Positions 1 through 64,000 of a stretch of 64,000 nucleotides of DNA are shown here, piece by piece (the stretch's first letter is position 1; the number at the start of each line of letters is the position of its first letter). This DNA comes from a virus. Its lineage: Duplodnaviria > Caudoviricetes. The position numbers were made by a program, and so were the translations under genes. The notes under the pieces were generated by a model. It made no database searches. It saw nothing but the letters and a program-made list of their open reading frames with translations, and was not told the DNA's origin. Location: IMG/VR virus record IMGVR_UViG_3300010429_002123, one strand, 5' to 3'.

Positions 1-501
1 GTGGCTCTGTGTAAGGGTTCAGAAAAATGGTGAATATTTGTTGACCGCAGATAGTCAACAATTCAGGGAAACCGAGGAGAAGAAAAATGAGGAGGGAAGA
101 AATTTTGAAGAGGCAGAAAAATAAAGAAGCTGACAGAGTAACACTTCATAATTTTCACTTTCCTCGAAAGGACAAGTTTGTCATGGCTGGGAAAAATTTG
201 ATGAAAATTTTTCTGTTGTAAGAAGCGTCCAGCCACTGCCTGGTGTGCAGGTCAACAATTATTCAAGGCTCAGAAGGCAGAAAGTCACAATTAGGGTGAA
301 TTTTTGTTTAGTAAAGAAGAACAAATTCTAAAGAGGAGGATTTAAAAAATGAAAAGTTCAATGAAGACACAGGTTGTCTTCATTATACCCAGAATTTTCG
401 TGTTTTAGACCTTTTTTCGAAAAAATAACTGATACATTATTTACAAACTAAAAGACAACAATACTAACCAAACTAACAACTAGCGAAGGAAGTGATAGCA
501 T

Positions 502-852
502 ATGACCCAGAGAGACCTCGAGAGCCTAACAGAGCACATAACAACCTGTGAAGAAAGGATAGAAGAAATAAGAGATGAAATAGAAGGGCTACAAAAAGAA
601 ATTGAACGTGAGTTCAAAAAGGGAACCAGATTTGTCCTCAAGAGTAGCCCGGATGACGTGTGCATAATGGAAAGAATTCGTTACAATGTACACACCAACG
701 CTTTCATAATGGACTTCAGAAAGGAGGGCTCGGAAAAACTGTTGGGTGATAATTACGGTCAGTTAAACAGAATTACAATTTTAGACAACCAGGATTTGAC
801 CTGTCTGGATACCCGCCCTGCTGAGGCCAGCCCGGGACACGAACAAGAATAA
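502..852 (+). CDS. hypothetical protein
   Basis: 116-aa ORF with upstream GAAGGAAG RBS and N-terminal coiled coil. Confidence 0.6.
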   Translation: MTQRDLESLTEHITTCEERIEEIRDEIEGLQKEIEREFKKGTRFVLKSSPDDVCIMERIRYNVHTNAFIMDFRKEGSEKLLGDNYGQLNRITILDNQDLTCLDTRPAEASPGHEQE

Positions 853-876
853 TTCCACAAAGGAGAGAATGATTAC

Positions 877-2154
877 ATGCACATACTAAAAGAACGAACC
901 AAAAAGATTATCAAAGAACAAGCAGAAGGAAAGTATTATGGAGTATCCCCTAAGAAGAAAGAGGAAGTTAGAACTAAACTCTTTCACGTAGCTATAAGAA
1001 AAGGAAGTCCCTTTGCTATGAGATACGGTTCCAAAAGGGATATGGAGGAGTTTGAGGGGCAGTTAAATGCCACAGCTATAAACAGTTGCTTGAGAGGAAT
1101 AATAGAAGAAGGAATATTTACAAAAGAGAGTAAGCCCGGAAAAAGAAACCAGTGGTTGTATACCTTTCACAAAGAAAAGCTCTCCGCCGATGAACTAAAG
1201 TCTTTGGAAACGTTCACCAGAGAATGGGATAGAGAGCGAGACGAAAAGCTCGCCCGGTCTATACGGGAAAGTGAGGAAGGTAACAAAGAACTAATAGCCT
1301 TTCTCAAAGCCGAAGAAGAGAAAGAGTTCAAAGAAAGAGAGGCGAGAAGAAAAAAGAGAGAGGATGCAGAAAGAGAGAACAAACTAAAGGAGAGAGAGAA
1401 GAAGTATGCTGAACTCTTCTCTTCAATCCCCGGAAGTCACGAAGGCCAGGAGAGTGCTGAGAGCTCAAAGGAGACGGAGACTCTGGAGAGTTCAGAGAGT
1501 TCAGAGAGTTCCGACACTAAAGCCAAGCTGGAAGTTTTAGCGAGCACTAATGGTTTGTTGGATATTTACCTTCCTTCTGAAAAGCCTGTTCAAGTTTCTT
1601 TAGGGGTCTCTTCCCCGCAGCCTCTGGGGGAGGTTTTGAAAGACCTTACCTGCTCTATCGTGGAGATGGTAGCTTCGGCCAAGCAAAGTAATCTGGAAGT
1701 GTTCAAATTCTTCATAGGAGAAGACAGAAAAACTAGAGACAAAGAATACTGGGCTACTTTAGAAAAGTTTACTAAAGATAACCAGGCAAAGACTGAGGAG
1801 ATAAAGAAACTAAAAGAAAAACAGCTTTTTTTAGAGGAGGAGGTAAGAACCCTGAGGAGCAATCTTTCTAAAGAAAGGGAACAGAGGGAAACCAAAACTA
1901 AAGAATCTGAAACTCTGAGGGAAAACATCGTAAAAACCAATAAGGTTGTTCACCAACTCACACAGAAGCTCCAGGACTTAGAGAACCGGGGAGAGCAAAC
2001 CCCTGTGTTCACGACAGGGAGTCTGGAGAACTTTAACAGCAGGTTAAAGAAAGACTCTCTGGGTGTCACCCATGCGGACTTAATAGAGTTAATGAGAAAC
2101 AAGGTATCAGACAAGTCTCCGGTTAGTGTCCCAGGTAAGAATGGGTCGAAATGA
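877..2154 (+). CDS. coiled-coil protein, possible N-terminal winged helix; similar layout to 20707-21879
   Basis: 425-aa ORF, AAGGAG RBS, long E/K-rich heptads. Confidence 0.55.
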   Translation: MHILKERTKKIIKEQAEGKYYGVSPKKKEEVRTKLFHVAIRKGSPFAMRYGSKRDMEEFEGQLNATAINSCLRGIIEEGIFTKESKPGKRNQWLYTFHKEKLSADELKSLETFTREWDRERDEKLARSIRESEEGNKELIAFLKAEEEKEFKEREARRKKREDAERENKLKEREKKYAELFSSIPGSHEGQESAESSKETETLESSESSESSDTKAKLEVLASTNGLLDIYLPSEKPVQVSLGVSSPQPLGEVLKDLTCSIVEMVASAKQSNLEVFKFFIGEDRKTRDKEYWATLEKFTKDNQAKTEEIKKLKEKQLFLEEEVRTLRSNLSKEREQRETKTKESETLRENIVKTNKVVHQLTQKLQDLENRGEQTPVFTTGSLENFNSRLKKDSLGVTHADLIELMRNKVSDKSPVSVPGKNGSK

Positions 2155-2182
2155 AATACTTTAAATTGTAGTATAAATTGTA

Positions 2183-2211
2183 TTGACATTTTTTACAAGC
2201 TATGGTATGAT
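2183..2211 (+). promoter_or_regulatory. sigma70/sigmaA promoter
   Basis: TTGACA-17 bp-TATGAT with extended TG. Confidence 0.65.
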
Positions 2212-2269
2212 ATGGACTGAAGAATACTTACAGGCTTTAAACTGGCCTGATAACGGAAGGAGCACAAGT

Positions 2270-2464
2270 ATGAAAGAAATGAAGTTAAAAATCACCCGGA
2301 AGGGTGAAGTAAAGATTGAAGGGATAAAAGGCACGGTAGGTGCCGAGTGCCTTGAACTAACTAAAAAACTGGAACAGGCTATAGGTCAGACAGAGAGCAG
2401 GGAGCTCACTGAAGATTACTACAAAGAAAAGGAGAACGAGTATGAATACAACAAAAACGCTTGA
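2270..2464 (+). CDS. DUF2997-family small protein
   Basis: ITRKGEVKIEGIKGTVGAECLELTKKLEQAIG...ELTEDYY motif; this family typically neighbours Ycf46-like AAA ATPases; ATG 2270 follows GGAAGGAG. Confidence 0.7.
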   Translation: MKEMKLKITRKGEVKIEGIKGTVGAECLELTKKLEQAIGQTESRELTEDYYKEKENEYEYNKNA

Positions 2465-5147
2465 GGAATTAGACCTGCTCATAAGAGCCAGATACCCTTT
2501 GATAAACATTATTTCTCCAGAAACGGCAAGGGTTACTTCTGCTCTGGAGACCATTCTTAAAGACCACGAAGACAAGAAGATGTTTTCATGGGTATTCGGA
2601 GAAGGTATGACCTGCCTGGGAGAAAGAAAAAACCTGACTGTAGACGAAAAAGGGATGCTGGGTAAAGAGCTTGACCCGCTGTTAGTTCTGGATAAAATAG
2701 AAATCTTTGGAAAAAACTCTCTGTTTATTCTAAACGACTTTCACTTGTTCCTGAAAGACACAAGGGTTCTAATCAAATTAAAATCAGTGACTTCCCGGAT
2801 TAGAATGAAAAGGTCTACTTTAGTATTTATTTCTCCCTGTTCTTTCCCGGTTCCTCCCGAACTGAGAGACCATATAACAACTATCTCTTTCCCTCTTCCC
2901 GGAAGTGACGAAATGGAAGGTCTTTACCAAAATACGTTAAGCAGGGTGTGTATTCCGGGACAAAAACTCGATAACATCAGCGACACACTGAAAGAAAAGA
3001 TAGTCAACTCTGCTCTTGGCCTGACTTTTAACCAGGCAGAAAGGGTGCTGTTTAAAGCTCTGACAAAAAACGGAAAGATTTCTGAAGAGGCCATAGACCG
3101 AATATTAGAGGAGAAAAAGCAGTTAATTTCCCTCTCTTCAGCCCTGCAGTTCTTTCCTGCTACGGAGACAATAAAGAACGTAGGAGGTTTATACTCTCTC
3201 AAAGAATGGGTGAGAAGCAGAGAAAAAGTCTTCTCTAAAGAGGCAAGAGAGTATGGTCTGCCCGTTCCTAAGGGTGTGCTTCTCGCAGGAATACCAGGCA
3301 CAGGAAAAAGCCTTGTGGCCAAAGCCGTAGCGGGTATGTGGAAAATGCCTCTTCTAAGACTCGACGTGGGGGCAATTTTCGGCGGACTTGTCGGCCAGTC
3401 TGAAGAAAATGTCAGGACTGCTATAGCTATAAGTGAGGCGGTAGCTCCGTGTTGTTTGTGGGTGGATTAACCCCTAGTAGGTGTGAAAGTTTCTGCTTGA
3501 CTTTACACAAAGAAAGATTGTATACTATTGGAAAAAGGAGACAAGAAAATGAAAACCTGTAAAATGTGCAAAACAGAACTCAAAAAAGAGAAAAATACTT
3601 TTTGCAGTCTGAGTTGCTCAACAAAGTATAGAAATCTTTCTAAGTGTATAAGAGTCAAGAAAGAATGTAAGATGTGTGGCAAAGTGTTAGAACTAACCGA
3701 ATCTTCTTTAAAAGGGAAATTAAATGTCTTTTGTAGTAATGAGTGCAGGCAGGCTTTCTTGAAAAGAAATAACAGGTATGAACCCTGTGAAAACTGTGGC
3801 AAAATTATTGAGATAAACTGGAAAAGAAACAAAGTAAAAACTCCTTTTTGCTCTGTAAGTTGCCATAATGAAAAGGTGAGTAATAAAGTAGAGACAACAT
3901 GTGCTGGTTGTGGGGGCAAAATGATTACCCACAAGTCTCGACTCAGCTATTACAAGAATGTCTACTGCTCTCAAAATTGTTACACTAAAACTGTTCTTGG
4001 GAAGAGAGGAAATCTTCAGGAAAAGTATGAGTTGGTAAGACATAGATTAATGGATTCAGACAATTTCCGACTCTGGAGAATAGGAGTTCTCTCTAAAAAG
4101 CACAGATGTGAGGTGTGTGGGAGTAAAAAGGGTCTTGTGGTTCACCATGTTATCTCGCTCTTTACTCTAGTTTCCACTTACAATAGAGAGTTTTCCCTTT
4201 CAAAAGAAAGTATCGAAAAAGTTATAAGCTCGAAGGAGTTTAATGACGTGTCAAACGGTAAAGTTCTGTGTAAATCATGCCACGTATTAGAACACCGAAA
4301 AATAGTCCCTTATGGAAGTAATTCCATAGAGCAAATCCCGTTAATTGCTGGAAACCCGTTAGAGCCTTCAGTACCTATAAACGGTGACAATCTGAAGGAT
4401 TCGGCAACCAGCAGCGAAGCCTTGAAAAAGGAACGTTCAACGACTAACCCGGAAGGGTGTAGGGTCTAAGTAGACTCGAAAAACGGGACTTCCTAGACGA
4501 AAAGGAAGATGATATAGTCTGGACTCATACGAAAGTATGAGAGGTTACACGGAAACGGTGTAATTGCAACACAATCGGAAATAGAAAAAGGACTCTTTGG
4601 GGCGAGTGCCCGTCTCTCCGTCGGTGACAGCGGAGTAAGTGCCCGAGTAGCTTCTACTATGCTTACGTGGATGCAGGAAAAAACCTCTCCCGTATTTGTA
4701 GTAGCCACGGCTAATGACCTTACAGGGTTCAGCCCGGAGGAAATTCGCATGGGAAGATTTGATGCTGTGTTCTTCCTTGACTTCCCCGACGAAATAGAAA
4801 GAATGGAAATCTTTAAAGTCCATCTCGAAAAGAGAAGACCTGTCATTCATAAGTACGACCTGAAACTTCTGGCTAAACTCACAGAAGGTTTCACAGGAGC
4901 TGAAATAGAACAGGTTATCATAGAAAGTATGCACAACGCCTTTTATGATACGGGCAGAGACTTCACTATGGGTGACATCGAAAAAGTCATAAAGGAAACA
5001 GTTCCCTCCTCTGAAATGATGAGAGATAAAATAGACAAGTTAAGAGAATGGGTCAAGTCAAACAGAGTAAGGACTGCTTCTGCAAGGGAACCGGAAAAAG
5101 TCATGCCCAGTTATATAAAACTTGAACCTTTAAACTTAAGGAACTGA
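2442..5147 (+). CDS. Ycf46-like AAA+ ATPase, spliced join(2442..3467,4578..5147), about 531 aa
   Basis: Walker A GIPGTGKS; Walker B LWVD|EIEKG restored by removing 3468-4577; exon 2 has VFVVATAN and RMGRFD, in frame with the ORF at 4659. Confidence 0.88.
3468..4577 (+). mobile_element. group I intron (1110 nt) carrying an HNH homing endonuclease
   Basis: 5' exon ends in U (GAU) and intron ends in G; core motifs AATTGCTGGAA, AACCAGCAG, GTTCAACGACTA, ATGATATAGTCT at about 4340-4520. Confidence 0.88.
3549..4469 (+). CDS. intron-encoded HNH homing endonuclease with multiple Zn-finger repeats
   Basis: repeated CxxC...FCSxxC units, then CEVCG...VHH...NGKVLCKSCHVLEH; AAGGAG RBS; 3' end overlaps the ribozyme core. 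Confidence 0.8.
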   Translation: MKTCKMCKTELKKEKNTFCSLSCSTKYRNLSKCIRVKKECKMCGKVLELTESSLKGKLNVFCSNECRQAFLKRNNRYEPCENCGKIIEINWKRNKVKTPFCSVSCHNEKVSNKVETTCAGCGGKMITHKSRLSYYKNVYCSQNCYTKTVLGKRGNLQEKYELVRHRLMDSDNFRLWRIGVLSKKHRCEVCGSKKGLVVHHVISLFTLVSTYNREFSLSKESIEKVISSKEFNDVSNGKVLCKSCHVLEHRKIVPYGSNSIEQIPLIAGNPLEPSVPINGDNLKDSATSSEALKKERSTTNPEGCRV

Positions 5148-5220
5148 CACGAAGAGTAAACAGGGATAGGAGGTTGAACTAACCTCTTATTTCTGTTTAC
5201 AGAAAGGAAGAGTTATTCTT

Positions 5221-6096
5221 ATGGATTTATACTTTACACACAGGAGAAACTTTCCCACGTCACCCGCAACCGGAGCTTCTCTCAGCGTTTCCAGACCTAT
5301 TCCCGGATTTATTCCTCCCGAAGAGTGTAAGATTGAGGGGTTTACCTTTCCGAGAAGAGTTTCAAACAGCTCTTTCCTGACCTCAGGCACAGACTTTAGA
5401 AACAGAGAGGAAAAAGATTTTATAGATTACGCAAATCCTGTTGAATCTATCACTATTCCCGAAAGGACACTGGACAGCTTTGTGAGAAATTACTTTTCCA
5501 CACTTTTCCCGGAGGGTCTCCTCCCGGCTCAAAGAAGAGCAGAGTTAGAACCCCCGGATGAGTTGGGACTAGCCACACCCTCTATGACAACGGGCGAAGG
5601 AAAAACTACCTTCCTGTGTCTGAAGTCTTTATTTCTCTGTCTTAAATTTCCCGATTTTAACATTCTTATTTTCACATCGAGCATTGCTCCCAGCGAACCC
5701 CAGAGGGTGATGTCCGTTCTCTTATCTCTGCTCTATGAACCAAAAATGAGCAAGATAGGACAGGTAAAAAAACGGCTCTGGTCAGAAAGTGACTTTCTTA
5801 TCTTTGCAAATAATTCAAGCATAAGAGTCCTCCCTTTGTTCGGAACACTGAACAGTTACGTTAAAAGAGAAGAAGAGGGTGAAATTGACTGGGAGACGCC
5901 TCCGTGTCCAGACCCTCTCAGAACTCACACCCCCTCAGCAGACCGTAACTCCTTTAGTAACTTTATTAACACTATGAGAACTTTATGCCAGTTTCTCTGC
6001 ATAGAGAGACCCGATTGTGTGGCCTTGTTCTATCCCCCCAACTTCCATCTCAGAATGGATTCTCCTCCGGTCATAACGGAGATAGTAAGACCATGA
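5221..6096 (+). CDS. hypothetical protein with degenerate terminase-ATPase-like N-terminal motifs
   Basis: TTGEGKTT P-loop and IFANNSSIRVLPL; no clear Walker B. Confidence 0.4.
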   Translation: MDLYFTHRRNFPTSPATGASLSVSRPIPGFIPPEECKIEGFTFPRRVSNSSFLTSGTDFRNREEKDFIDYANPVESITIPERTLDSFVRNYFSTLFPEGLLPAQRRAELEPPDELGLATPSMTTGEGKTTFLCLKSLFLCLKFPDFNILIFTSSIAPSEPQRVMSVLLSLLYEPKMSKIGQVKKRLWSESDFLIFANNSSIRVLPLFGTLNSYVKREEEGEIDWETPPCPDPLRTHTPSADRNSFSNFINTMRTLCQFLCIERPDCVALFYPPNFHLRMDSPPVITEIVRP

Positions 6097-6527
6097 GAAG
6101 ACCATCGAAACCCTTTACCAACAAAACTGAAAAGACTTTTAAGGAACACCGTGGAGAACACATTCTTGACCTCAGTGAGTTTGGGTTTGGGGAAATGCTT
6201 CTTCATGTAAGAAACAGCGAGGTAGCCCTGCTTACCCCTACAGAAAAGTGTCTTCCCCGGTGCACCTCCTGTGGCCAGGCCGACGAAATTTCTATAGATG
6301 GAGATTTCAACTATTTAGACTGGCTTACGGTTAACCACAAAGGGGTTCTGATAATAAAGTGCCACAGGTGTAATATTGAACATGCCTGCAAGATAGAAAA
6401 GTCCCGTGAGTGTTCCACTCACTGGTTCAATCGTTATTCCTTTTCCGTGCTGGATTCCATCGAGGACTCACTTGCGGTAGACCGAGCCCTCACAATTACG
6501 GAAGAGAAAGATGTTGAGAATGATTGA
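6093..6527 (+). CDS. Zn-ribbon protein, paralog of 52164 and 53523
   Basis: CTSCGQ..ISIDGDF....W...IKCHRC shared motif. Confidence 0.55.
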   Translation: MRRPSKPFTNKTEKTFKEHRGEHILDLSEFGFGEMLLHVRNSEVALLTPTEKCLPRCTSCGQADEISIDGDFNYLDWLTVNHKGVLIIKCHRCNIEHACKIEKSRECSTHWFNRYSFSVLDSIEDSLAVDRALTITEEKDVEND

Positions 6528-6780
6528 ATTCAATCCCTATGAAAAACTGGAACAACTAACCTTTCTTTTCTTTGGTTACCCTTTTCATCCCTGACAGCCC
6601 GTCCTTCCCCCGCCTCTTCCGTGCTGTGACGCCCTCTTAAACCAGTCTCGTCACCCAACGCTTTTCAAAAATACCTAAGTTGCTTGTGTATTTGGAAGAG
6701 AACTTAAAAAGCCATAAGTTGATATACCTATTTGAAGTTGTAAAAATACATAAGTTGCTTATGTATTTGAGAGAAATACC

Positions 6781-6918
6781 ACAAAAAGGATTTTTGTTAC
6801 CACAAAAAGGATTTTTGATAAAGCAAAAAGGATTTTTGATAAAGCAAAAAGGATTTTTGATAAAGCAAAAAGGATTTTTGATAAAGCAAAAAGGATTTTT
6901 GTTATCACAAAAAGGAGG
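6781..6918 (+). repeat. 21-bp tandem repeat (6 units, CAAAAA-GGA-TTTTTG hairpins) ending in the udk RBS
   Basis: GGA at 6788, 6809, 6830, 6851, 6872, 6893, then GGAGG at 6914. Confidence 0.9.
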
Positions 6919-6925
6919 AAAACAT

Positions 6926-7537
6926 ATGATAATAATAGGTGTGTGCGGAGGTTCTGGGTCTGGAAAATCTGAGTTAGCTCATGCTCTGGCGGGTAAAATG
7001 CTCAAAGCACAGGTAATAGGAACAGACAACTTTTACAAAGACCTCTCTCATCTTCCTGTGGAAGAAAGGGATTCTACTAATTTTGATTCACCGGACAGTT
7101 ATGATTTCTTTTCTCTGGAGGAAGTAATCCGGGGCATCAAAGAAGGAAAAACCGACATAAGTCTTCCGGTATACGACTTCAAAACCCATACCCGAACCGG
7201 TTGGGAAAGAGTAGACCTGACGGGAAAAACTCTAGTTATTTTTGAAGGTATATTTCTTTTCTCTTCTATTAGAATACGAGATAGTTTTGACTTCAGAATT
7301 TTCGTGGAGGCCAGCTCTGACGAAAGACTCTCCCGAAGACTCTCAACCTGCCAGGAAAGAGGGTGGAACTGGGTGACATATCTTAAAAAATGGAGAGAAG
7401 AAATTGAACCTGGTTATCTTTCTTTTGTGTTGCCTGGAAGAGCTCATGCTGATTTAATAATACCCTCCGTCAGTATAGGAGAGAACGCTTTCTTTGAAAG
7501 AACCTTGCGGTTACTATGTCTTTTCAAAAATACGTAA
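6926..7537 (+). CDS. udk: uridine kinase
   Basis: IIGVCGGSGSGKS, DNFYKD, NFDSPDSYD, PVYDFKTHTR, FEGIF motifs; start moved past the repeat. Confidence 0.9.
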   Translation: MIIIGVCGGSGSGKSELAHALAGKMLKAQVIGTDNFYKDLSHLPVEERDSTNFDSPDSYDFFSLEEVIRGIKEGKTDISLPVYDFKTHTRTGWERVDLTGKTLVIFEGIFLFSSIRIRDSFDFRIFVEASSDERLSRRLSTCQERGWNWVTYLKKWREEIEPGYLSFVLPGRAHADLIIPSVSIGENAFFERTLRLLCLFKNT

Positions 7538-7597
7538 GTTGCTTACAGATTTGAAAACTAAAAAGACATGAGTTGATATGTATTTGAAAGAATCAGC

Positions 7598-7672
7598 ACG
7601 AAAAGGATTTTCGTTACCACGAAAAGGATTTTCGTTACCACGAAAAGGATTTTTGTTATCACAAAAAGGAGG
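7598..7672 (+). repeat. 21-bp GGA-loop hairpin repeat (3 units) ending in RBS
   Basis: ACGAAAA-GGA-TTTTCGT units, a compensatory variant of the 6781 repeat. Confidence 0.85.
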
Positions 7673-7681
7673 AAAAATAAC

Positions 7682-7885
7682 ATGATTACGAACAAAAAAC
7701 CTTTAAACTATGCCTACATAAATGTCTCTGAAGGGAAAACCAGACAGTGCCAGCATTGCAAATTCTACAACTCTAATGCTACAGGAAGACAGGTAAGCTG
7801 TCAAAAACTGAAAGTTCAGGTGTCTGGACTTGACTGCTGTAAGTTCTTTTTTAACTACTTTCAAAAAATACACGGGCTTAACTAA
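7682..7885 (+). CDS. small Cys-rich protein, HiPIP-like pattern
   Basis: Y...QCQHCKF...C...V....CC..F spacing; strong RBS. Confidence 0.4.
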   Translation: MITNKKPLNYAYINVSEGKTRQCQHCKFYNSNATGRQVSCQKLKVQVSGLDCCKFFFNYFQKIHGLN

Positions 7886-7927
7886 AGTAAAACTTCTTCT
7901 ATACCAAAAATAATAAGTCAAAATCTT

Positions 7928-7962
7928 TAAGAGTGTGACGTATGGTGTCACACTCTTATTTT
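7928..7962 (+). terminator. probable intrinsic terminator
   Basis: TAAGAGTGTGAC...GTCACACTCTTA followed by TTTT. Confidence 0.6.
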
Positions 7963-8060
7963 ATACTTAAAAAGACATGAGTTGATATGTAATTTGAAAG
8001 ACTTAGAAATAAAAAGTCCTCCCAGAGTAACGGACAAAAAACCCTGGAGAAGGGAACTAA

Positions 8061-8453
8061 ATGAAAAAATTACTCAATGTTACAAGTCACAATCTCACTG
8101 AAGACCAGAAAAAAGCTGTCGGAGACTCTATTTGTGTTGATATGCCCGCTGAAGTAAAGGGAAAATGGGGGCAGGTTCCTGTAGACGGTGATATTAATAG
8201 TGTAAAAGCCCATGTTCAGCCCGTAATCGACTGGATTCTGGCAGAAAATACCGGTGAAACTACTGCTCTTATTGCCGGAGCTTTCTCCGCTTCTTTTCTT
8301 GTGATGGAAGTTTGCTGGGCGTCCGGGATAAAAACTGTAGAGGCTACTACTAAAAGAAAAGTAATAGAAGAAACTATGCCTGATGGTTCTGTAAAAAAGA
8401 CTTCTGTTTTTGAGTTTGTCCAATTCAGAGAAATAAGGTCATTAATTTCCTAA
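8061..8453 (+). CDS. Csx20-like protein (putative cyclic oligoadenylate ring nuclease)
   Basis: SHNLTEDQ, KWGQVP, LIAG, ATTKRKVIEE..DGSVKKTSVFEFVQFR match the Csx20 pattern as recalled. Confidence 0.65.
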   Translation: MKKLLNVTSHNLTEDQKKAVGDSICVDMPAEVKGKWGQVPVDGDINSVKAHVQPVIDWILAENTGETTALIAGAFSASFLVMEVCWASGIKTVEATTKRKVIEETMPDGSVKKTSVFEFVQFREIRSLIS

Positions 8454-8598
8454 GTGTCAAAATAAGCTCAAAAACCTATCTAGAAACGGGGCAACTTCGA
8501 TTTAAGGGAAAAGGGTGCCCCGTTCTTTTTGCTGTGTTTCTGAAGCCTCCTGGAGGCCATAATGACGTTTTAGTTTATGAGATAGAAAGGAGAATATT

Positions 8599-9609
8599 AT
8601 GTATTACAGAAAAAATCACACGAGGCACACCTTTAAAGTTAAGCCTGGAGAAAACTGGGAAGTATCCCTAGTCCAATCGGGAAAATGCCCGGAGGCAAAA
8701 GAGGGAATGGAGATTGCTTTTAAGGCTTTTCTATGGGCAGAGAAAGAAAGTATGTTGACTATACCTGAAGTGTCCCTCTTTACAGACAGGGAACTTTATG
8801 TGGGAAGAAGTGGCTGTAGAGATTACTGTGTGTATAAAAAAGTGACCGTATGGTATGAAGAGTTGCCGGGAACAACTGTAATCAGGGAGTGCAGAACTCC
8901 AAGAACGAAAATACCTGTTCTCTATGTGAGCATGAAAGACAAGTTAAATAGCGGTTTTAGTATTACTCCCGAAACTTTCTGGGAAGCTGTCAGAATATAC
9001 GGAAAAGACTTCTGTGGCCAGAAAAAAGAAGAAGACGAGACGGAAGAGGAGTTTGTAAAAAGGGTATGGGAAGACTTTCGGTGTTTTATCTCAGAAGAAG
9101 ACTTGGACTTTCTGCCAGTGGAAGACGTCGGGAAAGAACTAAACATAGGGTGCCGTAAAGTAAAAGTCTCCCCGGATTTCTCTTTCTTCCTGTGGGAAAA
9201 CGAAAACAGGATACACAAAATACATATAGGAGAGAGTTATACCTTCTTCAAACAAGAAGCTCAACTGGTCACAAGTTATTTAGGTAAGATAAAAGAGGCT
9301 TTTGCAAGTCTGGGTATACTAGTAGAAGAAATATATAGGTCCGAAGAAGACGTTATCAGACTGCTATTTCTAAAAACCGGAGAATGTTACAACCTTGATG
9401 AGTTTCGTTACTGGTTAGACGCTGAAAAACTATCGGTACAAAACACAGAAACGGGAAAACTCAGCGAGTTCTATTACGACAAATGCTATTCTGTAGATGA
9501 AGATTACCTGAGAGTTTTATGCCGAATGATAAAAGACGAGGAATTTCAGATGGTGAGCTCCCCTGAAGAGGGTGTTAAAGGGAAGATAAGTTTTATCAGA
9601 AGTAATTAG
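8599..9609 (+). CDS. hypothetical protein, paralog of 9751
   Basis: shared FLxWAE, TPETFW and SPDFSFFLW motifs. Confidence 0.65.
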   Translation: MYYRKNHTRHTFKVKPGENWEVSLVQSGKCPEAKEGMEIAFKAFLWAEKESMLTIPEVSLFTDRELYVGRSGCRDYCVYKKVTVWYEELPGTTVIRECRTPRTKIPVLYVSMKDKLNSGFSITPETFWEAVRIYGKDFCGQKKEEDETEEEFVKRVWEDFRCFISEEDLDFLPVEDVGKELNIGCRKVKVSPDFSFFLWENENRIHKIHIGESYTFFKQEAQLVTSYLGKIKEAFASLGILVEEIYRSEEDVIRLLFLKTGECYNLDEFRYWLDAEKLSVQNTETGKLSEFYYDKCYSVDEDYLRVLCRMIKDEEFQMVSSPEEGVKGKISFIRSN

Positions 9610-9640
9610 GGGTCTTATTCTCTGTCTGTATGCTATACAC

Positions 9641-9661
9641 TTTTTACAAAAAGTATTGACG
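9641..9661 (+). promoter_or_regulatory. conserved phage promoter (TTTTTACAAAAAGTA-TTGAC), first of about 12 copies
   Basis: copies at 9641, 10630, 18016, 18850, 37349, 49662, 51131, 56971, 61944; variants at 48348, about 54549 and 59296; usually followed 17-18 bp later by TATACT/TATAAT-like -10. Confidence 0.8.
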
Positions 9662-9750
9662 TGTAACGTGGGATATGCTAGTATACAGACAGAGAAAGGA
9701 TTTCTATTACTATGGAAAGGATTTCTATTACTATGGAAAGGAAAAAAACC

Positions 9751-10608
9751 ATGAAAGAATACTACGAAAACAAAAACTGGGTCTTTTGTCTGGAGACAGA
9801 GGAAGAAACCTGGGGGGCTACTTTCTATCTGGAAAAACCCGTCACTGTAAAGACAGGGGTGACAAGACTTCTGGAATTTCTCTTCTGGGCGGAGCGTACA
9901 AAAAAGATAGTTCTCCCGAAAGAAAAACCGGAACTTAAAATAAGCAAAGTTCTTACTGATAATGGTAGAAAAATTGACTATTATAGTCTGGAAAAATCCA
10001 AACCACAGTATCAGCGTGTCCTGGAAACCCTGGTAATAAGAGAGAAAAAACCAGAAAAAACTATAAAAAAACCACTCTTCTTCGTTGAGAAACCCACGGC
10101 AGAATCAAACGGAATAACGACAAGTCTGTCCGTCACCCCGGAGACTTTCTGGGGAGTCGTTTATGCCTGCGAGGGAGTTTTGTGTAAGGTCAGGGAGTTT
10201 ACTCCCGTGAAAAACCTCGCTGTTGAAATACCTGTAGGGTGTTCAAAGATATTTATGTCCCCGGATTTCTCTTTCTTCCTGTGGGGAGGAGCCAAAAAAA
10301 TTCATGAGGTTAAGATGGGCAGTCCTTACCTGTTTAAGGGACAGGACGCTTCACTCCTGATAAACTCCCTGCTTAAAATAAAAAAGACCTTGCTTCATTA
10401 TGGAATTGTCACAGAAAAAGTCTCGACTGTAATAGGGGGCGAAGAAGAGATATGTCTAACTTTTCATCACAGGCCGAAGGCCGTGGCTGACTCGAAAACT
10501 GTTAGGAAAGCTCTTTTAGGAGACGAGGAAGAAGGGTGGTCTGATGAAGAGGGCACGCCACACCTTCCTACACTTGATTCTGTCTTTAGTTCTGATTACT
10601 CCCTCTGA
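9751..10608 (+). CDS. hypothetical protein, paralog of 8599
   Basis: shared motifs; preceded by two GGA hairpin units. Confidence 0.65.
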   Translation: MKEYYENKNWVFCLETEEETWGATFYLEKPVTVKTGVTRLLEFLFWAERTKKIVLPKEKPELKISKVLTDNGRKIDYYSLEKSKPQYQRVLETLVIREKKPEKTIKKPLFFVEKPTAESNGITTSLSVTPETFWGVVYACEGVLCKVREFTPVKNLAVEIPVGCSKIFMSPDFSFFLWGGAKKIHEVKMGSPYLFKGQDASLLINSLLKIKKTLLHYGIVTEKVSTVIGGEEEICLTFHHRPKAVADSKTVRKALLGDEEEGWSDEEGTPHLPTLDSVFSSDYSL

Positions 10609-10721
10609 CCAAAAAACTTTGTTAACTAATTTTTACAAAAAGTATTGACAACTTGAATTCTCCGTAGTATACTAGGAGTATAGAAAGCAGGCGAAAAATC
10701 TGTCACTGAGGAGGAAAAAAC

Positions 10722-10934
10722 GTGAGAAAGAATCTAGAGGAAACCTGGGAGAACTTCACCGAAGACGAAGACTCTCTCAGGAAAGAAGCAGAGTCTGAGG
10801 CAAAGTATGAGGCTGAAAGGAAAGCATCGGGGTGTCCGGGTTATGAAGAGTGTGAAGACCCGGATTGCAAATATTGCAACGCCGACTACAATTCCGAGAT
10901 GATGGAAATCACCTCGGACTGGAACTGGAGGTAA
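10722..10934 (+). CDS. small acidic Cys-containing protein
   Basis: GAGGAGG RBS, GTG start, directly behind a conserved promoter. Confidence 0.55.
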   Translation: MRKNLEETWENFTEDEDSLRKEAESEAKYEAERKASGCPGYEECEDPDCKYCNADYNSEMMEITSDWNWR

Positions 10935-11129
10935 GGCGTATGCTTCACAAGAGGCCGTGTAAGTGTAAGAGATGTCATGAAAGAAAAATACGAAACAGAT
11001 TCTTTGGCCACCTGTTAAAAGCCTGTTTCTTACTTTTACAAGCCCTATGGGTCAAAAGAAAAAAGTCTCAAAGAGGAGGAGGTATTACCCGGCAGATTGT
11101 CTCTATCAGGATGAATGAGGAGGAGAAAA

Positions 11130-11921
11130 ATGCAAAAGAAAATAGCCTTCGGGTGGTACGGAGGAAAATTTAGTCATCTAGCGTGGCTACTTCCTCTGCT
11201 ACCACCCTCTACTCATTATTGTGAACCTTTCGGAGGTTCTGGTGCTGTCATTATAAACAAGAGTCCATCCCCCGTCGAAACTTACAACGACCTTGACAGC
11301 GAGGTAGTAAATTTCTTTCGAGTTCTCCGAGAACAAGCTGACGAACTTATTAAGTTGATAAGTCTCACCCCCTTTTCTCGGGAAGAGTTTAAAAACTCGC
11401 TAAAGTCCGAGTACCCGTCGAACGTGGAGAGGGCGAGAAACTTCTATGTAAGAGCAAGACAGGTTAGAACCGGGTTAGTACAAAAAGCCAGTGAGGGGAG
11501 GTGGGCACATCATAAACTGACCAGTCGGAAAAATATGGCCGGGGGAGTATCAAGATGGCTTGGGTCTTTACCCGGTTTAGTAGCAATTTCCGAGCGGTTA
11601 CTTCGAGTACAAATAGAACATGCACCAGCAGTAGAAGTAATTAGAAGATATGACAGCAACGAAACACTGTTTTACTGTGACCCTCCTTACCCACACGAGT
11701 CCAGAAAGGACTCCAAAGCCTATTTTTTCGAAATGTTTGAAAAAGACCACAGGGACCTGGCTGAAGTCTTGTCAAAAGTCGAAGGAAAAGTTGCTCTGTC
11801 TGGGTACAGGTGTGATTTACTTCTTTCCCTATACAAAGGCTGGAAAATACACGAAGCTCCTGTCAAAAAGTGTCCCTCTGTAAAGAAAGACCGACAGGAG
11901 CTCCTATGGACAAACTATTAG
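11130..11921 (+). CDS. DNA adenine methyltransferase (Dam/D12 class)
   Basis: WYGGK, EPFGGSG, YNDLD, YCDPPY, ELLWTNY. Confidence 0.92.
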   Translation: MQKKIAFGWYGGKFSHLAWLLPLLPPSTHYCEPFGGSGAVIINKSPSPVETYNDLDSEVVNFFRVLREQADELIKLISLTPFSREEFKNSLKSEYPSNVERARNFYVRARQVRTGLVQKASEGRWAHHKLTSRKNMAGGVSRWLGSLPGLVAISERLLRVQIEHAPAVEVIRRYDSNETLFYCDPPYPHESRKDSKAYFFEMFEKDHRDLAEVLSKVEGKVALSGYRCDLLLSLYKGWKIHEAPVKKCPSVKKDRQELLWTNY

Positions 11922-12016
11922 TTCTGTTACTAAATGTTTGCTGAGAAATTATCCAGTAATTTCCTAGAAAAGAAAGACTCTGGACTTGTCTCCAGAGTCT
12001 TTTTGATTCTCTTCGC

Positions 12017-12307
12017 TTAGGGTGTGAGAAGGCACCCTGGTAAACTGTCGGTATAAAATACCTCGCCTGTGTCTCTAAACTCCACATCACACCGGGATAG
12101 AACCTCCCTAAACTCCTCTAAGGCTTTAATAAAACCATGTCTTTCCGCGTATTCCTCGGCGGACTTAAGGGGCTGGGGGGCTAGAGCCCTCTTAATTTTA
12201 CCATCAATCATTGTTACAAGGTTACTTTTAAACCTGCTCAGTTTCTCTCCGCAACATCGTGGTATCTGTTTTGTGTATTTAGAAACGGGTGTTGGTGTGT
12301 GAGACAT
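12017..12307 (-). CDS. hypothetical protein
   Basis: 96-aa ORF directly downstream of 12326-14278 on the same strand. Confidence 0.45.
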   Translation of the reverse strand: MSHTPTPVSKYTKQIPRCCGEKLSRFKSNLVTMIDGKIKRALAPQPLKSAEEYAERHGFIKALEEFREVLSRCDVEFRDTGEVFYTDSLPGCLLTP

Positions 12308-12325
12308 GACTGTATCCCCTTCCGT

Positions 12326-14278
12326 TTAAAGAGCATCAAAGTTTATATCACAGAGCATATATCTTCTCTTTTTGAACTTCACAGACCAGCTACTACCGTG
12401 TACGTGCAGAGTAAAGGGCTTTTCAAAAACCTCAGGGTTGGAAAAGTCTACTTGAGAACACAGGAAGTCTTCCAACAAGGGGAGGCTCTCTCTGGACAGG
12501 CGGTTCATTTCTACGATTTCCTGCCCCATATCAACTTTTATCATGTAGGTCATGAGCTTATCGTAATGTTCTTTATAAGGGAACATTGTTTGAAGTTCCT
12601 GCTTTGAGTGCTTCCCCTGCAGGAGCTTTATCACCTGGAAGGGAAGAATTTCCGGCATGGCTTTTCTGAGTTCCTCAAGGTTCTCCGCTGGTAGTTTCCA
12701 GTTAGAAACCACTTTTAACTTGGACACTACGTCATGCTGAGGAACTGTCTGGGTTTTAAGTTCCAGCTCCTTTGCTATGGCTATTACAAGTCTGTTGTGG
12801 GGTTGCCCGGAAACTCCATGATAGAGGCCAAGTCTTCCAGCGACTGTGTAGGCGTTCAGCCATTCATTAGTAACGGGTAGCACTATTGGAAGGTCTACTC
12901 CTATCTGAGAGTATAAATATTGTTTCACAAAAAGGATATTTTCTTTGTCCATACCCGTTTCTTCAAGGTTTAATGAGGAGATGGCTCTTGTAACAGAGTT
13001 AAGACACTCTGCTCTTTCCTGCACAGTAAGTTTACTTTTCCATGCGAGAGCAGTTTCCTGTCCTCTTCTCTTGAATTCTTCTGCCAGCATTCTTGTGGGG
13101 ACATACTTGTCAGCCAGGTATCTTCGGATAGCTTTTCCGAGGGTTCCCTTTGACCACAAAAAATAGGCATTCACTCCGGCCAGGGAGAAAACGGTTAGCT
13201 GAGGTGAAAAAATAACTGTATTTAAAAGAGAGGCAGAGGTTGTAGATTTAAACTCCACAGCCTTTTTAAATTCAGCCAGGTCTTCGCCACGCAAGGTTCT
13301 GTAATCATGATTTTCGAGAGCCTCACCGCTGGAGATAAAGTTTGACACCGAGCTTCTGGGAAAAGCGACTTCTCCGAGGGCGGCTATGTGACTTCCTACC
13401 CACCAATCAGTTTCTTGAAAACGAATCGGAGAAAGTTCTGCCGGGTCAAACGGAAGAGTCCCCACAGGTTGCAGACTTGTCTGAGGGGTAGGCTCAGGAC
13501 TTTCCTGAATTGGATTTTCAGGTGTTTTAGGTTCTTCTTTAGGTTCAGTTTTTTCTTCTACTTTAGGTTCTGCGGGAAGTTCTACTTTAGGCTCTGCGGG
13601 AAGTTCTACTTTAGGCTCTGCCTCTATCGGTTGTTCCGTCTGGACTTCTTCACGGACTTCTGGGGTTACTGCCTTCCTTTGGACAAGCATTTCGGCCAGA
13701 CTCAGGGAGGGAGCCTCCTGTTCTTTAACAGGGGGTTTGTCTTCTTTTGCCTTCTTTAACTTACGCTGGGCTGACTTTGACTTTGCAAACTTTGTAAAGT
13801 CCTCACCTAAAATGTCGTTTAGTTTTTCCAATGTGCCGAAAGAGGGGACAATATCTTTATCAAGCCAGGCAGTCACAGCCTGCGGGGTAAACTCCAGTTC
13901 AAAAGCTACAAACTGGGGACTTAAATTCAGCTTCTTCATTGCTCTTCTGAGGGTTGAGGCAAAAAGAGTTTCACCTTTTCTTTCGGTGTAGTAAGTTTCT
14001 ACAGGCACTCTGGTTGAAAACCAGTTCTTTTTGTAAAACTCTCTTTCCGGGACTTCGAGAGCTTCAGAAATTATCTTTACCGTACCTCCCGTAGGAAGTA
14101 TGTCACCCTTTAAGTATTGCTTCATAGTGGAGTCAGAGACATCACACTTTATAGCCAGACTTCTCATCACCATCGAGTGAGTTTCCATGTAAAATTCCAA
14201 TAAATAAGGGAATGTGGTTATAGGTTCATACCATTCCCCCGGCTTTTTTGTCATGTTTTCCATTACTACGTTCTCCAT
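12326..14278 (-). CDS. multi-domain regulator: two XRE-type HTH domains, Pro/Glu-rich linker, antirepressor-like C-terminus
   Basis: LAIKCDVSDSTMKQYLKG..P and VAFELEFTPQAVTAWL...P HTH patterns; AEPKVELP repeats. Confidence 0.6.
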   Translation of the reverse strand: MENVVMENMTKKPGEWYEPITTFPYLLEFYMETHSMVMRSLAIKCDVSDSTMKQYLKGDILPTGGTVKIISEALEVPEREFYKKNWFSTRVPVETYYTERKGETLFASTLRRAMKKLNLSPQFVAFELEFTPQAVTAWLDKDIVPSFGTLEKLNDILGEDFTKFAKSKSAQRKLKKAKEDKPPVKEQEAPSLSLAEMLVQRKAVTPEVREEVQTEQPIEAEPKVELPAEPKVELPAEPKVEEKTEPKEEPKTPENPIQESPEPTPQTSLQPVGTLPFDPAELSPIRFQETDWWVGSHIAALGEVAFPRSSVSNFISSGEALENHDYRTLRGEDLAEFKKAVEFKSTTSASLLNTVIFSPQLTVFSLAGVNAYFLWSKGTLGKAIRRYLADKYVPTRMLAEEFKRRGQETALAWKSKLTVQERAECLNSVTRAISSLNLEETGMDKENILFVKQYLYSQIGVDLPIVLPVTNEWLNAYTVAGRLGLYHGVSGQPHNRLVIAIAKELELKTQTVPQHDVVSKLKVVSNWKLPAENLEELRKAMPEILPFQVIKLLQGKHSKQELQTMFPYKEHYDKLMTYMIKVDMGQEIVEMNRLSRESLPLLEDFLCSQVDFSNPEVFEKPFTLHVHGSSWSVKFKKRRYMLCDINFDAL

Positions 14279-14342
14279 AATTCTCGTCCTTTCACTTCTA
14301 CAATTTTCTTTCTAACCTTTCCGATTAAAAACCGGCGATTAC

Positions 14343-14504
14343 CTTTCCATCTAAACATGTTTCTTCGGAAACCTGGTCTGGAATTTTGTGACCCTCTATT
14401 ATACTTGCTTTACCTCTAACCATGTTTCTTCGGAAACGCAGTAAGGCTGTTTGGTTCATTCAAGGACATCACCGCTTCCCATCTAACCATGTTTCTTCGG
14501 AAAC
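14343..14504 (-). CRISPR. orphan CRISPR mini-array: 3 x 30-bp repeats, 2 spacers (35 and 37 bp)
   Basis: repeats at 14343-14372, 14408-14437, 14475-14504; minus-strand form GTTTCCGAAGAAACATGGTTAGATGG(G/A)AAG with a few variants. Confidence 0.8.
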
Positions 14505-14647
14505 CAGTTAGTTTGGCTTAATGACTCACTTTCTATAAGCTGAAAGTTTTGTAAGCCCTGACCCAGAAACTTCTAAAAAGAAGTTGACTCCAAGTCCACG
14601 ACTGGATTTATCGTGATTCTCACCTTTACGTCGGTGATTATGTTTAC

Positions 14648-14676
14648 ATGTTAGCATGCCACATCGAAGATGTCAA
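14648..14676 (-). promoter_or_regulatory. leftward promoter facing the mini-array and HTH gene
   Basis: minus strand TTGACA-17 bp-TAACAT with extended TG. Confidence 0.55.
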
Positions 14677-14771
14677 GCCAATTTATAAAAAACCTATTGA
14701 AAGATGCTTAAATTTATGCTACACTAAGGTAATGACAAATAAAAAAGACAGAAAAGAACGGAGTTTCACCC

Positions 14772-15593
14772 ATGCAAGAACCCTTAAAAGAAAAATCTAA
14801 AGTACAAAAGTTTGAAATACAGCAAATAAACAGAGCGGATATAAAAAACGCTCCTTATAACCCTAGAAAAATATCAAAACATGCCAAGAGAAAACTAAAA
14901 GATAACCTCGAAAGAGTGGGTCTCTTAGAACCCGTGGTAATAAACAAAAACACAGGAAACCTTGTGTCAGGTCATCAACGCCTGGCGTGTATAGATATAA
15001 TAGAAGGTTCCCCCGGATACTCTCTGGACGTCAGTCTGGTTAATCTAACCGAGCAGGAAGAAAAAGAGCAAAACATCTTCTTTAATAATACCTTTGTCAT
15101 GGGAGACTGGGACTTAGAAGTGCTCTCTACCATGTTCAAAGACCCGGACTTTTCTATAGAAAAAACTGGATTTGACAAACTGGACTTGCAGATTGTCTTT
15201 CCCGAACTTGTGCCCACAGAACAAAATCTGTTCGCCACGGAAAATATGCCGGAGGAGACAAAGGAAGACTTAAAAGAAATATCTCGTATGAAAGAGGAAA
15301 GAAAAAAGCACAAAGAAAAAGTAAGAAAAAGAGACGACACAGAGTTTTATCTGGTGGCTGTCTTTGCGAGCAGAGAGAGAAAAGAAGAGTTTCTGATGAG
15401 TATAGACTATGACCCAACTATGAAGTATGTTGACGGAGAGATTTTGTTCACCGCTGTAGACCCGATGGTAAAAGCTGAAAGACTCTCCGAACAAAAAGAG
15501 ACTGACAGAAAAATGACACAGGAACAGTACGAAGCACTTGTTAACTCCGTCGAAGAACCTGCGAGAGAAGAAGCAACAGTTGAAGAGTATTAG
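14772..15593 (+). CDS. ParB/Srx-like nuclease domain protein
   Basis: APYNPRKI, GLLEPVVINKNTGNLVSGHQRL, GDWD. Confidence 0.85.
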   Translation: MQEPLKEKSKVQKFEIQQINRADIKNAPYNPRKISKHAKRKLKDNLERVGLLEPVVINKNTGNLVSGHQRLACIDIIEGSPGYSLDVSLVNLTEQEEKEQNIFFNNTFVMGDWDLEVLSTMFKDPDFSIEKTGFDKLDLQIVFPELVPTEQNLFATENMPEETKEDLKEISRMKEERKKHKEKVRKRDDTEFYLVAVFASRERKEEFLMSIDYDPTMKYVDGEILFTAVDPMVKAERLSEQKETDRKMTQEQYEALVNSVEEPAREEATVEEY

Positions 15594-15610
15594 AGAGAGG
15601 TGTATTACCT

Positions 15611-15934
15611 ATGAAACCTGTAGGGGAACTCAAGGCTCCAGCCGGAAAAAACACAAGACATCTATTTAATAACAGAATCTGGACAGGAATAAACTTCCAG
15701 GTAAACTGTGACCCTAAAAGTTATGATGAAAAAATAGTTCTCATTTACGGTTTAGAGGATACTCAGTTCTCTTCTTCTCTTTTCCGGGCACTCTCCGAAA
15801 TGAAAGAAGACAGTTTATTTATAGCTGTAAGCAGAAGAAAAACGTGGGACGTGTATAAGATAGACAGGTTCGAGTTTTCCCCCGACGGACAGCACATAGT
15901 CTTAAGGGGAAAACTCGCCAACTGGGATTTATAA
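15611..15934 (+). CDS. hypothetical protein (weak paralog of 23922)
   Basis: GAGGTG RBS; similar NN...YD...LIY...FIAV...W pattern. Confidence 0.5.
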   Translation: MKPVGELKAPAGKNTRHLFNNRIWTGINFQVNCDPKSYDEKIVLIYGLEDTQFSSSLFRALSEMKEDSLFIAVSRRKTWDVYKIDRFEFSPDGQHIVLRGKLANWDL

Positions 15935-15936
15935 AT

Positions 15937-16254
15937 TCAGGAAAAAGATGTCTCTGTAATGACTGGGGTAGTCATGGGAAGAAGGTCTTTCGGTCTGAAA
16001 TTCCAACAGTCCAGGTGGTCTTCTTCTGTTCCTATACGTAAGTCATCAAACAGGACTTTAATGGGATAACTAAAACCTTTCGTAACCTCCTGCACGGTGC
16101 CAAGTTCGTTGTTAAAAAAGACAAAATCTACCATGTGTGAGATAACCATTACTCTTGTTCCCACGGGAAACATATCTACCGTGTTGTTAACTGTCTCGTA
16201 TTTCTTTCTGTCAAGTTCACTCGCCTCTCCCAGACTTATACTTTTCTTACTCAT
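15937..16254 (-). CDS. hypothetical protein, possibly SH3-like
   Basis: FPVGTRV...GTV...YPIKVLFDD pattern; GAGAGGAGG RBS. Confidence 0.45.
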   Translation of the reverse strand: MSKKSISLGEASELDRKKYETVNNTVDMFPVGTRVMVISHMVDFVFFNNELGTVQEVTKGFSYPIKVLFDDLRIGTEEDHLDCWNFRPKDLLPMTTPVITETSFS

Positions 16255-16255
16255 G

Positions 16256-16642
16256 TTATACCTCCTCTCTTTCCGGGGGGATTGGCCATATCTTTGGAAT
16301 ACCACCCCCACAGGAAAATGCAGAATCTTCAGTGGGTTCTGCTAACCCTTTTTTATTACGCCCAAGATACTCTTTTCTAAACTTAATAAAATAAATATTA
16401 GAGGCTTGCTTACCTCCCACCCTACGATGTCTTGTCAGAAGGTATCCCTTCTCTTCCAGAGACTTAAGGATTTTTAAAAGGGTTGTCTTTGACATTTTGA
16501 ACATTTCTGCGTAAGATTTCAAGTTTGGGGGTTTGCAGACACCCTTTTCATTATAAGAAAAAAGAGAGGTCATCACACCCACCTCCTCAAGGGTTAAACC
16601 CCCCTCTGCTAAGCTATTAGGTACGTAAAAAACATCTTTCAT
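16256..16642 (-). CDS. winged-helix protein of phage replication-initiator N-terminal type (HTH_36-like)
   Basis: FYVPN, MSKTTLLKILKSLEEKGYL, SNIY; AGGAGG RBS. Confidence 0.75.
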   Translation of the reverse strand: MKDVFYVPNSLAEGGLTLEEVGVMTSLFSYNEKGVCKPPNLKSYAEMFKMSKTTLLKILKSLEEKGYLLTRHRRVGGKQASNIYFIKFRKEYLGRNKKGLAEPTEDSAFSCGGGIPKIWPIPPEREEV

Positions 16643-16658
16643 GCGTATGTTCCTCCTT

Positions 16659-17219
16659 CTAAAATTCATTTTCGTTTTCTATTACGATTTCTTCGGCAGT
16701 CTTTGGGAGGTCAAATCTGTTTTTTATTATAGAAATAGTATAGGCTATTTTATCCCGTATGCCTCTCCGTTTGTTACGAGGGTCGCCGAGGGTTATCTTA
16801 AAAGCCTGTTCAAGCACTTCCTGGGGGGAAGTTTCCGGGTATAACTTTTTGTATTTAACGGCTGTATTATATAAGGTTCGAAACTCGCTTTCCTTCAAAT
16901 GTTTCTGAAGAAACTCTGAGGGGGTTGGGTATATGGTGCTTTCCCAGTCCAGTATCGTATACTTATTAGAAGTTTGTCTCCCTCTTACCCATCTTTTCTC
17001 TGCTTGAATGTATCCTTTCTTTTCGAGGGAATGTAAAATTGCTCTTAGCTTGCGTTCACTTATGAACAACTCTTCGCTGAGAGTTTCTATTTTTGGCCAG
17101 CAGTATTTTTTGTTTCTGGAGTAAGTATAGAGAGACAACATTACCAAGATTTCAAAAGGGAGCAGGTCTTTCTTTCTATTTTTGCTCAGACTATTAGGCA
17201 CGATGGTAAAATCTTTCAA
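16659..17219 (-). CDS. replication-initiator-like winged-helix protein (HTH_36-like)
   Basis: FTIVPN, CWPKIETLSEEL.ISERKLRAILHSLEKKGYI, SNKY. Confidence 0.8.
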   Translation of the reverse strand: MKDFTIVPNSLSKNRKKDLLPFEILVMLSLYTYSRNKKYCWPKIETLSEELFISERKLRAILHSLEKKGYIQAEKRWVRGRQTSNKYTILDWESTIYPTPSEFLQKHLKESEFRTLYNTAVKYKKLYPETSPQEVLEQAFKITLGDPRNKRRGIRDKIAYTISIIKNRFDLPKTAEEIVIENENEF

Positions 17220-17453
17220 ATATTCTCACCTCGCTTGACAAGTCCCGCTTGGTATGTTACCTTATAGGTGTTATTTAAAGCTCTCTGCCTCTGGGCTTCT
17301 AGCTCTTTGGCCGAGAGTTTCTATTTTTTAAAACTTGTCATTTTTTTATAGTCTACTTCAAAACAATCCTCTTGTCAATAACCCACAATAAAGAGATTAC
17401 CGTGCTTTTCGCTTTATCTTCAAAACCGAGCAAGTGCCTGCATCCAAAGAAAA

Positions 17454-17813
17454 TATAGACTGCATATCGTGCAGTCTATAAAAACCCGTAAGTAGCGGGG
17501 CTAACCTTGCTTTTTTCTCCCCCATTTTCAAAAATAGACTGCACGCCGTGCAGTCTATAAGAATGGCGGTATATATAGGTTTTCCTTCTTTTTAGGGCTT
17601 TTTTAGCCTATTATAGACTGCATATCGTGCAGTCTATAATGCCATTATAGACTGCATATCGTGCAGTCTATATGTCAAAATAGACTGCATATCGTGCAGT
17701 CTATAAAAAGTAAAAAGTAAAAAATGTTTTGTAAAAATTAGTAAAGAGAAACCGTTACGGTGTAAGGAGAAGAACTCTCTTTTTATAAAAATATAGACTG
17801 CACGCTGTGCACC
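17454..17813. repeat. six palindromic TATAGACTGCA-N5-TGCAGTCTATA sites (iteron/operator-like)
   Basis: copies at 17454, 17534, 17612, 17646, 17680 and a degenerate one at 17792. Confidence 0.9.
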
Positions 17814-18100
17814 CTAAGGATAATTAAAAAGAATAAATGAAAAAGATTCTAAAAAGAAGCAATGATAATTGAATAAAACATTGATTCAAGAATAAGAACA
17901 CATTGTGAGAGGGGGGAAAATTTTTTTCGGGAACCCGATACCCACCCCGTGCCCCCGCATAAGGGTAGGGGAGCAACTCGCGTCAAATGCTGGAGGTGCT
18001 GACAAAGTTAACTTATTTTTACAAAAAGTATTGACATTTACAAAACACTGTAGTATACTGATTGTAGTGAAAGAAACAAAACTGAATGGAGGAACGTAAA

Positions 18101-18313
18101 ATGTTTGAAGAAGAAAGAGAAAATAGATTTAAAGATGAGAGAACCTGTGCGTGTGGTCTTCCCACACGCAAAAGGGAAGAATACACCAATCACCTGGTGG
18201 GAAAAACCGAACACACCGGCCTCTATGAGTGTCAGTGTGGCCAGACCACCGTGGTAACTGAAACTTTAGACGCGACAAGAGAAAGAAAGGTCTCTGTAGA
18301 GACCATAGAATAA
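18101..18313 (+). CDS. small Zn-ribbon protein
   Basis: CACG...CQCG; GGAGG RBS; behind conserved promoter 18016. Confidence 0.6.
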   Translation: MFEEERENRFKDERTCACGLPTRKREEYTNHLVGKTEHTGLYECQCGQTTVVTETLDATRERKVSVETIE

Positions 18314-18377
18314 AAAGAAGGGCTTTCGCCCTTTCTTAGTTTGGAGGAAAAAACATGAATAAAAGGGGGAAATGTAA

Positions 18378-18845
18378 ATGAGATACTTCGCAAAGTTTGA
18401 ACTCGGAACAGAGAACGTCCTTTCTGAAATGGGAGGACAATTTGAAATAGTGGCAGAAACCGCCACGTGTGTTGTGTTCGACCTTGAAAACGAAATGTCA
18501 GGTCTGCAGGAACAGAATCTTAACGCAAAAGCTGGAGTTCTGGAATACGGGCAGAACCCGGACGAGATTACTCTTTACTTCAACCTTGATGAAAAGGCTG
18601 AGGAACCATCAGAAGTAACAGGGAGTGAGGACTTCTCAAGTGAAGACCTGATAGAAAGAGGTGTGTGGTCTCAAGAAGACAGGGCTTATAAAGTTCTGTT
18701 CACCCGTGAGCCTGACTTTTTCTGTGAGTGCGGAGGATTTTCCTATGGTTGGGGCGCCTCAATGTGTCCGGTGTGCTTTTCAAAAAATCTTCTCCGTGAC
18801 TCCAGGATAAAGAACTTCTGGTTTGAAGGGCTACAAAATATATAG
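18378..18845 (+). CDS. hypothetical acidic protein with C-terminal Zn ribbon
   Basis: CECG...CPVC; AAGGGG RBS. Confidence 0.55.
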   Translation: MRYFAKFELGTENVLSEMGGQFEIVAETATCVVFDLENEMSGLQEQNLNAKAGVLEYGQNPDEITLYFNLDEKAEEPSEVTGSEDFSSEDLIERGVWSQEDRAYKVLFTREPDFFCECGGFSYGWGASMCPVCFSKNLLRDSRIKNFWFEGLQNI

Positions 18846-18973
18846 CCATTTTTTACAAAAAGTATTGACAACTGCTACCCACACGTGGTATAATATAAAA
18901 AGTGAAAGAAACAAAAAGGATTTTTGTTGACACAAAAAGGATTTTTGTTGACACAAAAAGGAGGAGAACGTAT

Positions 18974-20113
18974 ATGGAGGAGACATTCACAGCTACAACG
19001 GAGAAGGGTGAGGAGGAACTCACCCGGCAATTAGGAGAGGCCAAAGAGCCTCGATACACCCCCAGAAATATATTCGAATTCCAAGAGGGAGAAAAAATAG
19101 CAGGTATGAACTCCCTTATGGAACTGGCAAAAAATTACACAACCGATTGCAAAGACATTACTATCCCGGCAGATTCACTCCGGGTTATGACGACAGAGGA
19201 TAACAAACTTCTCATAACAGACACTTTCCCAGAAGAAGAAACTCAGGTTATGTCCAGCCTGAGTAGATGGTCTTTAGACCAGCTCTGTAACCGCTACGGA
19301 ATTCCGGTAAGATACATGAGAAAATGTATGCTGGCAAAAAGACTTGACCTATTAAAAGGAAACATAAATGGCTGGCTATCGAGGGATACAAAACCAGTAT
19401 TTCTCCGTTCCTACAGAGACAGAGTAAGAGGGTTTCTTTCCTCGAAATTCGTCCCGTTCGACAGTATAGACGTTCTGAACTGCCTGCAGGAATTACCCCA
19501 AATTCCTTACCAGAGGTTTTCTGTGCAGGCCAGCTATCTTGATGAAGAAAGAATAAACCTTCGTCTGGTAGATGTGGTTCCTCTGAACCTGGAAAACGAC
19601 AAATTATATGTAGGGCTGAACATAAGAGACAGTGACGTGGGAAAGTCAAGTTTTGAGGCGGGTATCTATATTTTCAGACTGGTGTGTCAGAATGGCCTTA
19701 TGACTAAAAACAGTGAGGGTTACTGCTGGACACGAAAACACGTGGGGCTAAGTCGGGAAATGTTCTTTGAAAACCTCGGCAGAATAGTAACTAATATGAA
19801 TCAGGTAAGGCATATAATAGAATATCACTACAAAAACCTTCAAAAACCAATAACCAAAATCGAGATGTCTGACCTGATTACCGGAGCTATACAAAAGCTG
19901 GAACTCGCTGAAGAAAAAGCCTTCGAGATAGAAACCTTAACAGAAGAGAAATACACTGTAAGTACATACGGATTTATAAATGCTCTTACAGAGATAGCTC
20001 AGACCTACGCTATCGAAAAAAGAGAAAGGATAGAGACTTACGCCGGGACATTCTTGCCGATGTCTGCCCCGGAAAAACCAGAGGAGGAACTTGTGTATGA
20101 AATGGTAAGCTAA
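18974..20113 (+). CDS. DUF932-family protein
   Basis: LDQLC, VRGFLSSKF, IRDSDVGKSS, FRLVCQNGL, RKHVG motifs. Confidence 0.75.
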   Translation: MEETFTATTEKGEEELTRQLGEAKEPRYTPRNIFEFQEGEKIAGMNSLMELAKNYTTDCKDITIPADSLRVMTTEDNKLLITDTFPEEETQVMSSLSRWSLDQLCNRYGIPVRYMRKCMLAKRLDLLKGNINGWLSRDTKPVFLRSYRDRVRGFLSSKFVPFDSIDVLNCLQELPQIPYQRFSVQASYLDEERINLRLVDVVPLNLENDKLYVGLNIRDSDVGKSSFEAGIYIFRLVCQNGLMTKNSEGYCWTRKHVGLSREMFFENLGRIVTNMNQVRHIIEYHYKNLQKPITKIEMSDLITGAIQKLELAEEKAFEIETLTEEKYTVSTYGFINALTEIAQTYAIEKRERIETYAGTFLPMSAPEKPEEELVYEMVS

Positions 20114-20123
20114 TAAAAAACAA

Positions 20124-20158
20124 AAGAAGGGTTACCTACAGCAGGTAACCCTCTTCTT
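20124..20158 (+). terminator. stem-loop/terminator
   Basis: AAGAAGGGTTACCT...AGGTAACCCTCTTCTT. Confidence 0.55.
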
Positions 20159-20179
20159 ATTAAGGAGTGTGCCTACGTT

Positions 20180-20683
20180 ATGGATACAGAAAATCCTATG
20201 AGCTCGCGGGTTATAGACGGGCGAAAAAGAAAGGAAATGAAAAAGAAGGGAAAACCTCCGGTCTTTGACAAAGAAAAACTAAAGAAGTTTCTTTTAGACC
20301 TTGACTCTTTCTTTGAAACCCACAGAGACGTTCTTCTTGATAACAACGGAAGGTTTTCTTTTAAAATAAGAGGTTTAAAAAACTGCGGGTTTACCCACAT
20401 AAACAACCCGGAGGACGTCTGTGACCTTGTAGAGATGACAGTGGAAAATTACTTTGATGAAATTCATATCTCTTATTATTACACCTCAAGGGGTGACAAA
20501 AAGAAAATAAGGTATCACAATTACATAGATGAGTCTTTAAAGGAGATATGCTTTCTGGAAGGGGGAGGAATAACTGACAAAAAAACCCGAACCCAAAAGG
20601 AAGGTTCGACAAACGAAGACCTAAAAAAAGAGGTGGATAAACTCATAGACTCATGTTACAGGGTTTCTTCAGAACCCTTTTGA
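20180..20683 (+). CDS. hypothetical protein
   Basis: 167-aa ORF, AAGGAG upstream. Confidence 0.5.
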   Translation: MDTENPMSSRVIDGRKRKEMKKKGKPPVFDKEKLKKFLLDLDSFFETHRDVLLDNNGRFSFKIRGLKNCGFTHINNPEDVCDLVEMTVENYFDEIHISYYYTSRGDKKKIRYHNYIDESLKEICFLEGGGITDKKTRTQKEGSTNEDLKKEVDKLIDSCYRVSSEPF

Positions 20684-20706
20684 CAAAAAGAAAGAGAGGA
20701 AATATT

Positions 20707-21879
20707 ATGGCGAGAGACAAATCCAAAAAACTGGAAGAGTTCATACAGACCCTAAGGGTCTCTTCCTTTACCGTGGAAGAACTGCTGGCCTACCCGGAAG
20801 TAAAAAAGATAGGTCTTGTGAGGGGAAGTGTCATACACCTTCTTACTTCCCTGATGAAGAAGGGCATTATTTCAAAAAGTCCTATGCGGGCTACGGACGG
20901 AGAAGGAAGGAAAAGAACTCTGACTTACTTAATACGAAGAGAGAGAGAAGAGAAAGAGGAGAGAGAAGAGAAAGAGGAGAGAGAAGAGAGAGAAGTAACC
21001 GACGAACCCCTGCAGACTGAGGAAGAAAAAACAGATTCTATGGTTTCTTACAGCGGATACTTGCTTGGCCAGGAGTTTAATGAATCTTCATTAAAATCTC
21101 TGAAAGAACTTGCTGGCAACTTTAATGAGGGTGTGAAAGAGGCCACAAAAAACTTTTGTGAGAAAGAAAAGAAAGATACATTGCTATTTCCCCCGTCTTC
21201 TGTCTCCTTTGGAGGAAGTTCCGGGCTCTTACAGCAACTCGGAGAAGCCTTAGAGGAGATAGTAAAAAGGGAAAGCAATGCTCTTCTTACCTCTGCCGAG
21301 CGTGTTCACGCCTATGAAATAGGGTGTGTAAAGGAAGACTTAAAAAGTAAAGAAGAAGAGTTACTGGCTTTAAAAACAGAGTTAGAGAAACTGAAAAACT
21401 CTCTGTCTCTCTCAGAGGAGAAGACAAAACTAACAGAGGCTGGTTACACTGATGTCGAGGAAGTTCTTTCTGCCCTGAGGAAAAACCGGGAGGAAAATCT
21501 TTCTCTATCAGCGGAGAAAGACAAACTTCTGGCTGAGATAAAAAAGATGGTTGACCTGGGAAAACAAACCGCCGAAGGCTGGGAAGAAGCGGAGAGTTCT
21601 CGGAAGTCTATTAAACTTACCCTTAAGAGTCTCGAAAAAGAAAAAACAAAACTTCAGAAAGAACTTGACGAAGCAAAAAACCTTTTACAAAAAAGTCAAG
21701 AAGAGATAAAAACTATGAAGAATGACAGGTTGGCTCTTATTGCGAAAAAACAGAAGGACGTCGCCACGGTCGAATTTGTAACTAAAAATAACTTTAAAAT
21801 CGAGATGGAAAAGATTACTACATATTACGAAGAGAAAATCAGAGTTCTTCAAAAAACTCTGGAAGAACGGGGGAGGTAG
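20707..21879 (+). CDS. winged-helix plus long coiled-coil protein
   Basis: FTVEEL...GSVIHLLTSLMKKGII N-terminus; EEKEER repeats. Confidence 0.55.
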   Translation: MARDKSKKLEEFIQTLRVSSFTVEELLAYPEVKKIGLVRGSVIHLLTSLMKKGIISKSPMRATDGEGRKRTLTYLIRREREEKEEREEKEEREEREVTDEPLQTEEEKTDSMVSYSGYLLGQEFNESSLKSLKELAGNFNEGVKEATKNFCEKEKKDTLLFPPSSVSFGGSSGLLQQLGEALEEIVKRESNALLTSAERVHAYEIGCVKEDLKSKEEELLALKTELEKLKNSLSLSEEKTKLTEAGYTDVEEVLSALRKNREENLSLSAEKDKLLAEIKKMVDLGKQTAEGWEEAESSRKSIKLTLKSLEKEKTKLQKELDEAKNLLQKSQEEIKTMKNDRLALIAKKQKDVATVEFVTKNNFKIEMEKITTYYEEKIRVLQKTLEERGR

Positions 21880-21882
21880 AAA

Positions 21883-22401
21883 ATGAACAGGTCGCAGGTT
21901 AAAAAATCTCTTGATTTCAGTCAAATTATCTTTAAAGATTACAGTGCTTTTAGAGACTTACTCAGAGAACGAACGAGAGAAGTAGAAGCGGGAGAAACTA
22001 TTTGTATAAATAAGCAGACACATAGTCTTATCTACAGAGACTCCCTTCTTTCGTGTCCTCATATAAACTTTGATAACTCCTGGGAGTATGAGTTCAATCC
22101 CCTCGGAAGTGTGGCAAAAGTGTTTACCCAGGACAGGGAGTGTAAGAAAACCGGTTACAATGTTATCGTGTGTGAAGACCCTTCGTATAAAGACAGTATG
22201 ATAGGCTACTCTTCTTCAGACACTACGGGGGCTCTTATGCTACTGGAGAAGTATGAAGACTTGACTACAAAACCTCTGGCTCAAAAACCGGAAGACCTCG
22301 CACGGGAGTTTGAAGAATACCTGAGAGTAAACACCGCTTTGAAGAACACTATAGCAAGTTTGTTAACCCTTATGGAGTGTTCAAAAAAAGATAACTCTTA
22401 A
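21883..22401 (+). CDS. hypothetical protein
   Basis: GGGAGG RBS, 172 aa. Confidence 0.55.
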   Translation: MNRSQVKKSLDFSQIIFKDYSAFRDLLRERTREVEAGETICINKQTHSLIYRDSLLSCPHINFDNSWEYEFNPLGSVAKVFTQDRECKKTGYNVIVCEDPSYKDSMIGYSSSDTTGALMLLEKYEDLTTKPLAQKPEDLAREFEEYLRVNTALKNTIASLLTLMECSKKDNS

Positions 22402-22688
22402 CCGGGGAGGGATGGCTATGTCCTATTTAAAAAACTGATAGACTCCGAGTTCTGTGAAGAGCGGGAACTTCTGGAGGAAGACCTGTTGGAGATACGAAGA
22501 ATATTAAAAAAGCTCTTCAAAAAAGCCGAAGAGAAAGCAAAGGCGGATATAAATAACCTGTCTGTTTCCCTGAAGGCTTTCGACACTTCCTGGGTGGAAG
22601 ACCGCCTATAGTATTTGTAAAAAATGGCTTGACATTTTGTCTGAAAAAGCGTATAATAAAACAGTAGTGAAAAAGAAAGGAGCCCCAT

Positions 22689-23606
22689 ATGAGTCTTAAA
22701 GAACTGCTTTGCCTGCGGAAGTTGCATTCCTCAGAAGAAGGCACCCTGAGAGTAAGGTTTTTTAAATACCTTGAAAGTCTGAATAAAAAACCACGAACCC
22801 GCTCAATAAATGAACTGCACCCCTCGGAAATCGCAAAAGGTTTTTGTCCGAGAGAGTGGTGTATTCTTCAGTCTCACATAGACCTGTATAACTTTCACGT
22901 GCCTCCGAAAACCCGAATAGCCTTTGACGTAGGCTCAGCTCTGCATGAAATGATGCAGAACTACCTGGCAGACATGGGTGTTCTAATAGGTTACTACAGA
23001 TGCAAAGAGTGCAGGCATGTTACACAGAGTATAGGGAAAAAACCTGGGGTGTGCTCAAAATGTGACTGCCACGTTTTCGAATATAAAGAAATCACAATAG
23101 TAAACAAGCTCTGGAACATCTTTGGTCACTGTGATGGGCTGGTTGAAATGGACGGAAAACTTTACCTGTTTGAGTTTAAGACCAGCAGGTCTGACGTGTT
23201 AAGAGGCATGGTAAAACCTCTGGACTGGCATGTAAACCAGGCCAGAATTTACATGTGGTCTTATAACATTATGCGTCAGGAACAGAGAGAGCTTTATGAA
23301 CAAAATACCTCAGACATCACCGAGGAAACCTATTACTTCTATAGAAGACCTATCGAAGGAATGATTATCTGGTATTTAGACAAAAATTACTCGGACATTG
23401 TAGACTTCAATGGTTCAATCATTCGTTTTGATATGGAGGCCGAAACTTATATAGAAAGTTTAAAAGTCCAGATATTAAAATGTCTTGACTTTATAAAAAC
23501 AGGAGTTCTTCCCGAACCCTGTTGCAGTAAGAGAAATCTGGCAGAAGGTTTAGCTTTTATGGGTTCTTCCGGTAGCAAATGCCGGGTAAGTGATTACTGT
23601 GTTTAG
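22689..23606 (+). CDS. Cas4-like PD-(D/E)xK exonuclease
   Basis: HPSEI...CPRE, GSALHE, GHCDG...FEFKT, QARIYM, C-terminal Cys cluster. Confidence 0.8.
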   Translation: MSLKELLCLRKLHSSEEGTLRVRFFKYLESLNKKPRTRSINELHPSEIAKGFCPREWCILQSHIDLYNFHVPPKTRIAFDVGSALHEMMQNYLADMGVLIGYYRCKECRHVTQSIGKKPGVCSKCDCHVFEYKEITIVNKLWNIFGHCDGLVEMDGKLYLFEFKTSRSDVLRGMVKPLDWHVNQARIYMWSYNIMRQEQRELYEQNTSDITEETYYFYRRPIEGMIIWYLDKNYSDIVDFNGSIIRFDMEAETYIESLKVQILKCLDFIKTGVLPEPCCSKRNLAEGLAFMGSSGSKCRVSDYCV

Positions 23607-23630
23607 AATGTCACCTAAGATTTTATTTAA

Positions 23631-23700
23631 GAGGATTTTTGTTACCACAAAAAGGATTTTTGTTACCACAAAAAGGATTTTTGTTACCACAAAAAGGAGG
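23631..23700 (+). repeat. 21-bp GGA-loop hairpin repeat ending in RBS
   Basis: CCACAAAAAGGATTTTTGTTA units, then AAGGAGG. Confidence 0.85.
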
Positions 23701-23707
23701 AAGTAAA

Positions 23708-23911
23708 ATGGCTCATGTAGAATTTTTAAACAGACAAAACCGGGCAGAGGTTTTAACCCCCCAGTCAGACACGGAAAAGGCGAAATGTCTTTTCTGCAGA
23801 GATAACTTTTCTCTTGTCAGAGAAATAATTACAGGTTTTTTCGGCATAGAAGAAACCCCAACTGTCTCTTCCCGAAAGGGGCAAAGGTCAGAGATTCTGA
23901 CGGAAGAATAG
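23708..23911 (+). CDS. hypothetical protein
   Basis: ATG after AAGGAGG. Confidence 0.45.
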   Translation: MAHVEFLNRQNRAEVLTPQSDTEKAKCLFCRDNFSLVREIITGFFGIEETPTVSSRKGQRSEILTEE

Positions 23912-23921
23912 AGGTGTAAAG

Positions 23922-24305
23922 ATGGGATGTAGAAACGTGCACAGGCAAAAAAACTATAAGGGTTCAAGCACAAATCTTAGCCCTGACCCGGACAAAGGCC
24001 GGAAGGTTCTGCACTTGATAAACAATCAGATGTTTTCTAACGTAGGGTTTAGAGAAGTTCGCACAGGAAACCTCGAAGACAAACCCTATGACTGGAGATT
24101 AATATACTGCTATGACGAACAGAATATAAGTTCAAAAGTGTTCTTCTCTGAGATGGAGAAACTACTCGAACAGGTACATAGGGCAGAGTGCCCCTTAATC
24201 TATATAGCGGTCTGTCATAAGGTTAACTGGCACTTATTTGAAGTGCAAGAGTATGAGTATGAAAAAGAAAAACAGATAATTCTTCATTGCAGGCTCTGGA
24301 GTTAA
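23922..24305 (+). CDS. hypothetical protein
   Basis: GAGGTG RBS, 127 aa. Confidence 0.5.
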   Translation: MGCRNVHRQKNYKGSSTNLSPDPDKGRKVLHLINNQMFSNVGFREVRTGNLEDKPYDWRLIYCYDEQNISSKVFFSEMEKLLEQVHRAECPLIYIAVCHKVNWHLFEVQEYEYEKEKQIILHCRLWS

Positions 24306-24309
24306 AATC

Positions 24310-24624
24310 ATGTTTGAAATAGGAAAAACCTACAAACACCTTTTTACAGGCGAGCTTCTCCTGGTTATAGGAATAGGTATGCCTGACTTAACTGACCCGG
24401 CAAAAAATAAGTATTTTGGAAGAACGGGAGAAGGAGAAATAAAAAAACTCACAGGGGGTAACTACTTACAATGGGAGTATTTTCCCGAGATTGAGGGAGT
24501 TCCTCAGCACACTGTAGACACCTACGGTACCTATGGAAAAAGAGAGGGCTCCCTTTTGGGTTCTGATATTGAGCGAATATGTACGGAAGTTTTAATAATA
24601 GATGTGTCACTGAGTGTGAACTAG
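24310..24624 (+). CDS. hypothetical protein
   Basis: MFEIGKTYKH start; follows upstream ORF by 4 bp. Confidence 0.5.
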   Translation: MFEIGKTYKHLFTGELLLVIGIGMPDLTDPAKNKYFGRTGEGEIKKLTGGNYLQWEYFPEIEGVPQHTVDTYGTYGKREGSLLGSDIERICTEVLIIDVSLSVN

Positions 24625-24646
24625 AGAAACTGAGAGGTGTGTTATT

Positions 24647-25192
24647 GTGCTTTTCTGGACAAAAACTGTATATTTGTCCTCTTCCCCGGAAGACAGGCTG
24701 ACCCTAAGGGAAGTAGAGGGTGAGTGTTTTCGTATGGAGCCCTGTTCTCCCGGAGAGGGAGCAGATGCTCAAATTACCCGTGCTCTGGGACACATACCAA
24801 GAGAAAAAAAGCGTCTGAGAAAGCGGAAAAGAAACGACAAGAAAAAAGCGAAGTATATCTTACTTTTCTCAGAAACAAAAGGGGAATTTGAACCCTTTAC
24901 CCTGCTAAGAAAAAAATCAGACGTCGCTTTTAACTTAAAGCCCCATATTCTCCAGCTCTTAGGAGACCCCACAGGTTCTTACGTTTTCCTTTCTTTAAAC
25001 GAGGCTGAAAACTTTGTCTCCTCTATCATATGTCCCCACGGTTGGGTGAACTGTGGAACCTGCAGGAACATAAAACCTGATGAGTATAAAGTAACCCCTG
25101 AGTTCGTGGCGAGAGCGAGGGGAGCGAAGAAACTCCAGAGACAAATCCGAAGTTTACCGGAAATAACTGAAGTTCCGGTGAAAAAGAGGTGA
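24647..25192 (+). CDS. hypothetical protein, paralog family with 48426 and 52971
   Basis: shared EAE.F....C.H..VNC..C.N and SLPEI.EV motifs. Confidence 0.6.
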   Translation: MLFWTKTVYLSSSPEDRLTLREVEGECFRMEPCSPGEGADAQITRALGHIPREKKRLRKRKRNDKKKAKYILLFSETKGEFEPFTLLRKKSDVAFNLKPHILQLLGDPTGSYVFLSLNEAENFVSSIICPHGWVNCGTCRNIKPDEYKVTPEFVARARGAKKLQRQIRSLPEITEVPVKKR

Positions 25193-25415
25193 ATATAACC
25201 TGTTTCCATTTCTTCTGTCCCTTTTATTCCAACAGGTCATTACCCACACCGAAGTCAATAAGTTTCTTTATTGCAGGATTTTAAATAACCCTGAAGAAAG
25301 CTACTAAAAAGAGTTAGACGCTTGATGATAAAAAGTGAAACCGTAAAATAGTAAGACAGCAAACTAATAAGACAGTAAAATAGTAAAATAGTAAAAAAGA
25401 AAGAGAGGAACATAA

Positions 25416-26570
25416 ATGGTTCACACGTTTGAAAGCTTATCAGAAAAGATAAAAGAATGCGAGGCTTGCCCTCTGCATGAGCACACAGGAAACAAGGTTA
25501 CGTTTGAGGGTCACAAGCAAGCAAAAATACTTATAGTCGGAGAAGCCCCAGCGAAAACCGAGGTGGCCGAAGGAAGACCCTTCGTGGGAGAGTCCGGGAA
25601 GTTTCTTGAAGAGTGTCTCGGAAAAGCGGGGATACAAAGGTCTCAGTGCTTTGTAACAAATACAGTGAAGTGCTGGCCTGTCAGTCCTGACACTAATACC
25701 ACTTTTACTCCCACAGACGAAACCGTTGCAACCTGTGCCTACAACTTCCTTGAGGAAGAAATATACCTGGTTGACCCTGTAATTATTCTGGCTCTGGGAA
25801 ACACAGCCTTTCACTTCTTCTTTCCGGGAAAGGGTGGTATAGTCGCCGAAGTAGATTCAGGTCAGATTTTAATTACCGATATAAAGGACAGAAACTATCC
25901 AGTCATTCCCCTCTACCACCCCAGATATGTGAGAGAAAAACAGTCTACCGAGTTAATGGCAAAGTTCCTCGGCGGTCTCAGGAGAGCTGTCGCTTACGTA
26001 GAAAATGTTGATGCCAATGGAAGAGAAGCCTGTCTTGAGGAATTGGAAGAGTTAAAAGCTAAAAAACCTGAGGTGACAGCCCAGACGCTCTCCGCCGAAG
26101 CAAACACACAGGCATTAAAAGAAAGTCTAAGTTTTGTGGCAGGTAAAAAGTTCCCGCTCCCTTTCCTCGAGGTCGGAGAAACTATGAAAGAAGTTGAGTT
26201 CCCAAAGGACATTGCAGGTTACCCTGACGCTGAACTAATAAATCTTATGGGAACTTACACGCAGATAATAAATTATGTGTCTTTCGAATGTTCAAAACTC
26301 TCTGTGGAGAAAACAGCCAAGCAAAATAAATATGGGTGGAAAAAAGCGTGTAAGCACCAGCTAGTAAGAAACGCTACCCCCAAACCTTCTATAGATGATG
26401 TTAAAATGCAACTCGACAGCGATAACGAACTCGCTGGAATGAAAAGAGACTTTGAGTTTTCCCAGGCAAAATATACTCTGACAGAAGGCTTGCTTCAGTC
26501 CTACTCCCGATATTACCAGGTGTTAAGCAGGGAACTTTCCAGACGAGGATATGAAAATGGGCGTATGTAA
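25416..26570 (+). CDS. family 4 uracil-DNA glycosylase fused to a C-terminal helical domain
   Basis: CEACPLH Fe-S motif, VGEAP, GRPFVGESG, TNTVKCWP, YHP. Confidence 0.85.
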   Translation: MVHTFESLSEKIKECEACPLHEHTGNKVTFEGHKQAKILIVGEAPAKTEVAEGRPFVGESGKFLEECLGKAGIQRSQCFVTNTVKCWPVSPDTNTTFTPTDETVATCAYNFLEEEIYLVDPVIILALGNTAFHFFFPGKGGIVAEVDSGQILITDIKDRNYPVIPLYHPRYVREKQSTELMAKFLGGLRRAVAYVENVDANGREACLEELEELKAKKPEVTAQTLSAEANTQALKESLSFVAGKKFPLPFLEVGETMKEVEFPKDIAGYPDAELINLMGTYTQIINYVSFECSKLSVEKTAKQNKYGWKKACKHQLVRNATPKPSIDDVKMQLDSDNELAGMKRDFEFSQAKYTLTEGLLQSYSRYYQVLSRELSRRGYENGRM

Positions 26571-26661
26571 AGTCCGGCACTTCGAATGATTTAGTATTGA
26601 AAGCCACTTCAGAATGTGGTATACTAAAAAATAGACTTTTTGTCTGGAAAGTGAGTTAGAA

Positions 26662-27336
26662 ATGGCTATATTTCACAAAATTGTAGGCAAGGGCTCAAAC
26701 AGAAAAGCCCTTGATGTTTACGCTACTCCTCCAGAAGCTATAATAGGTCTTCTGGAGAAAGAAGTTTTCGAGGGAAACATCCTTGACCCTGCCGTGGGTG
26801 AAGGGAACATTCTTATAACTTTAAAATGGTGGTTTGAGAAAAACAAAGGGTATACCCCCCTTTGCTACGGTTATGACCTGAGAGAAGATGACTCTATCTA
26901 TGGAAAAAAAGGTGTAGACTTCTTATCCTCAGACTCAAAATACCCACAGATTATGAACATAATAGCAAACCCTCCGTTCTGCGTGGCAACAGAGTTTATC
27001 TTGAAAGCAAAAAGTTTGGCTACCCACAAAGTTGCTATTCTTTTAAAGCTCGACGCTATGACCGGAGGAGACCGTTACGACCGTGTCTGGTCAGATACTG
27101 CTTTCCCTTTAAAAAAGGTAATCTGTTTTTCTAAAAGACTGGACTTCGAAAAAAAGGGAGCTCCTACAATGGAGCATATGTGGCTCATCTTTGACAAGAG
27201 TCACAGGGGGGAACCGACAGTCACGTGGTTTGATAACAGAGTTGTAGATACTGAGGGTATTCCTCTGGTAGAAAGAGTCATAAAAAACACCGAAATACCT
27301 TCTGATAAAGAGGTGGACGTCCCGGATGGTCAGTGA
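26662..27336 (+). CDS. DNA N6-adenine methyltransferase
   Basis: YATP, LDPAVGEG, DFL, NPPF. Confidence 0.85.
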   Translation: MAIFHKIVGKGSNRKALDVYATPPEAIIGLLEKEVFEGNILDPAVGEGNILITLKWWFEKNKGYTPLCYGYDLREDDSIYGKKGVDFLSSDSKYPQIMNIIANPPFCVATEFILKAKSLATHKVAILLKLDAMTGGDRYDRVWSDTAFPLKKVICFSKRLDFEKKGAPTMEHMWLIFDKSHRGEPTVTWFDNRVVDTEGIPLVERVIKNTEIPSDKEVDVPDGQ

Positions 27337-27940
27337 AAACAAATTTAGCATAGTCCTTGCTGACCCTCCGTGGCTGTATAATGACACGAAGGGTAATTTA
27401 CCTTCTTGCGGGGGAAAGACTTATCCGGTGATGACTCTTGAGGACATTCAAAAAATTCCCGTAGCAGAACTTTGCGATAAAAAAAGTTGTGCTTTGTTTC
27501 TGTGGGCAACTTCCCCGAAACTCCCCGAAGCCCTCAGTGTTATGAGTGCATGGGGATTTAAGTTTGTTACCACGGTGTTTGTATGGGTGAAGACTAACCC
27601 GACAAATCCGAAAATTTATTCTGGCCTGGGTCACTATACTAACCAGAACGCCGAGTTTGTTCTCCTCGGAAAAAAAGGCCGACTCTTTCGCAAAGAAAGA
27701 AACGTAAAACAAATAGTTATAGCACCCAGAGGGAAACACTCAGCAAAACCTCCCGAAGTAAAAGAAAGAATAGTAAGACTTCTGGGAGACATTCCTCGCA
27801 TAGAGCTTTTTGCCCGCGAAAAGATAAAAGACGGGTGGTCTTACTGGGGAAATGAAGTCCCTTGCGACATACCAGAAAACTGGGTGGACTGGAAATCCTT
27901 TACTATAGAGGAAAGAGAAGGTGCTACTGTTGGCTACTAA
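27326..27940 (+). CDS. MT-A70 family methyltransferase
   Basis: ADPPW, LFLWAT, FVWVK, GHYT, HSAKP, IELFAR, WGNE. Confidence 0.9.
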   Translation: MVSENKFSIVLADPPWLYNDTKGNLPSCGGKTYPVMTLEDIQKIPVAELCDKKSCALFLWATSPKLPEALSVMSAWGFKFVTTVFVWVKTNPTNPKIYSGLGHYTNQNAEFVLLGKKGRLFRKERNVKQIVIAPRGKHSAKPPEVKERIVRLLGDIPRIELFAREKIKDGWSYWGNEVPCDIPENWVDWKSFTIEEREGATVGY

Positions 27941-28409
27941 TTACCAGCGGGGAAGAACCCGCGAATATTATGTAATGCAGAACTTAAGAAAAAAGGGTTA
28001 CCATTGTATTCGTTCTGCAAGCAGTAAGGGTTACTTTGATGTCATAGCTATAGGAGAGAAGGACATTCTTCTTATCCAAGTAAAACTCTCCAAAGACGGT
28101 AAGTTAAAAAGAGACGAAAATTATAAACTGTCCCTCACACTTAAAGTTCCAACAAATACCAAAAAACAATTATGGCTTTTTGCCCCTGGAAGTACAACCC
28201 CAGAAATTCTTGAGTTATCAGGTATTTCAACACTTCCAGAAGTTCTTGAACCTCAGAGTGATAGACCGCCTGACGTTTCGAGTAATTTAAAACGGAAGGA
28301 ACAAAAAGATGGAGGAAATACTATTCAGAGTGAACAAAAACACGGACGAGAAAAAACTGTCGGGGGCGATAGTAAAAACTCTGGAGGAAGGAAAGCGAAT
28401 AAGAATTAA
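27921..28409 (+). CDS. Hjc-like Holliday junction resolvase
   Basis: YQRGRTRE...GY..IRSASSKG.FDVIA...IQVK. Confidence 0.75.
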   Translation: MLLLATNYQRGRTREYYVMQNLRKKGYHCIRSASSKGYFDVIAIGEKDILLIQVKLSKDGKLKRDENYKLSLTLKVPTNTKKQLWLFAPGSTTPEILELSGISTLPEVLEPQSDRPPDVSSNLKRKEQKDGGNTIQSEQKHGREKTVGGDSKNSGGRKANKN

Positions 28410-28569
28410 CAGTATAGGTTCAAAATGCAACTATATTGTGACTAAGAGTTTGATTATTGCCAGAAGTCTCCTCGCCGGAAACGCCAGGGATATAAAAATC
28501 ATTCCCGGGTTCGAGAAAAAAGAACAGGAAGACGTGCTTGTCATCGTCTATGTTGTGACTTTGCTTTAA
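28309..28569 (+). CDS. spoVS: SpoVS-like protein
   Basis: LSGAI...SIG...KSLIIAR...IPGF aligns by eye with SpoVS. Confidence 0.7.
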   Translation: MEEILFRVNKNTDEKKLSGAIVKTLEEGKRIRINSIGSKCNYIVTKSLIIARSLLAGNARDIKIIPGFEKKEQEDVLVIVYVVTLL

Positions 28570-28629
28570 ATACTGCTGAGAGCTTGAAGGCTCAAAAACT
28601 TAAAAACCTAAAAATGGGAGGTAAGTTCC

Positions 28630-29181
28630 ATGACTGCTAAATTACTACTATTTCTACTGCTGACTCTGAGCCTGCTTTTGTTTGCTCAGAGTCATTTTAT
28701 TGTTGCTGAAGAAGTAGCTGATTCTCTTATCCCCGCTAAGTGTGTGAAGGTTCTTGACGGGGATACTGCGGAGATTTCCTTTCGAGGGTTTCCTGTAAGA
28801 ATAAGACTGGCTAACATTGACGCCCCGGAGAAAAAACAAAAGTTTGGAAAAGAGTCTCTGGCTTTCTTACAGAACCTTCTTCTCGGAAAAGAGGTATGGG
28901 TAAACCCTAATGGAAGTTCTCTTGACAAATATAATAGAACTATTTGCGAGCTCTTCATAGAAAAAGAAGGGAGCTTACTCTGTGTAAACACAGAGATGGT
29001 AAAAAAAGGCTACGCTATGGTGTACAATAAATACTGTAATAAACAGGTATTTGAAATCTTAAAAGGTCTGGAGGAAACTGCCCGGCTGGAAAAGAAAGGG
29101 CTGTGGCAGGAAACAAACCCACAAACTCCGTGGGACTTCCGGGCTGAAGAAGCCAAAAAAACCGAAAAGGAGAAAAAATAA
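28630..29181 (+). CDS. thermonuclease (SNase-like) with signal peptide
   Basis: VLDGDT, IRLANIDAPE, DKYNR, GLW...PWDFR. Confidence 0.9.
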   Translation: MTAKLLLFLLLTLSLLLFAQSHFIVAEEVADSLIPAKCVKVLDGDTAEISFRGFPVRIRLANIDAPEKKQKFGKESLAFLQNLLLGKEVWVNPNGSSLDKYNRTICELFIEKEGSLLCVNTEMVKKGYAMVYNKYCNKQVFEILKGLEETARLEKKGLWQETNPQTPWDFRAEEAKKTEKEKK

Positions 29182-29187
29182 GAAAGT

Positions 29188-30069
29188 ATGACTTTTAGAG
29201 TTGGAAAAATTTCTGGAATAGATGACGCAATAGTGTCCCTTCTCATGAGCAAAAGAACCCATACGGAAGCAAAAGAGAAGGGGATACGGGAGTTGGTAAG
29301 TGTCTTTACAAATAAAGATGGATTTTATTCAGAGGAATGTAAATTCTGTGGTATCACTGACTATAAAGAAAAAAAGCAAGAGTTTTTTGACTGGTTGTAT
29401 AAGTTGAGACATTACGGGTTGGAACTTGGTCATGAGACTCTCCTCAGATTCATAGACATCACAGTAATTGTGAAAGGCTTACACAGAGGTGCGGGTGATG
29501 ATTTAGACGCACACTCCTGTAGAATGAACAATAGAATAGTAAGGTCTTCAACAAGACTGTCTAAAAAGTATGCGAAAAAGGTGGAAAGAAGTGACTGGTA
29601 TGAAGGAAAAATTCTAACCTTTGAAGAAATAATAGACAAAGTGTCTGTTGGTTCAGACGTTGACCTGAGCTTTAAGGACAAAGTAACCCTTATTAACGGG
29701 GAAGAATGGGTGAAAACACCTTACGGCTACGTTAAAAAAGGGTACGAAGAAGATAATGATGTGCTTCGAGGACTCTATCCTCTGTCTGTCCCGTGGGACT
29801 GTATATTCAAGTGTAACTATGTTGACCTCCGGCACATTTACAGGGTAAGAGGTGAGCACTCTTCGGCTAACCCGGAGTTACGTTCGGGAGCAGAACAGAT
29901 GGCTGGAGATTTAAAAGAAAAACTTCCCGTGTTGGGAGAAGTCATAGACAAGGAGTTTGTTCTTACTGGTTACGCAGGAGACACCCCGGATTACGGGTGG
30001 GTAAAGGTCTCTGAAGTGAAAAAAGTGAGCCTGGACTATTTCGAAGAGCGAAAAGGCTTTTCGGCATAG
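29188..30069 (+). CDS. divergent ThyX-like protein
   Basis: GHETLLRF..T..VKGLHR...H..R...SSTR and N..DLRHIY..R....A.PE.R parallel ThyX motifs. Confidence 0.55.
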   Translation: MTFRVGKISGIDDAIVSLLMSKRTHTEAKEKGIRELVSVFTNKDGFYSEECKFCGITDYKEKKQEFFDWLYKLRHYGLELGHETLLRFIDITVIVKGLHRGAGDDLDAHSCRMNNRIVRSSTRLSKKYAKKVERSDWYEGKILTFEEIIDKVSVGSDVDLSFKDKVTLINGEEWVKTPYGYVKKGYEEDNDVLRGLYPLSVPWDCIFKCNYVDLRHIYRVRGEHSSANPELRSGAEQMAGDLKEKLPVLGEVIDKEFVLTGYAGDTPDYGWVKVSEVKKVSLDYFEERKGFSA

Positions 30070-30123
30070 CAAGAAGGATTTTTGTTACCGCAAAATACCA
30101 ACGCAAAAAGGGGGAGACGTTCA

Positions 30124-30390
30124 ATGAGTGCAGAAAAACTTGCGAAGGAACTGTTTGAAGCGTATGAAGAAAAAGAGCTTTTGGAGAAGAAAATAACAGG
30201 TATAAAAAACGCTCTTGCCACGGAACTGATGAAGAGTGGGGCAATTGTCTCCCAGGATTCAAAACTCTGTGGTCTCGTAAAAATAAATACGGATAAAGGA
30301 GAAAAAACTTACAAGTGTGAGGTCGAATTTGATTTTTATGAGCCTCATGGTGAAGAAGATGAGGAGGATAACTGGACGTACTTATGGTAA
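30124..30390 (+). CDS. hypothetical protein
   Basis: GGGGAG RBS; C-terminal half resembles 63417 (KTY.C). Confidence 0.5.
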   Translation: MSAEKLAKELFEAYEEKELLEKKITGIKNALATELMKSGAIVSQDSKLCGLVKINTDKGEKTYKCEVEFDFYEPHGEEDEEDNWTYLW

Positions 30391-31034
30391 CTTATGATGT
30401 GATAGAAAGGATGACTAATGTTATGTTGTTTGGTCTTGAAGGAAATGTTGGCGTTGGGAAAAGCAGAGCTATAGATGTGTTACGAGAAGCCTCGAAAAAT
30501 GACCTGCAAGTCATCAGCGAGCCTCTGGAAGACATCTTACCTACATTAGAGAGGTTTTATTCGAACCCCTCTTACTACGCTTTCCCGTTTCAGGTCTCTA
30601 TGCTTTTGAGAAGAGCCAGAATTCATTTCTATGAACTCAGGCACAGCACAAAATCTTTTATAGTAGAAAGAACTATTTACACAGACAGAAATGTTTTTGC
30701 TCTTGCTGTAAAAGACAGTGGGTTCATAGACGACATTCAGTTTAAAGAATATCTCGGAATGTTTGATGAGCTTTCACACTTTGTTAAAGAGCCAGATGTT
30801 TATGTGTATCTTCGTGGAGACGTTGACTTCTTGCTTGAGAGAATCCATCGGAGAGGGAGAAAAGGTGAAGAGAAGATAACCAGAGATTACCTTTTGACCT
30901 TGCAGGACTTTTATGACCGGTGGCTTTTAGAAAACCCAAGAAGCCATTGTGTGAAGATAGATAGAGACTTGTCTAACGAAGAACTGCTTGAAGTAATTTC
31001 CAGTGCTACTGGACTTTCTTTCGGAAAAAACTGA
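30384..31034 (+). CDS. deoxynucleoside kinase
   Basis: EGNVGVGKS, EP, FQ, ERTIYTDR.VF, PD..VYL, RI..RGR.GE. Confidence 0.9.
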   Translation: MVTYDVIERMTNVMLFGLEGNVGVGKSRAIDVLREASKNDLQVISEPLEDILPTLERFYSNPSYYAFPFQVSMLLRRARIHFYELRHSTKSFIVERTIYTDRNVFALAVKDSGFIDDIQFKEYLGMFDELSHFVKEPDVYVYLRGDVDFLLERIHRRGRKGEEKITRDYLLTLQDFYDRWLLENPRSHCVKIDRDLSNEELLEVISSATGLSFGKN

Positions 31035-31162
31035 TAAAAAGTCTCTTGACACAACGGTCATTGTATGGTATGATAAAAAATAGTCGAAAAACTCAGTAAA
31101 GACAAGGGCTTTTTGAGAAAGAAGCAAGGTAAACGAAAAAGGTAAGAAAGGGTAAGAACATT

Positions 31163-31969
31163 TTGGAAGAAATACTGATAGAACCCACAGAAACCCTCGG
31201 AGAGTTCATAGAACGCTGGGTAAGGGAAAGACCCACCCCCGTGGTTGGTTCCGTTAAAAATGACGTGAGTATTTATGTAGGGCAGAATAAAAAACGTCTC
31301 ATGTCTCTTCTTTCCGCCTCGGTAATAGAAAAAGATTTAGAGAGAACGTTATACCTGGGAAGTTCTTTGATTCTTGGCGGAGTGTGCAAAGAGACACTCG
31401 GGAGAAAGTTTTTGATGCTGGCCGGAAAAGCTCCCTGTTTGGACATAGACACTTTAGAAAATGTCTTTTCCTTATACCAGCAGGAAAAAACGGGGAAAAA
31501 CCTCCTGCTGATGTTAGCTTCTATCTGTCTTCGGGGAGAACACCCGCATAAGCATTACTATCATGAAGCTCTCAAGGACACTACTCATTCTGCCGTTAGT
31601 TCCACACTAATAGCAAGGTGGCTTATCGAAGGAGGCATGGAGGATTTCCCAAACTTTATGCGTTCAAGATATGAATTTCTTGTCTGGAGCGGTTCAATCC
31701 GAATGTATGCCCTTTATATAAAAGACCTTCTTTCTCAAAAAGCTCTTTCTGAGCGACTAAAAAATCTTATAGGAAAAATAAATCTTATAGCAAAAGACCT
31801 TGAGGACTGTCAAGACCCTTCTTTGGTGAATATCTTAGTGTTTCTCTCTTATTACGGAGAACACTCCGGCAATACTCTCCAGACTGTTACGGAACTATGC
31901 AGTCAAAAAATAGAGGGAGTAAAAACAAGAGTAAAACGAGACCTCTGCAATCGCCTGTTGGAGTTCTGA
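31163..31969 (+). CDS. hypothetical protein
   Basis: 268-aa ORF behind a TTGACA/TATGAT promoter. Confidence 0.5.
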   Translation: MEEILIEPTETLGEFIERWVRERPTPVVGSVKNDVSIYVGQNKKRLMSLLSASVIEKDLERTLYLGSSLILGGVCKETLGRKFLMLAGKAPCLDIDTLENVFSLYQQEKTGKNLLLMLASICLRGEHPHKHYYHEALKDTTHSAVSSTLIARWLIEGGMEDFPNFMRSRYEFLVWSGSIRMYALYIKDLLSQKALSERLKNLIGKINLIAKDLEDCQDPSLVNILVFLSYYGEHSGNTLQTVTELCSQKIEGVKTRVKRDLCNRLLEF

Positions 31970-32015
31970 AGTTCCTCACACGAGACACAAAATACCAGAA
32001 AGGAACAGAGAAAGA

Positions 32016-32411
32016 ATGACGTTTTTTTCCAAACTTAATACCTTTAAAGCCAGAAGTGTTATGGCCTTTCTTATTCTTTCCATTATAACACTCTGTGCTT
32101 TTTGTTTGCTGGGGACAAAACCCGCAACACCAAAAGACAGTTACCGAGAATTGACTGTCCTGGCAACCGCCTATACCCACACGGGTAATACCACGGCTAC
32201 AGGAGTGTGGCCTTACTATGGTACAGTTTCTGTTGACCCCGAAGTGATTCCCTTACATTCCAAACTTTCTATAGAAAACTATGGTTCGGGTACAGCTCTC
32301 GATACTGGGGGGGACATCAAGGGAAACAGAATTGACGTGTTTTTTGACACCTATGAAGAGGCAATACAATGGGGCAGAAAAACAGTGAAGGTGAAGGTTT
32401 ATTACAAGTAG
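32016..32411 (+). CDS. 3D-domain (lytic transglycosylase-like) membrane or secreted protein
   Basis: ATAY, VDPEVIPL, ALDTGGDIKGNRIDVF, WGRKTVKV; N-terminal TM. Confidence 0.9.
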   Translation: MTFFSKLNTFKARSVMAFLILSIITLCAFCLLGTKPATPKDSYRELTVLATAYTHTGNTTATGVWPYYGTVSVDPEVIPLHSKLSIENYGSGTALDTGGDIKGNRIDVFFDTYEEAIQWGRKTVKVKVYYK

Positions 32412-32932
32412 AAGACTTAAGTGCCGGAGTTGAGGTAAGAATCTTCAGGAAACGAGGCTCAGAAGTCTTTCATGGGGTAAACCAGCAGAGAACACCTCTG
32501 TGGGGATACGGGAGGGTAGAACTTTTTAACGGAAAAGAACTGATAAAAGGTTTTCTACCCTCATTCTCTCTTGAAGGTAGAGATACCGCCTTCTCACCGG
32601 TTTTCGGAAAAGAGGTTTCCCTGACAAATCTGACTATGTTCTTCGGAACAATAGTTATGGACATAAATGACTATCAGACTCTTGAAGAAAGATTTTCTGG
32701 TGGGCTTACAAAAATTACCTGCTGGAATGGGGCAGACGACTGGAGAATGGAGTGCCACGGTTTCTTATGTGGTTGTAGCACAGACCCCGATTACACCCTT
32801 TCCGACACGCGGAAAATAAGTTTAAAAATATCTTGCTTATTAGTAAGTGAGGGGCTTTTTCTAGATAAATTATGTGGTATACTAGGTATACAGAAAAACA
32901 GTTTGACTATTGAAAATGATACTTTAAGTTAA
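32369..32932 (+). CDS. hypothetical protein
   Basis: 187-aa ORF, start uncertain. Confidence 0.4.
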   Translation: MGQKNSEGEGLLQVEDLSAGVEVRIFRKRGSEVFHGVNQQRTPLWGYGRVELFNGKELIKGFLPSFSLEGRDTAFSPVFGKEVSLTNLTMFFGTIVMDINDYQTLEERFSGGLTKITCWNGADDWRMECHGFLCGCSTDPDYTLSDTRKISLKISCLLVSEGLFLDKLCGILGIQKNSLTIENDTLS

Positions 32933-32975
32933 CAAGAACTAAAATAATTCAGTATAACAAAAAGGAGAAGATATT

Positions 32976-33239
32976 ATGCAGTTTGGAGAACCACAGGACT
33001 TTTCAAGAGACAGACGCTTGGCAAAAGTTGACCTCGACCGAAGAGTCTGGAGAATAGCCCGAACGTCAGTAATAAACAACATGACCCCTGAAGAAAGAGA
33101 ATCTTTCTTCCAGGTAACAACAGAGGCTGAAGACTTCAACAGTCTTCCCCCCAACATACAGGACATAGTAAAAAAAGGTGAAAAAGAAAAAGAACAGGAG
33201 ATAGCAGGAATTAACCCGGCAGTCATAAAACGTGATTAA
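32976..33239 (+). CDS. hypothetical protein, paralog of 33273
   Basis: shared PEER...F..LP...E.E.E.E.AG motif. Confidence 0.6.
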   Translation: MQFGEPQDFSRDRRLAKVDLDRRVWRIARTSVINNMTPEERESFFQVTTEAEDFNSLPPNIQDIVKKGEKEKEQEIAGINPAVIKRD

Positions 33240-33272
33240 GTAGCTAAAGAGCAAAGATAAAGCACGAATAAA

Positions 33273-33551
33273 ATGACTGTCTTGGAGTTACCTGAGCTAA
33301 AAAGTATGGATGCAGATGCTTTTTTACCTAATTGCAGAGTTTCCCCACAGTACTTAAACCTCCAAAGAAGATACCTCCGTGTCCAAAACGCTGACTGCTT
33401 TACCCGCATTTCTCCAGAAGAAAGACAAAAAACTATCCAGTCTATAAAGCAGTCTCTGAGCTTTGATGCCCTGCCAGAGAAAGAAAAAGAACTTCTCCTG
33501 CAGGCAGAAAGAGAAAAAGAACGCGAGCTTGCGGGAGTAAAAACCCCATAA
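33273..33551 (+). CDS. hypothetical protein, paralog of 32976
   Basis: shared motif as above. Confidence 0.6.
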   Translation: MTVLELPELKSMDADAFLPNCRVSPQYLNLQRRYLRVQNADCFTRISPEERQKTIQSIKQSLSFDALPEKEKELLLQAEREKERELAGVKTP

Positions 33552-33646
33552 GATTTTCGTTCTTTTGTCCAACCCGCAAAGAACCAACAGACAATCAACA
33601 AGCAACAAGCAACAAGCAATAACTAATAACAATAGGAGGGTAGTTT

Positions 33647-36559
33647 ATGCTACTTACAGATGACTTTATCGGTCGCTACGAGAAAGAAGTCCCCTTTGAT
33701 GACTTAGGGGAATTTGTTTTCTACAGAACTTACAGCAGATGGAACGAAGAAAAGGGACGGAGGGAAACATGGCCGGAAGTTTGCCGGAGAGCTCTCGAGT
33801 ATAATATGTCCCTCGGCATAGAAAGAGAACCTAAGAGTAAACTCCCGGCTTACAGGGAAGAAATGGAAAAACTTTTCGATAATGTCTTTAACTTAAGACA
33901 GTTTTGCTCCGGGAGAACTCTCTGGATAGGTGGAACCCCAGCGAGTGAAAAGCACAGTATCTCTCACTTTAACTGTGCAGCCCTCATTATAAATAAACCT
34001 AAATCTTTTTCTGACCTCTTTTATCTCTTGATGGTAGGAGCCGGAGTGGGCTTTAGAATATTAAAAACAGACGTGGAAAAACTTCCCCGGTTCAGAACAG
34101 ACCTTGTAATAAATCACATTCATAATCAAAATATAAAAAGACCTTTCAGAAAAGAGTTCACAGAATACGAAATAAGTGATAATAAAATGTGCATAACAGT
34201 TGGAGATTCTAAGGAGGGTAAGAGACAACTCCCAGCCCTCTGTAAACTTGGTGAACCTATAAATATAGGGTGTGCAGTGAACGTATTAGGAGTTGCAGTA
34301 ACTGGCAACTAGTCACTGTGCTAACAGGGGAAGCATTGATGAAATGTAATCCTGTGCTAAGGTCACTTGCAACGTTGTCATCTCTGTGTTAAACTATAGG
34401 GGAGGTGATAGCAAATGATAGAACAAAGGGTTTATCTGGAAATTTGCAAGTGTACAAAGTTAAACGACTACCGAAAGGCGCTCAATAAATGAGCGAACTG
34501 AGTAGGGTAGGGTAAAGATGAAACGCTTTACCCGAAGTGCCAAGCGTTGGGTGCAACACACACCCATAATGATATAGTCTGATAGCAATCGTGGATAAAA
34601 GCTCTGGACTTGATGCTTAGAATACACTACGCAGAAGAGTATGTGTCTCTGACAGAACTGTTTATAGTCTATGATAATATACGAAGAAAAGGAGAGAGGC
34701 TGAGAACTTTCGGGGGCACTGCCTCAGGTTACAAGAGTCTTCGAACCATGTTCGAAAAAATCTCTTCTGTTATTAAAAGAGATAAAATGGAAAAAAGAAA
34801 AAAGTTACTCCCTATAGACTGCCTCGACATCTGCAATATTATAGGTGAGAACGTAGTTATAGGGGGGGTAAGAAGAACCTCCGAACTCGCTATGTTCGAC
34901 TCAGATGATAAAGAGGTAAAATTTGCTAAGGAAATTTTGGGTGCAACTGATGGTAAGATGTTCTCCCACAGGTATGTAAGTAACAACAGTATTATGTATA
35001 GGGAAAAGCCAACTGAACAGGAGTTAGAAAATCATTTGTCCAACATAAAGTGGACGGGCGAGCCCGGCTTTATAAACGCAGAGTGTGCTAAAAAGAGAAA
35101 TCCGAACTTCGAAATAGTCAACCCGTGTCACGTAGGTGAAACCCTGATAGGAGTGGCCGACGGTCGAAACGCTGTGAGTATCAAACAACTAACAGAAGAG
35201 GGGAAAGACGTCCCTGTATTCTGCTATGACACCGAAAAGGAAGAAATCGCAATAAGAACAGCCAGACACTTTAGAAAAACAAGGGAAAAAGCTGAAGTGT
35301 GGAAACTTACTCTAGATGACGGTTCTCACATTATTTCTACCCCAGACCATAACTACATGTTAAGAACCGGGGAAGAGAGAAAGTTACGAGACTTGAAACC
35401 CGGAGATTCCCTTATGCCTTTCTACAAAGGGTGCACAAACAGGACTGTAAAAAACTCGGTCAATAACCGGCAAAAGGTAAAAAGTGTTGAGTTTTACGGT
35501 TACGAAGATGTTTACAATACTACTGTTGACGAGTTTCATAACTATGCTATAGTGACCAGCGACAAATGCAAGGGTAAAAAAGTCCGTAATAAAAGTGTAA
35601 AATACGGATATTCTGGGGTAATAGGTCTAAATTGTGCTGAAATTCTGCTTCACAATATGGGTTTATGTAACCTGACAACTGTTAATGCAAAAGCCTTCGT
35701 GTCGGAAAAAGGCTGTGACGAAAAGAAACTGCTTGAAGCTGCGAGACTTTCAGCAAGAATGGCCTTAAGAATGACCTGCCTTGACCTGGAACTTCCCGAC
35801 TGGGACGAGAAACAGAAGGAGCACAGACTCATAGGGGTAAGCGTAACCGGATGGCAAGACGCTGTAAATTATGGAAAGCTCTCTATACCTTACCAGGAAA
35901 AACTCCTGAGCCTTATGAAAAAGACCGTAAAAACAGAAGCCTCTTCCTACTCAAAAGACCTCGGAATACCCGAACCTCTCCTCACTACATGTGTTAAACC
36001 TGAGGGTTCGCTTAGTTTACTACCGGGAGTTTCTGCAGGGGTGCACTACAGTCACTCTCCTTATTATATAAGAAGGGTGAGAATAAGTGATTCCGACCCG
36101 CTTTTACGAGTAGCCGAAGACCTCGGCTGGAGTATACACAATGAAAACGGAAATAACCAGGTAAAAGTAATTGAGTTCCCCTGTGCCTCTCCTCCGGGAA
36201 AGACAAAGGGAAACGTAACGGCTATAGAACAGATGGAAAACTATAAAAGGTTTATGACCCATTATGTGGAGCATAATGTCTCTATAACAGTGCACGTAAG
36301 AGATACAGAATGGAAAGCTGTCCGTAAGTGGTTGTGGGAAAACTGGGACGGAGTGGTTGCCATGACCTTTATCTCTCATGGAGATAACGGCTTTTATAAG
36401 CTGATGCCTTATGAGGAAACCACAAAAGAAGTTTATGAACAGATGAAAAACTCTCAGAAAAAGTTTAACCCTTCTCTCCTTCAGGCTTACGAGAAAAAAG
36501 AAGGTGAGTATGACCTCTTAGAAAACGGCTGTACGAATGGAATCTGCCCCGTGCGCTGA
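33647..36559 (+). CDS. nrdJ: class II (B12-dependent, RTPR-type) ribonucleotide reductase, join(33647..34219,34592..36559), intein-containing
   Basis: FYRTYSR, SGRTLW, FNCA, GDSKEG|WIKAL restored by splicing, GGVRRTS, NP[intein]CAEI, TCVKPEG, C-terminal CTNGICP. Confidence 0.92.
34220..34591 (+). mobile_element. group I intron (372 nt) without an intact ORF
   Basis: exon GAGGGU pairs with IGS GCCCTC (U.G wobble); AACGACTA and ATGATATAGTCT core; ends CAATCG like intron 1. Confidence 0.88.
35126..35632 (+). mobile_element. mini-intein (169 aa) at the RNR active-site NP|C
   Basis: starts CHVGETLI, TPDH block B, VYNTTVDEFHNY block F, ends GLN before the catalytic Cys. Confidence 0.85.
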
Positions 36560-36603
36560 CGGGAGCACTTACCTATATAATAGAGGCGGGTGCCTGAAAA
36601 TGA

Positions 36604-36637
36604 AACGGGCGGTGTGCTTACACCGCTCGTTCTTTTA
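36604..36637 (+). terminator. intrinsic terminator
   Basis: AACGGGCGGTGT...ACACCGCTCGTT-CTTTT after nrdJ. Confidence 0.65.
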
Positions 36638-36975
36638 CCTGAAATCAATTATTTTTCCCTCAAAATCAGTATAGCACACGACAGAGTAATTTACAAGGGG
36701 CAAAAAAGAAACTCGGGCGGTGGTAAATCCGCCCGAAATTAAGAAAAACGTTATCACAGTCTGCTACTGTCACCTAAGATTGTAATTATTGTAAAAAGTG
36801 TCAAACCTTAGCCTTACTTTAAGGAGGCAAAAGGAGTATGATTTATTATACAAAGTTTTGTAAGATTTGTCAAGCCACATTTGAGAAAAAAGAGCATTAC
36901 AGGTATAGTAAGAAGAGCCTCAAATCATTGACATGCCAGATTTTCTATATTATAATAAAAAAGAGGTGATTTGCT

Positions 36976-37218
36976 ATGGTTACATTAGACAATGAGTTCC
37001 TTCAGGGAGTTATGCCGAAGCTGAAAAACGGGAGCTTAAAACTCTTTCTTTACTTATTAGAACACAGAAACGAAGACAATATAGTTCTTTTTAGTCCAAC
37101 AGAAGCCTGCACAGTATTTAATAAGAACATTCGTACTATTGAGACCTGGTTAGATGACTTAAAAGATTTTAAGTTACTTGAAGGTTCAAAGTATATAAAA
37201 AAGATTTTCTGTTATTAA
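36976..37218 (+). CDS. small winged-helix protein (RepL-like)
   Basis: LKLFLYLL...RTIETWLDDLKDFKLL; own promoter and GAGGTG RBS. Confidence 0.5.
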   Translation: MVTLDNEFLQGVMPKLKNGSLKLFLYLLEHRNEDNIVLFSPTEACTVFNKNIRTIETWLDDLKDFKLLEGSKYIKKIFCY

Positions 37219-37433
37219 ATTTTTGTTCTCTGTATCTTAAACTTATGACAAAAAACCGCTTCACGGTTGGTTATGAAGTGGCCTCGTTACGAGTCTTTCT
37301 GTATAAGGTTCTTCTCCTCCAACTAGTCTCAAAAAGAAAGTTAAATAATTTTTACAAAAAGTATTGACATTTATAAAATACTGTAGTATACTGATTATAG
37401 TGAAAGAAACAAAAACGAACGGAGGAACGTAAA

Positions 37434-37727
37434 ATGAGAGACCTAAAAAAAGGCTCCGTAACGGAGCGAAAATATAAAGAGGCCGTTGAAGAGATTCAGA
37501 ACTGTGAAAGAAAAATGAAAGAGGCCACCGAGAAGATGGTTGAACTTGCCAGTAAGTTCAACCCAAGACGGAGTCTCGGTTTCCAGGGCGAAATGTGCAA
37601 ATTAATGGACGTGTTCTCAATGTGGAGCAACCGAAAATACGCTGCGTCCAGCGTCCAGGATACTCTCTGGAGAATGGAAATGGCTGGCGAACTTCAATTG
37701 GAACCGGAGGTGACAGTGAATGTATAG
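37434..37727 (+). CDS. hypothetical early protein
   Basis: behind conserved promoter 37349; GGAGG RBS. Confidence 0.6.
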   Translation: MRDLKKGSVTERKYKEAVEEIQNCERKMKEATEKMVELASKFNPRRSLGFQGEMCKLMDVFSMWSNRKYAASSVQDTLWRMEMAGELQLEPEVTVNV

Positions 37728-37920
37728 CGTTTACGCCATAAAGGCCACAAGGGAAGAAATGGAGCAGAAGCCCATAAAAGAAGTTCTGGCTATAATGAAG
37801 AACCGGAAAGAAAAAGTCATAGCTGAAATCGAGGCCAACAGCCCGGAAGAGGCTCTGAAAAAAGTGGATTGCCCGGAGGGCTGGTTTATAGTCCGGGTAA
37901 CAGAAGTTGAAGTAAGCTAA
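37720..37920 (+). CDS. hypothetical protein
   Basis: GGAGGTG RBS; EIEANSPEEA motif. Confidence 0.55.
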   Translation: MYSVYAIKATREEMEQKPIKEVLAIMKNRKEKVIAEIEANSPEEALKKVDCPEGWFIVRVTEVEVS

Positions 37921-37957
37921 AATCGAAAGCGAGAAACGGAAAGGGGCAAAACAAAAA

Positions 37958-38287
37958 ATGATAAATACAGCAACATTGATAGACACATCAAAGAGCGTCT
38001 ATGGGCTCTATGAAGTAGCAAAAAAAGGAAAAAAGGTTACCATAGGAACCTCAAACAGACTTCACGAAATGTCTGTGAGGGAACTTTCTACAGGAGTGAC
38101 CCACAGAGTGAAGGTCTGGCAAAATACTAACAGAGAGATAGGCAAGTCCGGGTGTATCGAAGCCCTCTCTGTCTGTGAAAAACACCGTGGGTTTGAAATG
38201 TGCTTTCCTCCAACACTAATAAGTCAGGGAAGAGAAGAAATACAGTGTTGCCCCTGCCTTCTTGAGGCCGTGCAGAAAACTTATTAA
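37958..38287 (+). CDS. hypothetical protein
   Basis: 109-aa ORF in the operon. Confidence 0.5.
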   Translation: MINTATLIDTSKSVYGLYEVAKKGKKVTIGTSNRLHEMSVRELSTGVTHRVKVWQNTNREIGKSGCIEALSVCEKHRGFEMCFPPTLISQGREEIQCCPCLLEAVQKTY

Positions 38288-38301
38288 AGGGAGAGATAAC
38301 C

Positions 38302-38718
38302 ATGAGCAAAGAAATAAAAAGCGGAATATTTAAAACGTCAGACGTAGAGGAGTTGAGTCTTCTCGGTGAGTATATAAACTTAAGTTATGCGGAACACTGT
38401 GAAGTCTGCCCGGAAGAATATCATGACGCTTGCTTTGAGGATTTGCCTGACGACAGTAAGCTCTACGGCTATGTTATGACCGAGGAAAAAGAACTAAGAG
38501 AAGACCCTGAAGCGGACTTTGTGGCTATAGAGTCAGGGTCTGCTATACAGGTGATAAAAAGTAAGTGGACAATTCAGGTCGGAATGCCCCGAACATTCCC
38601 AGACCTTAGAAACCGGAGTTCCGATGAACCCGGTAATATAGAGATGTTTTCCCTGCCTCCCGAAGTTCTTGTCGAGGAACTTCGCCGTAGAGTTGTGGAC
38701 TGTGTCCCGCAGGTGTAA
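38302..38718 (+). CDS. hypothetical protein
   Basis: AAGGGGAG RBS, 138 aa. Confidence 0.55.
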   Translation: MSKEIKSGIFKTSDVEELSLLGEYINLSYAEHCEVCPEEYHDACFEDLPDDSKLYGYVMTEEKELREDPEADFVAIESGSAIQVIKSKWTIQVGMPRTFPDLRNRSSDEPGNIEMFSLPPEVLVEELRRRVVDCVPQV

Positions 38719-39254
38719 AACGTCTGTTACCCCCTTAATCTTAACGTTTCTTGACTTGACATTAATTAGACTCTGTTTGGTGATTACCAACAGAGTCTTT
38801 TTCTTTGCGGAAAAGTCCTTGTCCTCACGCACTCTTTAAAAATGGTAAAAATAAGTTCCAAAATACTATGTTACTTTATCAAAAAAGTATGCCAGAAAGT
38901 CTTACACCACAACCGTATTCAATAAACGTATAAATAAGTTCCAAAATACTGAACCGCAATAATCACGTTTTCGGAAAAAATGTCCTAAACAGTAAAATCG
39001 GTATTATTCGTAAAATCGGAAAAACTCTTCTTGGGTAAGCATAAGAGATACCACATACAGTGCTTGCCACTGTATCATCCCACGCCGATGAAAATCGGCG
39101 GCCAATCTCTCTCTCGCTCACGCTCGCGAACGCGTAGGCGTGAGCTGGGGGGATTCCCCTCGAACGCGAAGCGAGAGAGGGTAGGGAGAGAGAGTTGAGT
39201 GGCTTTCGTTAAATGGCTTTTGTTACATGGTTTTTATTATATGGTTTAGTTCGG

Positions 39255-39353
39255 GTAACGCAGCGTTACTCCCCAGTAACACAGTGTTACTCCCCAGTAA
39301 CGCAGCGTTACTCCCCAGTAACACAGTGTTACTCCCCAGTAACGCAGCGTTAC
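39255..39353. repeat. five 15-bp palindromes at 21-bp period (iteron-like)
   Basis: alternating GTAACGCAGCGTTAC and GTAACACAGTGTTAC separated by TCCCCA. Confidence 0.92.
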
Positions 39354-39551
39354 TGGTAAGTGGTTAACTTTACTACCTACTTGACAATCAAAAACTTTCA
39401 TGCTAGTATACGGGTATCAGGAAGGTTCTAGGGTAAAATAAAGAAGACCCGGTTGTAAAACGAGTCCTCTTTCGTAGTAAGTCTGTGTGTATTCTAGCAA
39501 AAAAGTGCAAAGATGTAAAGTCCTAAAACCTTGAAGAAAGGTGAAAATGTT

Positions 39552-39950
39552 ATGGCAACCGAAAAGCGGGAAAGAACTTACTTTGAAATTCCAAGAGAGT
39601 TGACAAAGAGGAAAGGTCTCTTAGTGTCGGATAGGCTGGTTCTGATAGGTCTCTGTTCCCAACGGGACGTCGAATCTGGTGGAACTTTTATTTCTGTTTC
39701 GGAGTTAGCCTTATTCGCACGTCTCTCACGGACAACTATTGTAGCATCAGTAAAGAGATTAAAAAAGGCGAAGATAATATCAGTCGTAGTGAAAAAGGGG
39801 GAAACTTCTTTTTACAAGATAATAGACCCTGTAATGGCAGACCAGTTAAAGGGCACAAAAGGTGGTAAGATTTCGTTGCGTGATTCTCGGTGGTGGCTTC
39901 TCCCACAACATTACCAACGTCTGCACATGAAAAAAGTGCCAACCAAGTAG
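39552..39950 (+). CDS. HTH_36-like winged-helix protein
   Basis: YFEIP, SVSELA...LSRTTIVASVKRLKKAKII. Confidence 0.7.
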   Translation: MATEKRERTYFEIPRELTKRKGLLVSDRLVLIGLCSQRDVESGGTFISVSELALFARLSRTTIVASVKRLKKAKIISVVVKKGETSFYKIIDPVMADQLKGTKGGKISLRDSRWWLLPQHYQRLHMKKVPTK

Positions 39951-39965
39951 AGAGCTAGTCTCTCT

Positions 39966-40664
39966 TTGATGGAGAATATAGTCGAGGAGGTGAAGATTGT
40001 GTCGTGGACTTGGTATGCTGTGCCCCTTTCTTTACGGGATAACAAAAGTCTGTCCCCAGCAGAAAAGCTTACTTTAGGGACTCTTCTCAGTTTTCGTAAT
40101 GTAAAAACTAATGATGCTTTTCCTTCTCTGGATACTCTTGAGGAAACCACAGGGTACTCTCGCCCTTTGTTGTGCCGAACCATAAAGTCTCTGGAGAAGA
40201 AAGGGATAATCAAGACAATTAAGACACCTGGAAGAGTCAGTGTTTATGAATTAATTGACCCCGCTATGCTGGAGGATTTAAAAACTGTTAGTCGGCCTGA
40301 AAAGTGTGAAGAGAGGTCAGAAAACCCGGTTACCTCTGCGAGGAAGCACTCGTCAGCTCGACAGCCTCCTATAGAAATCACCGAGGAAATAGAGAGTATG
40401 TTTCCAAAGTTTAAAAAAGATGTTCTTCTGTCTTTCCTTAAGGCTGTCGGGGAATCCACTGGATACAAAGAAGAAAAACTCCTGCAGGCAGCCCTCTCTG
40501 AGTATAAGTATGGACTCGAACAGGAGCAGAGAAGAAAACGAACAAAAGTTCCTATTGCTGACCTGTGCGGGTTTCTTATGACCGACATAAGAAGAGGTAA
40601 CCTGACAGAAGAACGCATAAAGAGACTTTTCTCAGAGCCTCCCGAAGAGTCTGAGGGTTTTTAA
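39966..40664 (+). CDS. replication-initiator-like HTH_36 protein
   Basis: LSPAEK, AFPSLDTLEETTGYSR...TIKSLEKKGII...GR.SVY. Confidence 0.8.
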   Translation: MMENIVEEVKIVSWTWYAVPLSLRDNKSLSPAEKLTLGTLLSFRNVKTNDAFPSLDTLEETTGYSRPLLCRTIKSLEKKGIIKTIKTPGRVSVYELIDPAMLEDLKTVSRPEKCEERSENPVTSARKHSSARQPPIEITEEIESMFPKFKKDVLLSFLKAVGESTGYKEEKLLQAALSEYKYGLEQEQRRKRTKVPIADLCGFLMTDIRRGNLTEERIKRLFSEPPEESEGF

Positions 40665-40779
40665 AAAGTCTTTTTTATTTCCTGGGACTTGAAAAAGGCT
40701 TGACACTCGTGTATAATGTAGAATATCTCCCTGAAACCAGGTGTGGAAGGGGTAACAAAAGAAAAGGTGGAAACAACTG

Positions 40780-41238
40780 ATGGCGAATGAGAAGACGACT
40801 GATAATATGACTGAGACTACGAATGAGAACCTGACTGGCCTTGAACACATTAATATGTCCCGTCCTGTTGAGTTCAAAGACCTGGATGCTATTGTTGATG
40901 AAGCCGTGAAAATTATTGAGGGTATCCAGAAAAAACCTCTTGATAAAAAGTCACGGAGACAACTCAGAGATAAGTATTATGAGAATGTAAAGTATGGCCA
41001 TATGGTGGACATGAAGCTCCAGCAAAGTCAGAAAATGGCTGAGCTGACAAACTATCTTACCGTGTGGGTATACACCCTTGAGAGAATTCTCATAGAGAAA
41101 AATCTTCTGACAGAAGAAGAGCTTGAGTCTCTAAAGCTCTCTATTTCGAAAAGTCTGATGGAACCTCCCGTGGAAACTACCCAGGACTCCGTGGTTACCG
41201 AAAAATCAAAGAAAGAGAGCAAAAAACCCAAAGAATGA
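40780..41238 (+). CDS. hypothetical protein
   Basis: 152 aa, behind a TTGACA promoter, overlaps the next start (ATGA). Confidence 0.55.
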   Translation: MANEKTTDNMTETTNENLTGLEHINMSRPVEFKDLDAIVDEAVKIIEGIQKKPLDKKSRRQLRDKYYENVKYGHMVDMKLQQSQKMAELTNYLTVWVYTLERILIEKNLLTEEELESLKLSISKSLMEPPVETTQDSVVTEKSKKESKKPKE

Positions 41239-43232
41239 CTATACTGTCGCTGTTTGATGGGATAGGAGGAGCCCGCCAGGCTCTTGAAAATATAGGTTTT
41301 ACTGAAAACACTGCCCGGTTTTTTATTTCAGAGATAAACCCGCACTGTCTTTCTGTAACGGAGTTTCAGTATCCAGACCAGACCCTTATGGGTGATGTGA
41401 GAACTCTGGAGACCGGGAGTCTTCCAGAAATCGACCTCCTCATAGGGGGCAGCCCGTGTTTTACCGGGGATAGTCTGGTCACTACTTCCAAAGGTTTAAA
41501 AGTTATAAAAGAAGTGTCTGTGGGGGACTTAGTATTGACCCACGCTAACAGGTTCAAAAAAGTAGTAGAGGTTATGAGTAGGATGTCTACCGACGTTTAC
41601 AAGGTAAAAATGGAGGGGTGTCTGCCCATAACAACAACAAAAAATCATTTGTTTCTAACAAGAACAATGAAAAGAAAATGGAATCAAGAAAGGCGTTCCT
41701 ATGACAGGGTTTTTTCAGACCCAGAATGGAAAAGAATTGAAGAAGTTAAGAAAGATGACTTTTGTGGTATAGCCATAAATAGAGAAAAAGAAAACCCTCT
41801 TAATTTATCCGATGAAGATTGTTGGATTCTCGGTAGATATGTGGCAGATGGTTACCTTAACGTGAGCAAGAGGAAGGGAAGAAAAAACTCTTTCAACCAC
41901 TGGGTTGTGCTGTGTGTTGGGAAACGTAAAATAGAAAGTGTTAAAGAGAAGATACGTGGCTACCATGCTTATTACAGGGAAGAAAAAACGGCTTACAAAG
42001 TGAGGATTGTAGAAAAGAGACTCTCGGAACTTTGCGGTGCTTGTGGAAGAGGGGCGGCGAACAAGGTTGTTCCAAGTTTTGTTCTCAATCTACCTCCAGC
42101 CTTGTTAGAAATCTTTTTAGAAGGTTACATAAGTGGAGACGGCTCTTTGAGCAAAACGGGTTTTTACACAGCTTCTTCTGCAAGCAAAAACTTAATTGTT
42201 CAACTTACACAAGTAGTAGCTAAAATTTATGGAACGATGTCTTCCATTACCCACTATAAGAGAACACCAACTTGTGTTATCGAGGGGAGAACCGTAAGAC
42301 AGAAAGACAGCTACCATATAAAATTTAAAAAATCCCCCAGTAAGCAAGACAATTATAAACTGATAGACGACATTATCTGGGTGAGATACAGAAAAAGTGA
42401 AAAGTTTGCTCTGTCTGTACCTGTTTATAACCTTGAGGTTGAAGAAGATAACAGTTACGTAGTTGCTAATTGTATAGTACATAATTGCTTAAATTTATCC
42501 GTGGCGAAAAGACAGGGAGAACGCGGGATAAACGCCGGAGAAAGTGCTTTGTTCTGGGAATATGTCCGAATAAAAAAAGAAATTTCTCCTAAATTTTTCT
42601 TGCTGGAAAACGTAGCCTCTATGGAGAGTAAAGACAGGGAGGTAATAACCTCAGAACTGGAAGTAACTCCCGTTGAGATTTACTCAGGGATTTTCACCCC
42701 TCAGGCAAGAAAAAGACTCTACTGGACAAATATTCCAAAGAACCCTCTTCCGAAAGACAGGGAGTTAGTCGTGAAAGATATACTCGAAGAAGACAGCCAC
42801 GCTCTAGACCGTTACTTTATGCCTACCACTTACACCTATAACTACAGTAAAGAAAACCTTCCCTACCCCTATGCTAACGGTCCCATTAAGATTGGGCAAC
42901 TGGACGCCGGGGGACAGGGAGGAAGAATTTACAGTCTTTATGGGAAGTCTGTGTGTCTTACAGCAAACGGAGGAGGGGGCGGAGCTAAAACCGGGCTGTA
43001 TAAATTTTACGATGTCCCTGACAACACCCGGTCGGTTCGGAGACTTACCCCCGTAGAGTGTGAGAGACTTCAAGGGTTTAAAGACAACCACACCCGTTAT
43101 GGGAAAGACTTAAAAACCGGGAAAATTATAGAGCACAGTGTCACGCAGAGGTGCCGAATGCTTGGGAATTCCTTTACTGTGCCCGTGATAGAGCATTTGT
43201 TAAAGCCTTTAAAATCTCTGCTGTGTCAGTAG
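41235..43232 (+). CDS. dcm: DNA C5-cytosine methyltransferase with intein
   Basis: LSLFDGIG, GGSP|C, LLENV, QARKRLYW, RRLTPVECERLQGF, LGNS. Confidence 0.92.
   Translation: MTILSLFDGIGGARQALENIGFTENTARFFISEINPHCLSVTEFQYPDQTLMGDVRTLETGSLPEIDLLIGGSPCFTGDSLVTTSKGLKVIKEVSVGDLVLTHANRFKKVVEVMSRMSTDVYKVKMEGCLPITTTKNHLFLTRTMKRKWNQERRSYDRVFSDPEWKRIEEVKKDDFCGIAINREKENPLNLSDEDCWILGRYVADGYLNVSKRKGRKNSFNHWVVLCVGKRKIESVKEKIRGYHAYYREEKTAYKVRIVEKRLSELCGACGRGAANKVVPSFVLNLPPALLEIFLEGYISGDGSLSKTGFYTASSASKNLIVQLTQVVAKIYGTMSSITHYKRTPTCVIEGRTVRQKDSYHIKFKKSPSKQDNYKLIDDIIWVRYRKSEKFALSVPVYNLEVEEDNSYVVANCIVHNCLNLSVAKRQGERGINAGESALFWEYVRIKKEISPKFFLLENVASMESKDREVITSELEVTPVEIYSGIFTPQARKRLYWTNIPKNPLPKDRELVVKDILEEDSHALDRYFMPTTYTYNYSKENLPYPYANGPIKIGQLDAGGQGGRIYSLYGKSVCLTANGGGGGAKTGLYKFYDVPDNTRSVRRLTPVECERLQGFKDNHTRYGKDLKTGKIIEHSVTQRCRMLGNSFTVPVIEHLLKPLKSLLCQ
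41457..42485 (+). mobile_element. LAGLIDADG intein (343 aa) at the catalytic PC motif
   Basis: CFTGDSLV start; LGRYVADG and FLEGYISGDG; VYNLEV...VHN|C end. Confidence 0.92.
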
Positions 43233-43268
43233 GGAGTAGAAAGTGATTAAGAATTTGATTAAGATTTT

Positions 43269-44459
43269 GTGAAAGAACTTGAAAGAGAAAGGATATTACT
43301 TATGATTATATCTGATAAAGAGTTAGTGCCAATCATAGGAGAAAGTAAAAACACTCTCTTAGTAGAGCCCTATGTTCAGAGAAAATATCTTCCGCTTGGT
43401 CTGGCCAAGATTGCCCACTGCCTGAAAACCGAAGGAAAGACCTTCACTTATTTGAGGATAAAAGACAATTTAAAAACTTCAAAAAAGCAAAAAAGAGAGG
43501 TTTTTAAAGACATAGATTCTGTATTTATGACAAGCCTCTTTACCTATGACTCGGAGACGGTGGAAAAAGAACTGGTTTACTACAGGGATACGTATCCAAA
43601 GAGCAAGATAATCATTGGAGGAGTGTTTGCCTCCCTCTGTAAAGAACACCTGGAAAAAAACTATCCAGAAGTCTTTATTTTTGATGGGTATTCAGAATAT
43701 TTAGACAGGCAGTCTGTCCTCTATGAGGGGGTGGACTGGCAAATGGAAAAAGACTGGCCGAAGTATTCCTTCGTCTTTACCGGAAGAGGCTGTCCTAATA
43801 GATGCAAATACTGTGCCGTGCACAGAATAGAGTCACCTATGTGGATAAATCCCAACTGGAAAAGGCATATTGATTTGTCAAAACCCTACGTGATGCTTTC
43901 GGACAATAACTTCACTTCCTGGCCGGGAGAACACAGGAGAGATGTGCTCTCTTTTGTAAAAAGACACAATAAAAGAATAGTTTTTGATAATGGTTTGGAT
44001 TGCAAGAAAATAACCCCCGAGTTTGTTTCGGAGTTATCCGGGGTGAAGTTTGTGAGAAATGGAGTAAGGCTTTCTTTCGACCGTATAAAAGAAGATGGCT
44101 TGTTTCAAAAAGCTATAAAGACACTCATAGACGGGGGAGTTTCCCGAAGCAATTTAATGGGATACGCTCTGTATAATTTTGAAGACACTCCTAAGGAGGC
44201 AAACTACAGACTGCAGACGTGTAATGAACTGGGTATCCGCCCTTACCCACAACAATACACCCCTCTGGACTGTATGAACCGCAAAGATAAGTTCGTCGGG
44301 AAATACTGGACTAAAAATCTTCTGAGAAAGTTCAGGTTTTTCTGGCTGATGAGAGGACTCAATACGAAACAGAGTTTTGACCAGTATGTTAGAATCGCAA
44401 CAGACATTTCGGTGACCGAAGAAGACATAAAAGCCTGGGAATTGGAAAAACCCTGGTAG
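43269..44459 (+). CDS. radical SAM protein with B12-binding-like N-terminal domain
   Basis: PLGLAKIA, IIGGVFAS, RGCPNRCKYC, DNNF. Confidence 0.85.
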   Translation: MKELERERILLMIISDKELVPIIGESKNTLLVEPYVQRKYLPLGLAKIAHCLKTEGKTFTYLRIKDNLKTSKKQKREVFKDIDSVFMTSLFTYDSETVEKELVYYRDTYPKSKIIIGGVFASLCKEHLEKNYPEVFIFDGYSEYLDRQSVLYEGVDWQMEKDWPKYSFVFTGRGCPNRCKYCAVHRIESPMWINPNWKRHIDLSKPYVMLSDNNFTSWPGEHRRDVLSFVKRHNKRIVFDNGLDCKKITPEFVSELSGVKFVRNGVRLSFDRIKEDGLFQKAIKTLIDGGVSRSNLMGYALYNFEDTPKEANYRLQTCNELGIRPYPQQYTPLDCMNRKDKFVGKYWTKNLLRKFRFFWLMRGLNTKQSFDQYVRIATDISVTEEDIKAWELEKPW

Positions 44460-44487
44460 AAGTTCTTACAGGAAGGATAAAAAGTAT

Positions 44488-45321
44488 ATGGAACTAATAA
44501 GAAAAAAGATAACAGACCTCATACCCGACACTCAAAACGCAAACAAAGGGACTGAGAGGGGAACAGGTCTTCTTGAGGAATCTATTTCCACGCTGGGTAT
44601 GGGACGGTCTATTCTCATAGATAGAGAGGGGCGAATTATTGCGGGTAACAAAACCTTTGAGGTGGCAGGACAGCATGGTCTTGAAAACGTTATAGTCGTG
44701 CAGACAAAAGGTGACGAAATAGTAGCCGTCCAGAGGACAGACCTTGACTTAGAGCTTGACGATAGAGCCAGAGAACTTGCCTATGCAGACAACCGTATCT
44801 CTCAGGTTGACCTCGTGTGGGACGATGCTCAGATTGTAAAAGACCTTGATGCGGGAATAGACCTCGGAAAGTTCTGGTTTGATGACGAACTTGAAAAGTT
44901 TCGTTTAGACCCTGGTTTTCTGCCCGTAAAAACGAGCGACAGTATACCCTCCCCGGTTGAGTTTCCTCCCGATTCCTCTAAGGGTTCGGCGGGAGAAGAA
45001 AAACCGTCAAAGAGTCGAGAGGAAAAAGAGGAGAAAGAAACCTGTGAAAGCCCTGAGGGTGTCCTCGTGAGTATTGGAAACTTTTCCTGTAGAACGGACG
45101 GAGTCTCCCTCAGTTACGATGAGATAAAAAGAAGTGTCTCTGTGGCAAATTCTCTTCCTGAAGACGTGAAAGAAAATCTTGCGACAGACATAGCTATGCT
45201 GTTTCTTGAAAAACTCAGGGAGTTTCAGTCCGGGATTGATGGGAGTCTGGTATCGAGTGTTCTTAAGCCCACAGGGTGTGAAAAAGAGGCCGAAGAAATC
45301 TTTAAGGAGCTTGATATGTAG
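44488..45321 (+). CDS. ParB-like N-terminal domain protein
   Basis: LIPD..NAN, GRSILID..GRIIAGN, ADNR...WD. Confidence 0.8.
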   Translation: MELIRKKITDLIPDTQNANKGTERGTGLLEESISTLGMGRSILIDREGRIIAGNKTFEVAGQHGLENVIVVQTKGDEIVAVQRTDLDLELDDRARELAYADNRISQVDLVWDDAQIVKDLDAGIDLGKFWFDDELEKFRLDPGFLPVKTSDSIPSPVEFPPDSSKGSAGEEKPSKSREEKEEKETCESPEGVLVSIGNFSCRTDGVSLSYDEIKRSVSVANSLPEDVKENLATDIAMLFLEKLREFQSGIDGSLVSSVLKPTGCEKEAEEIFKELDM

Positions 45322-45440
45322 GCACCTGAGAGTCTCCCGAAGGCCGTCTTGCTGTTTAAATCCGTAACAACATAAAACAAACAGTATCAAAATAAAACTA
45401 AATATGTTATAATATAAAAAAGAGAGCCTATAGGAAAGGA

Positions 45441-46058
45441 ATGAGCAAGATGCGAACTGGTAACAGAACCGCTTATAAGCCGGAATTTGTTGAACTGGTT
45501 GAAAAACGAGCCTCAGAGGGCTATCTAAACTTCGAGATAGCAAAATCTCTTGGGGTGAGTCCTGCAGGGTTTAGCAAATATCTGAAAGTTTATCCCGAAT
45601 TAAAAGAAGCTCTGGACAGAGGGAGACAAATACCCACCGCTAAAATTGAAAGGGCTTTGTATAAACGTGCCCTCGGTTATGAGGCGGAGGACGTCGAGGC
45701 ATATATAGATTCTGATAATCGCCTGATAAAAGCCCGAAAGTTAAAAAGACATATCCCTGGAGACGTTGGGGCAATGACATTCTGGCTGAAAAATAAAAAA
45801 CCGAAAGTCTGGGCTGATAAAAAACAGCTCGAACTCGGTGGAGGATTGAACCTATCAGTCCAGCCCCTCAGTAAGGAAGAGCTCGACAAACTCTGGGAAA
45901 CCGCTGACGCCGAAGGAATTCTGAAGGACGAAAATCTAGATGTGAATCTCGATGAAATTACCGGGAAAAACTACGAGGACTTTGATGAAGGTTCCATGTA
46001 TGGTTATGACGAGACATATACAGAAGACACGGAGACCGTAGAAGAGTATGAATTATAA
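45441..46058 (+). CDS. terS: terminase small subunit
   Basis: N-terminal HTH, ERALYKRALGY, FWLKNKKP..W.DK; directly upstream of terL. Confidence 0.75.
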   Translation: MSKMRTGNRTAYKPEFVELVEKRASEGYLNFEIAKSLGVSPAGFSKYLKVYPELKEALDRGRQIPTAKIERALYKRALGYEAEDVEAYIDSDNRLIKARKLKRHIPGDVGAMTFWLKNKKPKVWADKKQLELGGGLNLSVQPLSKEELDKLWETADAEGILKDENLDVNLDEITGKNYEDFDEGSMYGYDETYTEDTETVEEYEL

Positions 46059-46099
46059 TAGTTAGAAACACAAACAAAAAAAGAGAGGCTCTTGAATAA

Positions 46100-48307
46100 A
46101 TGAGGTTGAGAGAACCAGGTTTTAAACCCAAAGAAGCTCAGGAAAGGGCTTTAAGACAACAAAAAATAAAAGCCACACTGTTGCATAACAAACCTCACAC
46201 ACCCGAGCAACTGCATCAGTATATAAAGTCTTTTATGGGGCTTCATCTGGCACGAAATAAAGTGTGCCCACACCACAGTGCTCCTTTTGACTTCGTTTCA
46301 AATATGTTTTTTGAAGCTGGGGAAGATAACTGTGCTGTGCTCGCCTCCAGAGACAGTGGAAAAACTCGCCTCCTTTCTGTGCTGACGGCTCTTAACATAA
46401 AGTTTAAAGCCCACTGCGAGTGTGCTATAGTCGGGGCAATTTTAACACAGGCGAATAAAGGCTTTTCATATCTCCGAGAGTATCACGAAATGCCTTTCCT
46501 CTCTCCTATGGTAGATACTTCGAAAATGGAGTTGACTACCTACACAAATAAATCTAAAGTGGAAATAGTCTGTGGAACTGCTACAGGTGTGAACTCTCCT
46601 CACCCAAACATTCTGCTCTGGGACGAAGTTGACCTCACTCAGTGGGACATTCTCCAACAGGGGTTCTCTATGCCTCACTCCAGTGACTTTGTGAAGTCTC
46701 AAATTGTTCTTGCTTCTACCAGAAAACACGCCGGAGTGTCTACGGGAGCTATGCAGGAAGTTTTAGACAGAATAGAAAATAAAACTATGCCTTTCTGGGA
46801 CGTCTACTCATGGTGTATCTGGGAAGTTATGGAAAAATGCACAGAGTCTTCCTGTGACATCTGTAAGCATATCTTCAGGTTTAATGAGGAGGGTGTGCAG
46901 GAAAGCTTTGCCGACCTGTGTGAGGGGAAGGCCAAACAGGCAGACGGTCACTATCCTTTAAAAGAAGTCTGGAAAAAGTTTACAACCCTTGACGTTCAGG
47001 TGTTTGATAGTGAATGGCTCTGCAGACGACCGGGAAGAGCGGGAAGGATGTTCCCGATGTTTGATGAAAACGTACACGTCATTGATTACGAAAAAAACAT
47101 AAACCTGCCAACGTATGCCGGACAGGATTTCGGCTTTTCTAACCCGGCAGTAACTCTCCTGTGCCAGGTTGACTCCTCAGACAACGCCTACATTTTCGGG
47201 GAAACAGTAGAGAGGGAAAAAACAGAGACCTCTTTGTGCTCTGCAGACGGAGCATGGAGAAACATCTATGAGACTCATTACCCTGTCCTCTGGGCGTGTG
47301 ACCCGGAAAATCCAAGTGCCATTGCTACGATGGTCGAGTCGGGTCTTCCCGCTGTGGGGGTTAGCAACAAACGTCTTGAAAGTATTGCTCTGATAAGACA
47401 TCTCCTACGCCCACCAAACAGCCCAACTCCCAAACTTTTCATAGATAGAAAGTGTTCTCTTCTCCGATGGGAGTTGATGAACTGGCAGAAGGCGAAGAAC
47501 GGAGAAGACGGTGTAAAAAAAGACGACCATTGTCTCGCTGGGGATACCCTGGTAGATACCGTCAAAGGCCAGAAAAAGATAGAAGACCTTGTAGGAAAAA
47601 CGGGAGAAGTTTACTGTTTTGATGAGAGAAATAAAATTAAGACTACCTCACTCTTCCACTCTGTAAGAGAAACCTTTAAAGAAATAGACACCTATGAGAT
47701 AGAACTCGAAGACGGGAGAAAAATAGAAGCCACGGCTGACCATATGTTCCTGACGGATAAAGGGTGGTTACCTTTGTTCTTACTCACAGAGGAAGATTCA
47801 ATCCTTGACATCTCTTCTGGAGAGAGGAAACGAAAAGAGGTAAATGCCGTGGGTTACGTAAAAATCAAGTCGATAAAGAAAAAGCGTAAACAACCTGTGT
47901 ATAACATGCATGTTGATAGTTACCACAACTTCTGTGTGCACAATCTGTTAATTTCGCACAATTCTATAGATGCACTTCGATATATCCTCTTTTATCTTCT
48001 CGGGAAAAATTATGCTCTCTATGGGGGCGGGGAAAAACAGTTTGGCTACGGAGAGCTTGTGGGAAACACTCCTCAAGAAGTCAGAAAAGACCAGGAGAGG
48101 TTGTTCACTCCCGGTGTGACAAAACCGAAAAAAGAACCAAAGTATTTTGACACACAGGGGAACGAACTGGACGCAGACGGTTTCCCTGTTGATGACACTC
48201 AGATAAGCTCTCCTTACACCTCCCTGTGGGCACAGTGCCGGGAGATGTTTAATACACATCAAGGGGTATTCGATTTTAACCCCGGACTTCCTCCAGAACC
48301 TTTCTAA
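46100..48307 (+). CDS. terL: terminase large subunit with mini-intein
   Basis: ASRDSGKT, LLWDE, ASTR, GQDFGFSNP, DDH|SIDALRY. Confidence 0.88.
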   Translation: MRLREPGFKPKEAQERALRQQKIKATLLHNKPHTPEQLHQYIKSFMGLHLARNKVCPHHSAPFDFVSNMFFEAGEDNCAVLASRDSGKTRLLSVLTALNIKFKAHCECAIVGAILTQANKGFSYLREYHEMPFLSPMVDTSKMELTTYTNKSKVEIVCGTATGVNSPHPNILLWDEVDLTQWDILQQGFSMPHSSDFVKSQIVLASTRKHAGVSTGAMQEVLDRIENKTMPFWDVYSWCIWEVMEKCTESSCDICKHIFRFNEEGVQESFADLCEGKAKQADGHYPLKEVWKKFTTLDVQVFDSEWLCRRPGRAGRMFPMFDENVHVIDYEKNINLPTYAGQDFGFSNPAVTLLCQVDSSDNAYIFGETVEREKTETSLCSADGAWRNIYETHYPVLWACDPENPSAIATMVESGLPAVGVSNKRLESIALIRHLLRPPNSPTPKLFIDRKCSLLRWELMNWQKAKNGEDGVKKDDHCLAGDTLVDTVKGQKKIEDLVGKTGEVYCFDERNKIKTTSLFHSVRETFKEIDTYEIELEDGRKIEATADHMFLTDKGWLPLFLLTEEDSILDISSGERKRKEVNAVGYVKIKSIKKKRKQPVYNMHVDSYHNFCVHNLLISHNSIDALRYILFYLLGKNYALYGGGEKQFGYGELVGNTPQEVRKDQERLFTPGVTKPKKEPKYFDTQGNELDADGFPVDDTQISSPYTSLWAQCREMFNTHQGVFDFNPGLPPEPF
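47531..47962 (+). mobile_element. mini-intein (144 aa) in the TerL nuclease motif
   Basis: CLAGDTLV, ATADH, VYNMHVDSYHNF, SHN|S. Confidence 0.9.
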
Positions 48308-48425
48308 AAACCATTACCTCAACTTTTATTCTCTTCTAGTTAACTATTTTTTACAAAACGTCTTGACATTTATCTGAAAAAATGTTAAACTTTCTATACA
48401 GAGATACAAACTAGGAGGTGGAAGT

Positions 48426-48863
48426 GTGTCAAAAAGGGCTAAAAAACAAGGGAGAAACAGAACCCTCGCAGATGAAAGACGTCTGCAGGGAAAATATATT
48501 CTTGTAGGTCTCGGTGACTGGTATGAAAGGGCAAAACCCTCGGTTATCAAGGCCGATAGTCTCGACATTTATTATCACCACCAGTTATTTTCTACTCGAA
48601 AAGAAGCAGAAAACGTTCTTAAGCACTTATACTGCCCTCACGGAAGAATTAACTGTGTTGTTTGCGGAAATCTTTATAATAATGTCCTTACTGAGGAAGA
48701 TTATAAGAAAATCTCCTCCCTGATTGAACCTCTCCCGCAAAAACCCACAAGAGCTCAGAAAAAACTCATTAAAAGTCTCCCTGAAATCATAGAGGTTACA
48801 AAAACCGATAGTATAGAGGCCACCTCTATAGAGATTATCCCGGAGGAATACTGCCTTGTTTAA
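48426..48863 (+). CDS. hypothetical protein (family with 24647 and 52971)
   Basis: CPHGRINCVVCGN, SLPEIIEV. Confidence 0.6.
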   Translation: MSKRAKKQGRNRTLADERRLQGKYILVGLGDWYERAKPSVIKADSLDIYYHHQLFSTRKEAENVLKHLYCPHGRINCVVCGNLYNNVLTEEDYKKISSLIEPLPQKPTRAQKKLIKSLPEIIEVTKTDSIEATSIEIIPEEYCLV

Positions 48864-49206
48864 AACCCTGTCCAGAGAAGAAAAAATGATTTATTACACT
48901 GACTTCGCTGAGTGGCTACGTGACCTGGTAAACCGGGCGGGTAACCCTTCCCTACAGACTTGTTACCGCGAGGCTTCGGGAAAATACTGGGACAGCAGAG
49001 AGGATAATAACTTTATACGTCTTATCACTACAGAAAAAAATTACAGCGGGCACGGGTTCTGGCGGGAGAGTTTTTTAAGGGTTAAAAACCGAAAAGAAGC
49101 TGAGAGAGTAATAAAAGATTGGAAGAATACTGCCTACAGTTTTGTAAAAAACACGCACGTAACACAAACCTGCTTCAAAATAACCCGGCAAAAAACTCCC
49201 TGGTGA
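48856..49206 (+). CDS. hypothetical protein, paralog of 49238
   Basis: shared F..WL...V.R...PSL...EA.G...G.GFW.ES. Confidence 0.6.
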   Translation: MFKTLSREEKMIYYTDFAEWLRDLVNRAGNPSLQTCYREASGKYWDSREDNNFIRLITTEKNYSGHGFWRESFLRVKNRKEAERVIKDWKNTAYSFVKNTHVTQTCFKITRQKTPW

Positions 49207-49237
49207 TACTGGAGATAACTCGGGAGACTGTGTAAGC

Positions 49238-49579
49238 ATGAAATACAAAAGATTTAAAAACAAGAAAAAACTTACTCTAGCCATGCAAGCCTTTGAAGAG
49301 TTTTGTGTGTGGCTCTCTCTGGAAGTAAAACGTATGGAACACCCTTCCCTTTACTGCCGGATAGGAGAGGCTTACGGTTTTCCCTATGCTGAAATAGGGT
49401 TTGAACCTCGAAGACCCGGTGTAGGCGGTTATGGTTTCTGGGTAGAGTCTCTTTTATGGAGTGAAACTATGTCTGATTTAAAGAGTAAAATTACTTACTG
49501 GCAGTCTCTGGTCAAAGATTATCTAAAAGCGAAATGTTTACTTACTTCTATCGTAATAGTGGAAAAGAATTTTTGTTAA
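49238..49579 (+). CDS. hypothetical protein, paralog of 48856
   Basis: shared motif. Confidence 0.6.
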   Translation: MKYKRFKNKKKLTLAMQAFEEFCVWLSLEVKRMEHPSLYCRIGEAYGFPYAEIGFEPRRPGVGGYGFWVESLLWSETMSDLKSKITYWQSLVKDYLKAKCLLTSIVIVEKNFC

Positions 49580-49763
49580 CTCGAACAAAACAACACTGTT
49601 TCGAAAACGGTTTTCATTAGTGTTCACGGGCGAAAGAGCCTTCTAAAAAATAGTTAACTTATTTTTACAAAAAGTATTGACAAGTATATTAAGTTATGTT
49701 ATTATAAGAATGTAAGAGAGAGGTTAAACAGACCGAAAACCTCTCAAAGAAGGAGGAACTAGT

Positions 49764-50369
49764 ATGAAAACCAACACAATGAATGTAAAGACCAGTATGA
49801 CCATAGAGGCAATGGAAGTTGCCAATCAGGACGAAGTCCTGAATACTATCCCGGAGGAAACCACCAGTGACCTCGAATACGCCGAAATGGTGTATGACCA
49901 CTGTGGTTACGAAGGCTCAGTACCTTCTGTCTACTCCAGCGAGTGCTCACAGTTACCCGAGAGCCACAGAGCTCTTATGACAGACTGGCAGATTGCCGAA
50001 CAGGCAATGTATGACCGCCTTTTCGCCGAAGGCAAACTGGTGGAATTCCCAGTAGGTTCCGGGATTTATGAGACTGTCTGGGCACTGGAAGCTAGACAGG
50101 AGTCCGGTGACTTCACTCCCGCCGAACAGGAGGAGTTCGACTCCAGGTTCGAGGCCGAATTCTCCCAGTTCATTCAGTACCTCGAAAGGGTCGAAGAGGT
50201 TGCCGAGGACTCTCACCTGGAAATGATGTATGAGTCCAGATATGACTCAGACCTGTATGACTCCTACGACAGTGACTTCAACCCTTACGATGGTGACAGC
50301 TACTATGACCACAGTGACTGTGACGATTACGAGTTTGCCGAATTCTCTTATGAGGATTTATTAGACTGA
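49764..50369 (+). CDS. very acidic protein, possible DNA mimic
   Basis: D/E/Y-rich with only 3 Lys; own conserved promoter, AAGGAGG RBS and terminators at about 50377 and 50422. Confidence 0.6.
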   Translation: MKTNTMNVKTSMTIEAMEVANQDEVLNTIPEETTSDLEYAEMVYDHCGYEGSVPSVYSSECSQLPESHRALMTDWQIAEQAMYDRLFAEGKLVEFPVGSGIYETVWALEARQESGDFTPAEQEEFDSRFEAEFSQFIQYLERVEEVAEDSHLEMMYESRYDSDLYDSYDSDFNPYDGDSYYDHSDCDDYEFAEFSYEDLLD

Positions 50370-50494
50370 GTTTCCTGGGGGCAACGCCCCCGTTTATTTT
50401 CTTTCTTTCTTCACGATATTTAAGCCCGGAATACCACCGGGCTTGTTTTTTTCTGCCTGGTTGTGTATAATATAAAAAACATTCGTTTAAGAAG

Positions 50495-51004
50495 GTGAAA
50501 ACTGTGCCCTTTCTTCCTCCAGACATGCAGACAAAAGCTATCGTTATCTTTAACACTCCGCTTTTCAAAGAGCTGTGGGAAAAACCCGAATGGGAAACTC
50601 TGTTCACACCGGAAGGCCAGCCGAAAGATGTTCGTATTCCACCAATAACAAGGCTAAAATGTGTTGTGAAGTCTAAGGGGTTGGTCTATTTCGGAGACGA
50701 AGGCTTCACTAACTATGTAGGGAGAGTGATTGATAACTCTTTTTCTGTCAGACCACACTCGCGAAAAACAGAGATAATAAAGTTCCTGAGGGAGGAAGGG
50801 AGAAAAGGTCACACCAGTGTGAGATTACAGGATTTAAACTATCACTTAGTCGCTGAGGGGTATGACAGAATAGCCTCTTCGGTTCTTCTGCACATAGGCT
50901 TCGATGTCTTTCTCGGCTTTAAGCAGGAGCTCCTGGGAGTAACAATCACGGATTTAGATTTAGAACAGGATGTCTTTGTCTCGACTATTAAACCGAACCA
51001 TTAA
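50495..51004 (+). CDS. hypothetical protein
   Basis: 169-aa ORF. Confidence 0.45.
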   Translation: MKTVPFLPPDMQTKAIVIFNTPLFKELWEKPEWETLFTPEGQPKDVRIPPITRLKCVVKSKGLVYFGDEGFTNYVGRVIDNSFSVRPHSRKTEIIKFLREEGRKGHTSVRLQDLNYHLVAEGYDRIASSVLLHIGFDVFLGFKQELLGVTITDLDLEQDVFVSTIKPNH

Positions 51005-51215
51005 AAATAACTCCTATTACGCTTCAGGACGTCACGAAATTAAAAAATGATAAAATCCTACCTCCGAGAAAATTCTTTCGTTTAAAACGCAAATTAGAAG
51101 ATTTTATTTTCTTAAAAAATAGTTAACTTATTTTTACAAAAAGTATTGACAAGTATAACTCATTATGATATACTGAGTTTAGTGAAAGAAATAAAAAACG
51201 AAGGAGGAACGAAAA

Positions 51216-51371
51216 ATGGAACATAGAGAAGAGTGCCCAAAGTGCAAGAAGCAGTCAGTAGAAGTCGAGGTATGGGAGGACTTCGTGACGGCTGTGCAGA
51301 AGTGCTACGAAGTCACCAGCACCTGCCTGACTCCAGGGTGTAACTGGAAAGAGGAAGTCTGTTACGGATAA
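51216..51371 (+). CDS. 51-aa Zn-ribbon protein (not in the ORF track), paralog of 51423
   Basis: AAGGAGG RBS; ECPKCK..SV...C...GC.W. Confidence 0.6.
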   Translation: MEHREECPKCKKQSVEVEVWEDFVTAVQKCYEVTSTCLTPGCNWKEEVCYG

Positions 51372-51422
51372 TATAGAAAGTTCCGGCGGAGGCCGGTAAT
51401 TTTAATTTAGGAGGAAAATAAA

Positions 51423-51644
51423 ATGGTGAAAGAGCTTACCCTGCACGAGTGTCCAAAGTGCAAACTTGATTCAGTGTCCATAGCAGTTTATGACCTTCCG
51501 ATAAGAATCGGAGAAAAACTCTGTGATGAAGTTCACACCTGCAGTAGCTGTGGGTGGAGAGACTACAGCTACGTACCGGAGAAAAAAGAGTTATTGAAGT
51601 TTATACCTGTGGTAAATGTGACAGAGTTACCCGCTACTCTGTAA
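51423..51644 (+). CDS. Zn-ribbon protein
   Basis: ECPKCK...CSSCGW; AGGAGG RBS. Confidence 0.6.
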   Translation: MVKELTLHECPKCKLDSVSIAVYDLPIRIGEKLCDEVHTCSSCGWRDYSYVPEKKELLKFIPVVNVTELPATL

Positions 51645-51764
51645 GCCCCGAAGGAAAAAGAACAAAATGTCTTCAGTACAGTGAAGACGAAGAAAGCTGT
51701 TTTTAACAGTAATACTAATAATAACCCTAATAATAATAAACCTAAAACAAAAGGAGGAACACCT

Positions 51765-51929
51765 ATGAAAAATAGACAGTTAACATCACGGGAGATAGAA
51801 GGCTTGCTCTCTTACCACGACATTCAGCCTACACTGACAAGAAAGGACTTCAAGAGCGAGTCTGAATACCAGGATTATCTGGAGGAACTTGCCCTGTCCA
51901 AAGAGGAAGACGACGATGAAGAATACTAA
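51765..51929 (+). CDS. small acidic protein
   Basis: AAGGAGG RBS before ATG 51765. Confidence 0.5.
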   Translation: MKNRQLTSREIEGLLSYHDIQPTLTRKDFKSESEYQDYLEELALSKEEDDDEEY

Positions 51930-52167
51930 AGAACAAAAAGCAAAAAGCCCCACAAAAAACAGTGTGAGGTTTAATAAAATATACAGAACCACTCATGAAA
52001 TTTATGAGGGTTTTAAAACCTGTGTAGTGTGTTCGTTTCCTGTCTCCAACTCTTCCTGGGACGAAGGTGCCGGAGGGTGCGGAGAAGACATAGAATATGA
52101 GTGCCCGGAATGTAGAACTCTGTATAGAGTAGTTTCAGCAGGCTTTAAACTGACAAAGGCTTCGTGA
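51916..52167 (+). CDS. Zn-ribbon protein
   Basis: CVVC...CPEC. Confidence 0.5.
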   Translation: MKNTKEQKAKSPTKNSVRFNKIYRTTHEIYEGFKTCVVCSFPVSNSSWDEGAGGCGEDIEYECPECRTLYRVVSAGFKLTKAS

Positions 52168-52850
52168 GGGCACAAATGGATTACAAAATAGAGTGTACGA
52201 CATGCGGTAAGCTCACTCCGATTTCTGTAAATGGGGACTTTGAATTCCACAAGTGGTTCGAAGACTACACAGGACTTGTGAAGATTCAGTGCCACAACTG
52301 CGGGAAATATTCCTACGAGCAGATGAGAGAAGGGAAAAGGTTTAAGGAGCTTTCCCCTCTGGAGCAACGTCTTATTGAGGAGGGTGCCTGTTCGATTGCT
52401 CTCCCTCAGGCGGAAAAATCGGGAAAAACTGAAGTTCTTTCCGAAGGATTGCCTGATATTACCTCAACGGGTGTAGCCGTAAGGTTATACATAGGAGAGA
52501 AGCTGATTGACTATACTAAAATTCTGAACACAAAAATTAGCTATATGTGTGCCTCTCAGAGTATAGAGATAATTCTTCTTAACTGTGACGGAGACTTTAC
52601 GTATCTAATAGACCGAATGCACTATGAAAAAGGAGTAAGAGACAGGTATGAGGCAATTCCAGATTACCCCTTCTTCTTTTCCCCTACGGTTTTTGACCTT
52701 CAAACAAAACTTATAAGCGAGCCTAAGAGAGCTTTTTCTCTGAACCACGGAATAAACTCTTATAAGTTTGTCTACCCGACTGTTTTCGTAAGCGGGACTA
52801 ACATAAATCTTCTTCATGTAGCGTCTCAAAATGAGTGCTTTCGTTGTTAA
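52164..52850 (+). CDS. Zn-ribbon protein, paralog of 53523
   Basis: IECTTCG...ISVNGD...WF...IQCHNC...VRL. Confidence 0.6.
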   Translation: MRAQMDYKIECTTCGKLTPISVNGDFEFHKWFEDYTGLVKIQCHNCGKYSYEQMREGKRFKELSPLEQRLIEEGACSIALPQAEKSGKTEVLSEGLPDITSTGVAVRLYIGEKLIDYTKILNTKISYMCASQSIEIILLNCDGDFTYLIDRMHYEKGVRDRYEAIPDYPFFFSPTVFDLQTKLISEPKRAFSLNHGINSYKFVYPTVFVSGTNINLLHVASQNECFRC

Positions 52851-52970
52851 TACCCCTTACGGCTGGAGGTATTGCCACAGGTGGGGTATGAAGCAAAAAC
52901 TAACAGATAAAATCAGAGTCTTTTCTTTCCTTTTCCTCAGCCCCTTTCTTTTCTTTTTTTCTTTCCTTTT

Positions 52971-53381
52971 TTACCTGGCTATCTCTTCGATGGTAAGACT
53001 GCTCCGCAGAATCTTTTTCATCTTTCTCGTTATAACTGGAGTCTTCTCTTTTGTGCTGTGTTCCTTAAAGAGTTCTTCGGATATTCCCCAGCAGGGAAAG
53101 ACACAGTGGCCAAAACCCATAAAACCCTTTGTCTCTGAAAATATATCATTGTGACAGCGGGAGCAATTCACCATGTGGTGTTGGCACAGTAAAGGGGTTA
53201 GAAACTCCTCAGCTTCTTCATAGGTTTTAAATATGTGGTGACCCTTAAAGAATACAGATAGCTTAGGCGTGAGTATGTAAAGGTGTAAGTTTTCGAGGCC
53301 GTGTCCCTCTATCTCATCAAAGTCTGTTGAGATGATGCACTTTTCAAACTTTTTTTTGTTACGGATTTTCTTATTTTTCAC
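52971..53381 (-). CDS. hypothetical protein (family with 24647 and 48426)
   Basis: EEAEEF...CQHHMVNCSRCHN. Confidence 0.55.
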   Translation of the reverse strand: MKNKKIRNKKKFEKCIISTDFDEIEGHGLENLHLYILTPKLSVFFKGHHIFKTYEEAEEFLTPLLCQHHMVNCSRCHNDIFSETKGFMGFGHCVFPCWGISEELFKEHSTKEKTPVITRKMKKILRSSLTIEEIAR

Positions 53382-53522
53382 GGAGGTTCACAGCTCTCCT
53401 TCCTGATGGTGTTTTCTTAAGAATATTCTTTTTTAACTCAGTTGTCAAGCCGTTTTGAAAAAATATGCTAACTTATTACGAAATCTCTTGCTTTTATCTC
53501 TGTCATACTGTATGCTAATCTC

Positions 53523-54218
53523 ATGGACTATCTTAAAATATACTGTTCCAAGTGTGGACAAGATGATAGCATTACTGTAAACGGAGACCACGATTATAGA
53601 CAGTGGTTTACTCCCGTGTTTGAAGGTGTGGTTCTTATTGAATGTAACAGGTGTCAGAGTTTTCACTGGGAAAAAGTAGAGAAAAAACGTAGGAGATTTG
53701 TAATCTCTGAGACCGAGGCCATTCTCCTAAGAGACCGAGCCTGTTGCATAACAACTAACACGGGTAAAGAGGCACTGGCTGTTCCTCCTGACGTGAGGAG
53801 TCTTAAAGTCCCCTCAGTAAGGCTTTTTGTTGAGGGGGATGAGATTTCACAGGAAGTCTTAATAAGTGTGGCGATAAGTTTCAACCCGAAGGACAGGTTT
53901 GTGGAAGTAACTCTATTTGACCCTCTGGAAGACTTTAATTATTTACAACAGAGAGTATTAGCTGACTATTCGATGGGCGGGGAGGAACCCCCGATGTTTA
54001 TAATAATGAGCACAGCAGAAAATGGTATGAATTTTAAAACGAATTACCTCACAGAGTTTTATCTCTTTAAGTTACCTACAATAAGGAGAGAGCCTCCTTA
54101 CCTAAAAATAATCTCTGATGATGTCTTTCTGTCTATTGACCGAAACCCTTCGTGGGAGTCACGAATAAAACCCTATTTCTTTTCAGGAGAAGGGAGCGAG
54201 GCACATGAAAACACCTGA
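53523..54218 (+). CDS. Zn-ribbon protein, paralog of 52164
   Basis: IYCSKCG...ITVNGD...WF...IECNRC. Confidence 0.6.
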   Translation: MDYLKIYCSKCGQDDSITVNGDHDYRQWFTPVFEGVVLIECNRCQSFHWEKVEKKRRRFVISETEAILLRDRACCITTNTGKEALAVPPDVRSLKVPSVRLFVEGDEISQEVLISVAISFNPKDRFVEVTLFDPLEDFNYLQQRVLADYSMGGEEPPMFIIMSTAENGMNFKTNYLTEFYLFKLPTIRREPPYLKIISDDVFLSIDRNPSWESRIKPYFFSGEGSEAHENT

Positions 54219-54543
54219 GACCTCCAGCAAGTCCGGGAAAGGCAGCGGGAAAAAACCCACCATAGAAGATTTCATGAAAAAAGTAACCTTGATGGATAAA
54301 AAGGAGAACTGGAGAACTGTAAAGTGTCCAGCCTGTGGGGAACCTTATTCTTTTTATCTTCCCGGTTTAAGAGACCTTTTAAAATCAAAACTCTCCGTTA
54401 CAAGGATACTTTGTAATTGTGGGTATGAATACCCTTGTAAGGTTTTTCGTTCCAGGGGGTATATCAGCGTGAGAGCTTTTAACTCTGAAGAAACTCTGAG
54501 TGTGTTTGAGGAAAGTGCTCTGGTCATAACAGAAGGTCTTTAG
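54205..54543 (+). CDS. Zn-ribbon protein
   Basis: CPACG...CNCG. Confidence 0.5.
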   Translation: MKTPETSSKSGKGSGKKPTIEDFMKKVTLMDKKENWRTVKCPACGEPYSFYLPGLRDLLKSKLSVTRILCNCGYEYPCKVFRSRGYISVRAFNSEETLSVFEESALVITEGL

Positions 54544-54641
54544 TAAAGAAAGTATTGACAAGTTTGTAAGTTCTGGTATAATAAGAGTAGCAAAATACTT
54601 TTCCAGCACAGAAGGAAAAAGTTTTATAAGGAGGAATAAAG

Positions 54642-55283
54642 ATGCCCCAAGAATTTACTGAAATGGGAATACACACAGACTTGAGAGAATATAATAAGGT
54701 AAGATTACGCCTTCCTTTTCTTTCAATAGAAGTAATGTTAGCGTTTTTAGATGATAATCCTTATATAATAGTAGAACATAGAGATAATCCACACACCTTG
54801 AGAGAGGTAAGGTGTGGGAGAGAACCCGACTTTTTTGGGTACGGGAAAGGAAGATGTTTTTATTGTGAGCTTAATGTGGGTAGTGTTCCCAAAGTAAAAG
54901 GTCTGTATTCAGTGATGGCTTTTCAATGGGGCAGAGGAAAAAAGATAAAAAGAGCAAGGAAAAAACTGCTTGTAGTAGGAATCGAAGAGATGAGACGCAT
55001 GAAGTCTGTGGGAGAAAAACTTGAAAACGGCTTTGCTATAAAGAGAAATAAGACCGAGCGTTTAAAAAACTGCTACTTTGAAGTCCTACGCATAGATGAC
55101 AGAGAGGATAAGTATAACTGGCATTTCCTGGGTGAGTTTCCGAATATAGAAAAAACCTTTAGAGATTACGACATAACTCCCTTTGATTATGAGAAGTTAT
55201 GTCCTCCGGTTCAGCCCGTTCAAATCGAAGGTCTGTCTCAGAATTCTCTTTCTATTACGGAAATAGAAAAACTTTTTGTGTGA
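54642..55283 (+). CDS. hypothetical protein, possibly phage SSB-like
   Basis: FLDD.P....H...C...C..C pattern recalls Zn-binding phage SSBs, but no acidic tail. Confidence 0.35.
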   Translation: MPQEFTEMGIHTDLREYNKVRLRLPFLSIEVMLAFLDDNPYIIVEHRDNPHTLREVRCGREPDFFGYGKGRCFYCELNVGSVPKVKGLYSVMAFQWGRGKKIKRARKKLLVVGIEEMRRMKSVGEKLENGFAIKRNKTERLKNCYFEVLRIDDREDKYNWHFLGEFPNIEKTFRDYDITPFDYEKLCPPVQPVQIEGLSQNSLSITEIEKLFV

Positions 55284-55485
55284 AGTTCTCTAACTTTGTC
55301 AAGCCGTTTTTCAAAAACATACTTACCGTTTCCGCTTGACAGACTTGAGAGAGCGTGCTAAACTTTTCTCAAAGAAGGAACTTTCGAGTAATAAAAAAAG
55401 AGTCAGGCGTTGACTCTTCAGATTTTTAAAATCTTCACAGCAGAGTTTAGCAAAAACTCTGCTGATTGTAAAGAGGGGGAAAAAT

Positions 55486-56877
55486 ATGCAAAACGATTAT
55501 CCGTTTCCAGTGGCTGAGGGGTTGTCCCCTCTTCGGTTTAAAGAAAGTATCGTAAGGGTTCATCTTATCGGGGATGAAATGTGGTTTCTGGTTAAAGACG
55601 TCTGTGGGGTACTCGGCCTTACCAATGTAACCAGCGTGGTTAACTACTTGGGGGAGAGTGAAAAGTTGAGAAAACCTTTTTATCTTCTCGGAGAAAAAAG
55701 GGACGCCTGGCTTGCCTGTGGGACAGGACTTGTTTCCTATTTAAACAACTTTAAAAATGATTCCCTGGCCAAGAGTCTAAGACGGTGGGTTACTGTCCAG
55801 ACTATGTCCGTGTTACAGCTCGCAGACCAGAAAAATCCTGACATCCAGAAGGAGGAAATGGCTCTGAGGAAAGTAACCGCAGAAGAGATAATAAAAAGAA
55901 CTTCCTGTGTCTGTTCGGAAGAAGCGGGAGACTTTGGTAGCTTAATGGACTTTCTACAGACTTTTAATTATGAGGGGAGAGAAGTAAGAGCTTTTGTCAA
56001 GGAAGGAGAAACGTGGGTTTGTTTAAGGGATATTTGTGATATTCTCGAAATAGGGAATACTAGTGATGTTACGTATAGGTTAGATAGTGACGAAAAAGAC
56101 TACCTCGATACAATCGATGCAGTCGGAAAACCGCATAAAATGGCCTTTATTAATGAATCGGGAATTTACAAAGTTATTTTTGTGAGTCGAAAACCCATAG
56201 CGAAAGTTTTTCAAAAATGGGTTACCGGAACCCTACTCCCAACTCTGAGGAAAACCGGGAAATATGAAGTTCAAAAAGAACACACTATAGAGACTTTTAT
56301 AGACCTTTCTGAAGAAGACAAAGCTATAGCCTACTTCACGGAGAGAAAGAAAAAGAAACAGGCAGAAGAGCTGGTAAGGCTCACAGAAGAGAAAAGAAAA
56401 GCCCTGGAGGAAAAAACAGCAATCCTTACAGATAAAATAGAAGAAGATAAACCAAAAGTTGAGGGGTATGACGAGTATATCAGTGATGGAGAAGGTTGGG
56501 CTGAACTCTCTGCGGTGGCGAAACACTTAGTTCCAAGTTCTCTTTCTATAAATGGAGGGCTTGTTAGTATGGGAAGAAATAGCCTCATACACTTCCTAGT
56601 ATTAAAGGGAGAAATCTTTAAAAGACAGGACGGGGGGTATGAGCCCTACCAGAAACTTGTCAGCTCTGGGTTTTATAGGAGGGGGTGCAGAAAGCCTAAA
56701 AACTATAGTAAAGATGTATACTTTGTTTTGGTGTCACCCTCAGGGACGGAAAGGATAAGAAAACTTCTTAAGGAAGAGAACCATATCATTGGAGCTAACC
56801 TCACACAGGGGCAAAAAGATGCCCTAAGGGAACTCACGAAAGAGGTACGCAGAAAACGGAAAAGTCTCAGGGTATAA
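55486..56877 (+). CDS. antirepressor: two BRO-N domains plus KilA-C/ANT domain
   Basis: WFLVKDVCGVLG, INESGIYKVIF.SRKP.AK.FQKWVT..LP.LRKTGKY, KPKV, GRN.L, PYQ. Confidence 0.88.
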   Translation: MQNDYPFPVAEGLSPLRFKESIVRVHLIGDEMWFLVKDVCGVLGLTNVTSVVNYLGESEKLRKPFYLLGEKRDAWLACGTGLVSYLNNFKNDSLAKSLRRWVTVQTMSVLQLADQKNPDIQKEEMALRKVTAEEIIKRTSCVCSEEAGDFGSLMDFLQTFNYEGREVRAFVKEGETWVCLRDICDILEIGNTSDVTYRLDSDEKDYLDTIDAVGKPHKMAFINESGIYKVIFVSRKPIAKVFQKWVTGTLLPTLRKTGKYEVQKEHTIETFIDLSEEDKAIAYFTERKKKKQAEELVRLTEEKRKALEEKTAILTDKIEEDKPKVEGYDEYISDGEGWAELSAVAKHLVPSSLSINGGLVSMGRNSLIHFLVLKGEIFKRQDGGYEPYQKLVSSGFYRRGCRKPKNYSKDVYFVLVSPSGTERIRKLLKEENHIIGANLTQGQKDALRELTKEVRRKRKSLRV

Positions 56878-57019
56878 AATGTGCAAAAAGATTTTTAGAT
56901 AAACTGTCGTTGGTGAGGGTGAAACTCTTATGCCATAACCGAAAGAACCTTCTGAAAAATAGTTAAATTATTTTTACAAAAAGTATTGACAAGTATATAG
57001 GATTATGGTATATTATTAT

Positions 57020-57645
57020 CAGAGGGTGAAACAACGACAGGCGGGTTAAGGTGGCCTCGGTGAACAGAAGCCGGGTGACTGCGGTAAACTCCCTCAAGTA
57101 ACGCAGACGGTCTTGCGAGACCGGGAGGTTCGAGTCCTCACTGCCTGTAAGAATGGTTGGCCGATTACCAAAAGGCGGCAAGTGGGATGAGCCCTCGGAC
57201 AACAACAGCCGTGGGCGGGAAAATCAAGGAAAGGAGTGATGCCGATGGGCAGGGACATAGGGACAGAACCCTGTGAGAGCAAGGGTGTCCAGGAAGGTCG
57301 AGGTAGACCGGTTGACCGTGAGCAACCAAAAATCTCTCTGAACCTCGACTAAGAAAAAAAGGGTCAAACTCCTAAAAGAAGAGATAGACCGCTACCCTCA
57401 CGGAAGACTGCAAACCCACAGCACGTGTCTGGTAGACAGACCCTGTGTGAAGGTGGTAAAGACTGCTACACCTAGACTTACGGGTTACTGGTTTCCCTAA
57501 TAAAATAAACCAGTGTAGGCCGGGAACGAGAGTTAGCCCTCTCTCCCTCGACGCTCTCACAGAGAGACAGGCCGAAGTGAAAAGGGCGAAAATCTCAGCC
57601 ACCAGGAAGAGGAGACTCTTCCTGGGCGGACTGATTCAGTGAAGG
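57020..57645 (+). ncRNA. candidate large structured ncRNA (about 630 nt) with tRNA-like 5' domain
   Basis: behind conserved promoter 56971; GC-richer than flanks; no + strand ORF in the track; many hairpins; T-loop GAGG-TTCGAGT-CCTC. Confidence 0.6.
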
Positions 57646-57654
57646 AGAAAGAAA

Positions 57655-57813
57655 ATGAAAAAACAGGTAATAGAAAACAGCATATCAAGACTAATTGAAA
57701 AAATAAGAATAGAAGAGGCAAAAGCCCAGACAGAAGCGAACCATTACCGCCTGGGTTTGATTTATGGCCTGAAAGAAGCGAAAAAAATCCTTGAGGAAGA
57801 GTCAAAGAACTAA
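57655..57813 (+). CDS. 52-aa protein (not in the ORF track)
   Basis: AAGGAG RBS; MKKQVIENS...GLKEAKKILEEESKN. Confidence 0.55.
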   Translation: MKKQVIENSISRLIEKIRIEEAKAQTEANHYRLGLIYGLKEAKKILEEESKN

Positions 57814-57828
57814 AATGGAGGAAGTATC

Positions 57829-59283
57829 ATGGCTGAGTATCTAAACCCCTGGTTTGAAGCATGGGAAAAAGATTACGAAACCCAGATGGAAGAACTAAAC
57901 TGGGACGTAAAAGCCTATGCGAAACTGAACGAGGAAAAAAGAATTAAACTCGATGGGAGTTCCTACTTGCACGACAAAATACAGAAAAGTAAAACCGTGG
58001 GGGATTACGAACAAAGACAGGTGGAAGAACTTGATAGCTACTTCGAAAAAGCGGAAAAAGGGTGTCCTAAACACTATTTAAACTTCTATCTCCCGTATGT
58101 CTACAATCGAGGAGTATACTTCTTTTTGAAAAAAGATTATGAAAAGGTTGTTTCTATTGCGGGGAGGTTTCTTTCTTTCTGTGAGGCCAAAGACTTTCCC
58201 TCGCTTTTACAGAAAGAACTCAGAAAAGATAAGAAAAAACTGGGAAACATCTATAAAAATCTCCTGGATTACCTGGCCGGGGGGCACGAAGAAATAATGT
58301 CTACCCCCGCCCGTCTGAGCGGAATGCTTACCCTGCGGGCGAAAAGCCTGGAGTTCCTCGGTAAGTATGAATCTGCCTTGAAAGCTACTGAGAAAGTTCT
58401 AATATCAAACGTGGACGATATGGCTCTCTATCATCTTCTGGCAAGCCGAGCCAGACTCCTCTTTTTGTTAAGACGGCTGGAAAGCCTCACTGTCATGGGA
58501 GATGGTCTGATTGAAACCGGAACGACTAAAGTAGGAACACTTACTATCCCTGTACCGGAGTTCTGCCGAAGTCACCTGTTACAAAAAGTGATGTCTTTTA
58601 TTATTCAGTATAGTGTTGAGGAGAAGTTTTTTCAAGAGGCTCTCCAGCTTCTAGAAGACGTGTATAAAGACCTCGTTGATACCCCTGAGGCTGTTTACAG
58701 ATACTATGTCCTGGGCGGAAGAAGTTGTGTAGGACTAAAAGAGTATGAAAAAGCTCTGTCTTATTTGCAAAAAGGTGTAGAGCACAGTAAAAAGTATGCG
58801 GATTATATGAAAGAAATCCTCTCTCTTGGCAAATATAAGTCAGACATCCTGCCCGAAGAGCTCATAAAAGAGTACATAAACATAAAGCACCTGGTGCTCA
58901 CAGAGAAATGCGGGTTCCGCTTACTCTACTCCGGGAAAACAGGAGCCTTCCACACGAAAGAAGAGGCAAATGCCGAAAGAGAAGAGATTTTAAAGGTAAG
59001 AGGAACAGAGTTTGTAGAGTTTCTCTTAGAGAAAAACCCTGTAAAAATATATGAAGGTTGCCTGGTGTTCTCTAAAGATACTCTCTATAGAGTCTACGAG
59101 TATGACTGCTGTGATAAAGTCTTTGCGGAAAGCTCAGACTATGGAAATGCCACCTATGTAGCGAATAAAAATGACTGGTTTATGAGTCTCACAGTAGACA
59201 AGCAATTAGCCCAGGGTAATGAAGGAGTGGATAGATATTATCACTCATCTTCCTGGAAAGACTCTGTCTCCAGATACTTCTAG
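57829..59283 (+). CDS. TPR-like repeat protein
   Basis: YNRGVYFF..KDYEK, AKSLEFLGKYESAL, GRSCVGLKEYEKALSYLQKG helical repeats. Confidence 0.65.
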   Translation: MAEYLNPWFEAWEKDYETQMEELNWDVKAYAKLNEEKRIKLDGSSYLHDKIQKSKTVGDYEQRQVEELDSYFEKAEKGCPKHYLNFYLPYVYNRGVYFFLKKDYEKVVSIAGRFLSFCEAKDFPSLLQKELRKDKKKLGNIYKNLLDYLAGGHEEIMSTPARLSGMLTLRAKSLEFLGKYESALKATEKVLISNVDDMALYHLLASRARLLFLLRRLESLTVMGDGLIETGTTKVGTLTIPVPEFCRSHLLQKVMSFIIQYSVEEKFFQEALQLLEDVYKDLVDTPEAVYRYYVLGGRSCVGLKEYEKALSYLQKGVEHSKKYADYMKEILSLGKYKSDILPEELIKEYINIKHLVLTEKCGFRLLYSGKTGAFHTKEEANAEREEILKVRGTEFVEFLLEKNPVKIYEGCLVFSKDTLYRVYEYDCCDKVFAESSDYGNATYVANKNDWFMSLTVDKQLAQGNEGVDRYYHSSSWKDSVSRYF

Positions 59284-59295
59284 AGGTCTAGCCTA

Positions 59296-59339
59296 TTTTT
59301 TCAAAAAGTATTGACAAGTATGCTGTCGTGTAGTATACT
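59296..59339 (+). promoter_or_regulatory. conserved phage promoter driving iscB
   Basis: TTTTTCAAAAAGTA-TTGACA-17 bp-TATACT. Confidence 0.75.
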
Positions 59340-59405
59340 GAAAAAGTGAAGCAGAAATAGAATGTTTCGTTTCAATAGTCATTTTGCGAAAAAGGAGTTA
59401 GTAAA

Positions 59406-61010
59406 ATGGTATTTGTTATAGATAAGAAAAAGAAGCCTCTATCTATGTGCCATGAGGCCAGAGCAAGAAAACTTCTTGATAGCGGGAAAGCTCTGGTGGT
59501 AAGTCACTACCCCTTTGTCCTCCGCTTGAAAGAAGAAGTTACGCATGAAATAACCGGAGACTACTCTATAAAAATTGACCCCGGTTCTTCTTTCACCGGA
59601 ATATCCATTCTAAACGGAAACGAAATAACATTCTGTGCTGAAATTGCTCATAAAACTTCTACTATAATTGAAAGAAACACAGAGAGAGCTCAATTTAGAA
59701 GAGGAAGAAGAGCAAGAAATACTCGTTACAGACCTCCCCGGTTTGATAACAGAAAGAATAAAAAACCTGGCTGGCTGGCTCCGAGTATGGTCTCCAGAAT
59801 AGACAATATAGTTAACTGGGTGAAAAAGTTCATGGCACTGTGCCCGATAAAAAAGATAGTCTTTGAAGACGTGAAATTTGACACTCAGCTTCTGATGAAC
59901 CCAAACATAAAGGGAAAAGAATATCAGCAGGGACCTCTTTACAGAATGGAAAGACGGGAATACCTCCGGGAAAAAACAGGCTTTAAGTGTGCCTATTGTA
60001 AAAAATCAGGAACAGAAACATTTCTGCAGGTTGAGCACGTAACCCCTCGTAGCAGAGGAGGAAGTGACAGAATATCTAACCTGACCCTGGCCTGTAAGCC
60101 CTGTAATGACCTGAAAGGAACTAGAACTGCCACGGAGTTTGGTTTCCCCGAAGTTCAAAAAGCAGTTTCTCTCCCACTGAAAAACGCTGCCGTTATGAAC
60201 TCTTCAAGGAAAGCTACTCTGAAGAGGCTAAAAGAACTTGGCTTGCCCGTGACAACAGGCAGCGGAGGACTGACTGCCTATAACAGGAAAAAACAAAACT
60301 TACCAAAAACTCATTACTTTGATGCCTCCTGTGTAGGCTTTATGGACGAAGACGAAAAATTAGTAATAAAAACCGGTAAAGTCCTTAATATAAAAGCCGA
60401 AGGGAGAGGTGTTTACAGACGAACTCAGGTAACGGCGGGAGTAAAATTCAAACTCTCCTCTATAAAAAAAGACCTGGAACAATTAGTGCCCTTCTCCAGA
60501 GTGGAAAAAGAGATGAGAAAATTAAAGATTATAGTAGAAACAGAAAAAGTGAACAAAAAAGGAGTCAAAAAAGCAAGCTATAAGACTTCAGAAGAAGAAC
60601 TGACCCGAAAAAGACTTGAGAGGCTGTTAAGCCGGGTAAAAGTCCCTAAAGAACAGATAAAAGACCTGGCAACAAAAGCAAGAAGCAAAAAAGAAGTAAA
60701 AGGCAAGACTGTAAAAACTTTTGAGGGTAGAGAAGTGAAGTTGCTGGATTTACCCGGCTCAGTTAAGTCCTTCAGACCCCGCAAGGCTTATTACTTCGGG
60801 TTTAAAAAGAGAGACCTGGTAAAAACAAAAGATTATGGAGTTCAAAGTATAAAAAGTGTGAGGTCATCAGGGTCATTCACGCTCGGTAATGAAAAAACCA
60901 GTTCTTATAAATATTGTAAAATATTACAGAGGTGTGACGGGTTTTCCTATAGTCTCAGTAACCTTACTTTAGAAGAGCCTGCTCGGCAATTAGCCGAGCG
61001 ACCCTCATGA
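59406..61010 (+). CDS. iscB: IscB RNA-guided endonuclease (534 aa) with C-terminal insertion
   Basis: PLMP-like KPLSMC..ARARKLL, RuvC-I IDPGS, Arg-rich bridge helix, RuvC-II FEDVKFD, HNH CAYC..EHV.PRSRGGS...NL..AC..CN, RuvC-III HYFDA, GF...DLVK. Confidence 0.93.
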   Translation: MVFVIDKKKKPLSMCHEARARKLLDSGKALVVSHYPFVLRLKEEVTHEITGDYSIKIDPGSSFTGISILNGNEITFCAEIAHKTSTIIERNTERAQFRRGRRARNTRYRPPRFDNRKNKKPGWLAPSMVSRIDNIVNWVKKFMALCPIKKIVFEDVKFDTQLLMNPNIKGKEYQQGPLYRMERREYLREKTGFKCAYCKKSGTETFLQVEHVTPRSRGGSDRISNLTLACKPCNDLKGTRTATEFGFPEVQKAVSLPLKNAAVMNSSRKATLKRLKELGLPVTTGSGGLTAYNRKKQNLPKTHYFDASCVGFMDEDEKLVIKTGKVLNIKAEGRGVYRRTQVTAGVKFKLSSIKKDLEQLVPFSRVEKEMRKLKIIVETEKVNKKGVKKASYKTSEEELTRKRLERLLSRVKVPKEQIKDLATKARSKKEVKGKTVKTFEGREVKLLDLPGSVKSFRPRKAYYFGFKKRDLVKTKDYGVQSIKSVRSSGSFTLGNEKTSSYKYCKILQRCDGFSYSLSNLTLEEPARQLAERPS

Positions 61011-61015
61011 AACGT

Positions 61016-61488
61016 GTTTCAGTAATCAGTTTGCGAGACATAACTATGAAACTCAGTATAAATGTAAAACTTATGAAGTATTCGAGGTTTCAGTAATCAG
61101 TTTGCGAGACATAACTATGAAACAAAGGAGATGATAGAAATGATTACAAAGTTTTTCTTGGGGTTTCAGTAACCAGTTAGCGAGACATAGCTACGAAACG
61201 AAAGCAAAAGACCTGCGAGTACAGGCGTTGTGTTTCAGTAACCGGTTTGTGGAACATAGCTATGAAACAAAGTTTGATAGATAACTTTGCAGGATTCACT
61301 ATCAGTTTCAGTAATCAGTTTGCGGAACATAGCTATGAAAAGGCGAAAGCCACAAAGTTTTTCAGTAATTTTGTTCTGTTTCAGTAATCAGTTTGCGAAA
61401 CATAGCTATGAAACGGAGACCTTGACCTGGGAGACATAAGAGACAGTTTCAGTTTCAGTAATCAGTTTGTGGAACATAGCTATGAAAC
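61016..61488 (+). CRISPR. CRISPR array: 7 x 37-bp repeats, 6 spacers (34, 39, 32, 36, 36, 37 bp)
   Basis: consensus GTTTCAGTAATCAGTTTGCGRRACATAGCTATGAAAC starting at 61016, 61087, 61163, 61232, 61305, 61378, 61452. Confidence 0.95.
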
Positions 61489-61608
61489 CGCTAGAAAAAG
61501 TGTTAAAAACTGGCGTGATGGCTAAGTCTAGAAATTCAATTTCAGGTCAAGTTTTCGCAAATCGTATTTCTGCTGAAAAATAGCCTCGATTTGCGAGAAT
61601 TTAAAAGT

Positions 61609-61926
61609 GTTTCAGTAATCAGTTAAAGTGTTTCATAGCTATGTTTCGCAAACTTTGAGTTGTAGTGTAATAATAAAATACGACTCATTATGAAACCAGA
61701 CATAAGCCGAGTGGCTACGTTAGAGAGGTCAAGACACCCACGGATGCTTCCTCAGTCTGTGGCTCTGTCCGAGATGTTTAACCGAGATTGTGGTTACAAT
61801 TACAGTGACATGGCGTGGAAAGCCTCTTTAACATTGTCGAGGGGAGATTTTCTTGGTGTAAACTGAGAAAGCGTTACCTGTCTTGTGGTAGAGATACTGT
61901 GAGGCAGAGATTTTCCGAAAGGAAAT
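61609..61926 (+). ncRNA. omegaRNA (HEARO-like) scaffold with tracrRNA-like anti-repeat 5' end
   Basis: anti-repeat at 61630-61654 and 61688-61696, then CCAGAC.TAAGC, GCTACGTT, GACACC..GGATGCTTCCTCAGTC..GCTCTG, AACATTGTCGAGGGGAGA motifs typical of IscB omegaRNAs; terminal TTTCC-GAAA-GGAAA hairpin. Confidence 0.88.
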
Positions 61927-62028
61927 AAAAAAGAGTTAGCTTATTTTTACAAAAAGTATTGACAAGTATGCCTGACTATGTTATACTATTTTTAGTGAAA
62001 GAAATAAAAAACGAAGGAGGAACATAGG

Positions 62029-62220
62029 ATGGCAAAGAAGATGGCAAAGAACCACCTTTCAATCAAAGAAATTTCAAAGTTTTCTGACGTAGTAAAAGAT
62101 AGGTCTGAGAGAAATCTCAGTACCCTTTATCCCATATACTACCACATATTTAAAAACAACCGTTTGGTCGCCAGCTATGGGACTGACAACGAAGTAGACT
62201 TTTGGAGGGTGGCAATATGA
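62029..62220 (+). CDS. hypothetical early protein
   Basis: behind conserved promoter 61944; AAGGAGG RBS. Confidence 0.55.
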   Translation: MAKKMAKNHLSIKEISKFSDVVKDRSERNLSTLYPIYYHIFKNNRLVASYGTDNEVDFWRVAI

Positions 62221-62432
62221 CTACACAACAGGAAAAAGCTCACTCAAAAGCTCACTCAAAGGTAAAAGGTCTCCTGTATGCTTACAGGATGAACCTGGAT
62301 ATGTATGAGGCTGACTGCCTCAAAACAGATGTCTTTAACAAGGAAACCCAGCAGTATTTCGCCGGGAAGGCTGCGGTGTATAAGAGTGCTATAGAGGATT
62401 TAAAAGAAATCCTCAATGAGATGGAGGCGTAA
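62217..62432 (+). CDS. hypothetical protein, paralog of 63157
   Basis: shared KG.L..Y...QQYF.GKA..Y...I.D. Confidence 0.6.
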   Translation: MTTQQEKAHSKAHSKVKGLLYAYRMNLDMYEADCLKTDVFNKETQQYFAGKAAVYKSAIEDLKEILNEMEA

Positions 62433-62435
62433 AGT

Positions 62436-62672
62436 ATGAAGCCGAGGGAAATTCTGGCAAAGTTCATTGCTGAAAAAGTTTACAATATTCAAATGGCAGG
62501 TTTTTCCTACGAGGAATACAAAAAAACAGCAAAAACTTCCTCAGACATAAGGTCCGGTCACTTTAAAAAGAAACTAAGGCATTTTCGCTTTTTAGCAGAA
62601 GAGCTTCTCGCTGTGGAGATGGGCAATGGAAAAACTCTTGGTGGTCTACTAAAGGTGCGGAGTAAACTGTGA
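62436..62672 (+). CDS. hypothetical protein
   Basis: GGAGG RBS. Confidence 0.5.
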   Translation: MKPREILAKFIAEKVYNIQMAGFSYEEYKKTAKTSSDIRSGHFKKKLRHFRFLAEELLAVEMGNGKTLGGLLKVRSKL

Positions 62673-63160
62673 TGAGCCAGTTTGTCTCTCACGCAGAAGG
62701 TGTAAACCGCCAGGCAGAATCAAAATTAAACCAGCTTTTGACTAAGTATAGAGGAAAAGTCAGAAGACTCCGGGAACATGCGGGAGAAACCCCCTGTAAA
62801 AAAGAAAAAGAGTCGGCCTTTCTGCGGGAGGTACATAAGGATAACCTGTTACTCTTTGTTACTGGTTGTTACGAATTCTTAAGAAAAAGAGGTGGCAACG
62901 TGATAAAAATAAGCGAAAAAAAGTTATTAAAAAAGATGAAAAATGGTGAGGTCGCCGAGTTTGTGGCCTGCCCGAATAAGTGTTCTCCAAGTTCAGTTTT
63001 TTCTGTGACTCTAACGCTGGCACAACTGACAGACGAAAATACGAAAACCCTGGATAAAGGGTTTACACAGTTTATAAATAATTTCTCTTATTATAACTGC
63101 TCGACAGAACTTGGAACTAAAATAAACTTTTATGTAAAGAAAGAAAAGGAAACAAAATGA
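62669..63160 (+). CDS. hypothetical protein
   Basis: C-terminal INNFSYYNC..ELG....FY. Confidence 0.5.
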   Translation: MMSQFVSHAEGVNRQAESKLNQLLTKYRGKVRRLREHAGETPCKKEKESAFLREVHKDNLLLFVTGCYEFLRKRGGNVIKISEKKLLKKMKNGEVAEFVACPNKCSPSSVFSVTLTLAQLTDENTKTLDKGFTQFINNFSYYNCSTELGTKINFYVKKEKETK

Positions 63161-63420
63161 AAACTAATAAACAAAAAGCAAAAGAACTTGACAGAGTAGA
63201 GGAAAGACTGAAAGGTTTTCTCCGTGTGTATCAGGACTTATTAAAAACCTTCACAGAGGATAGTAAAAACCCGGAATACGCCGAGATAGCCCAGCAATAC
63301 TTCGGAGGAAAGGCAAGCACATACGAAAAAGTAATAAAAGACACAGAAGAACTCTTAGGGTTGATAACTCCTGAGGGTTCTCAGGAAAAAGAAAAAAGCC
63401 TGTGCGAACTCTTAGCATGA
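63157..63420 (+). CDS. hypothetical protein, paralog of 62217
   Basis: shared motif. Confidence 0.6.
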   Translation: MKTNKQKAKELDRVEERLKGFLRVYQDLLKTFTEDSKNPEYAEIAQQYFGGKASTYEKVIKDTEELLGLITPEGSQEKEKSLCELLA

Positions 63421-63866
63421 AAAACTCTTTAGAAATCACAAAAAAAGCAGAAAATCTCACATACATTCTGGACTGTCTCTGCGGTCTCTGTGAAGAGCGG
63501 GGAGTGACTCTTCGGGAGGTCACAGACCACATACGTCATGTAAACAAAACCTTTCGTAAACAAGATGGAGGAGACAGAAACCATATGAATTTACCGGAAA
63601 TAATAACAGAACTGCAAGAGATAGATGAGAAAACAAAAGACCTTCAAAGACGGAGAATGGAACTCAAAAACCAGCTTATACAATACGCTGTGAAACATGG
63701 CGAGTATAAGGTATTAAGTTACATAGATGATGCCTACGAGTTTAAAGGCTCTGACGGAAAAACTTACAGGTGTTCTATGTGTCTGGACATACTCCGGGAA
63801 GAAAGCCCGGACGTGTGGAAGTATGTCGAATACTTTGATGAAAGTTTGGAGGATTCAAATGAATAA
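63417..63866 (+). CDS. hypothetical protein
   Basis: ORF in the operon; a second RBS/ATG near 63586 is possible. Confidence 0.45.
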   Translation: MKNSLEITKKAENLTYILDCLCGLCEERGVTLREVTDHIRHVNKTFRKQDGGDRNHMNLPEIITELQEIDEKTKDLQRRRMELKNQLIQYAVKHGEYKVLSYIDDAYEFKGSDGKTYRCSMCLDILREESPDVWKYVEYFDESLEDSNE

Positions 63867-64000
63867 AGAAACAGAAAGACTGGAAAAAGCAGAAAGCCCA
63901 GAAAAACCAGAAGAAGAGGAAATAAAACTTGAAGAATTTCGGGAATATAACCTGTGTTGCCCTCACTGTAGCTCTAACTACATGAGGGCTCTTGACGTTA

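What the first reader, a model, noticed from the sequence alone, without database searches (positions are those of the whole stretch)
14343..14676. Second, unrelated CRISPR element: cas-less mini-array with its own promoter
Seen: three 30-bp repeats and two spacers; on the minus strand a promoter and about 135 nt of leader precede them. One repeat ends ATGGAAAG, like class 1 crRNA handles. One spacer (CAAGTATAATAGAGGGTCAC...) contains a perfect TATAAT. The repeat differs from the IscB array. Established: viral mini-arrays co-opt host Cascade against competitors, and crRNA-like RNAs can repress promoters or act as RNA anti-CRISPRs. Inference: hijack of a host type I/III system, possibly guiding it to a promoter.
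Basis: partly seen in the sequence, partly recalled or inferred. Interest (0 to 1): 0.7.

Follow-up and report, generated by a model that had tools for sequence, protein, structure and literature searches.

The report
Phage TnpB-type guide RNA cassette
The three repeats are real, but they are the tail of one of at least ten scattered guide-RNA cassettes that a large phage most likely feeds to its own transposon-derived (TnpB/Cas12-like) DNA cutter, not an array that borrows the host's CRISPR machinery.

Summary
Observation confirmed. There are three 30-nt repeats (14343-14372, 14408-14437, 14475-14504, minus strand) and spacers of 35 and 37 nt. A TTGACA-17-TAACAT promoter sits at 14676-14648, followed by a 137-nt leader.

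The host type I/III hijack reading is not supported. The leader is a structured RNA scaffold. It recurs, with 17 compensatory base pairs, in nine other intergenic cassettes of the same phage, each fused to its own mini-array. The first repeat is the 3' hairpin of that scaffold.

Two cassettes flank a 765-aa TnpB-family gene 66 kb upstream. That protein hits NCBIfam guided_TnpB, has its RuvC D-E-D residues aligned to Cas12n, and gives fold hits only to Cas12f, TnpB and TranC. Its closest homologues elsewhere are each followed by a scaffold plus an array of the same 66-68 bp period. One of these arrays carries different spacers in different samples.

No host CRISPR array with this repeat was found, and no protospacer for either spacer.

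Best reading (about 0.8): a guide cassette for the phage's own TranC-like nuclease. It is unusual in being dispersed and cis-fused to a full scaffold.

The scan had already described this cassette system on neighbouring windows of the same genome. I re-tested its main claims here.

The parts
14648..14676 (-). Sigma-70-type promoter of the cassette (TTGACA, 17 nt, TAACAT, TG-extended -10)
   Evidence: The promoter scan gives 10 of 12 matches. The block AAATTGGCTTGACA is shared with the cassette directly upstream of the TnpB-like gene (L014, about 1660-1700).
14505..14641 (-). It has helices around the AAAUCCA loop, a two-tier hairpin, a GGCUUA/UAAGCC helix with an inner CUUUC/GAAAG stem, and a CUAAC anti-repeat at its 3' end.
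   Evidence: Fold z -4.3. Covariance model R1 scores 198 bits, E 4.5e-50, over 14475-14650. On 10 paralogous copies 97.4% of cells pair and 17 pairs show changes on both sides, against 1-4 in slid controls.
14475..14504 (-). Repeat 1. It holds an internal hairpin GUUUC/GAAAC, and its GUUAG pairs with the scaffold's CUAAC (helix 8). It is therefore the 3' end of the scaffold.
14438..14474 (-). Spacer 1 (37 nt). It is the candidate guide used in cis with the fused scaffold.
   Evidence: No protospacer was found.
14408..14437 (-). Repeat 2 (ends AGAGGTAAAG). It has no cis anti-repeat upstream.
14373..14407 (-). Spacer 2 (35 nt). It contains TATAAT at 14403-14398.
   Evidence: No protospacer was found. 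The promoter scan does not call a promoter here.
14343..14372 (-). Repeat 3 (ends ATGGAAAG)
14308..14332 (-). Possible degenerate fourth repeat (GTTTTTAATCGGAAAGGTTAGAAAG), 10 nt after repeat 3. A similar tail (CCGGTTTTTCGGAAAG...) follows the cassette upstream of the TnpB-like gene.
   Evidence: Seen by eye. Not tested statistically.
12326..14278 (-). Context: a co-directional 650-aa double-HTH / antirepressor-like gene that starts 64 nt after repeat 3. It is probably read through from the cassette promoter, because no terminator-like site was found between them.
   Evidence: The other cassettes also end 65 nt or less before a co-directional start codon.

Best explanation
The feature is one member of a family of at least ten paralogous guide-RNA cassettes in a large phage, and the only one on the minus strand. 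Each cassette is a roughly 146-nt structured scaffold descended from a TnpB omegaRNA (reRNA). The scaffold's 3'-terminal hairpin is the first 'repeat', and one to four further repeat-spacer units follow. The cassette at 14343-14676 is transcribed from its own sigma-70 promoter. Inferred: the phage's 765-aa TnpB-derived RuvC nuclease, encoded 66 kb upstream, binds the scaffold and uses spacer 1 in cis, as in a natural single-guide RNA. The later repeat-spacer units lack a cis anti-repeat. They would be used with a scaffold supplied in trans, tracrRNA-like. The resulting complex would cut DNA complementary to the spacers next to a short flanking motif. Likely targets are competing phages, mobile elements or host defence loci. 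Shown: the family, its RNA structure, the fusion of the first repeat to the scaffold, the presence and intact catalytic residues of the nuclease, and the same gene-scaffold-array layout in that nuclease's relatives. Inferred: binding, processing, cleavage and the targets.
For: (1) Model R1, built from four copies, finds 10 full-length scaffolds at E 1e-35 to 1e-51. They lie in the window and in loci L009 and L014, taken from the contig that overlaps the window's first 6.8 kb at 100% identity. (2) On these 10 copies 97.4% of cells pair and 17 pairs change on both sides, against 1-4 in slid controls. No shuffle of 500 reached the observed values. (3) In all 10 cassettes the first repeat is preceded by CTAAC (CTAGC in two copies), which pairs with the repeat's GTTAG. 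None of the 20 later repeats has this, yet they are as conserved as the first repeats and keep the internal hairpin in 94 of 100 pairs. (4) Cassettes lie 149 nt upstream and 48 nt downstream of the 765-aa gene L014:2033-4330. (5) That protein hits NCBIfam guided_TnpB at E 1.8e-14. Its family profile hits PDB 9j09 (Cas12n), with D435, E551 and D646 aligned to the RuvC D/E/D residues. Its model's top 50 fold hits are all Cas12f, TnpB, Cas12m, LaTranC and similar, with E down to 1e-11. (6) Homologues P0007 and P0008 (37% identity, E 5e-46) are followed about 190-210 nt after the stop by arrays of 33-34-nt repeats ending GAGGCAAAG, with a 66-68 bp period. Two samples encoding the identical P0008 carry entirely different spacers. 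(7) This cassette shares its promoter block and its tail with the cassette beside the nuclease gene. (8) The window holds no other TnpB-like gene.
Against: The effector lies 66 kb away on the other strand, so the link rests on family membership, not adjacency. No protospacer was found for either spacer of this cassette, nor for three spacers of other cassettes. Targeting and the flanking motif are therefore unknown. R1 does not detect the scaffolds of the homologues or of the IS605 relative, so RNA homology beyond this phage rests on layout and short motifs seen by eye. The cis anti-repeat is only 5 bp, which is weak for trans pairing with later repeats. The three repeats of this cassette differ from each other in their last 8 nt. 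No expression data exist. The nuclease model is of moderate quality (pLDDT 64, TM 0.2-0.4).
Confidence: 0.8

Rival explanations
1. One reading: a cas-less viral mini-array, or an RNA anti-CRISPR, whose repeats mimic a host type I or III array. Host Cas6 and Cascade or Csm/Cmr would then process and load its RNAs.
For: It has two spacers, no adjacent cas gene and its own promoter. The repeat is 30 nt, starts GTTTC and ends ATGGAAAG. Phormidium arrays share the GTTTC-N4-GAAAC stem and an ATGGAAAC end.
Against: A scan of one genome each from 185,579 species for two spaced copies of the repeat's 14-mer found only Phormidium arrays. Their 35-nt repeats agree with this one only in the stem and the last 7 nt. 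No match was found in viral or metagenome contigs, and the hits of the second metagenome scan are unrelated 66-bp tandem repeats. A conserved, covarying 146-nt scaffold fused to the first repeat is not a feature of class 1 leaders. The phage has its own matching effector family.
Confidence: 0.04
2. The scaffold-plus-repeats unit is a structured 5' UTR or RNA regulatory module for the downstream gene, or it serves another unidentified protein. It would then not be a guide for the TnpB-like nuclease.
For: All cassettes end 65 nt or less before a co-directional start codon, and no terminator-like site separates this one from the 650-aa HTH gene. No targets were found for any spacer tested.
Against: Spacers are unrelated between cassettes, while the scaffold and repeats are conserved. 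The downstream genes are unrelated to each other. Two cassettes flank the nuclease gene. Relatives of the nuclease carry the same scaffold-array layout with spacer turnover.
Confidence: 0.1
3. Only the scaffold plus spacer 1 works, as a single omegaRNA-like guide. Repeats 2 and 3 and spacer 2 are inert duplication or recombination debris.
For: Later repeats lack the cis anti-repeat. Several cassettes carry truncated 0-25-nt 'spacers'. Two cassettes share a spacer tail (CTTCTCTTGAAAGT), which points to recombination. The repeats of this cassette differ in their 3' ends.
Against: The 20 later repeats are as conserved as the first repeats and keep the hairpin in 94 of 100 pairs. Full-length spacers hold a tight 33-40 nt range. 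Arrays in the sister clade show spacer turnover.
Confidence: 0.15
4. The repeats act as DNA: iterons, operators or a centromere for the flanking double-HTH or ParB-like proteins.
For: They sit in a divergent intergenic region between an HTH gene and a ParB-like gene. The repeat holds palindromes (GTTTC-N4-GAAAC and AAACATGTTT), and the 65-67 bp spacing is about six helical turns.
Against: The same repeat family occurs in nine other intergenic sites with unrelated neighbours. It is always joined to the RNA scaffold and oriented with local transcription, and covariation preserves RNA pairs rather than DNA sequence.
Confidence: 0.02

Closest known systems
TranC (transposon-CRISPR intermediate) systems: Jin et al., Cell 2025, doi 10.1016/j.cell.2025.09.004, as cited in PMC13639567 and PMC13565253; LaTranC structure PDB 9jfq; phage-borne CauTranC9 in bioRxiv 10.64898/2026.03.27.714800
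   Same: Both have a TnpB-derived RuvC nuclease with an intact catalytic triad, short arrays without adaptation genes, and guide RNA descended from the transposon reRNA. TranC arrays hold 3-20 repeats of 32-38 bp. TranC systems also occur in phages. LaTranC is among the fold hits.
   Different: There are at least ten dispersed cassettes, not one array beside the effector. Each keeps a complete scaffold fused in cis to its first repeat, so the RNA is only partly 'split'. This cassette is 66 kb from the effector on the opposite strand, with its own promoter. The repeats are 30 nt. The effector is enlarged (765 aa), has acidic inserts and lacks the zinc-finger cysteines. Its assignment to a TranC clade was not tested.
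IS200/IS605 TnpB omegaRNA (reRNA) and TnpB-less omegaRNA copies (PATEs). Structures ISDra2 8h1j/8exa and ISFba1 8iaz. The PATE comparison is from my own knowledge of Meers et al. 2023.
   Same: Both have a scaffold followed by the guide at its 3' end. One cassette starts 48 nt after the nuclease stop codon. Multiple scaffold copies could serve one nuclease in trans. A 40%-identical homologue (P0005) sits in a classic TnpA-TnpB element, whose right end shows CTAAC...GTTAGTGAAAG by eye.
   Different: Here the scaffold end is reiterated as repeats with 33-40-nt spacers. No TnpA gene was seen near the cassettes; transposon-end hairpins were not examined. R1 does not match the IS605 right end.
Virus-borne CRISPR mini-arrays that use host Cas proteins (Saccharolobus SPV1/SPV2) and single-repeat RNA anti-CRISPRs; review PMC11656645
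   Same: Both have one or two spacers, no adjacent cas genes, and a location on a viral genome.
   Different: By definition their repeats are identical to host repeats. No host-like repeat was found here. The array is fused to a phage-specific scaffold and goes with a phage-encoded effector.
Miniature tracrRNA-dependent type V systems (Cas12f; Cas12n, PDB 9j09)
   Same: They give the best sequence-profile hit (9j09) and the best fold hits (Cas12f 8j3r). The crRNA polarity is repeat 5', spacer 3'.
   Different: Those loci have one array beside the effector and a separate tracrRNA gene, and often cas1/cas2/cas4. Here the scaffold is fused to the array and is multi-copy.

Membership tests
Viral mini-array exploiting host class 1 CRISPR-Cas | Repeat identical or nearly identical to repeats of host CRISPR arrays | tested here: not met
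   The genome-contig scan for two spaced copies of the 14-mer found only Phormidium arrays, whose repeat agrees only in the stem and the last 7 nt. Viral contigs and metagenome contigs gave no related array. Caveat: these were exact-word scans and the host is unknown.
Viral mini-array exploiting host class 1 CRISPR-Cas | Spacers match related or competing viruses | tested here: inconclusive
   No significant match in 50,697 phage records or 72,556 plasmids. No match to the first 20 nt of either spacer in IMG/VR. No match in about 120 kb of the phage itself.
Viral mini-array exploiting host class 1 CRISPR-Cas | Short array without an effector of its own in the viral genome | tested here: not met
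   The same genome encodes a TnpB/Cas12-fold nuclease flanked by cassettes of the same family.
TranC / TnpB-derived type V-like system | Effector with the TnpB/Cas12 RuvC fold and a D-E-D triad | tested here: met
   NCBIfam guided_TnpB E 1.8e-14, which is below that model's curated cut-off. The family profile against 9j09 aligns D435, E551 and D646. Foldseek hits are only TnpB/Cas12 family members.
TranC / TnpB-derived type V-like system | Repeat-spacer array whose repeat derives from the 3' part of the reRNA scaffold | tested here: met
   The first repeat is helices 8 and 9 of the covarying scaffold in all 10 cassettes.
TranC / TnpB-derived type V-like system | Array located beside the effector gene | tested here: not met
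   This cassette is about 66 kb from the gene on the other strand. Two sister cassettes do flank the gene.
TranC / TnpB-derived type V-like system | [quoted passage not shown] | tested here: inconclusive
   The first unit is unsplit (cis-fused). Later repeats lack a cis anti-repeat and would need one in trans. No RNA data exist.
TranC / TnpB-derived type V-like system | RNA-guided, motif-dependent DNA cleavage | not testable with these tools
   This needs an interference or cleavage assay.
IS200/IS605 omegaRNA / PATE | Single scaffold ending at the transposon right end, with the guide supplied by flanking DNA, plus TnpA or transposon-end hairpins | tested here: not met
   The cassettes carry reiterated repeats and spacers. 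No Y1 transposase is present in the roughly 75 kb annotated around them. R1 does not match the IS605 relative.
Rfam RNA families (including HEARO, the IscB omegaRNA) | Match to a curated covariance model | tested here: not met
   Nothing in the region reaches a gathering score, and only E of 0.2 or worse chance-level hits appear. HEARO matches only at 61630-61852.

The most novel reading that the evidence does not exclude
A jumbo phage runs a distributed guide library. At least ten natural single-guide cassettes, each extended into a mini-CRISPR array and embedded in the 5' UTRs of unrelated genes up to 66 kb from the effector, feed one enlarged TnpB-derived nuclease. The system would be caught midway through the omegaRNA-to-tracrRNA/crRNA split: the first unit is cis-fused and later units depend on a scaffold in trans. 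It operates alongside a CRISPR-associated IscB in the same genome.
Probability: 0.45. Interest if true: 0.8.

Novelty: new variant of a known kind. Interest (0 to 1): 0.62.

Why it matters
The reading changes from 'phage borrows host Cascade' to 'phage arms its own transposon-derived nuclease'. If the mechanism holds, the cassette family is a natural record of how a single-molecule TnpB guide RNA became a repeat-spacer array. The unsplit and split forms sit in one transcript. It also shows that guide genes can be scattered across a 230-kb genome instead of sitting beside the effector. That matters for type V CRISPR evolution and for annotation, since orphan mini-arrays on phages need not imply host Cas usage. 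It could also supply compact natural single-guide designs. The same phage carries an IscB with its own array and an anti-repeat-bearing omegaRNA, so both ancestral nuclease lineages can be compared in one genome.

Tried and rejected
(1) Host-array matching. The full degenerate repeat gave 0 hits in viral contigs and a 21-base core gave 0 in metagenome contigs. The two-copy 14-mer in genome contigs gave only Phormidium arrays with a different repeat, plus one 36-bp tandem repeat. The 8-kb Phormidium locus examined showed no cas genes. The two-copy 3'-half pattern in metagenome contigs gave only unrelated 66-72-bp tandem repeats with no scaffold.

(2) A scaffold pattern in viral contigs gave two chance hits that the model does not confirm.

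(3) Protospacer searches found nothing significant. Both window spacers were run against phages and plasmids, and their first 20 nt against IMG/VR. Three other spacers were run against IMG/VR, two other arrays against phages, and all 12 full-length spacers against about 120 kb of the phage itself.

(4) Rfam gave no family for the scaffold.

(5) R1 was run on the regions downstream of the homologous nucleases and on the IS605 relative, including with filters off. It found no match, probably because the model is built from near-identical copies.

(6) I looked for spacer variation of this cassette between samples. The only other full copy is identical (L029), and one assembly breaks exactly at the array (L030).

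(7) The exact 650-aa product is not on record; the gene is called 645 aa elsewhere.

(8) A pseudoknot between the scaffold 5' end and the repeat tail rests on only a 2-bp helix with one compensatory change, which happens to be in this cassette (C17-G187). That is too weak to claim.

(9) The operator/iteron and IscB-guide readings were rejected; see the rivals.

Full report
OBSERVATION. Three 30-nt repeats lie at 14343-14372, 14408-14437 and 14475-14504. On the minus strand they read GTTTCCGAAGAAACATGKTTAGAKGKRAAG, spaced 65 and 67 bp apart, and none of 100 shuffles gave a match. The spacers are 37 and 35 nt. On the minus strand the promoter scan finds TTGACA-17-TAACAT with a TG extension at 14676-14648. 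That leaves a 137-nt leader before repeat 1. Repeat 3 ends ATGGAAAG. Spacer 2 contains TATAAT (14403-14398), but no promoter is called there. The repeat is unrelated to the 37-nt repeat of the array at 61013-61493, which follows an IscB gene (RRXRR + HNH).

CONTEXT. The array sits between a minus-strand 650-aa gene and a plus-strand ParB-like gene. The 650-aa gene (12326-14278) has two HTH domains and an antirepressor-like C-terminal part. The ParB-like gene is at 14772-15593. The window is part of a large phage assembled from several ENA and Logan metagenomes at 100% identity. No whole genome is held for it.

HOST-ARRAY TEST. The degenerate full repeat is absent from viral contigs, and a 21-base core is absent from metagenome contigs. 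Two spaced copies of the 14-mer GTTTCCGAAGAAAC occur in only three arrays among the genomes of 185,579 species. All three are Phormidium arrays with a 35-nt repeat that shares only the GTTTC/GAAAC stem and a terminal ATGGAAA. A scan for two spaced copies of the 3' half returned only unrelated 66-72-bp tandem repeats. These are exact-word scans and the host is unknown, so absence is not proof.

THE CASSETTE FAMILY. Earlier notes of this scan stated that a unit at these coordinates belongs to a set of scaffold-plus-mini-array cassettes tied to a TnpB-like gene outside my window. I treated that as a lead and tested it. Walking upstream by exact-protein look-ups gave loci L009 and L014. L009 coordinates equal window + 26441, and L014 coordinates equal window + 55778. 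Three intergenic gaps in L009 hold the same leader and repeat. A covariance model built from four copies finds ten full-length copies at E 1e-35 to 1e-51. Six are in L014, three are in L009, and one is in the window at 14475-14650, the only minus-strand copy.

On the ten copies 97.4% of cells pair and 17 of 46 pairs carry changes on both sides. Slid controls gave 1-4 such pairs, and no shuffle reached the observed values. The alignment is fitted to the model, which favours the structure, but the margin is large. The 'leader' is therefore a structured RNA.

The first repeat of every cassette is part of that structure. Its GUUAG pairs with a CUAAC just upstream (helix 8), and its GUUUC/GAAAC forms the enclosed hairpin (helix 9). 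The ten cassettes hold 30 repeats and 12 full-length spacers of 33-40 nt, plus some truncated intervals. The 20 later repeats lack the upstream CUAAC but are as conserved as the first repeats.

THE EFFECTOR. L014:2033-4330 encodes a 765-aa protein, with cassettes 149 nt upstream and 48 nt downstream. It hits NCBIfam guided_TnpB at E 1.8e-14, below that model's curated cut-off. A profile of it and seven homologues hits PDB 9j09. A preprint identifies 9j09 as Cas12n (bioRxiv 10.64898/2026.03.27.714800). In that alignment D435, E551 and D646 fall on the RuvC catalytic positions, and the zinc-finger cysteines are absent. An AlphaFold model (pLDDT 64) gives only Cas12f, TnpB, Cas12m, Cas12p and LaTranC among its top fold hits, with E down to 1e-11 but low TM scores. 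The window holds no second TnpB-like gene.

RELATIVES. The closest homologues (36-43% identity over the RuvC half) include P0005, which sits in a classic TnpA-TnpB IS605 element. They also include P0007 and P0008. Those two genes are followed, about 190-210 nt after the stop, by arrays of 33-34-nt repeats ending GAGGCAAAG with a 66-68 bp period. This matches the geometry here (65-67 bp, ending GATGGAAAG). Two samples encoding the identical P0008 have nearly identical scaffolds but entirely different spacers, which is the behaviour of a real CRISPR-type array. The nuclease clade is therefore array-associated. My model does not detect those scaffolds. RNA homology across the clade thus rests on layout, on a similar order of hairpins and on short motifs.

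TARGETS. None was found for either spacer of this cassette or for the other spacers tried.

MECHANISM. Shown: the cassette has a promoter and a covarying scaffold fused to repeat 1, and it belongs to a family that surrounds a catalytically intact TnpB-family gene. Inferred: the transcript from about 14641 is bound by that nuclease. Spacer 1 acts in cis like the guide of an omegaRNA. Repeat 2 + spacer 2 would need a scaffold in trans, and its 5-bp anti-repeat is weak. The complex would cut matching foreign DNA. Because no terminator-like site follows the array, the 650-aa gene is probably read through from the cassette promoter. All cassettes end 65 nt or less before a co-directional start codon. 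This cassette shares its promoter block (AAATTGGCTTGACA) and its tail motif with the cassette next to the nuclease gene, which suggests it arose by duplication of that cassette.

RIVALS. Host class 1 hijack or RNA anti-CRISPR is disfavoured by the scaffold, the phage's own effector and the lack of any host-like repeat. DNA iterons for the flanking HTH or ParB-like proteins are disfavoured because the family recurs beside unrelated genes and preserves RNA pairs. A pure 5'-UTR role, or inert later units, cannot be excluded without RNA data.

COMPARISON AND NOVELTY. The closest known kind is TranC, the TnpB-to-Cas12 intermediates in which the reRNA is split into tracrRNA and crRNA (PMC13565253, PMC13639567). 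Phage examples are known (bioRxiv 10.64898/2026.03.27.714800). This system differs in four ways. It has many dispersed cassettes. Each keeps a full scaffold fused to the first repeat. This one lies 66 kb from the effector on the other strand. The effector is enlarged. I did not find this layout in the papers searched, though that search covers open-access text only. I rate it a new variant of a known kind. The scan had already described the system on neighbouring windows of this genome; what I add is the assignment of this particular element to it and independent re-tests.

Noticed in passing
window 59406-61852: An IscB gene (RRXRR + HNH, 534 aa) is followed at once by a 7-repeat array (61013-61493, 37-nt repeat, 69-76 bp period). 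Next comes a HEARO/omegaRNA match (61630-61852, 92.6 bits). At 61609-61655 a partial repeat is joined by AAAG to a sequence complementary to the repeat, so it looks like a natural fused repeat:anti-repeat. This appears to be a CRISPR-associated IscB in the same phage as the TnpB-type system.
   Followed up: partly
window 6812-23663: This 16.85-kb segment contains the cassette, a Dam methylase, the HTH gene, a ParB-like gene and a DnaD-like gene with iterons. It is absent from another assembly of the same phage (ERZ27257480 k141_234743, 216.8 kb) that is 100% identical on both sides. The junction falls inside 21-bp tandem repeat arrays at 6782-6916 and 23632-23698. It is either a real deletion or insertion variant, or an assembler jump across repeats.
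   Followed up: partly
window 6782-6916, 7597-7670, 9694-9742, 18911-18962, 23632-23698, 30049-30111: Tandem arrays of a 21-bp unit (CAAAAAGGATTTTTGTTACCA and variants) sit directly upstream of genes. The last unit merges into the ribosome-binding site (CAAAAAGGAGG...ATG). This may be a phage-specific regulatory repeat.
   Followed up: no
window 17447-17817: Six copies of a 33-nt unit built around the inverted repeat ATAGACTGCA-N5-TGCAGTCTAT lie upstream of a DnaD_N/HTH_36 gene (16659-17219, minus strand). The arrangement looks like an origin with iterons.
   Followed up: no
window 4266-4541 and 3528-4469: Rfam finds a group I intron (90 bits) overlapping the end of an HNH endonuclease ORF. 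Intein domains also interrupt the ribonucleotide reductase (34610-36559), the C5 methylase (41235-43232) and the 735-aa ORF (46100-48307). The genome is heavily colonised by selfish elements.
   Followed up: no
L014:4524-4575 and L009:2884-2921: Two cassettes share the spacer tail CTTCTCTTGAAAGT. One spacer is a 22-nt truncated version of the other's 38-nt spacer, which points to recombination or duplication between cassettes.
   Followed up: partly
L026:1797-2011 vs L027:1796-1939: Two metagenome contigs encode the identical TnpB-like protein P0008. Their scaffolds are nearly identical but their array spacers are completely different, so there is spacer turnover in the sister clade.
   Followed up: yes
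window 39255-39354: A perfect 42-bp tandem repeat (2.4 copies) is made of two 21-bp half-units (GTAACGCAGCGTTACTCCCCA / GTAACACAGTGTTACTCCCCA), each containing a palindrome. Its function is unknown.
   Followed up: no

Follow-up and report, generated by a model that had tools for sequence, protein, structure and literature searches.

Which guide RNA can serve an IscB whose gene is followed, on a phage genome, by a CRISPR-like array and an omegaRNA scaffold that opens with an anti-repeat? The cassette that raises this question lies in a 64,000-nt stretch of DNA (the window) from a large or huge phage of sludge digesters, in which a promoter, iscB, a seven-repeat array, a linker, a half repeat and an anti-repeat/scaffold follow one another, all on the + strand (Table 1). 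We read it, with a probability of roughly 0.7, as a phage-borne CRISPR-associated IscB, that is, a + strand unit in which the repeats of the array dock on an anti-repeat-bearing omegaRNA scaffold. The locus is a real, expressed case of this rare type with a rearranged gene order; it holds no new kind of system and no new mechanism.

Table 1. Features of the iscB cassette, numbered from the first letter of the window.
Feature	Position	Strand	Details
Phage promoter driving the cassette	59289-59339	+	-35 TTGACA 59311-59316; -10 TATACT 59334-59339; spacing 17
Degenerate repeat-like piece in iscB 5' UTR	59369-59395	+	Self-comparison copy 59366-59410, 60% over 45 nt; read from sequence
iscB	59406-61010	+	534 aa; PLMP-type N-terminus, split RuvC, HNH with CxxC...CxxC zinc ribbon, C-terminal beta domain
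Lys/Glu-rich insertion in IscB	60429-60746	+	~105 aa, residues ~342-447; clade alignment; predicted helical
CRISPR-like array	61016-61488	+	7 x 37-nt repeats; 6 spacers, all different, 32-39 nt
Linker, 118-nt	61489-61608	+	Conserved across the clade
Linker hairpin	61549-61564 with 61587-61602	+	Arms: degenerate anti-repeat-like and repeat-like
Half repeat (repeat positions 1-16)	61609-61624	+	16 nt, 5 nt before the anti-repeat; self-comparison
Anti-repeat, scaffold 5' end	61630-61654	+	25/25 complementary to repeat 6 positions 13-37 (61390-61414)
Second guide-adaptor hairpin	61657-61686	+	Sequence varies in every relative, pairing retained
P1 3' strand UGAAAC	61691-61696	+	Immediately 5' of conserved CAGAC; pairs with repeat positions 1-6
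omegaRNA/HEARO scaffold, tracrRNA-like partner	61630-61852	+	Rfam RF02033 match
3' tail with two hairpins (~61879-61907, 61914-61927)	61853-61935	+	Alignment with relatives

The effector is an IscB. It scored 372.9 bits against the guided_IscB equivalog model (NCBIfam NF040563; cut-off 175), it carries the Pfam RRXRR domain (PF14239, 1e-63) along with HNH families, its best PDB matches are IscB structures, and its N-terminus, MVFVIDKKKKPLSMCH, aligns with those of other IscBs. The initial annotation had called the gene intact with RuvC and HNH motifs, and this is borne out by the alignment of its clade, in which D58, E154, H211, N234, H303 and D306, like the four zinc cysteines, never vary; as far as sequence can tell, both sets of catalytic motifs are intact. 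All seven clade relatives lack an insertion that the window IscB carries after its RuvC-III motif and ahead of its C-terminal domain. A structure model from an eight-sequence alignment gave it helices of low reliability (mean pLDDT of the whole model 54.5), too poor a basis for judging the insertion. Cas9 was considered and rejected: the protein reached 44.7 bits with the Cas9d model (cut-off 375) and 24.4 with Csn1 (cut-off 100), and at 534 aa it keeps the IscB-type PLMP N-terminus and has no REC lobe.

The gene had also been placed under a phage promoter, and the TTGACA-17-TATACT motif found there (59311-59339) recurs seven times within the window, every time on the + strand. The 5' UTR is about 60 nt long. 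A second copy of the promoter (61937-61971; 35 nt, 94% identical) opens the next transcription unit, and the cassette is thus flanked on both sides by copies of it. A promoter scan of the linker found no promoter for the scaffold itself at threshold; a weak TTGCGA-17-AGTAAT at 61591-61619, in the linker/half-repeat region, was spotted by eye only. As the initial annotation had stated for the window, tnpA, cas1 and cas2 were not found among the 40 window ORFs compared with PHROGs or Pfam (a search confined to window ORFs of 120 aa or more), nor were they found in the Pfam gene tables of the relatives' contigs. Likewise, Y1_Tnp, the transposase domain of IS200/IS605 elements, had no match among the neighbours tested in the window or in the relatives.

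The seven repeats and their unique spacers were reproduced as first described. Repeats start at 61016, 61087, 61163, 61232, 61305, 61378 and 61452, separated by spacers of 34, 39, 32, 36, 36 and 37 nt, all different, the likeness between any of them never exceeding 12 nt. At least three direct repeats of equal length with unique spacers of similar length make this a CRISPR-like array, beside which the ORFs searched include neither of the adaptation genes cas1 and cas2. Repeat positions 1-10 are identical in all seven copies, and the repeats end in ATGAAAC or ATTGAAAC. Elsewhere they differ mutually at up to five positions, and spacer length (32-39 nt) varies more than in the relatives; such degeneracy and unevenness could reflect a decaying array. 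One RNA contig of metatranscriptome X2 lacks one array unit, a weak hint of array change.

Downstream of the array, the initial annotation had seen a 120-bp gap. The gap is present and contains no spacer; rather, it is a linker conserved in the clade, with a hairpin spanning 61549-61602. It is followed by the half repeat, which could close stem P1 in cis and which the alignment does not show in any relative, and then by the anti-repeat. The claim that the latter is the exact reverse complement of positions 13-37 of repeat 6 held at 100% complementarity, and in the whole window this 25-mer occurs only in the seven repeats and, inverted, at 61630 (chance expectation 0). The hairpin said to be inserted behind it was found as well (Table 1). 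For stem P1, the pairing with repeat positions 1-6 (6 bp) proved to be conserved, while the 9-bp form with a bulged G7 that had been proposed is peculiar to the window.

A search with the omegaRNA model confirmed the core claimed to lie downstream of iscB. HEARO (RF02033) matched over its full length (model positions 1-211) with 92.6 bits, above the gathering score of 83 (E 8e-19). This match is the only one in the window and lies on the same strand as iscB, 620 nt downstream of its stop codon, which is not the canonical HEARO placement. The tail behind it (61853-61935) has its homologue, among the relatives, in the stretch leading into the ribosome-binding site of iscB; in the window it runs into the next phage promoter.

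From these parts the following mechanism can be proposed. One phage promoter would drive iscB, then the array, then the scaffold, all on the + strand. The scaffold would come without a dedicated guide, its 5' end being the anti-repeat, and a spacer-repeat unit would dock on it at two places: repeat positions 1-6 would rebuild stem P1 beside the guide together with UGAAAC (61691-61696), and repeat positions 13-37 would form a helix with the anti-repeat (61630-61654) where a canonical omegaRNA has its first hairpin. The assembled shape would be an omegaRNA split at the loop of its first hairpin, related to the unsplit form as crRNA:tracrRNA is to a single-guide RNA. The 25-bp duplex would probably be trimmed by host RNase III, the last ~16-20 nt of the spacer would act as guide, and IscB would cut matching DNA beside a target-adjacent motif (TAM).

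Cofolding supports the docking. The window repeat and scaffold folded into a three-way junction with a gain of -29.4 kcal/mol, repeat positions 1-6 going to P1 and 13-37 to the anti-repeat as predicted, and the same junction was obtained in six loci. Cognate pairs reached -29 kcal/mol compared to -9 to -11 for non-cognate ones (window x L005), while the L001/L147/L067/L069 subgroup, with a shorter, bulged anti-repeat, gained only -9 to -14 kcal/mol. The partners also covary: P1 position 4 is U-A in the window and A-U in five relatives, and nine positions of the long repeat:anti-repeat helix show compensatory changes across the clade. Together, cofolds and compensatory changes uphold the RNA topology first put forward (repeat 5' end to P1, repeat 3' part to the 5' anti-repeat, + strand crRNAs).

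The strand of the array matters here, since it might be transcribed from the - strand, or be unrelated to IscB and merely adjacent. The metatranscriptome contigs give no strand, and the - strand has weak terminator-like sites at 61226 and 61598, yet a - strand repeat RNA would have the sense of the anti-repeat and could not pair with it, and in the five loci of GTTACA type its 5' end would not match the 3' strand of P1. In addition, the relatives' promoters read +, and throughout the clade array and IscB are inherited together. We consider a - strand or merely neighbouring array very improbable. Repeat variants had been offered as further support for + strand crRNAs; the effect is real and only modest, as 9 of the 14 variant instances at positions 13-37 stay paired for a + RNA compared to 3 of 14 for a - RNA.

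The locus is not a one-off: the window IscB falls in a clade of at least eight array-bearing loci. Together with seven relatives (57-63% identical IscBs) it forms a group with 100/100 support, in which an array is present in every member with enough upstream sequence and phage genes surround the locus in every relative whose flanking genes can be read. These relatives came from alignment-based scans of IMG/VR, a single-sequence scan having given none. Among GTDB species genomes no clade member was found (best match 54% identical, in a Eubacteriaceae MAG), and a DNA search of the locus in the phage collection gave no match. Across the tree, array-bearing IscBs are spread over at least five lineages. 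The relatives share the order promoter, array, conserved linker, scaffold, iscB, their promoter being of sigma-70 type and array, scaffold and iscB being read on one strand; only in the window does iscB come first. The downstream position of its array and scaffold is a rearrangement peculiar to the window, and the repeat-like piece in the iscB 5' UTR is likely the scar of the event that put iscB before the array.

The arrays of the relatives hold 2-8 near-identical repeats of 37 nt and spacers of 35-39 nt, mostly 36-37, and their content differs between close relatives, as in dynamic arrays. As an example, L001 and L147, with 90% identical IscBs and nearly identical scaffolds, have none in common among 2 and 6 spacers, and L067 and L069 likewise share no spacer. 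Near-identical scaffolds at 90% identity without a common spacer (P0002 and P0003) imply that arrays turn over.

Such tight spacer lengths, 37-nt repeats and full spacer turnover with no adaptation gene found nearby would fit an array borrowed from or fed by a class 1 CRISPR of the host, whose Cas1-Cas2 would install spacers while the IscB scaffold adapted to the repeat. The repeat ends ATGAAAC or ATTGAAAC also resemble the 3' handle that many repeats of class 1 systems carry. Yet the repeat 5' end occupies the place of the 5' P1 strand of a canonical omegaRNA, which suggests that the repeat arose from the omegaRNA. Moreover, a pattern search for the same repeat family in host arrays, in 3 genomes and then in 401 sampled from one phylum, returned one single match with 3 mismatches, judged to be chance. 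We hold a host class 1 source to be quite unlikely.

We can now ask how many RNAs make the guide. In contigs of three sludge metatranscriptomes, which carry no strand or processed forms, array and scaffold are 10-100 times deeper than the flanks: 1254 and 154 against 0-6 in X2, 37 against 0-3 in X3 and 16 against 0 in X4, where uncovered flank parts are not evidence of silence. One X2 contig spans iscB into the array, and the X2 contig over iscB begins at 59357. The abundant contigs of the three metatranscriptomes stop at 61837-61841, these being assembled-contig ends rather than mapped RNA ends. Within X2, the contig running from spacer 6 to the scaffold is ~8 times deeper than the one over the upstream array, although the mean depth of a contig cannot separate RNA species.

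This last difference would fit a natural single guide, in which spacer 6 and repeat 7 fold over a 141-nt linker onto the anti-repeat, or in which the half repeat closes P1 with a fixed linker guide, the upstream units being little used or vestigial. The last repeat does share a transcript with the scaffold, the half repeat does hold the P1 strand, the window repeats are degenerate, and the published work on DelIscB characterised and engineered its guide as a single RNA whose repeat and anti-repeat form a long hairpin (PMC12660989). A scaffold-to-unit ratio of ~7:1 would, however, also be expected if all units were used equally. The near-identical repeats of the relatives (2-8 copies) and their complete spacer turnover are unexpected for dead units, repeat positions 1-10 are invariant in 7/7 copies, and the relatives have no half repeat. 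We regard a guide made in this single form only as unlikely.

The relatives bear directly on who supplies the P1 strand. Pairing with the P1 3' strand is 5/6 for the scaffold's own 5' end in L005 and 4/6 in L001, compared to 6/6 for the repeat 5' end, and direct reading of L147, L067 and L069 revealed no GTTACA-type cis strand beside the anti-repeat. With a poor or missing cis strand in these five loci, the array repeat must complete P1. From this to a natural IscB working with array crRNAs and a tracrRNA-like omegaRNA as separate molecules, with RNase III trimming, all spacers in use and spacers renewed without cas1/cas2 in cis, is a larger step, which we infer tentatively and would rate as a possibility well short of even odds.

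What the system acts on was sought through its spacers. The 29 spacers of seven loci gave only chance-level matches to the window and all fetched loci (blastn-short, tblastx). With the whole array as query, 50,697 phage records and 72,556 plasmids yielded no match better than E 0.04; the match at that value straddles a repeat. Exact 20-mers of spacers 3, 4 and 6 had 0 matches in IMG/VR. Since no target was found, any function of the system can only be proposed, and the multi-target weapon of the initial annotation is pure conjecture because no spacer matched anything searched. Most likely the system would either attack mobile elements, competing phages among them, or serve the cassette's own homing.

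In the latter case the cassette would be selfish: as with IscB and TnpB on transposons, the nuclease would cut cassette-free genomes of related phages, recombination would copy the cassette in, and the array would widen the range of attackable empty sites. The location of the cassette does vary among related phages: it adjoins a dNK/Thy1 module in L001, L005 and L146 and lies 25 kb from those genes in the window, and the two bracketing promoter copies fit such a history. OMEGA nucleases reportedly have a role in transposon retention. Against this, no spacer matches any fetched related phage locus at the DNA or protein level, no empty-site allele was found, and no TnpA was found. A selfish homing cassette is, in our judgement, rather unlikely.

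Read as a phage-borne CRISPR-associated IscB, the locus can be set beside known systems. CRISPR-associated IscBs with repeat and anti-repeat were published by Altae-Tran et al. (2021, Science 374:57), as related in PMC12660989, and the idea of a Cas9-like dual RNA is not new, an IscB guide RNA built of repeat and anti-repeat having been described for DelIscB (Zhang et al., 2025, PMC12660989). Here too IscB adjoins an array and the anti-repeat of the scaffold RNA pairs with the repeat. As in DelIscB, a compact IscB lies beside a CRISPR array with no cas1/cas2, and the ncRNA consists of spacer, repeat and anti-repeat joined to an omegaRNA scaffold, the repeat/anti-repeat helix replacing the first hairpin. 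The DelIscB layout, with array and ncRNA upstream of the ORF, is common to the clade relatives. In contrast, array and scaffold of the window lie downstream of iscB, giving the order effector, array, tracr-like RNA, and the window, compared with DelIscB by description, belongs to a huge phage and has a conserved 118-nt linker, a half repeat and the ~105-aa IscB insertion.

Canonical OMEGA IscB/HEARO systems (OgeuIscB, KraIscB; RF02033) share with the window the protein family and the RNA core from the P1 3' strand through the pseudoknot. They use a single cis guide on an omegaRNA encoded upstream of iscB, whereas the window has an array, a 5' stem strand supplied by the repeat, and no TnpA found; HEARO scores are 93-96 bits in the window clade and 118-173 in most canonical phage loci. 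With type II systems, especially II-D (Cas9d), the window has in common an HNH and RuvC effector, a repeat:anti-repeat duplex and a guide 5' of the repeat, and the window alone also has the order effector, array, tracr. It differs from II-D in its PLMP-type N-terminus, its large omegaRNA core and its lack of a REC lobe and of an adaptation module. IscB/HEARO on viral DNA, as in the window, was known, with >16% of HEARO-encoding fragments being viral or prophage-derived (Aliaga Goltsman et al., 2022, PMC9755519).

With this clade the known type gains members carried by phages and, in the window, a gene order like that of Cas9 loci; the IscB insertion of the window may also interest engineers of compact editors. 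Whether the guide RNA of CRISPR-associated IscBs is processed into crRNA- and tracrRNA-like parts is a question that Zhang et al. (2025, PMC12660989) describe as unsettled. The clade provides comparative evidence on this question, as five relatives need a P1 strand supplied by the repeat and the partners covary. If array crRNAs and a tracrRNA-like omegaRNA do work as two molecules, the system would be a living intermediate in the split of omegaRNA into crRNA and tracrRNA, and the window locus, strongly transcribed in sludge, is a convenient natural system in which to study the origin of the Cas9 dual guide from omegaRNA.

By every sequence test, the 534-aa product of the iscB ORF is an IscB, an identification that we regard as very probable: it scores 372.9 bits with the NCBIfam model guided_IscB (cut-off 175), carries RRXRR and HNH domains (Pfam), has IscB structures as its closest solved relatives, and keeps the RuvC and HNH motif residues that are invariant in an alignment with its clade (the window IscB and seven array-bearing relatives). 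A Cas9 identity was rejected, the effector falling far below the Cas9d model (44.7 vs 375 bits). After the RuvC-III motif, the window IscB alone shows a Lys/Glu-rich insertion of ~105 aa, missing in all relatives of this alignment; our structure model is too poor for reading it.

The initial annotation had described an intact iscB followed by a CRISPR array and a downstream omegaRNA beginning with an anti-repeat. Its statements on the sequence, repeats and exact complementarity included, were all reproduced, and the search with omegaRNA (HEARO) models that it suggested gave one match, the sole one in the window, above the gathering score. The first 25 nt of this match (the anti-repeat, 61630-61654) are the exact reverse complement of positions 13-37 of repeat 6, and within the 64 kb the 25-mer is confined to the repeats and this one inverted copy. 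Positions 1-10 of the repeat are invariant across window copies; overall, the window has more degenerate repeats and less uniform spacers than its relatives. Spacers 2 and 5 have in common an exact 12-mer, ACAAAGTTTTTC (61146-61157 and 61352-61363), which may be due to chance or to guides from related targets.

Features of the locus and of related loci (window coordinates unless a locus is named; X2-X4, activated-sludge metatranscriptomes)
Feature	Coordinates	Details
Group I intron (+)	4266-4541	Rfam RF00028, 90.2 bits vs gathering score 50
Array-like repeat	near 14356	flagged by k-mer scan
Large terminase ORF (+)	46100-48307	735 aa; PHROG matches broken into pieces
Promoter copy ahead of iscB	59311-59339	
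iscB ORF	59406-61010	534 aa
CRISPR-like array	starts 5 bases 3' of iscB stop	7 x 37-nt repeats; unique spacers of 32-39 nt
Stretch between array and half repeat		118 nt
Half repeat	61609-61624	16 nt; 5 nt ahead of HEARO match
HEARO scaffold	61630-61852	full-length Rfam match, 92.6 bits vs gathering score 83
X2 contig	61401-61837	depth 1254; flanking genes 0-6
X2 contig, iscB 3' end into array	60548-61430	depth 154; flanking genes 0-6
X2, iscB 5' half		depth 11.6; flanking genes 0-6
X3 contig	61064-61837	depth 37; flanking genes 0-3
X4 contig	61140-61841	depth 16; flanking genes 0
Array-bearing loci of other lineages	L017:2284-2671; L099:1319-1521	
Array-bearing loci of other lineages	L100; L102; L022	
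Array-bearing loci of other lineages	L206, L208, L213, L218 (about 1675-2159)	

In the Rfam alignment, GUUUCAUA at the 5' end of the scaffold itself and UAUGAAAC (61689-61696) make up the canonical P1, the guide-adjacent closing stem of omegaRNAs. Which strand closes P1 is undecidable from the window alone, because the repeat starts with the same GUUUCA as the scaffold 5' end. Cofolding of the repeat with 61630-61700, also proposed in the initial annotation, yielded a three-way junction (gain, -29.4 kcal/mol) in which 61691-61696 takes up repeat positions 1-6 and the anti-repeat takes up positions 13-37, while positions 7-12 stay unpaired; a hairpin forms at 61657-61686. A crRNA-like repeat sitting on the scaffold would thereby resemble a canonical omegaRNA whose first hairpin has been opened at the loop.

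We obtained the same junction by cofolding in all six analysable loci. Across the six loci, the two partners covary at P1 position 4 (U-A in the window versus A-U in five relatives) and at nine long-helix positions. Against 6/6 pairs for the repeat 5' end, the 5' end of the scaffold itself forms 5/6 (relative locus L005) or 4/6 (L001) with the P1 3' strand; direct reading of L147, L067 and L069 likewise finds no own GTTACA-type strand beside the anti-repeat. P1 in these five loci must be completed by an array repeat. The half repeat just before the anti-repeat could close P1 in cis. We give the docking model as drawn a probability of about 0.7; that crRNA and tracrRNA are two distinct molecules and every spacer is used is a more tentative proposition. 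The five loci also rule out - strand crRNAs, which would share the sense of the anti-repeat and leave P1 mismatched. The earlier argument from wobble pairs for + strand crRNAs kept its direction but lends modest support only, window repeat variants at positions 13-37 being paired in 9/14 instances for the + strand vs 3/14 for the - strand. The anti-repeat is long and perfect in the window and L005, and shorter and bulged in L001, L147, L067 and L069. A conserved linker hairpin (61549-61602; L005:2572-2622) has an anti-repeat-like and a repeat-like arm, the latter able in L147 to pair with the real anti-repeat instead; it is conceivable that such alternative pairings gate the scaffold.

The nearest IscBs (P0002-P0007) are 57-63% identical to the window's, and relatives with readable flanks lie among phage genes (e.g. 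RNA ligase, ThyX, dNK, DNA polymerase A). The window and its seven relatives form a clade (100/100 support) in a maximum-likelihood phylogeny of 58 IscBs; its sister group is canonical and array-free, and an array is present in each clade member whose upstream sequence is long enough. The RNA parts recur in all clade relatives: a promoter is followed by the array (2-8 repeats of 36-37 nt), a conserved linker, the anti-repeat with scaffold, and finally iscB. Only in the window does iscB precede the RNA genes; since these are upstream in the outgroups and the other seven members, the window order is most simply read as a rearrangement. A degenerate piece of repeat within the iscB 5' UTR (59369-59395) fits this reading, as does the scaffold 3' tail (61853-61935), which still has the two hairpins that run up to the iscB ribosome-binding site in relatives. 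Further array-bearing IscBs are scattered elsewhere in the tree. In other lineages, 39-46% identical to the window's and with four Poribacteria chromosomes among their loci, 2-8 CRISPR-like repeats directly precede scaffold and iscB. In L017, the repeat 5' GUCUCA pairs perfectly with UGAGAC ahead of CCAGAC, a third P1 variant.

The locus was present in one DNA run (anaerobic digester, perhaps the sample from which this DNA came) and in three activated-sludge metatranscriptomes, as assembled contigs from which strand, ends and processing are unreadable. Given their depths, array and scaffold are abundant RNA in nature, and read-through from iscB into the array exists. The three scaffold contigs end within 5 nt of one another, just past the pseudoknot 3' strand, a weak hint of a nearby RNA 3' end. 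An X2 contig joins 61015 to 61087, leaving out repeat 1 and spacer 1 (61016-61086), either as a six-repeat population variant or because repeats 1 and 2, which are identical, collapsed in assembly.

P0002 and P0003 (from L001 and L147) are 90% identical; their linkers and scaffolds are nearly so, and two stems show compensatory changes. Their arrays, of 2 and 6 spacers, nevertheless do not overlap. Indeed, any two loci compared differed in all their spacers, and the relatives' spacer lengths are tight (35-39 nt). Neither the 40 window ORFs nor the relatives' gene tables include cas1, cas2, cas4 or tnpA; spacer gain through host adaptation machinery is one possibility. The repeat family was not found in 401 sampled genomes (one phylum), save for one 3-mismatch match judged chance. 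The initial annotation saw in the system a multi-target weapon, aimed at competing elements or at the host, which it may be; the suggested spacer search of viral databases found no target. Nothing matched in the window, in the related loci retrieved or in the phage and plasmid collections, nor, for exact 20-mers of spacers 3, 4 and 6, in IMG/VR. On a par with a weapon, the cassette may have a role in its own homing, its position differing among related phages.

With matches to ribonucleotide reductase, large terminase, Ant, ThyX thymidylate synthase, deoxynucleoside kinase, a radical SAM protein and methyltransferases (PHROGs/Pfam), the window looks like part of a large phage. The promoter motif TTGACA-17-TATACT occurs seven times, always on the + strand. 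The large terminase ORF may contain an inserted element. Directly behind the promoter copy at 56978-57010, an ORF-poor, GC-richer region of ~640 nt (57015-57650, +) is covered by metatranscriptome contigs (X2, 57233-57466, depth 338, with sequencing adapter at 57466; X3, 8.9; X4, 6.2; flanks close to 0). The region contains no tRNA or tmRNA, matches no Rfam family at E<=1 and folds with a z-score of -0.54; it looks like an uncharacterised abundant phage ncRNA.

IscBs that are CRISPR-associated but lack adaptation genes have been on record since 2021 (Altae-Tran 2021, as cited in PMC12660989). IscB/HEARO in viral contigs have also been published (PMC9755519); those were described as not CRISPR-associated, whereas the window system, likewise viral, bears an array. 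It is thus a sound further CRISPR-associated IscB and not a new category, and what it adds to the known ones is its rearranged gene order, a phage clade with good support and expression in situ.
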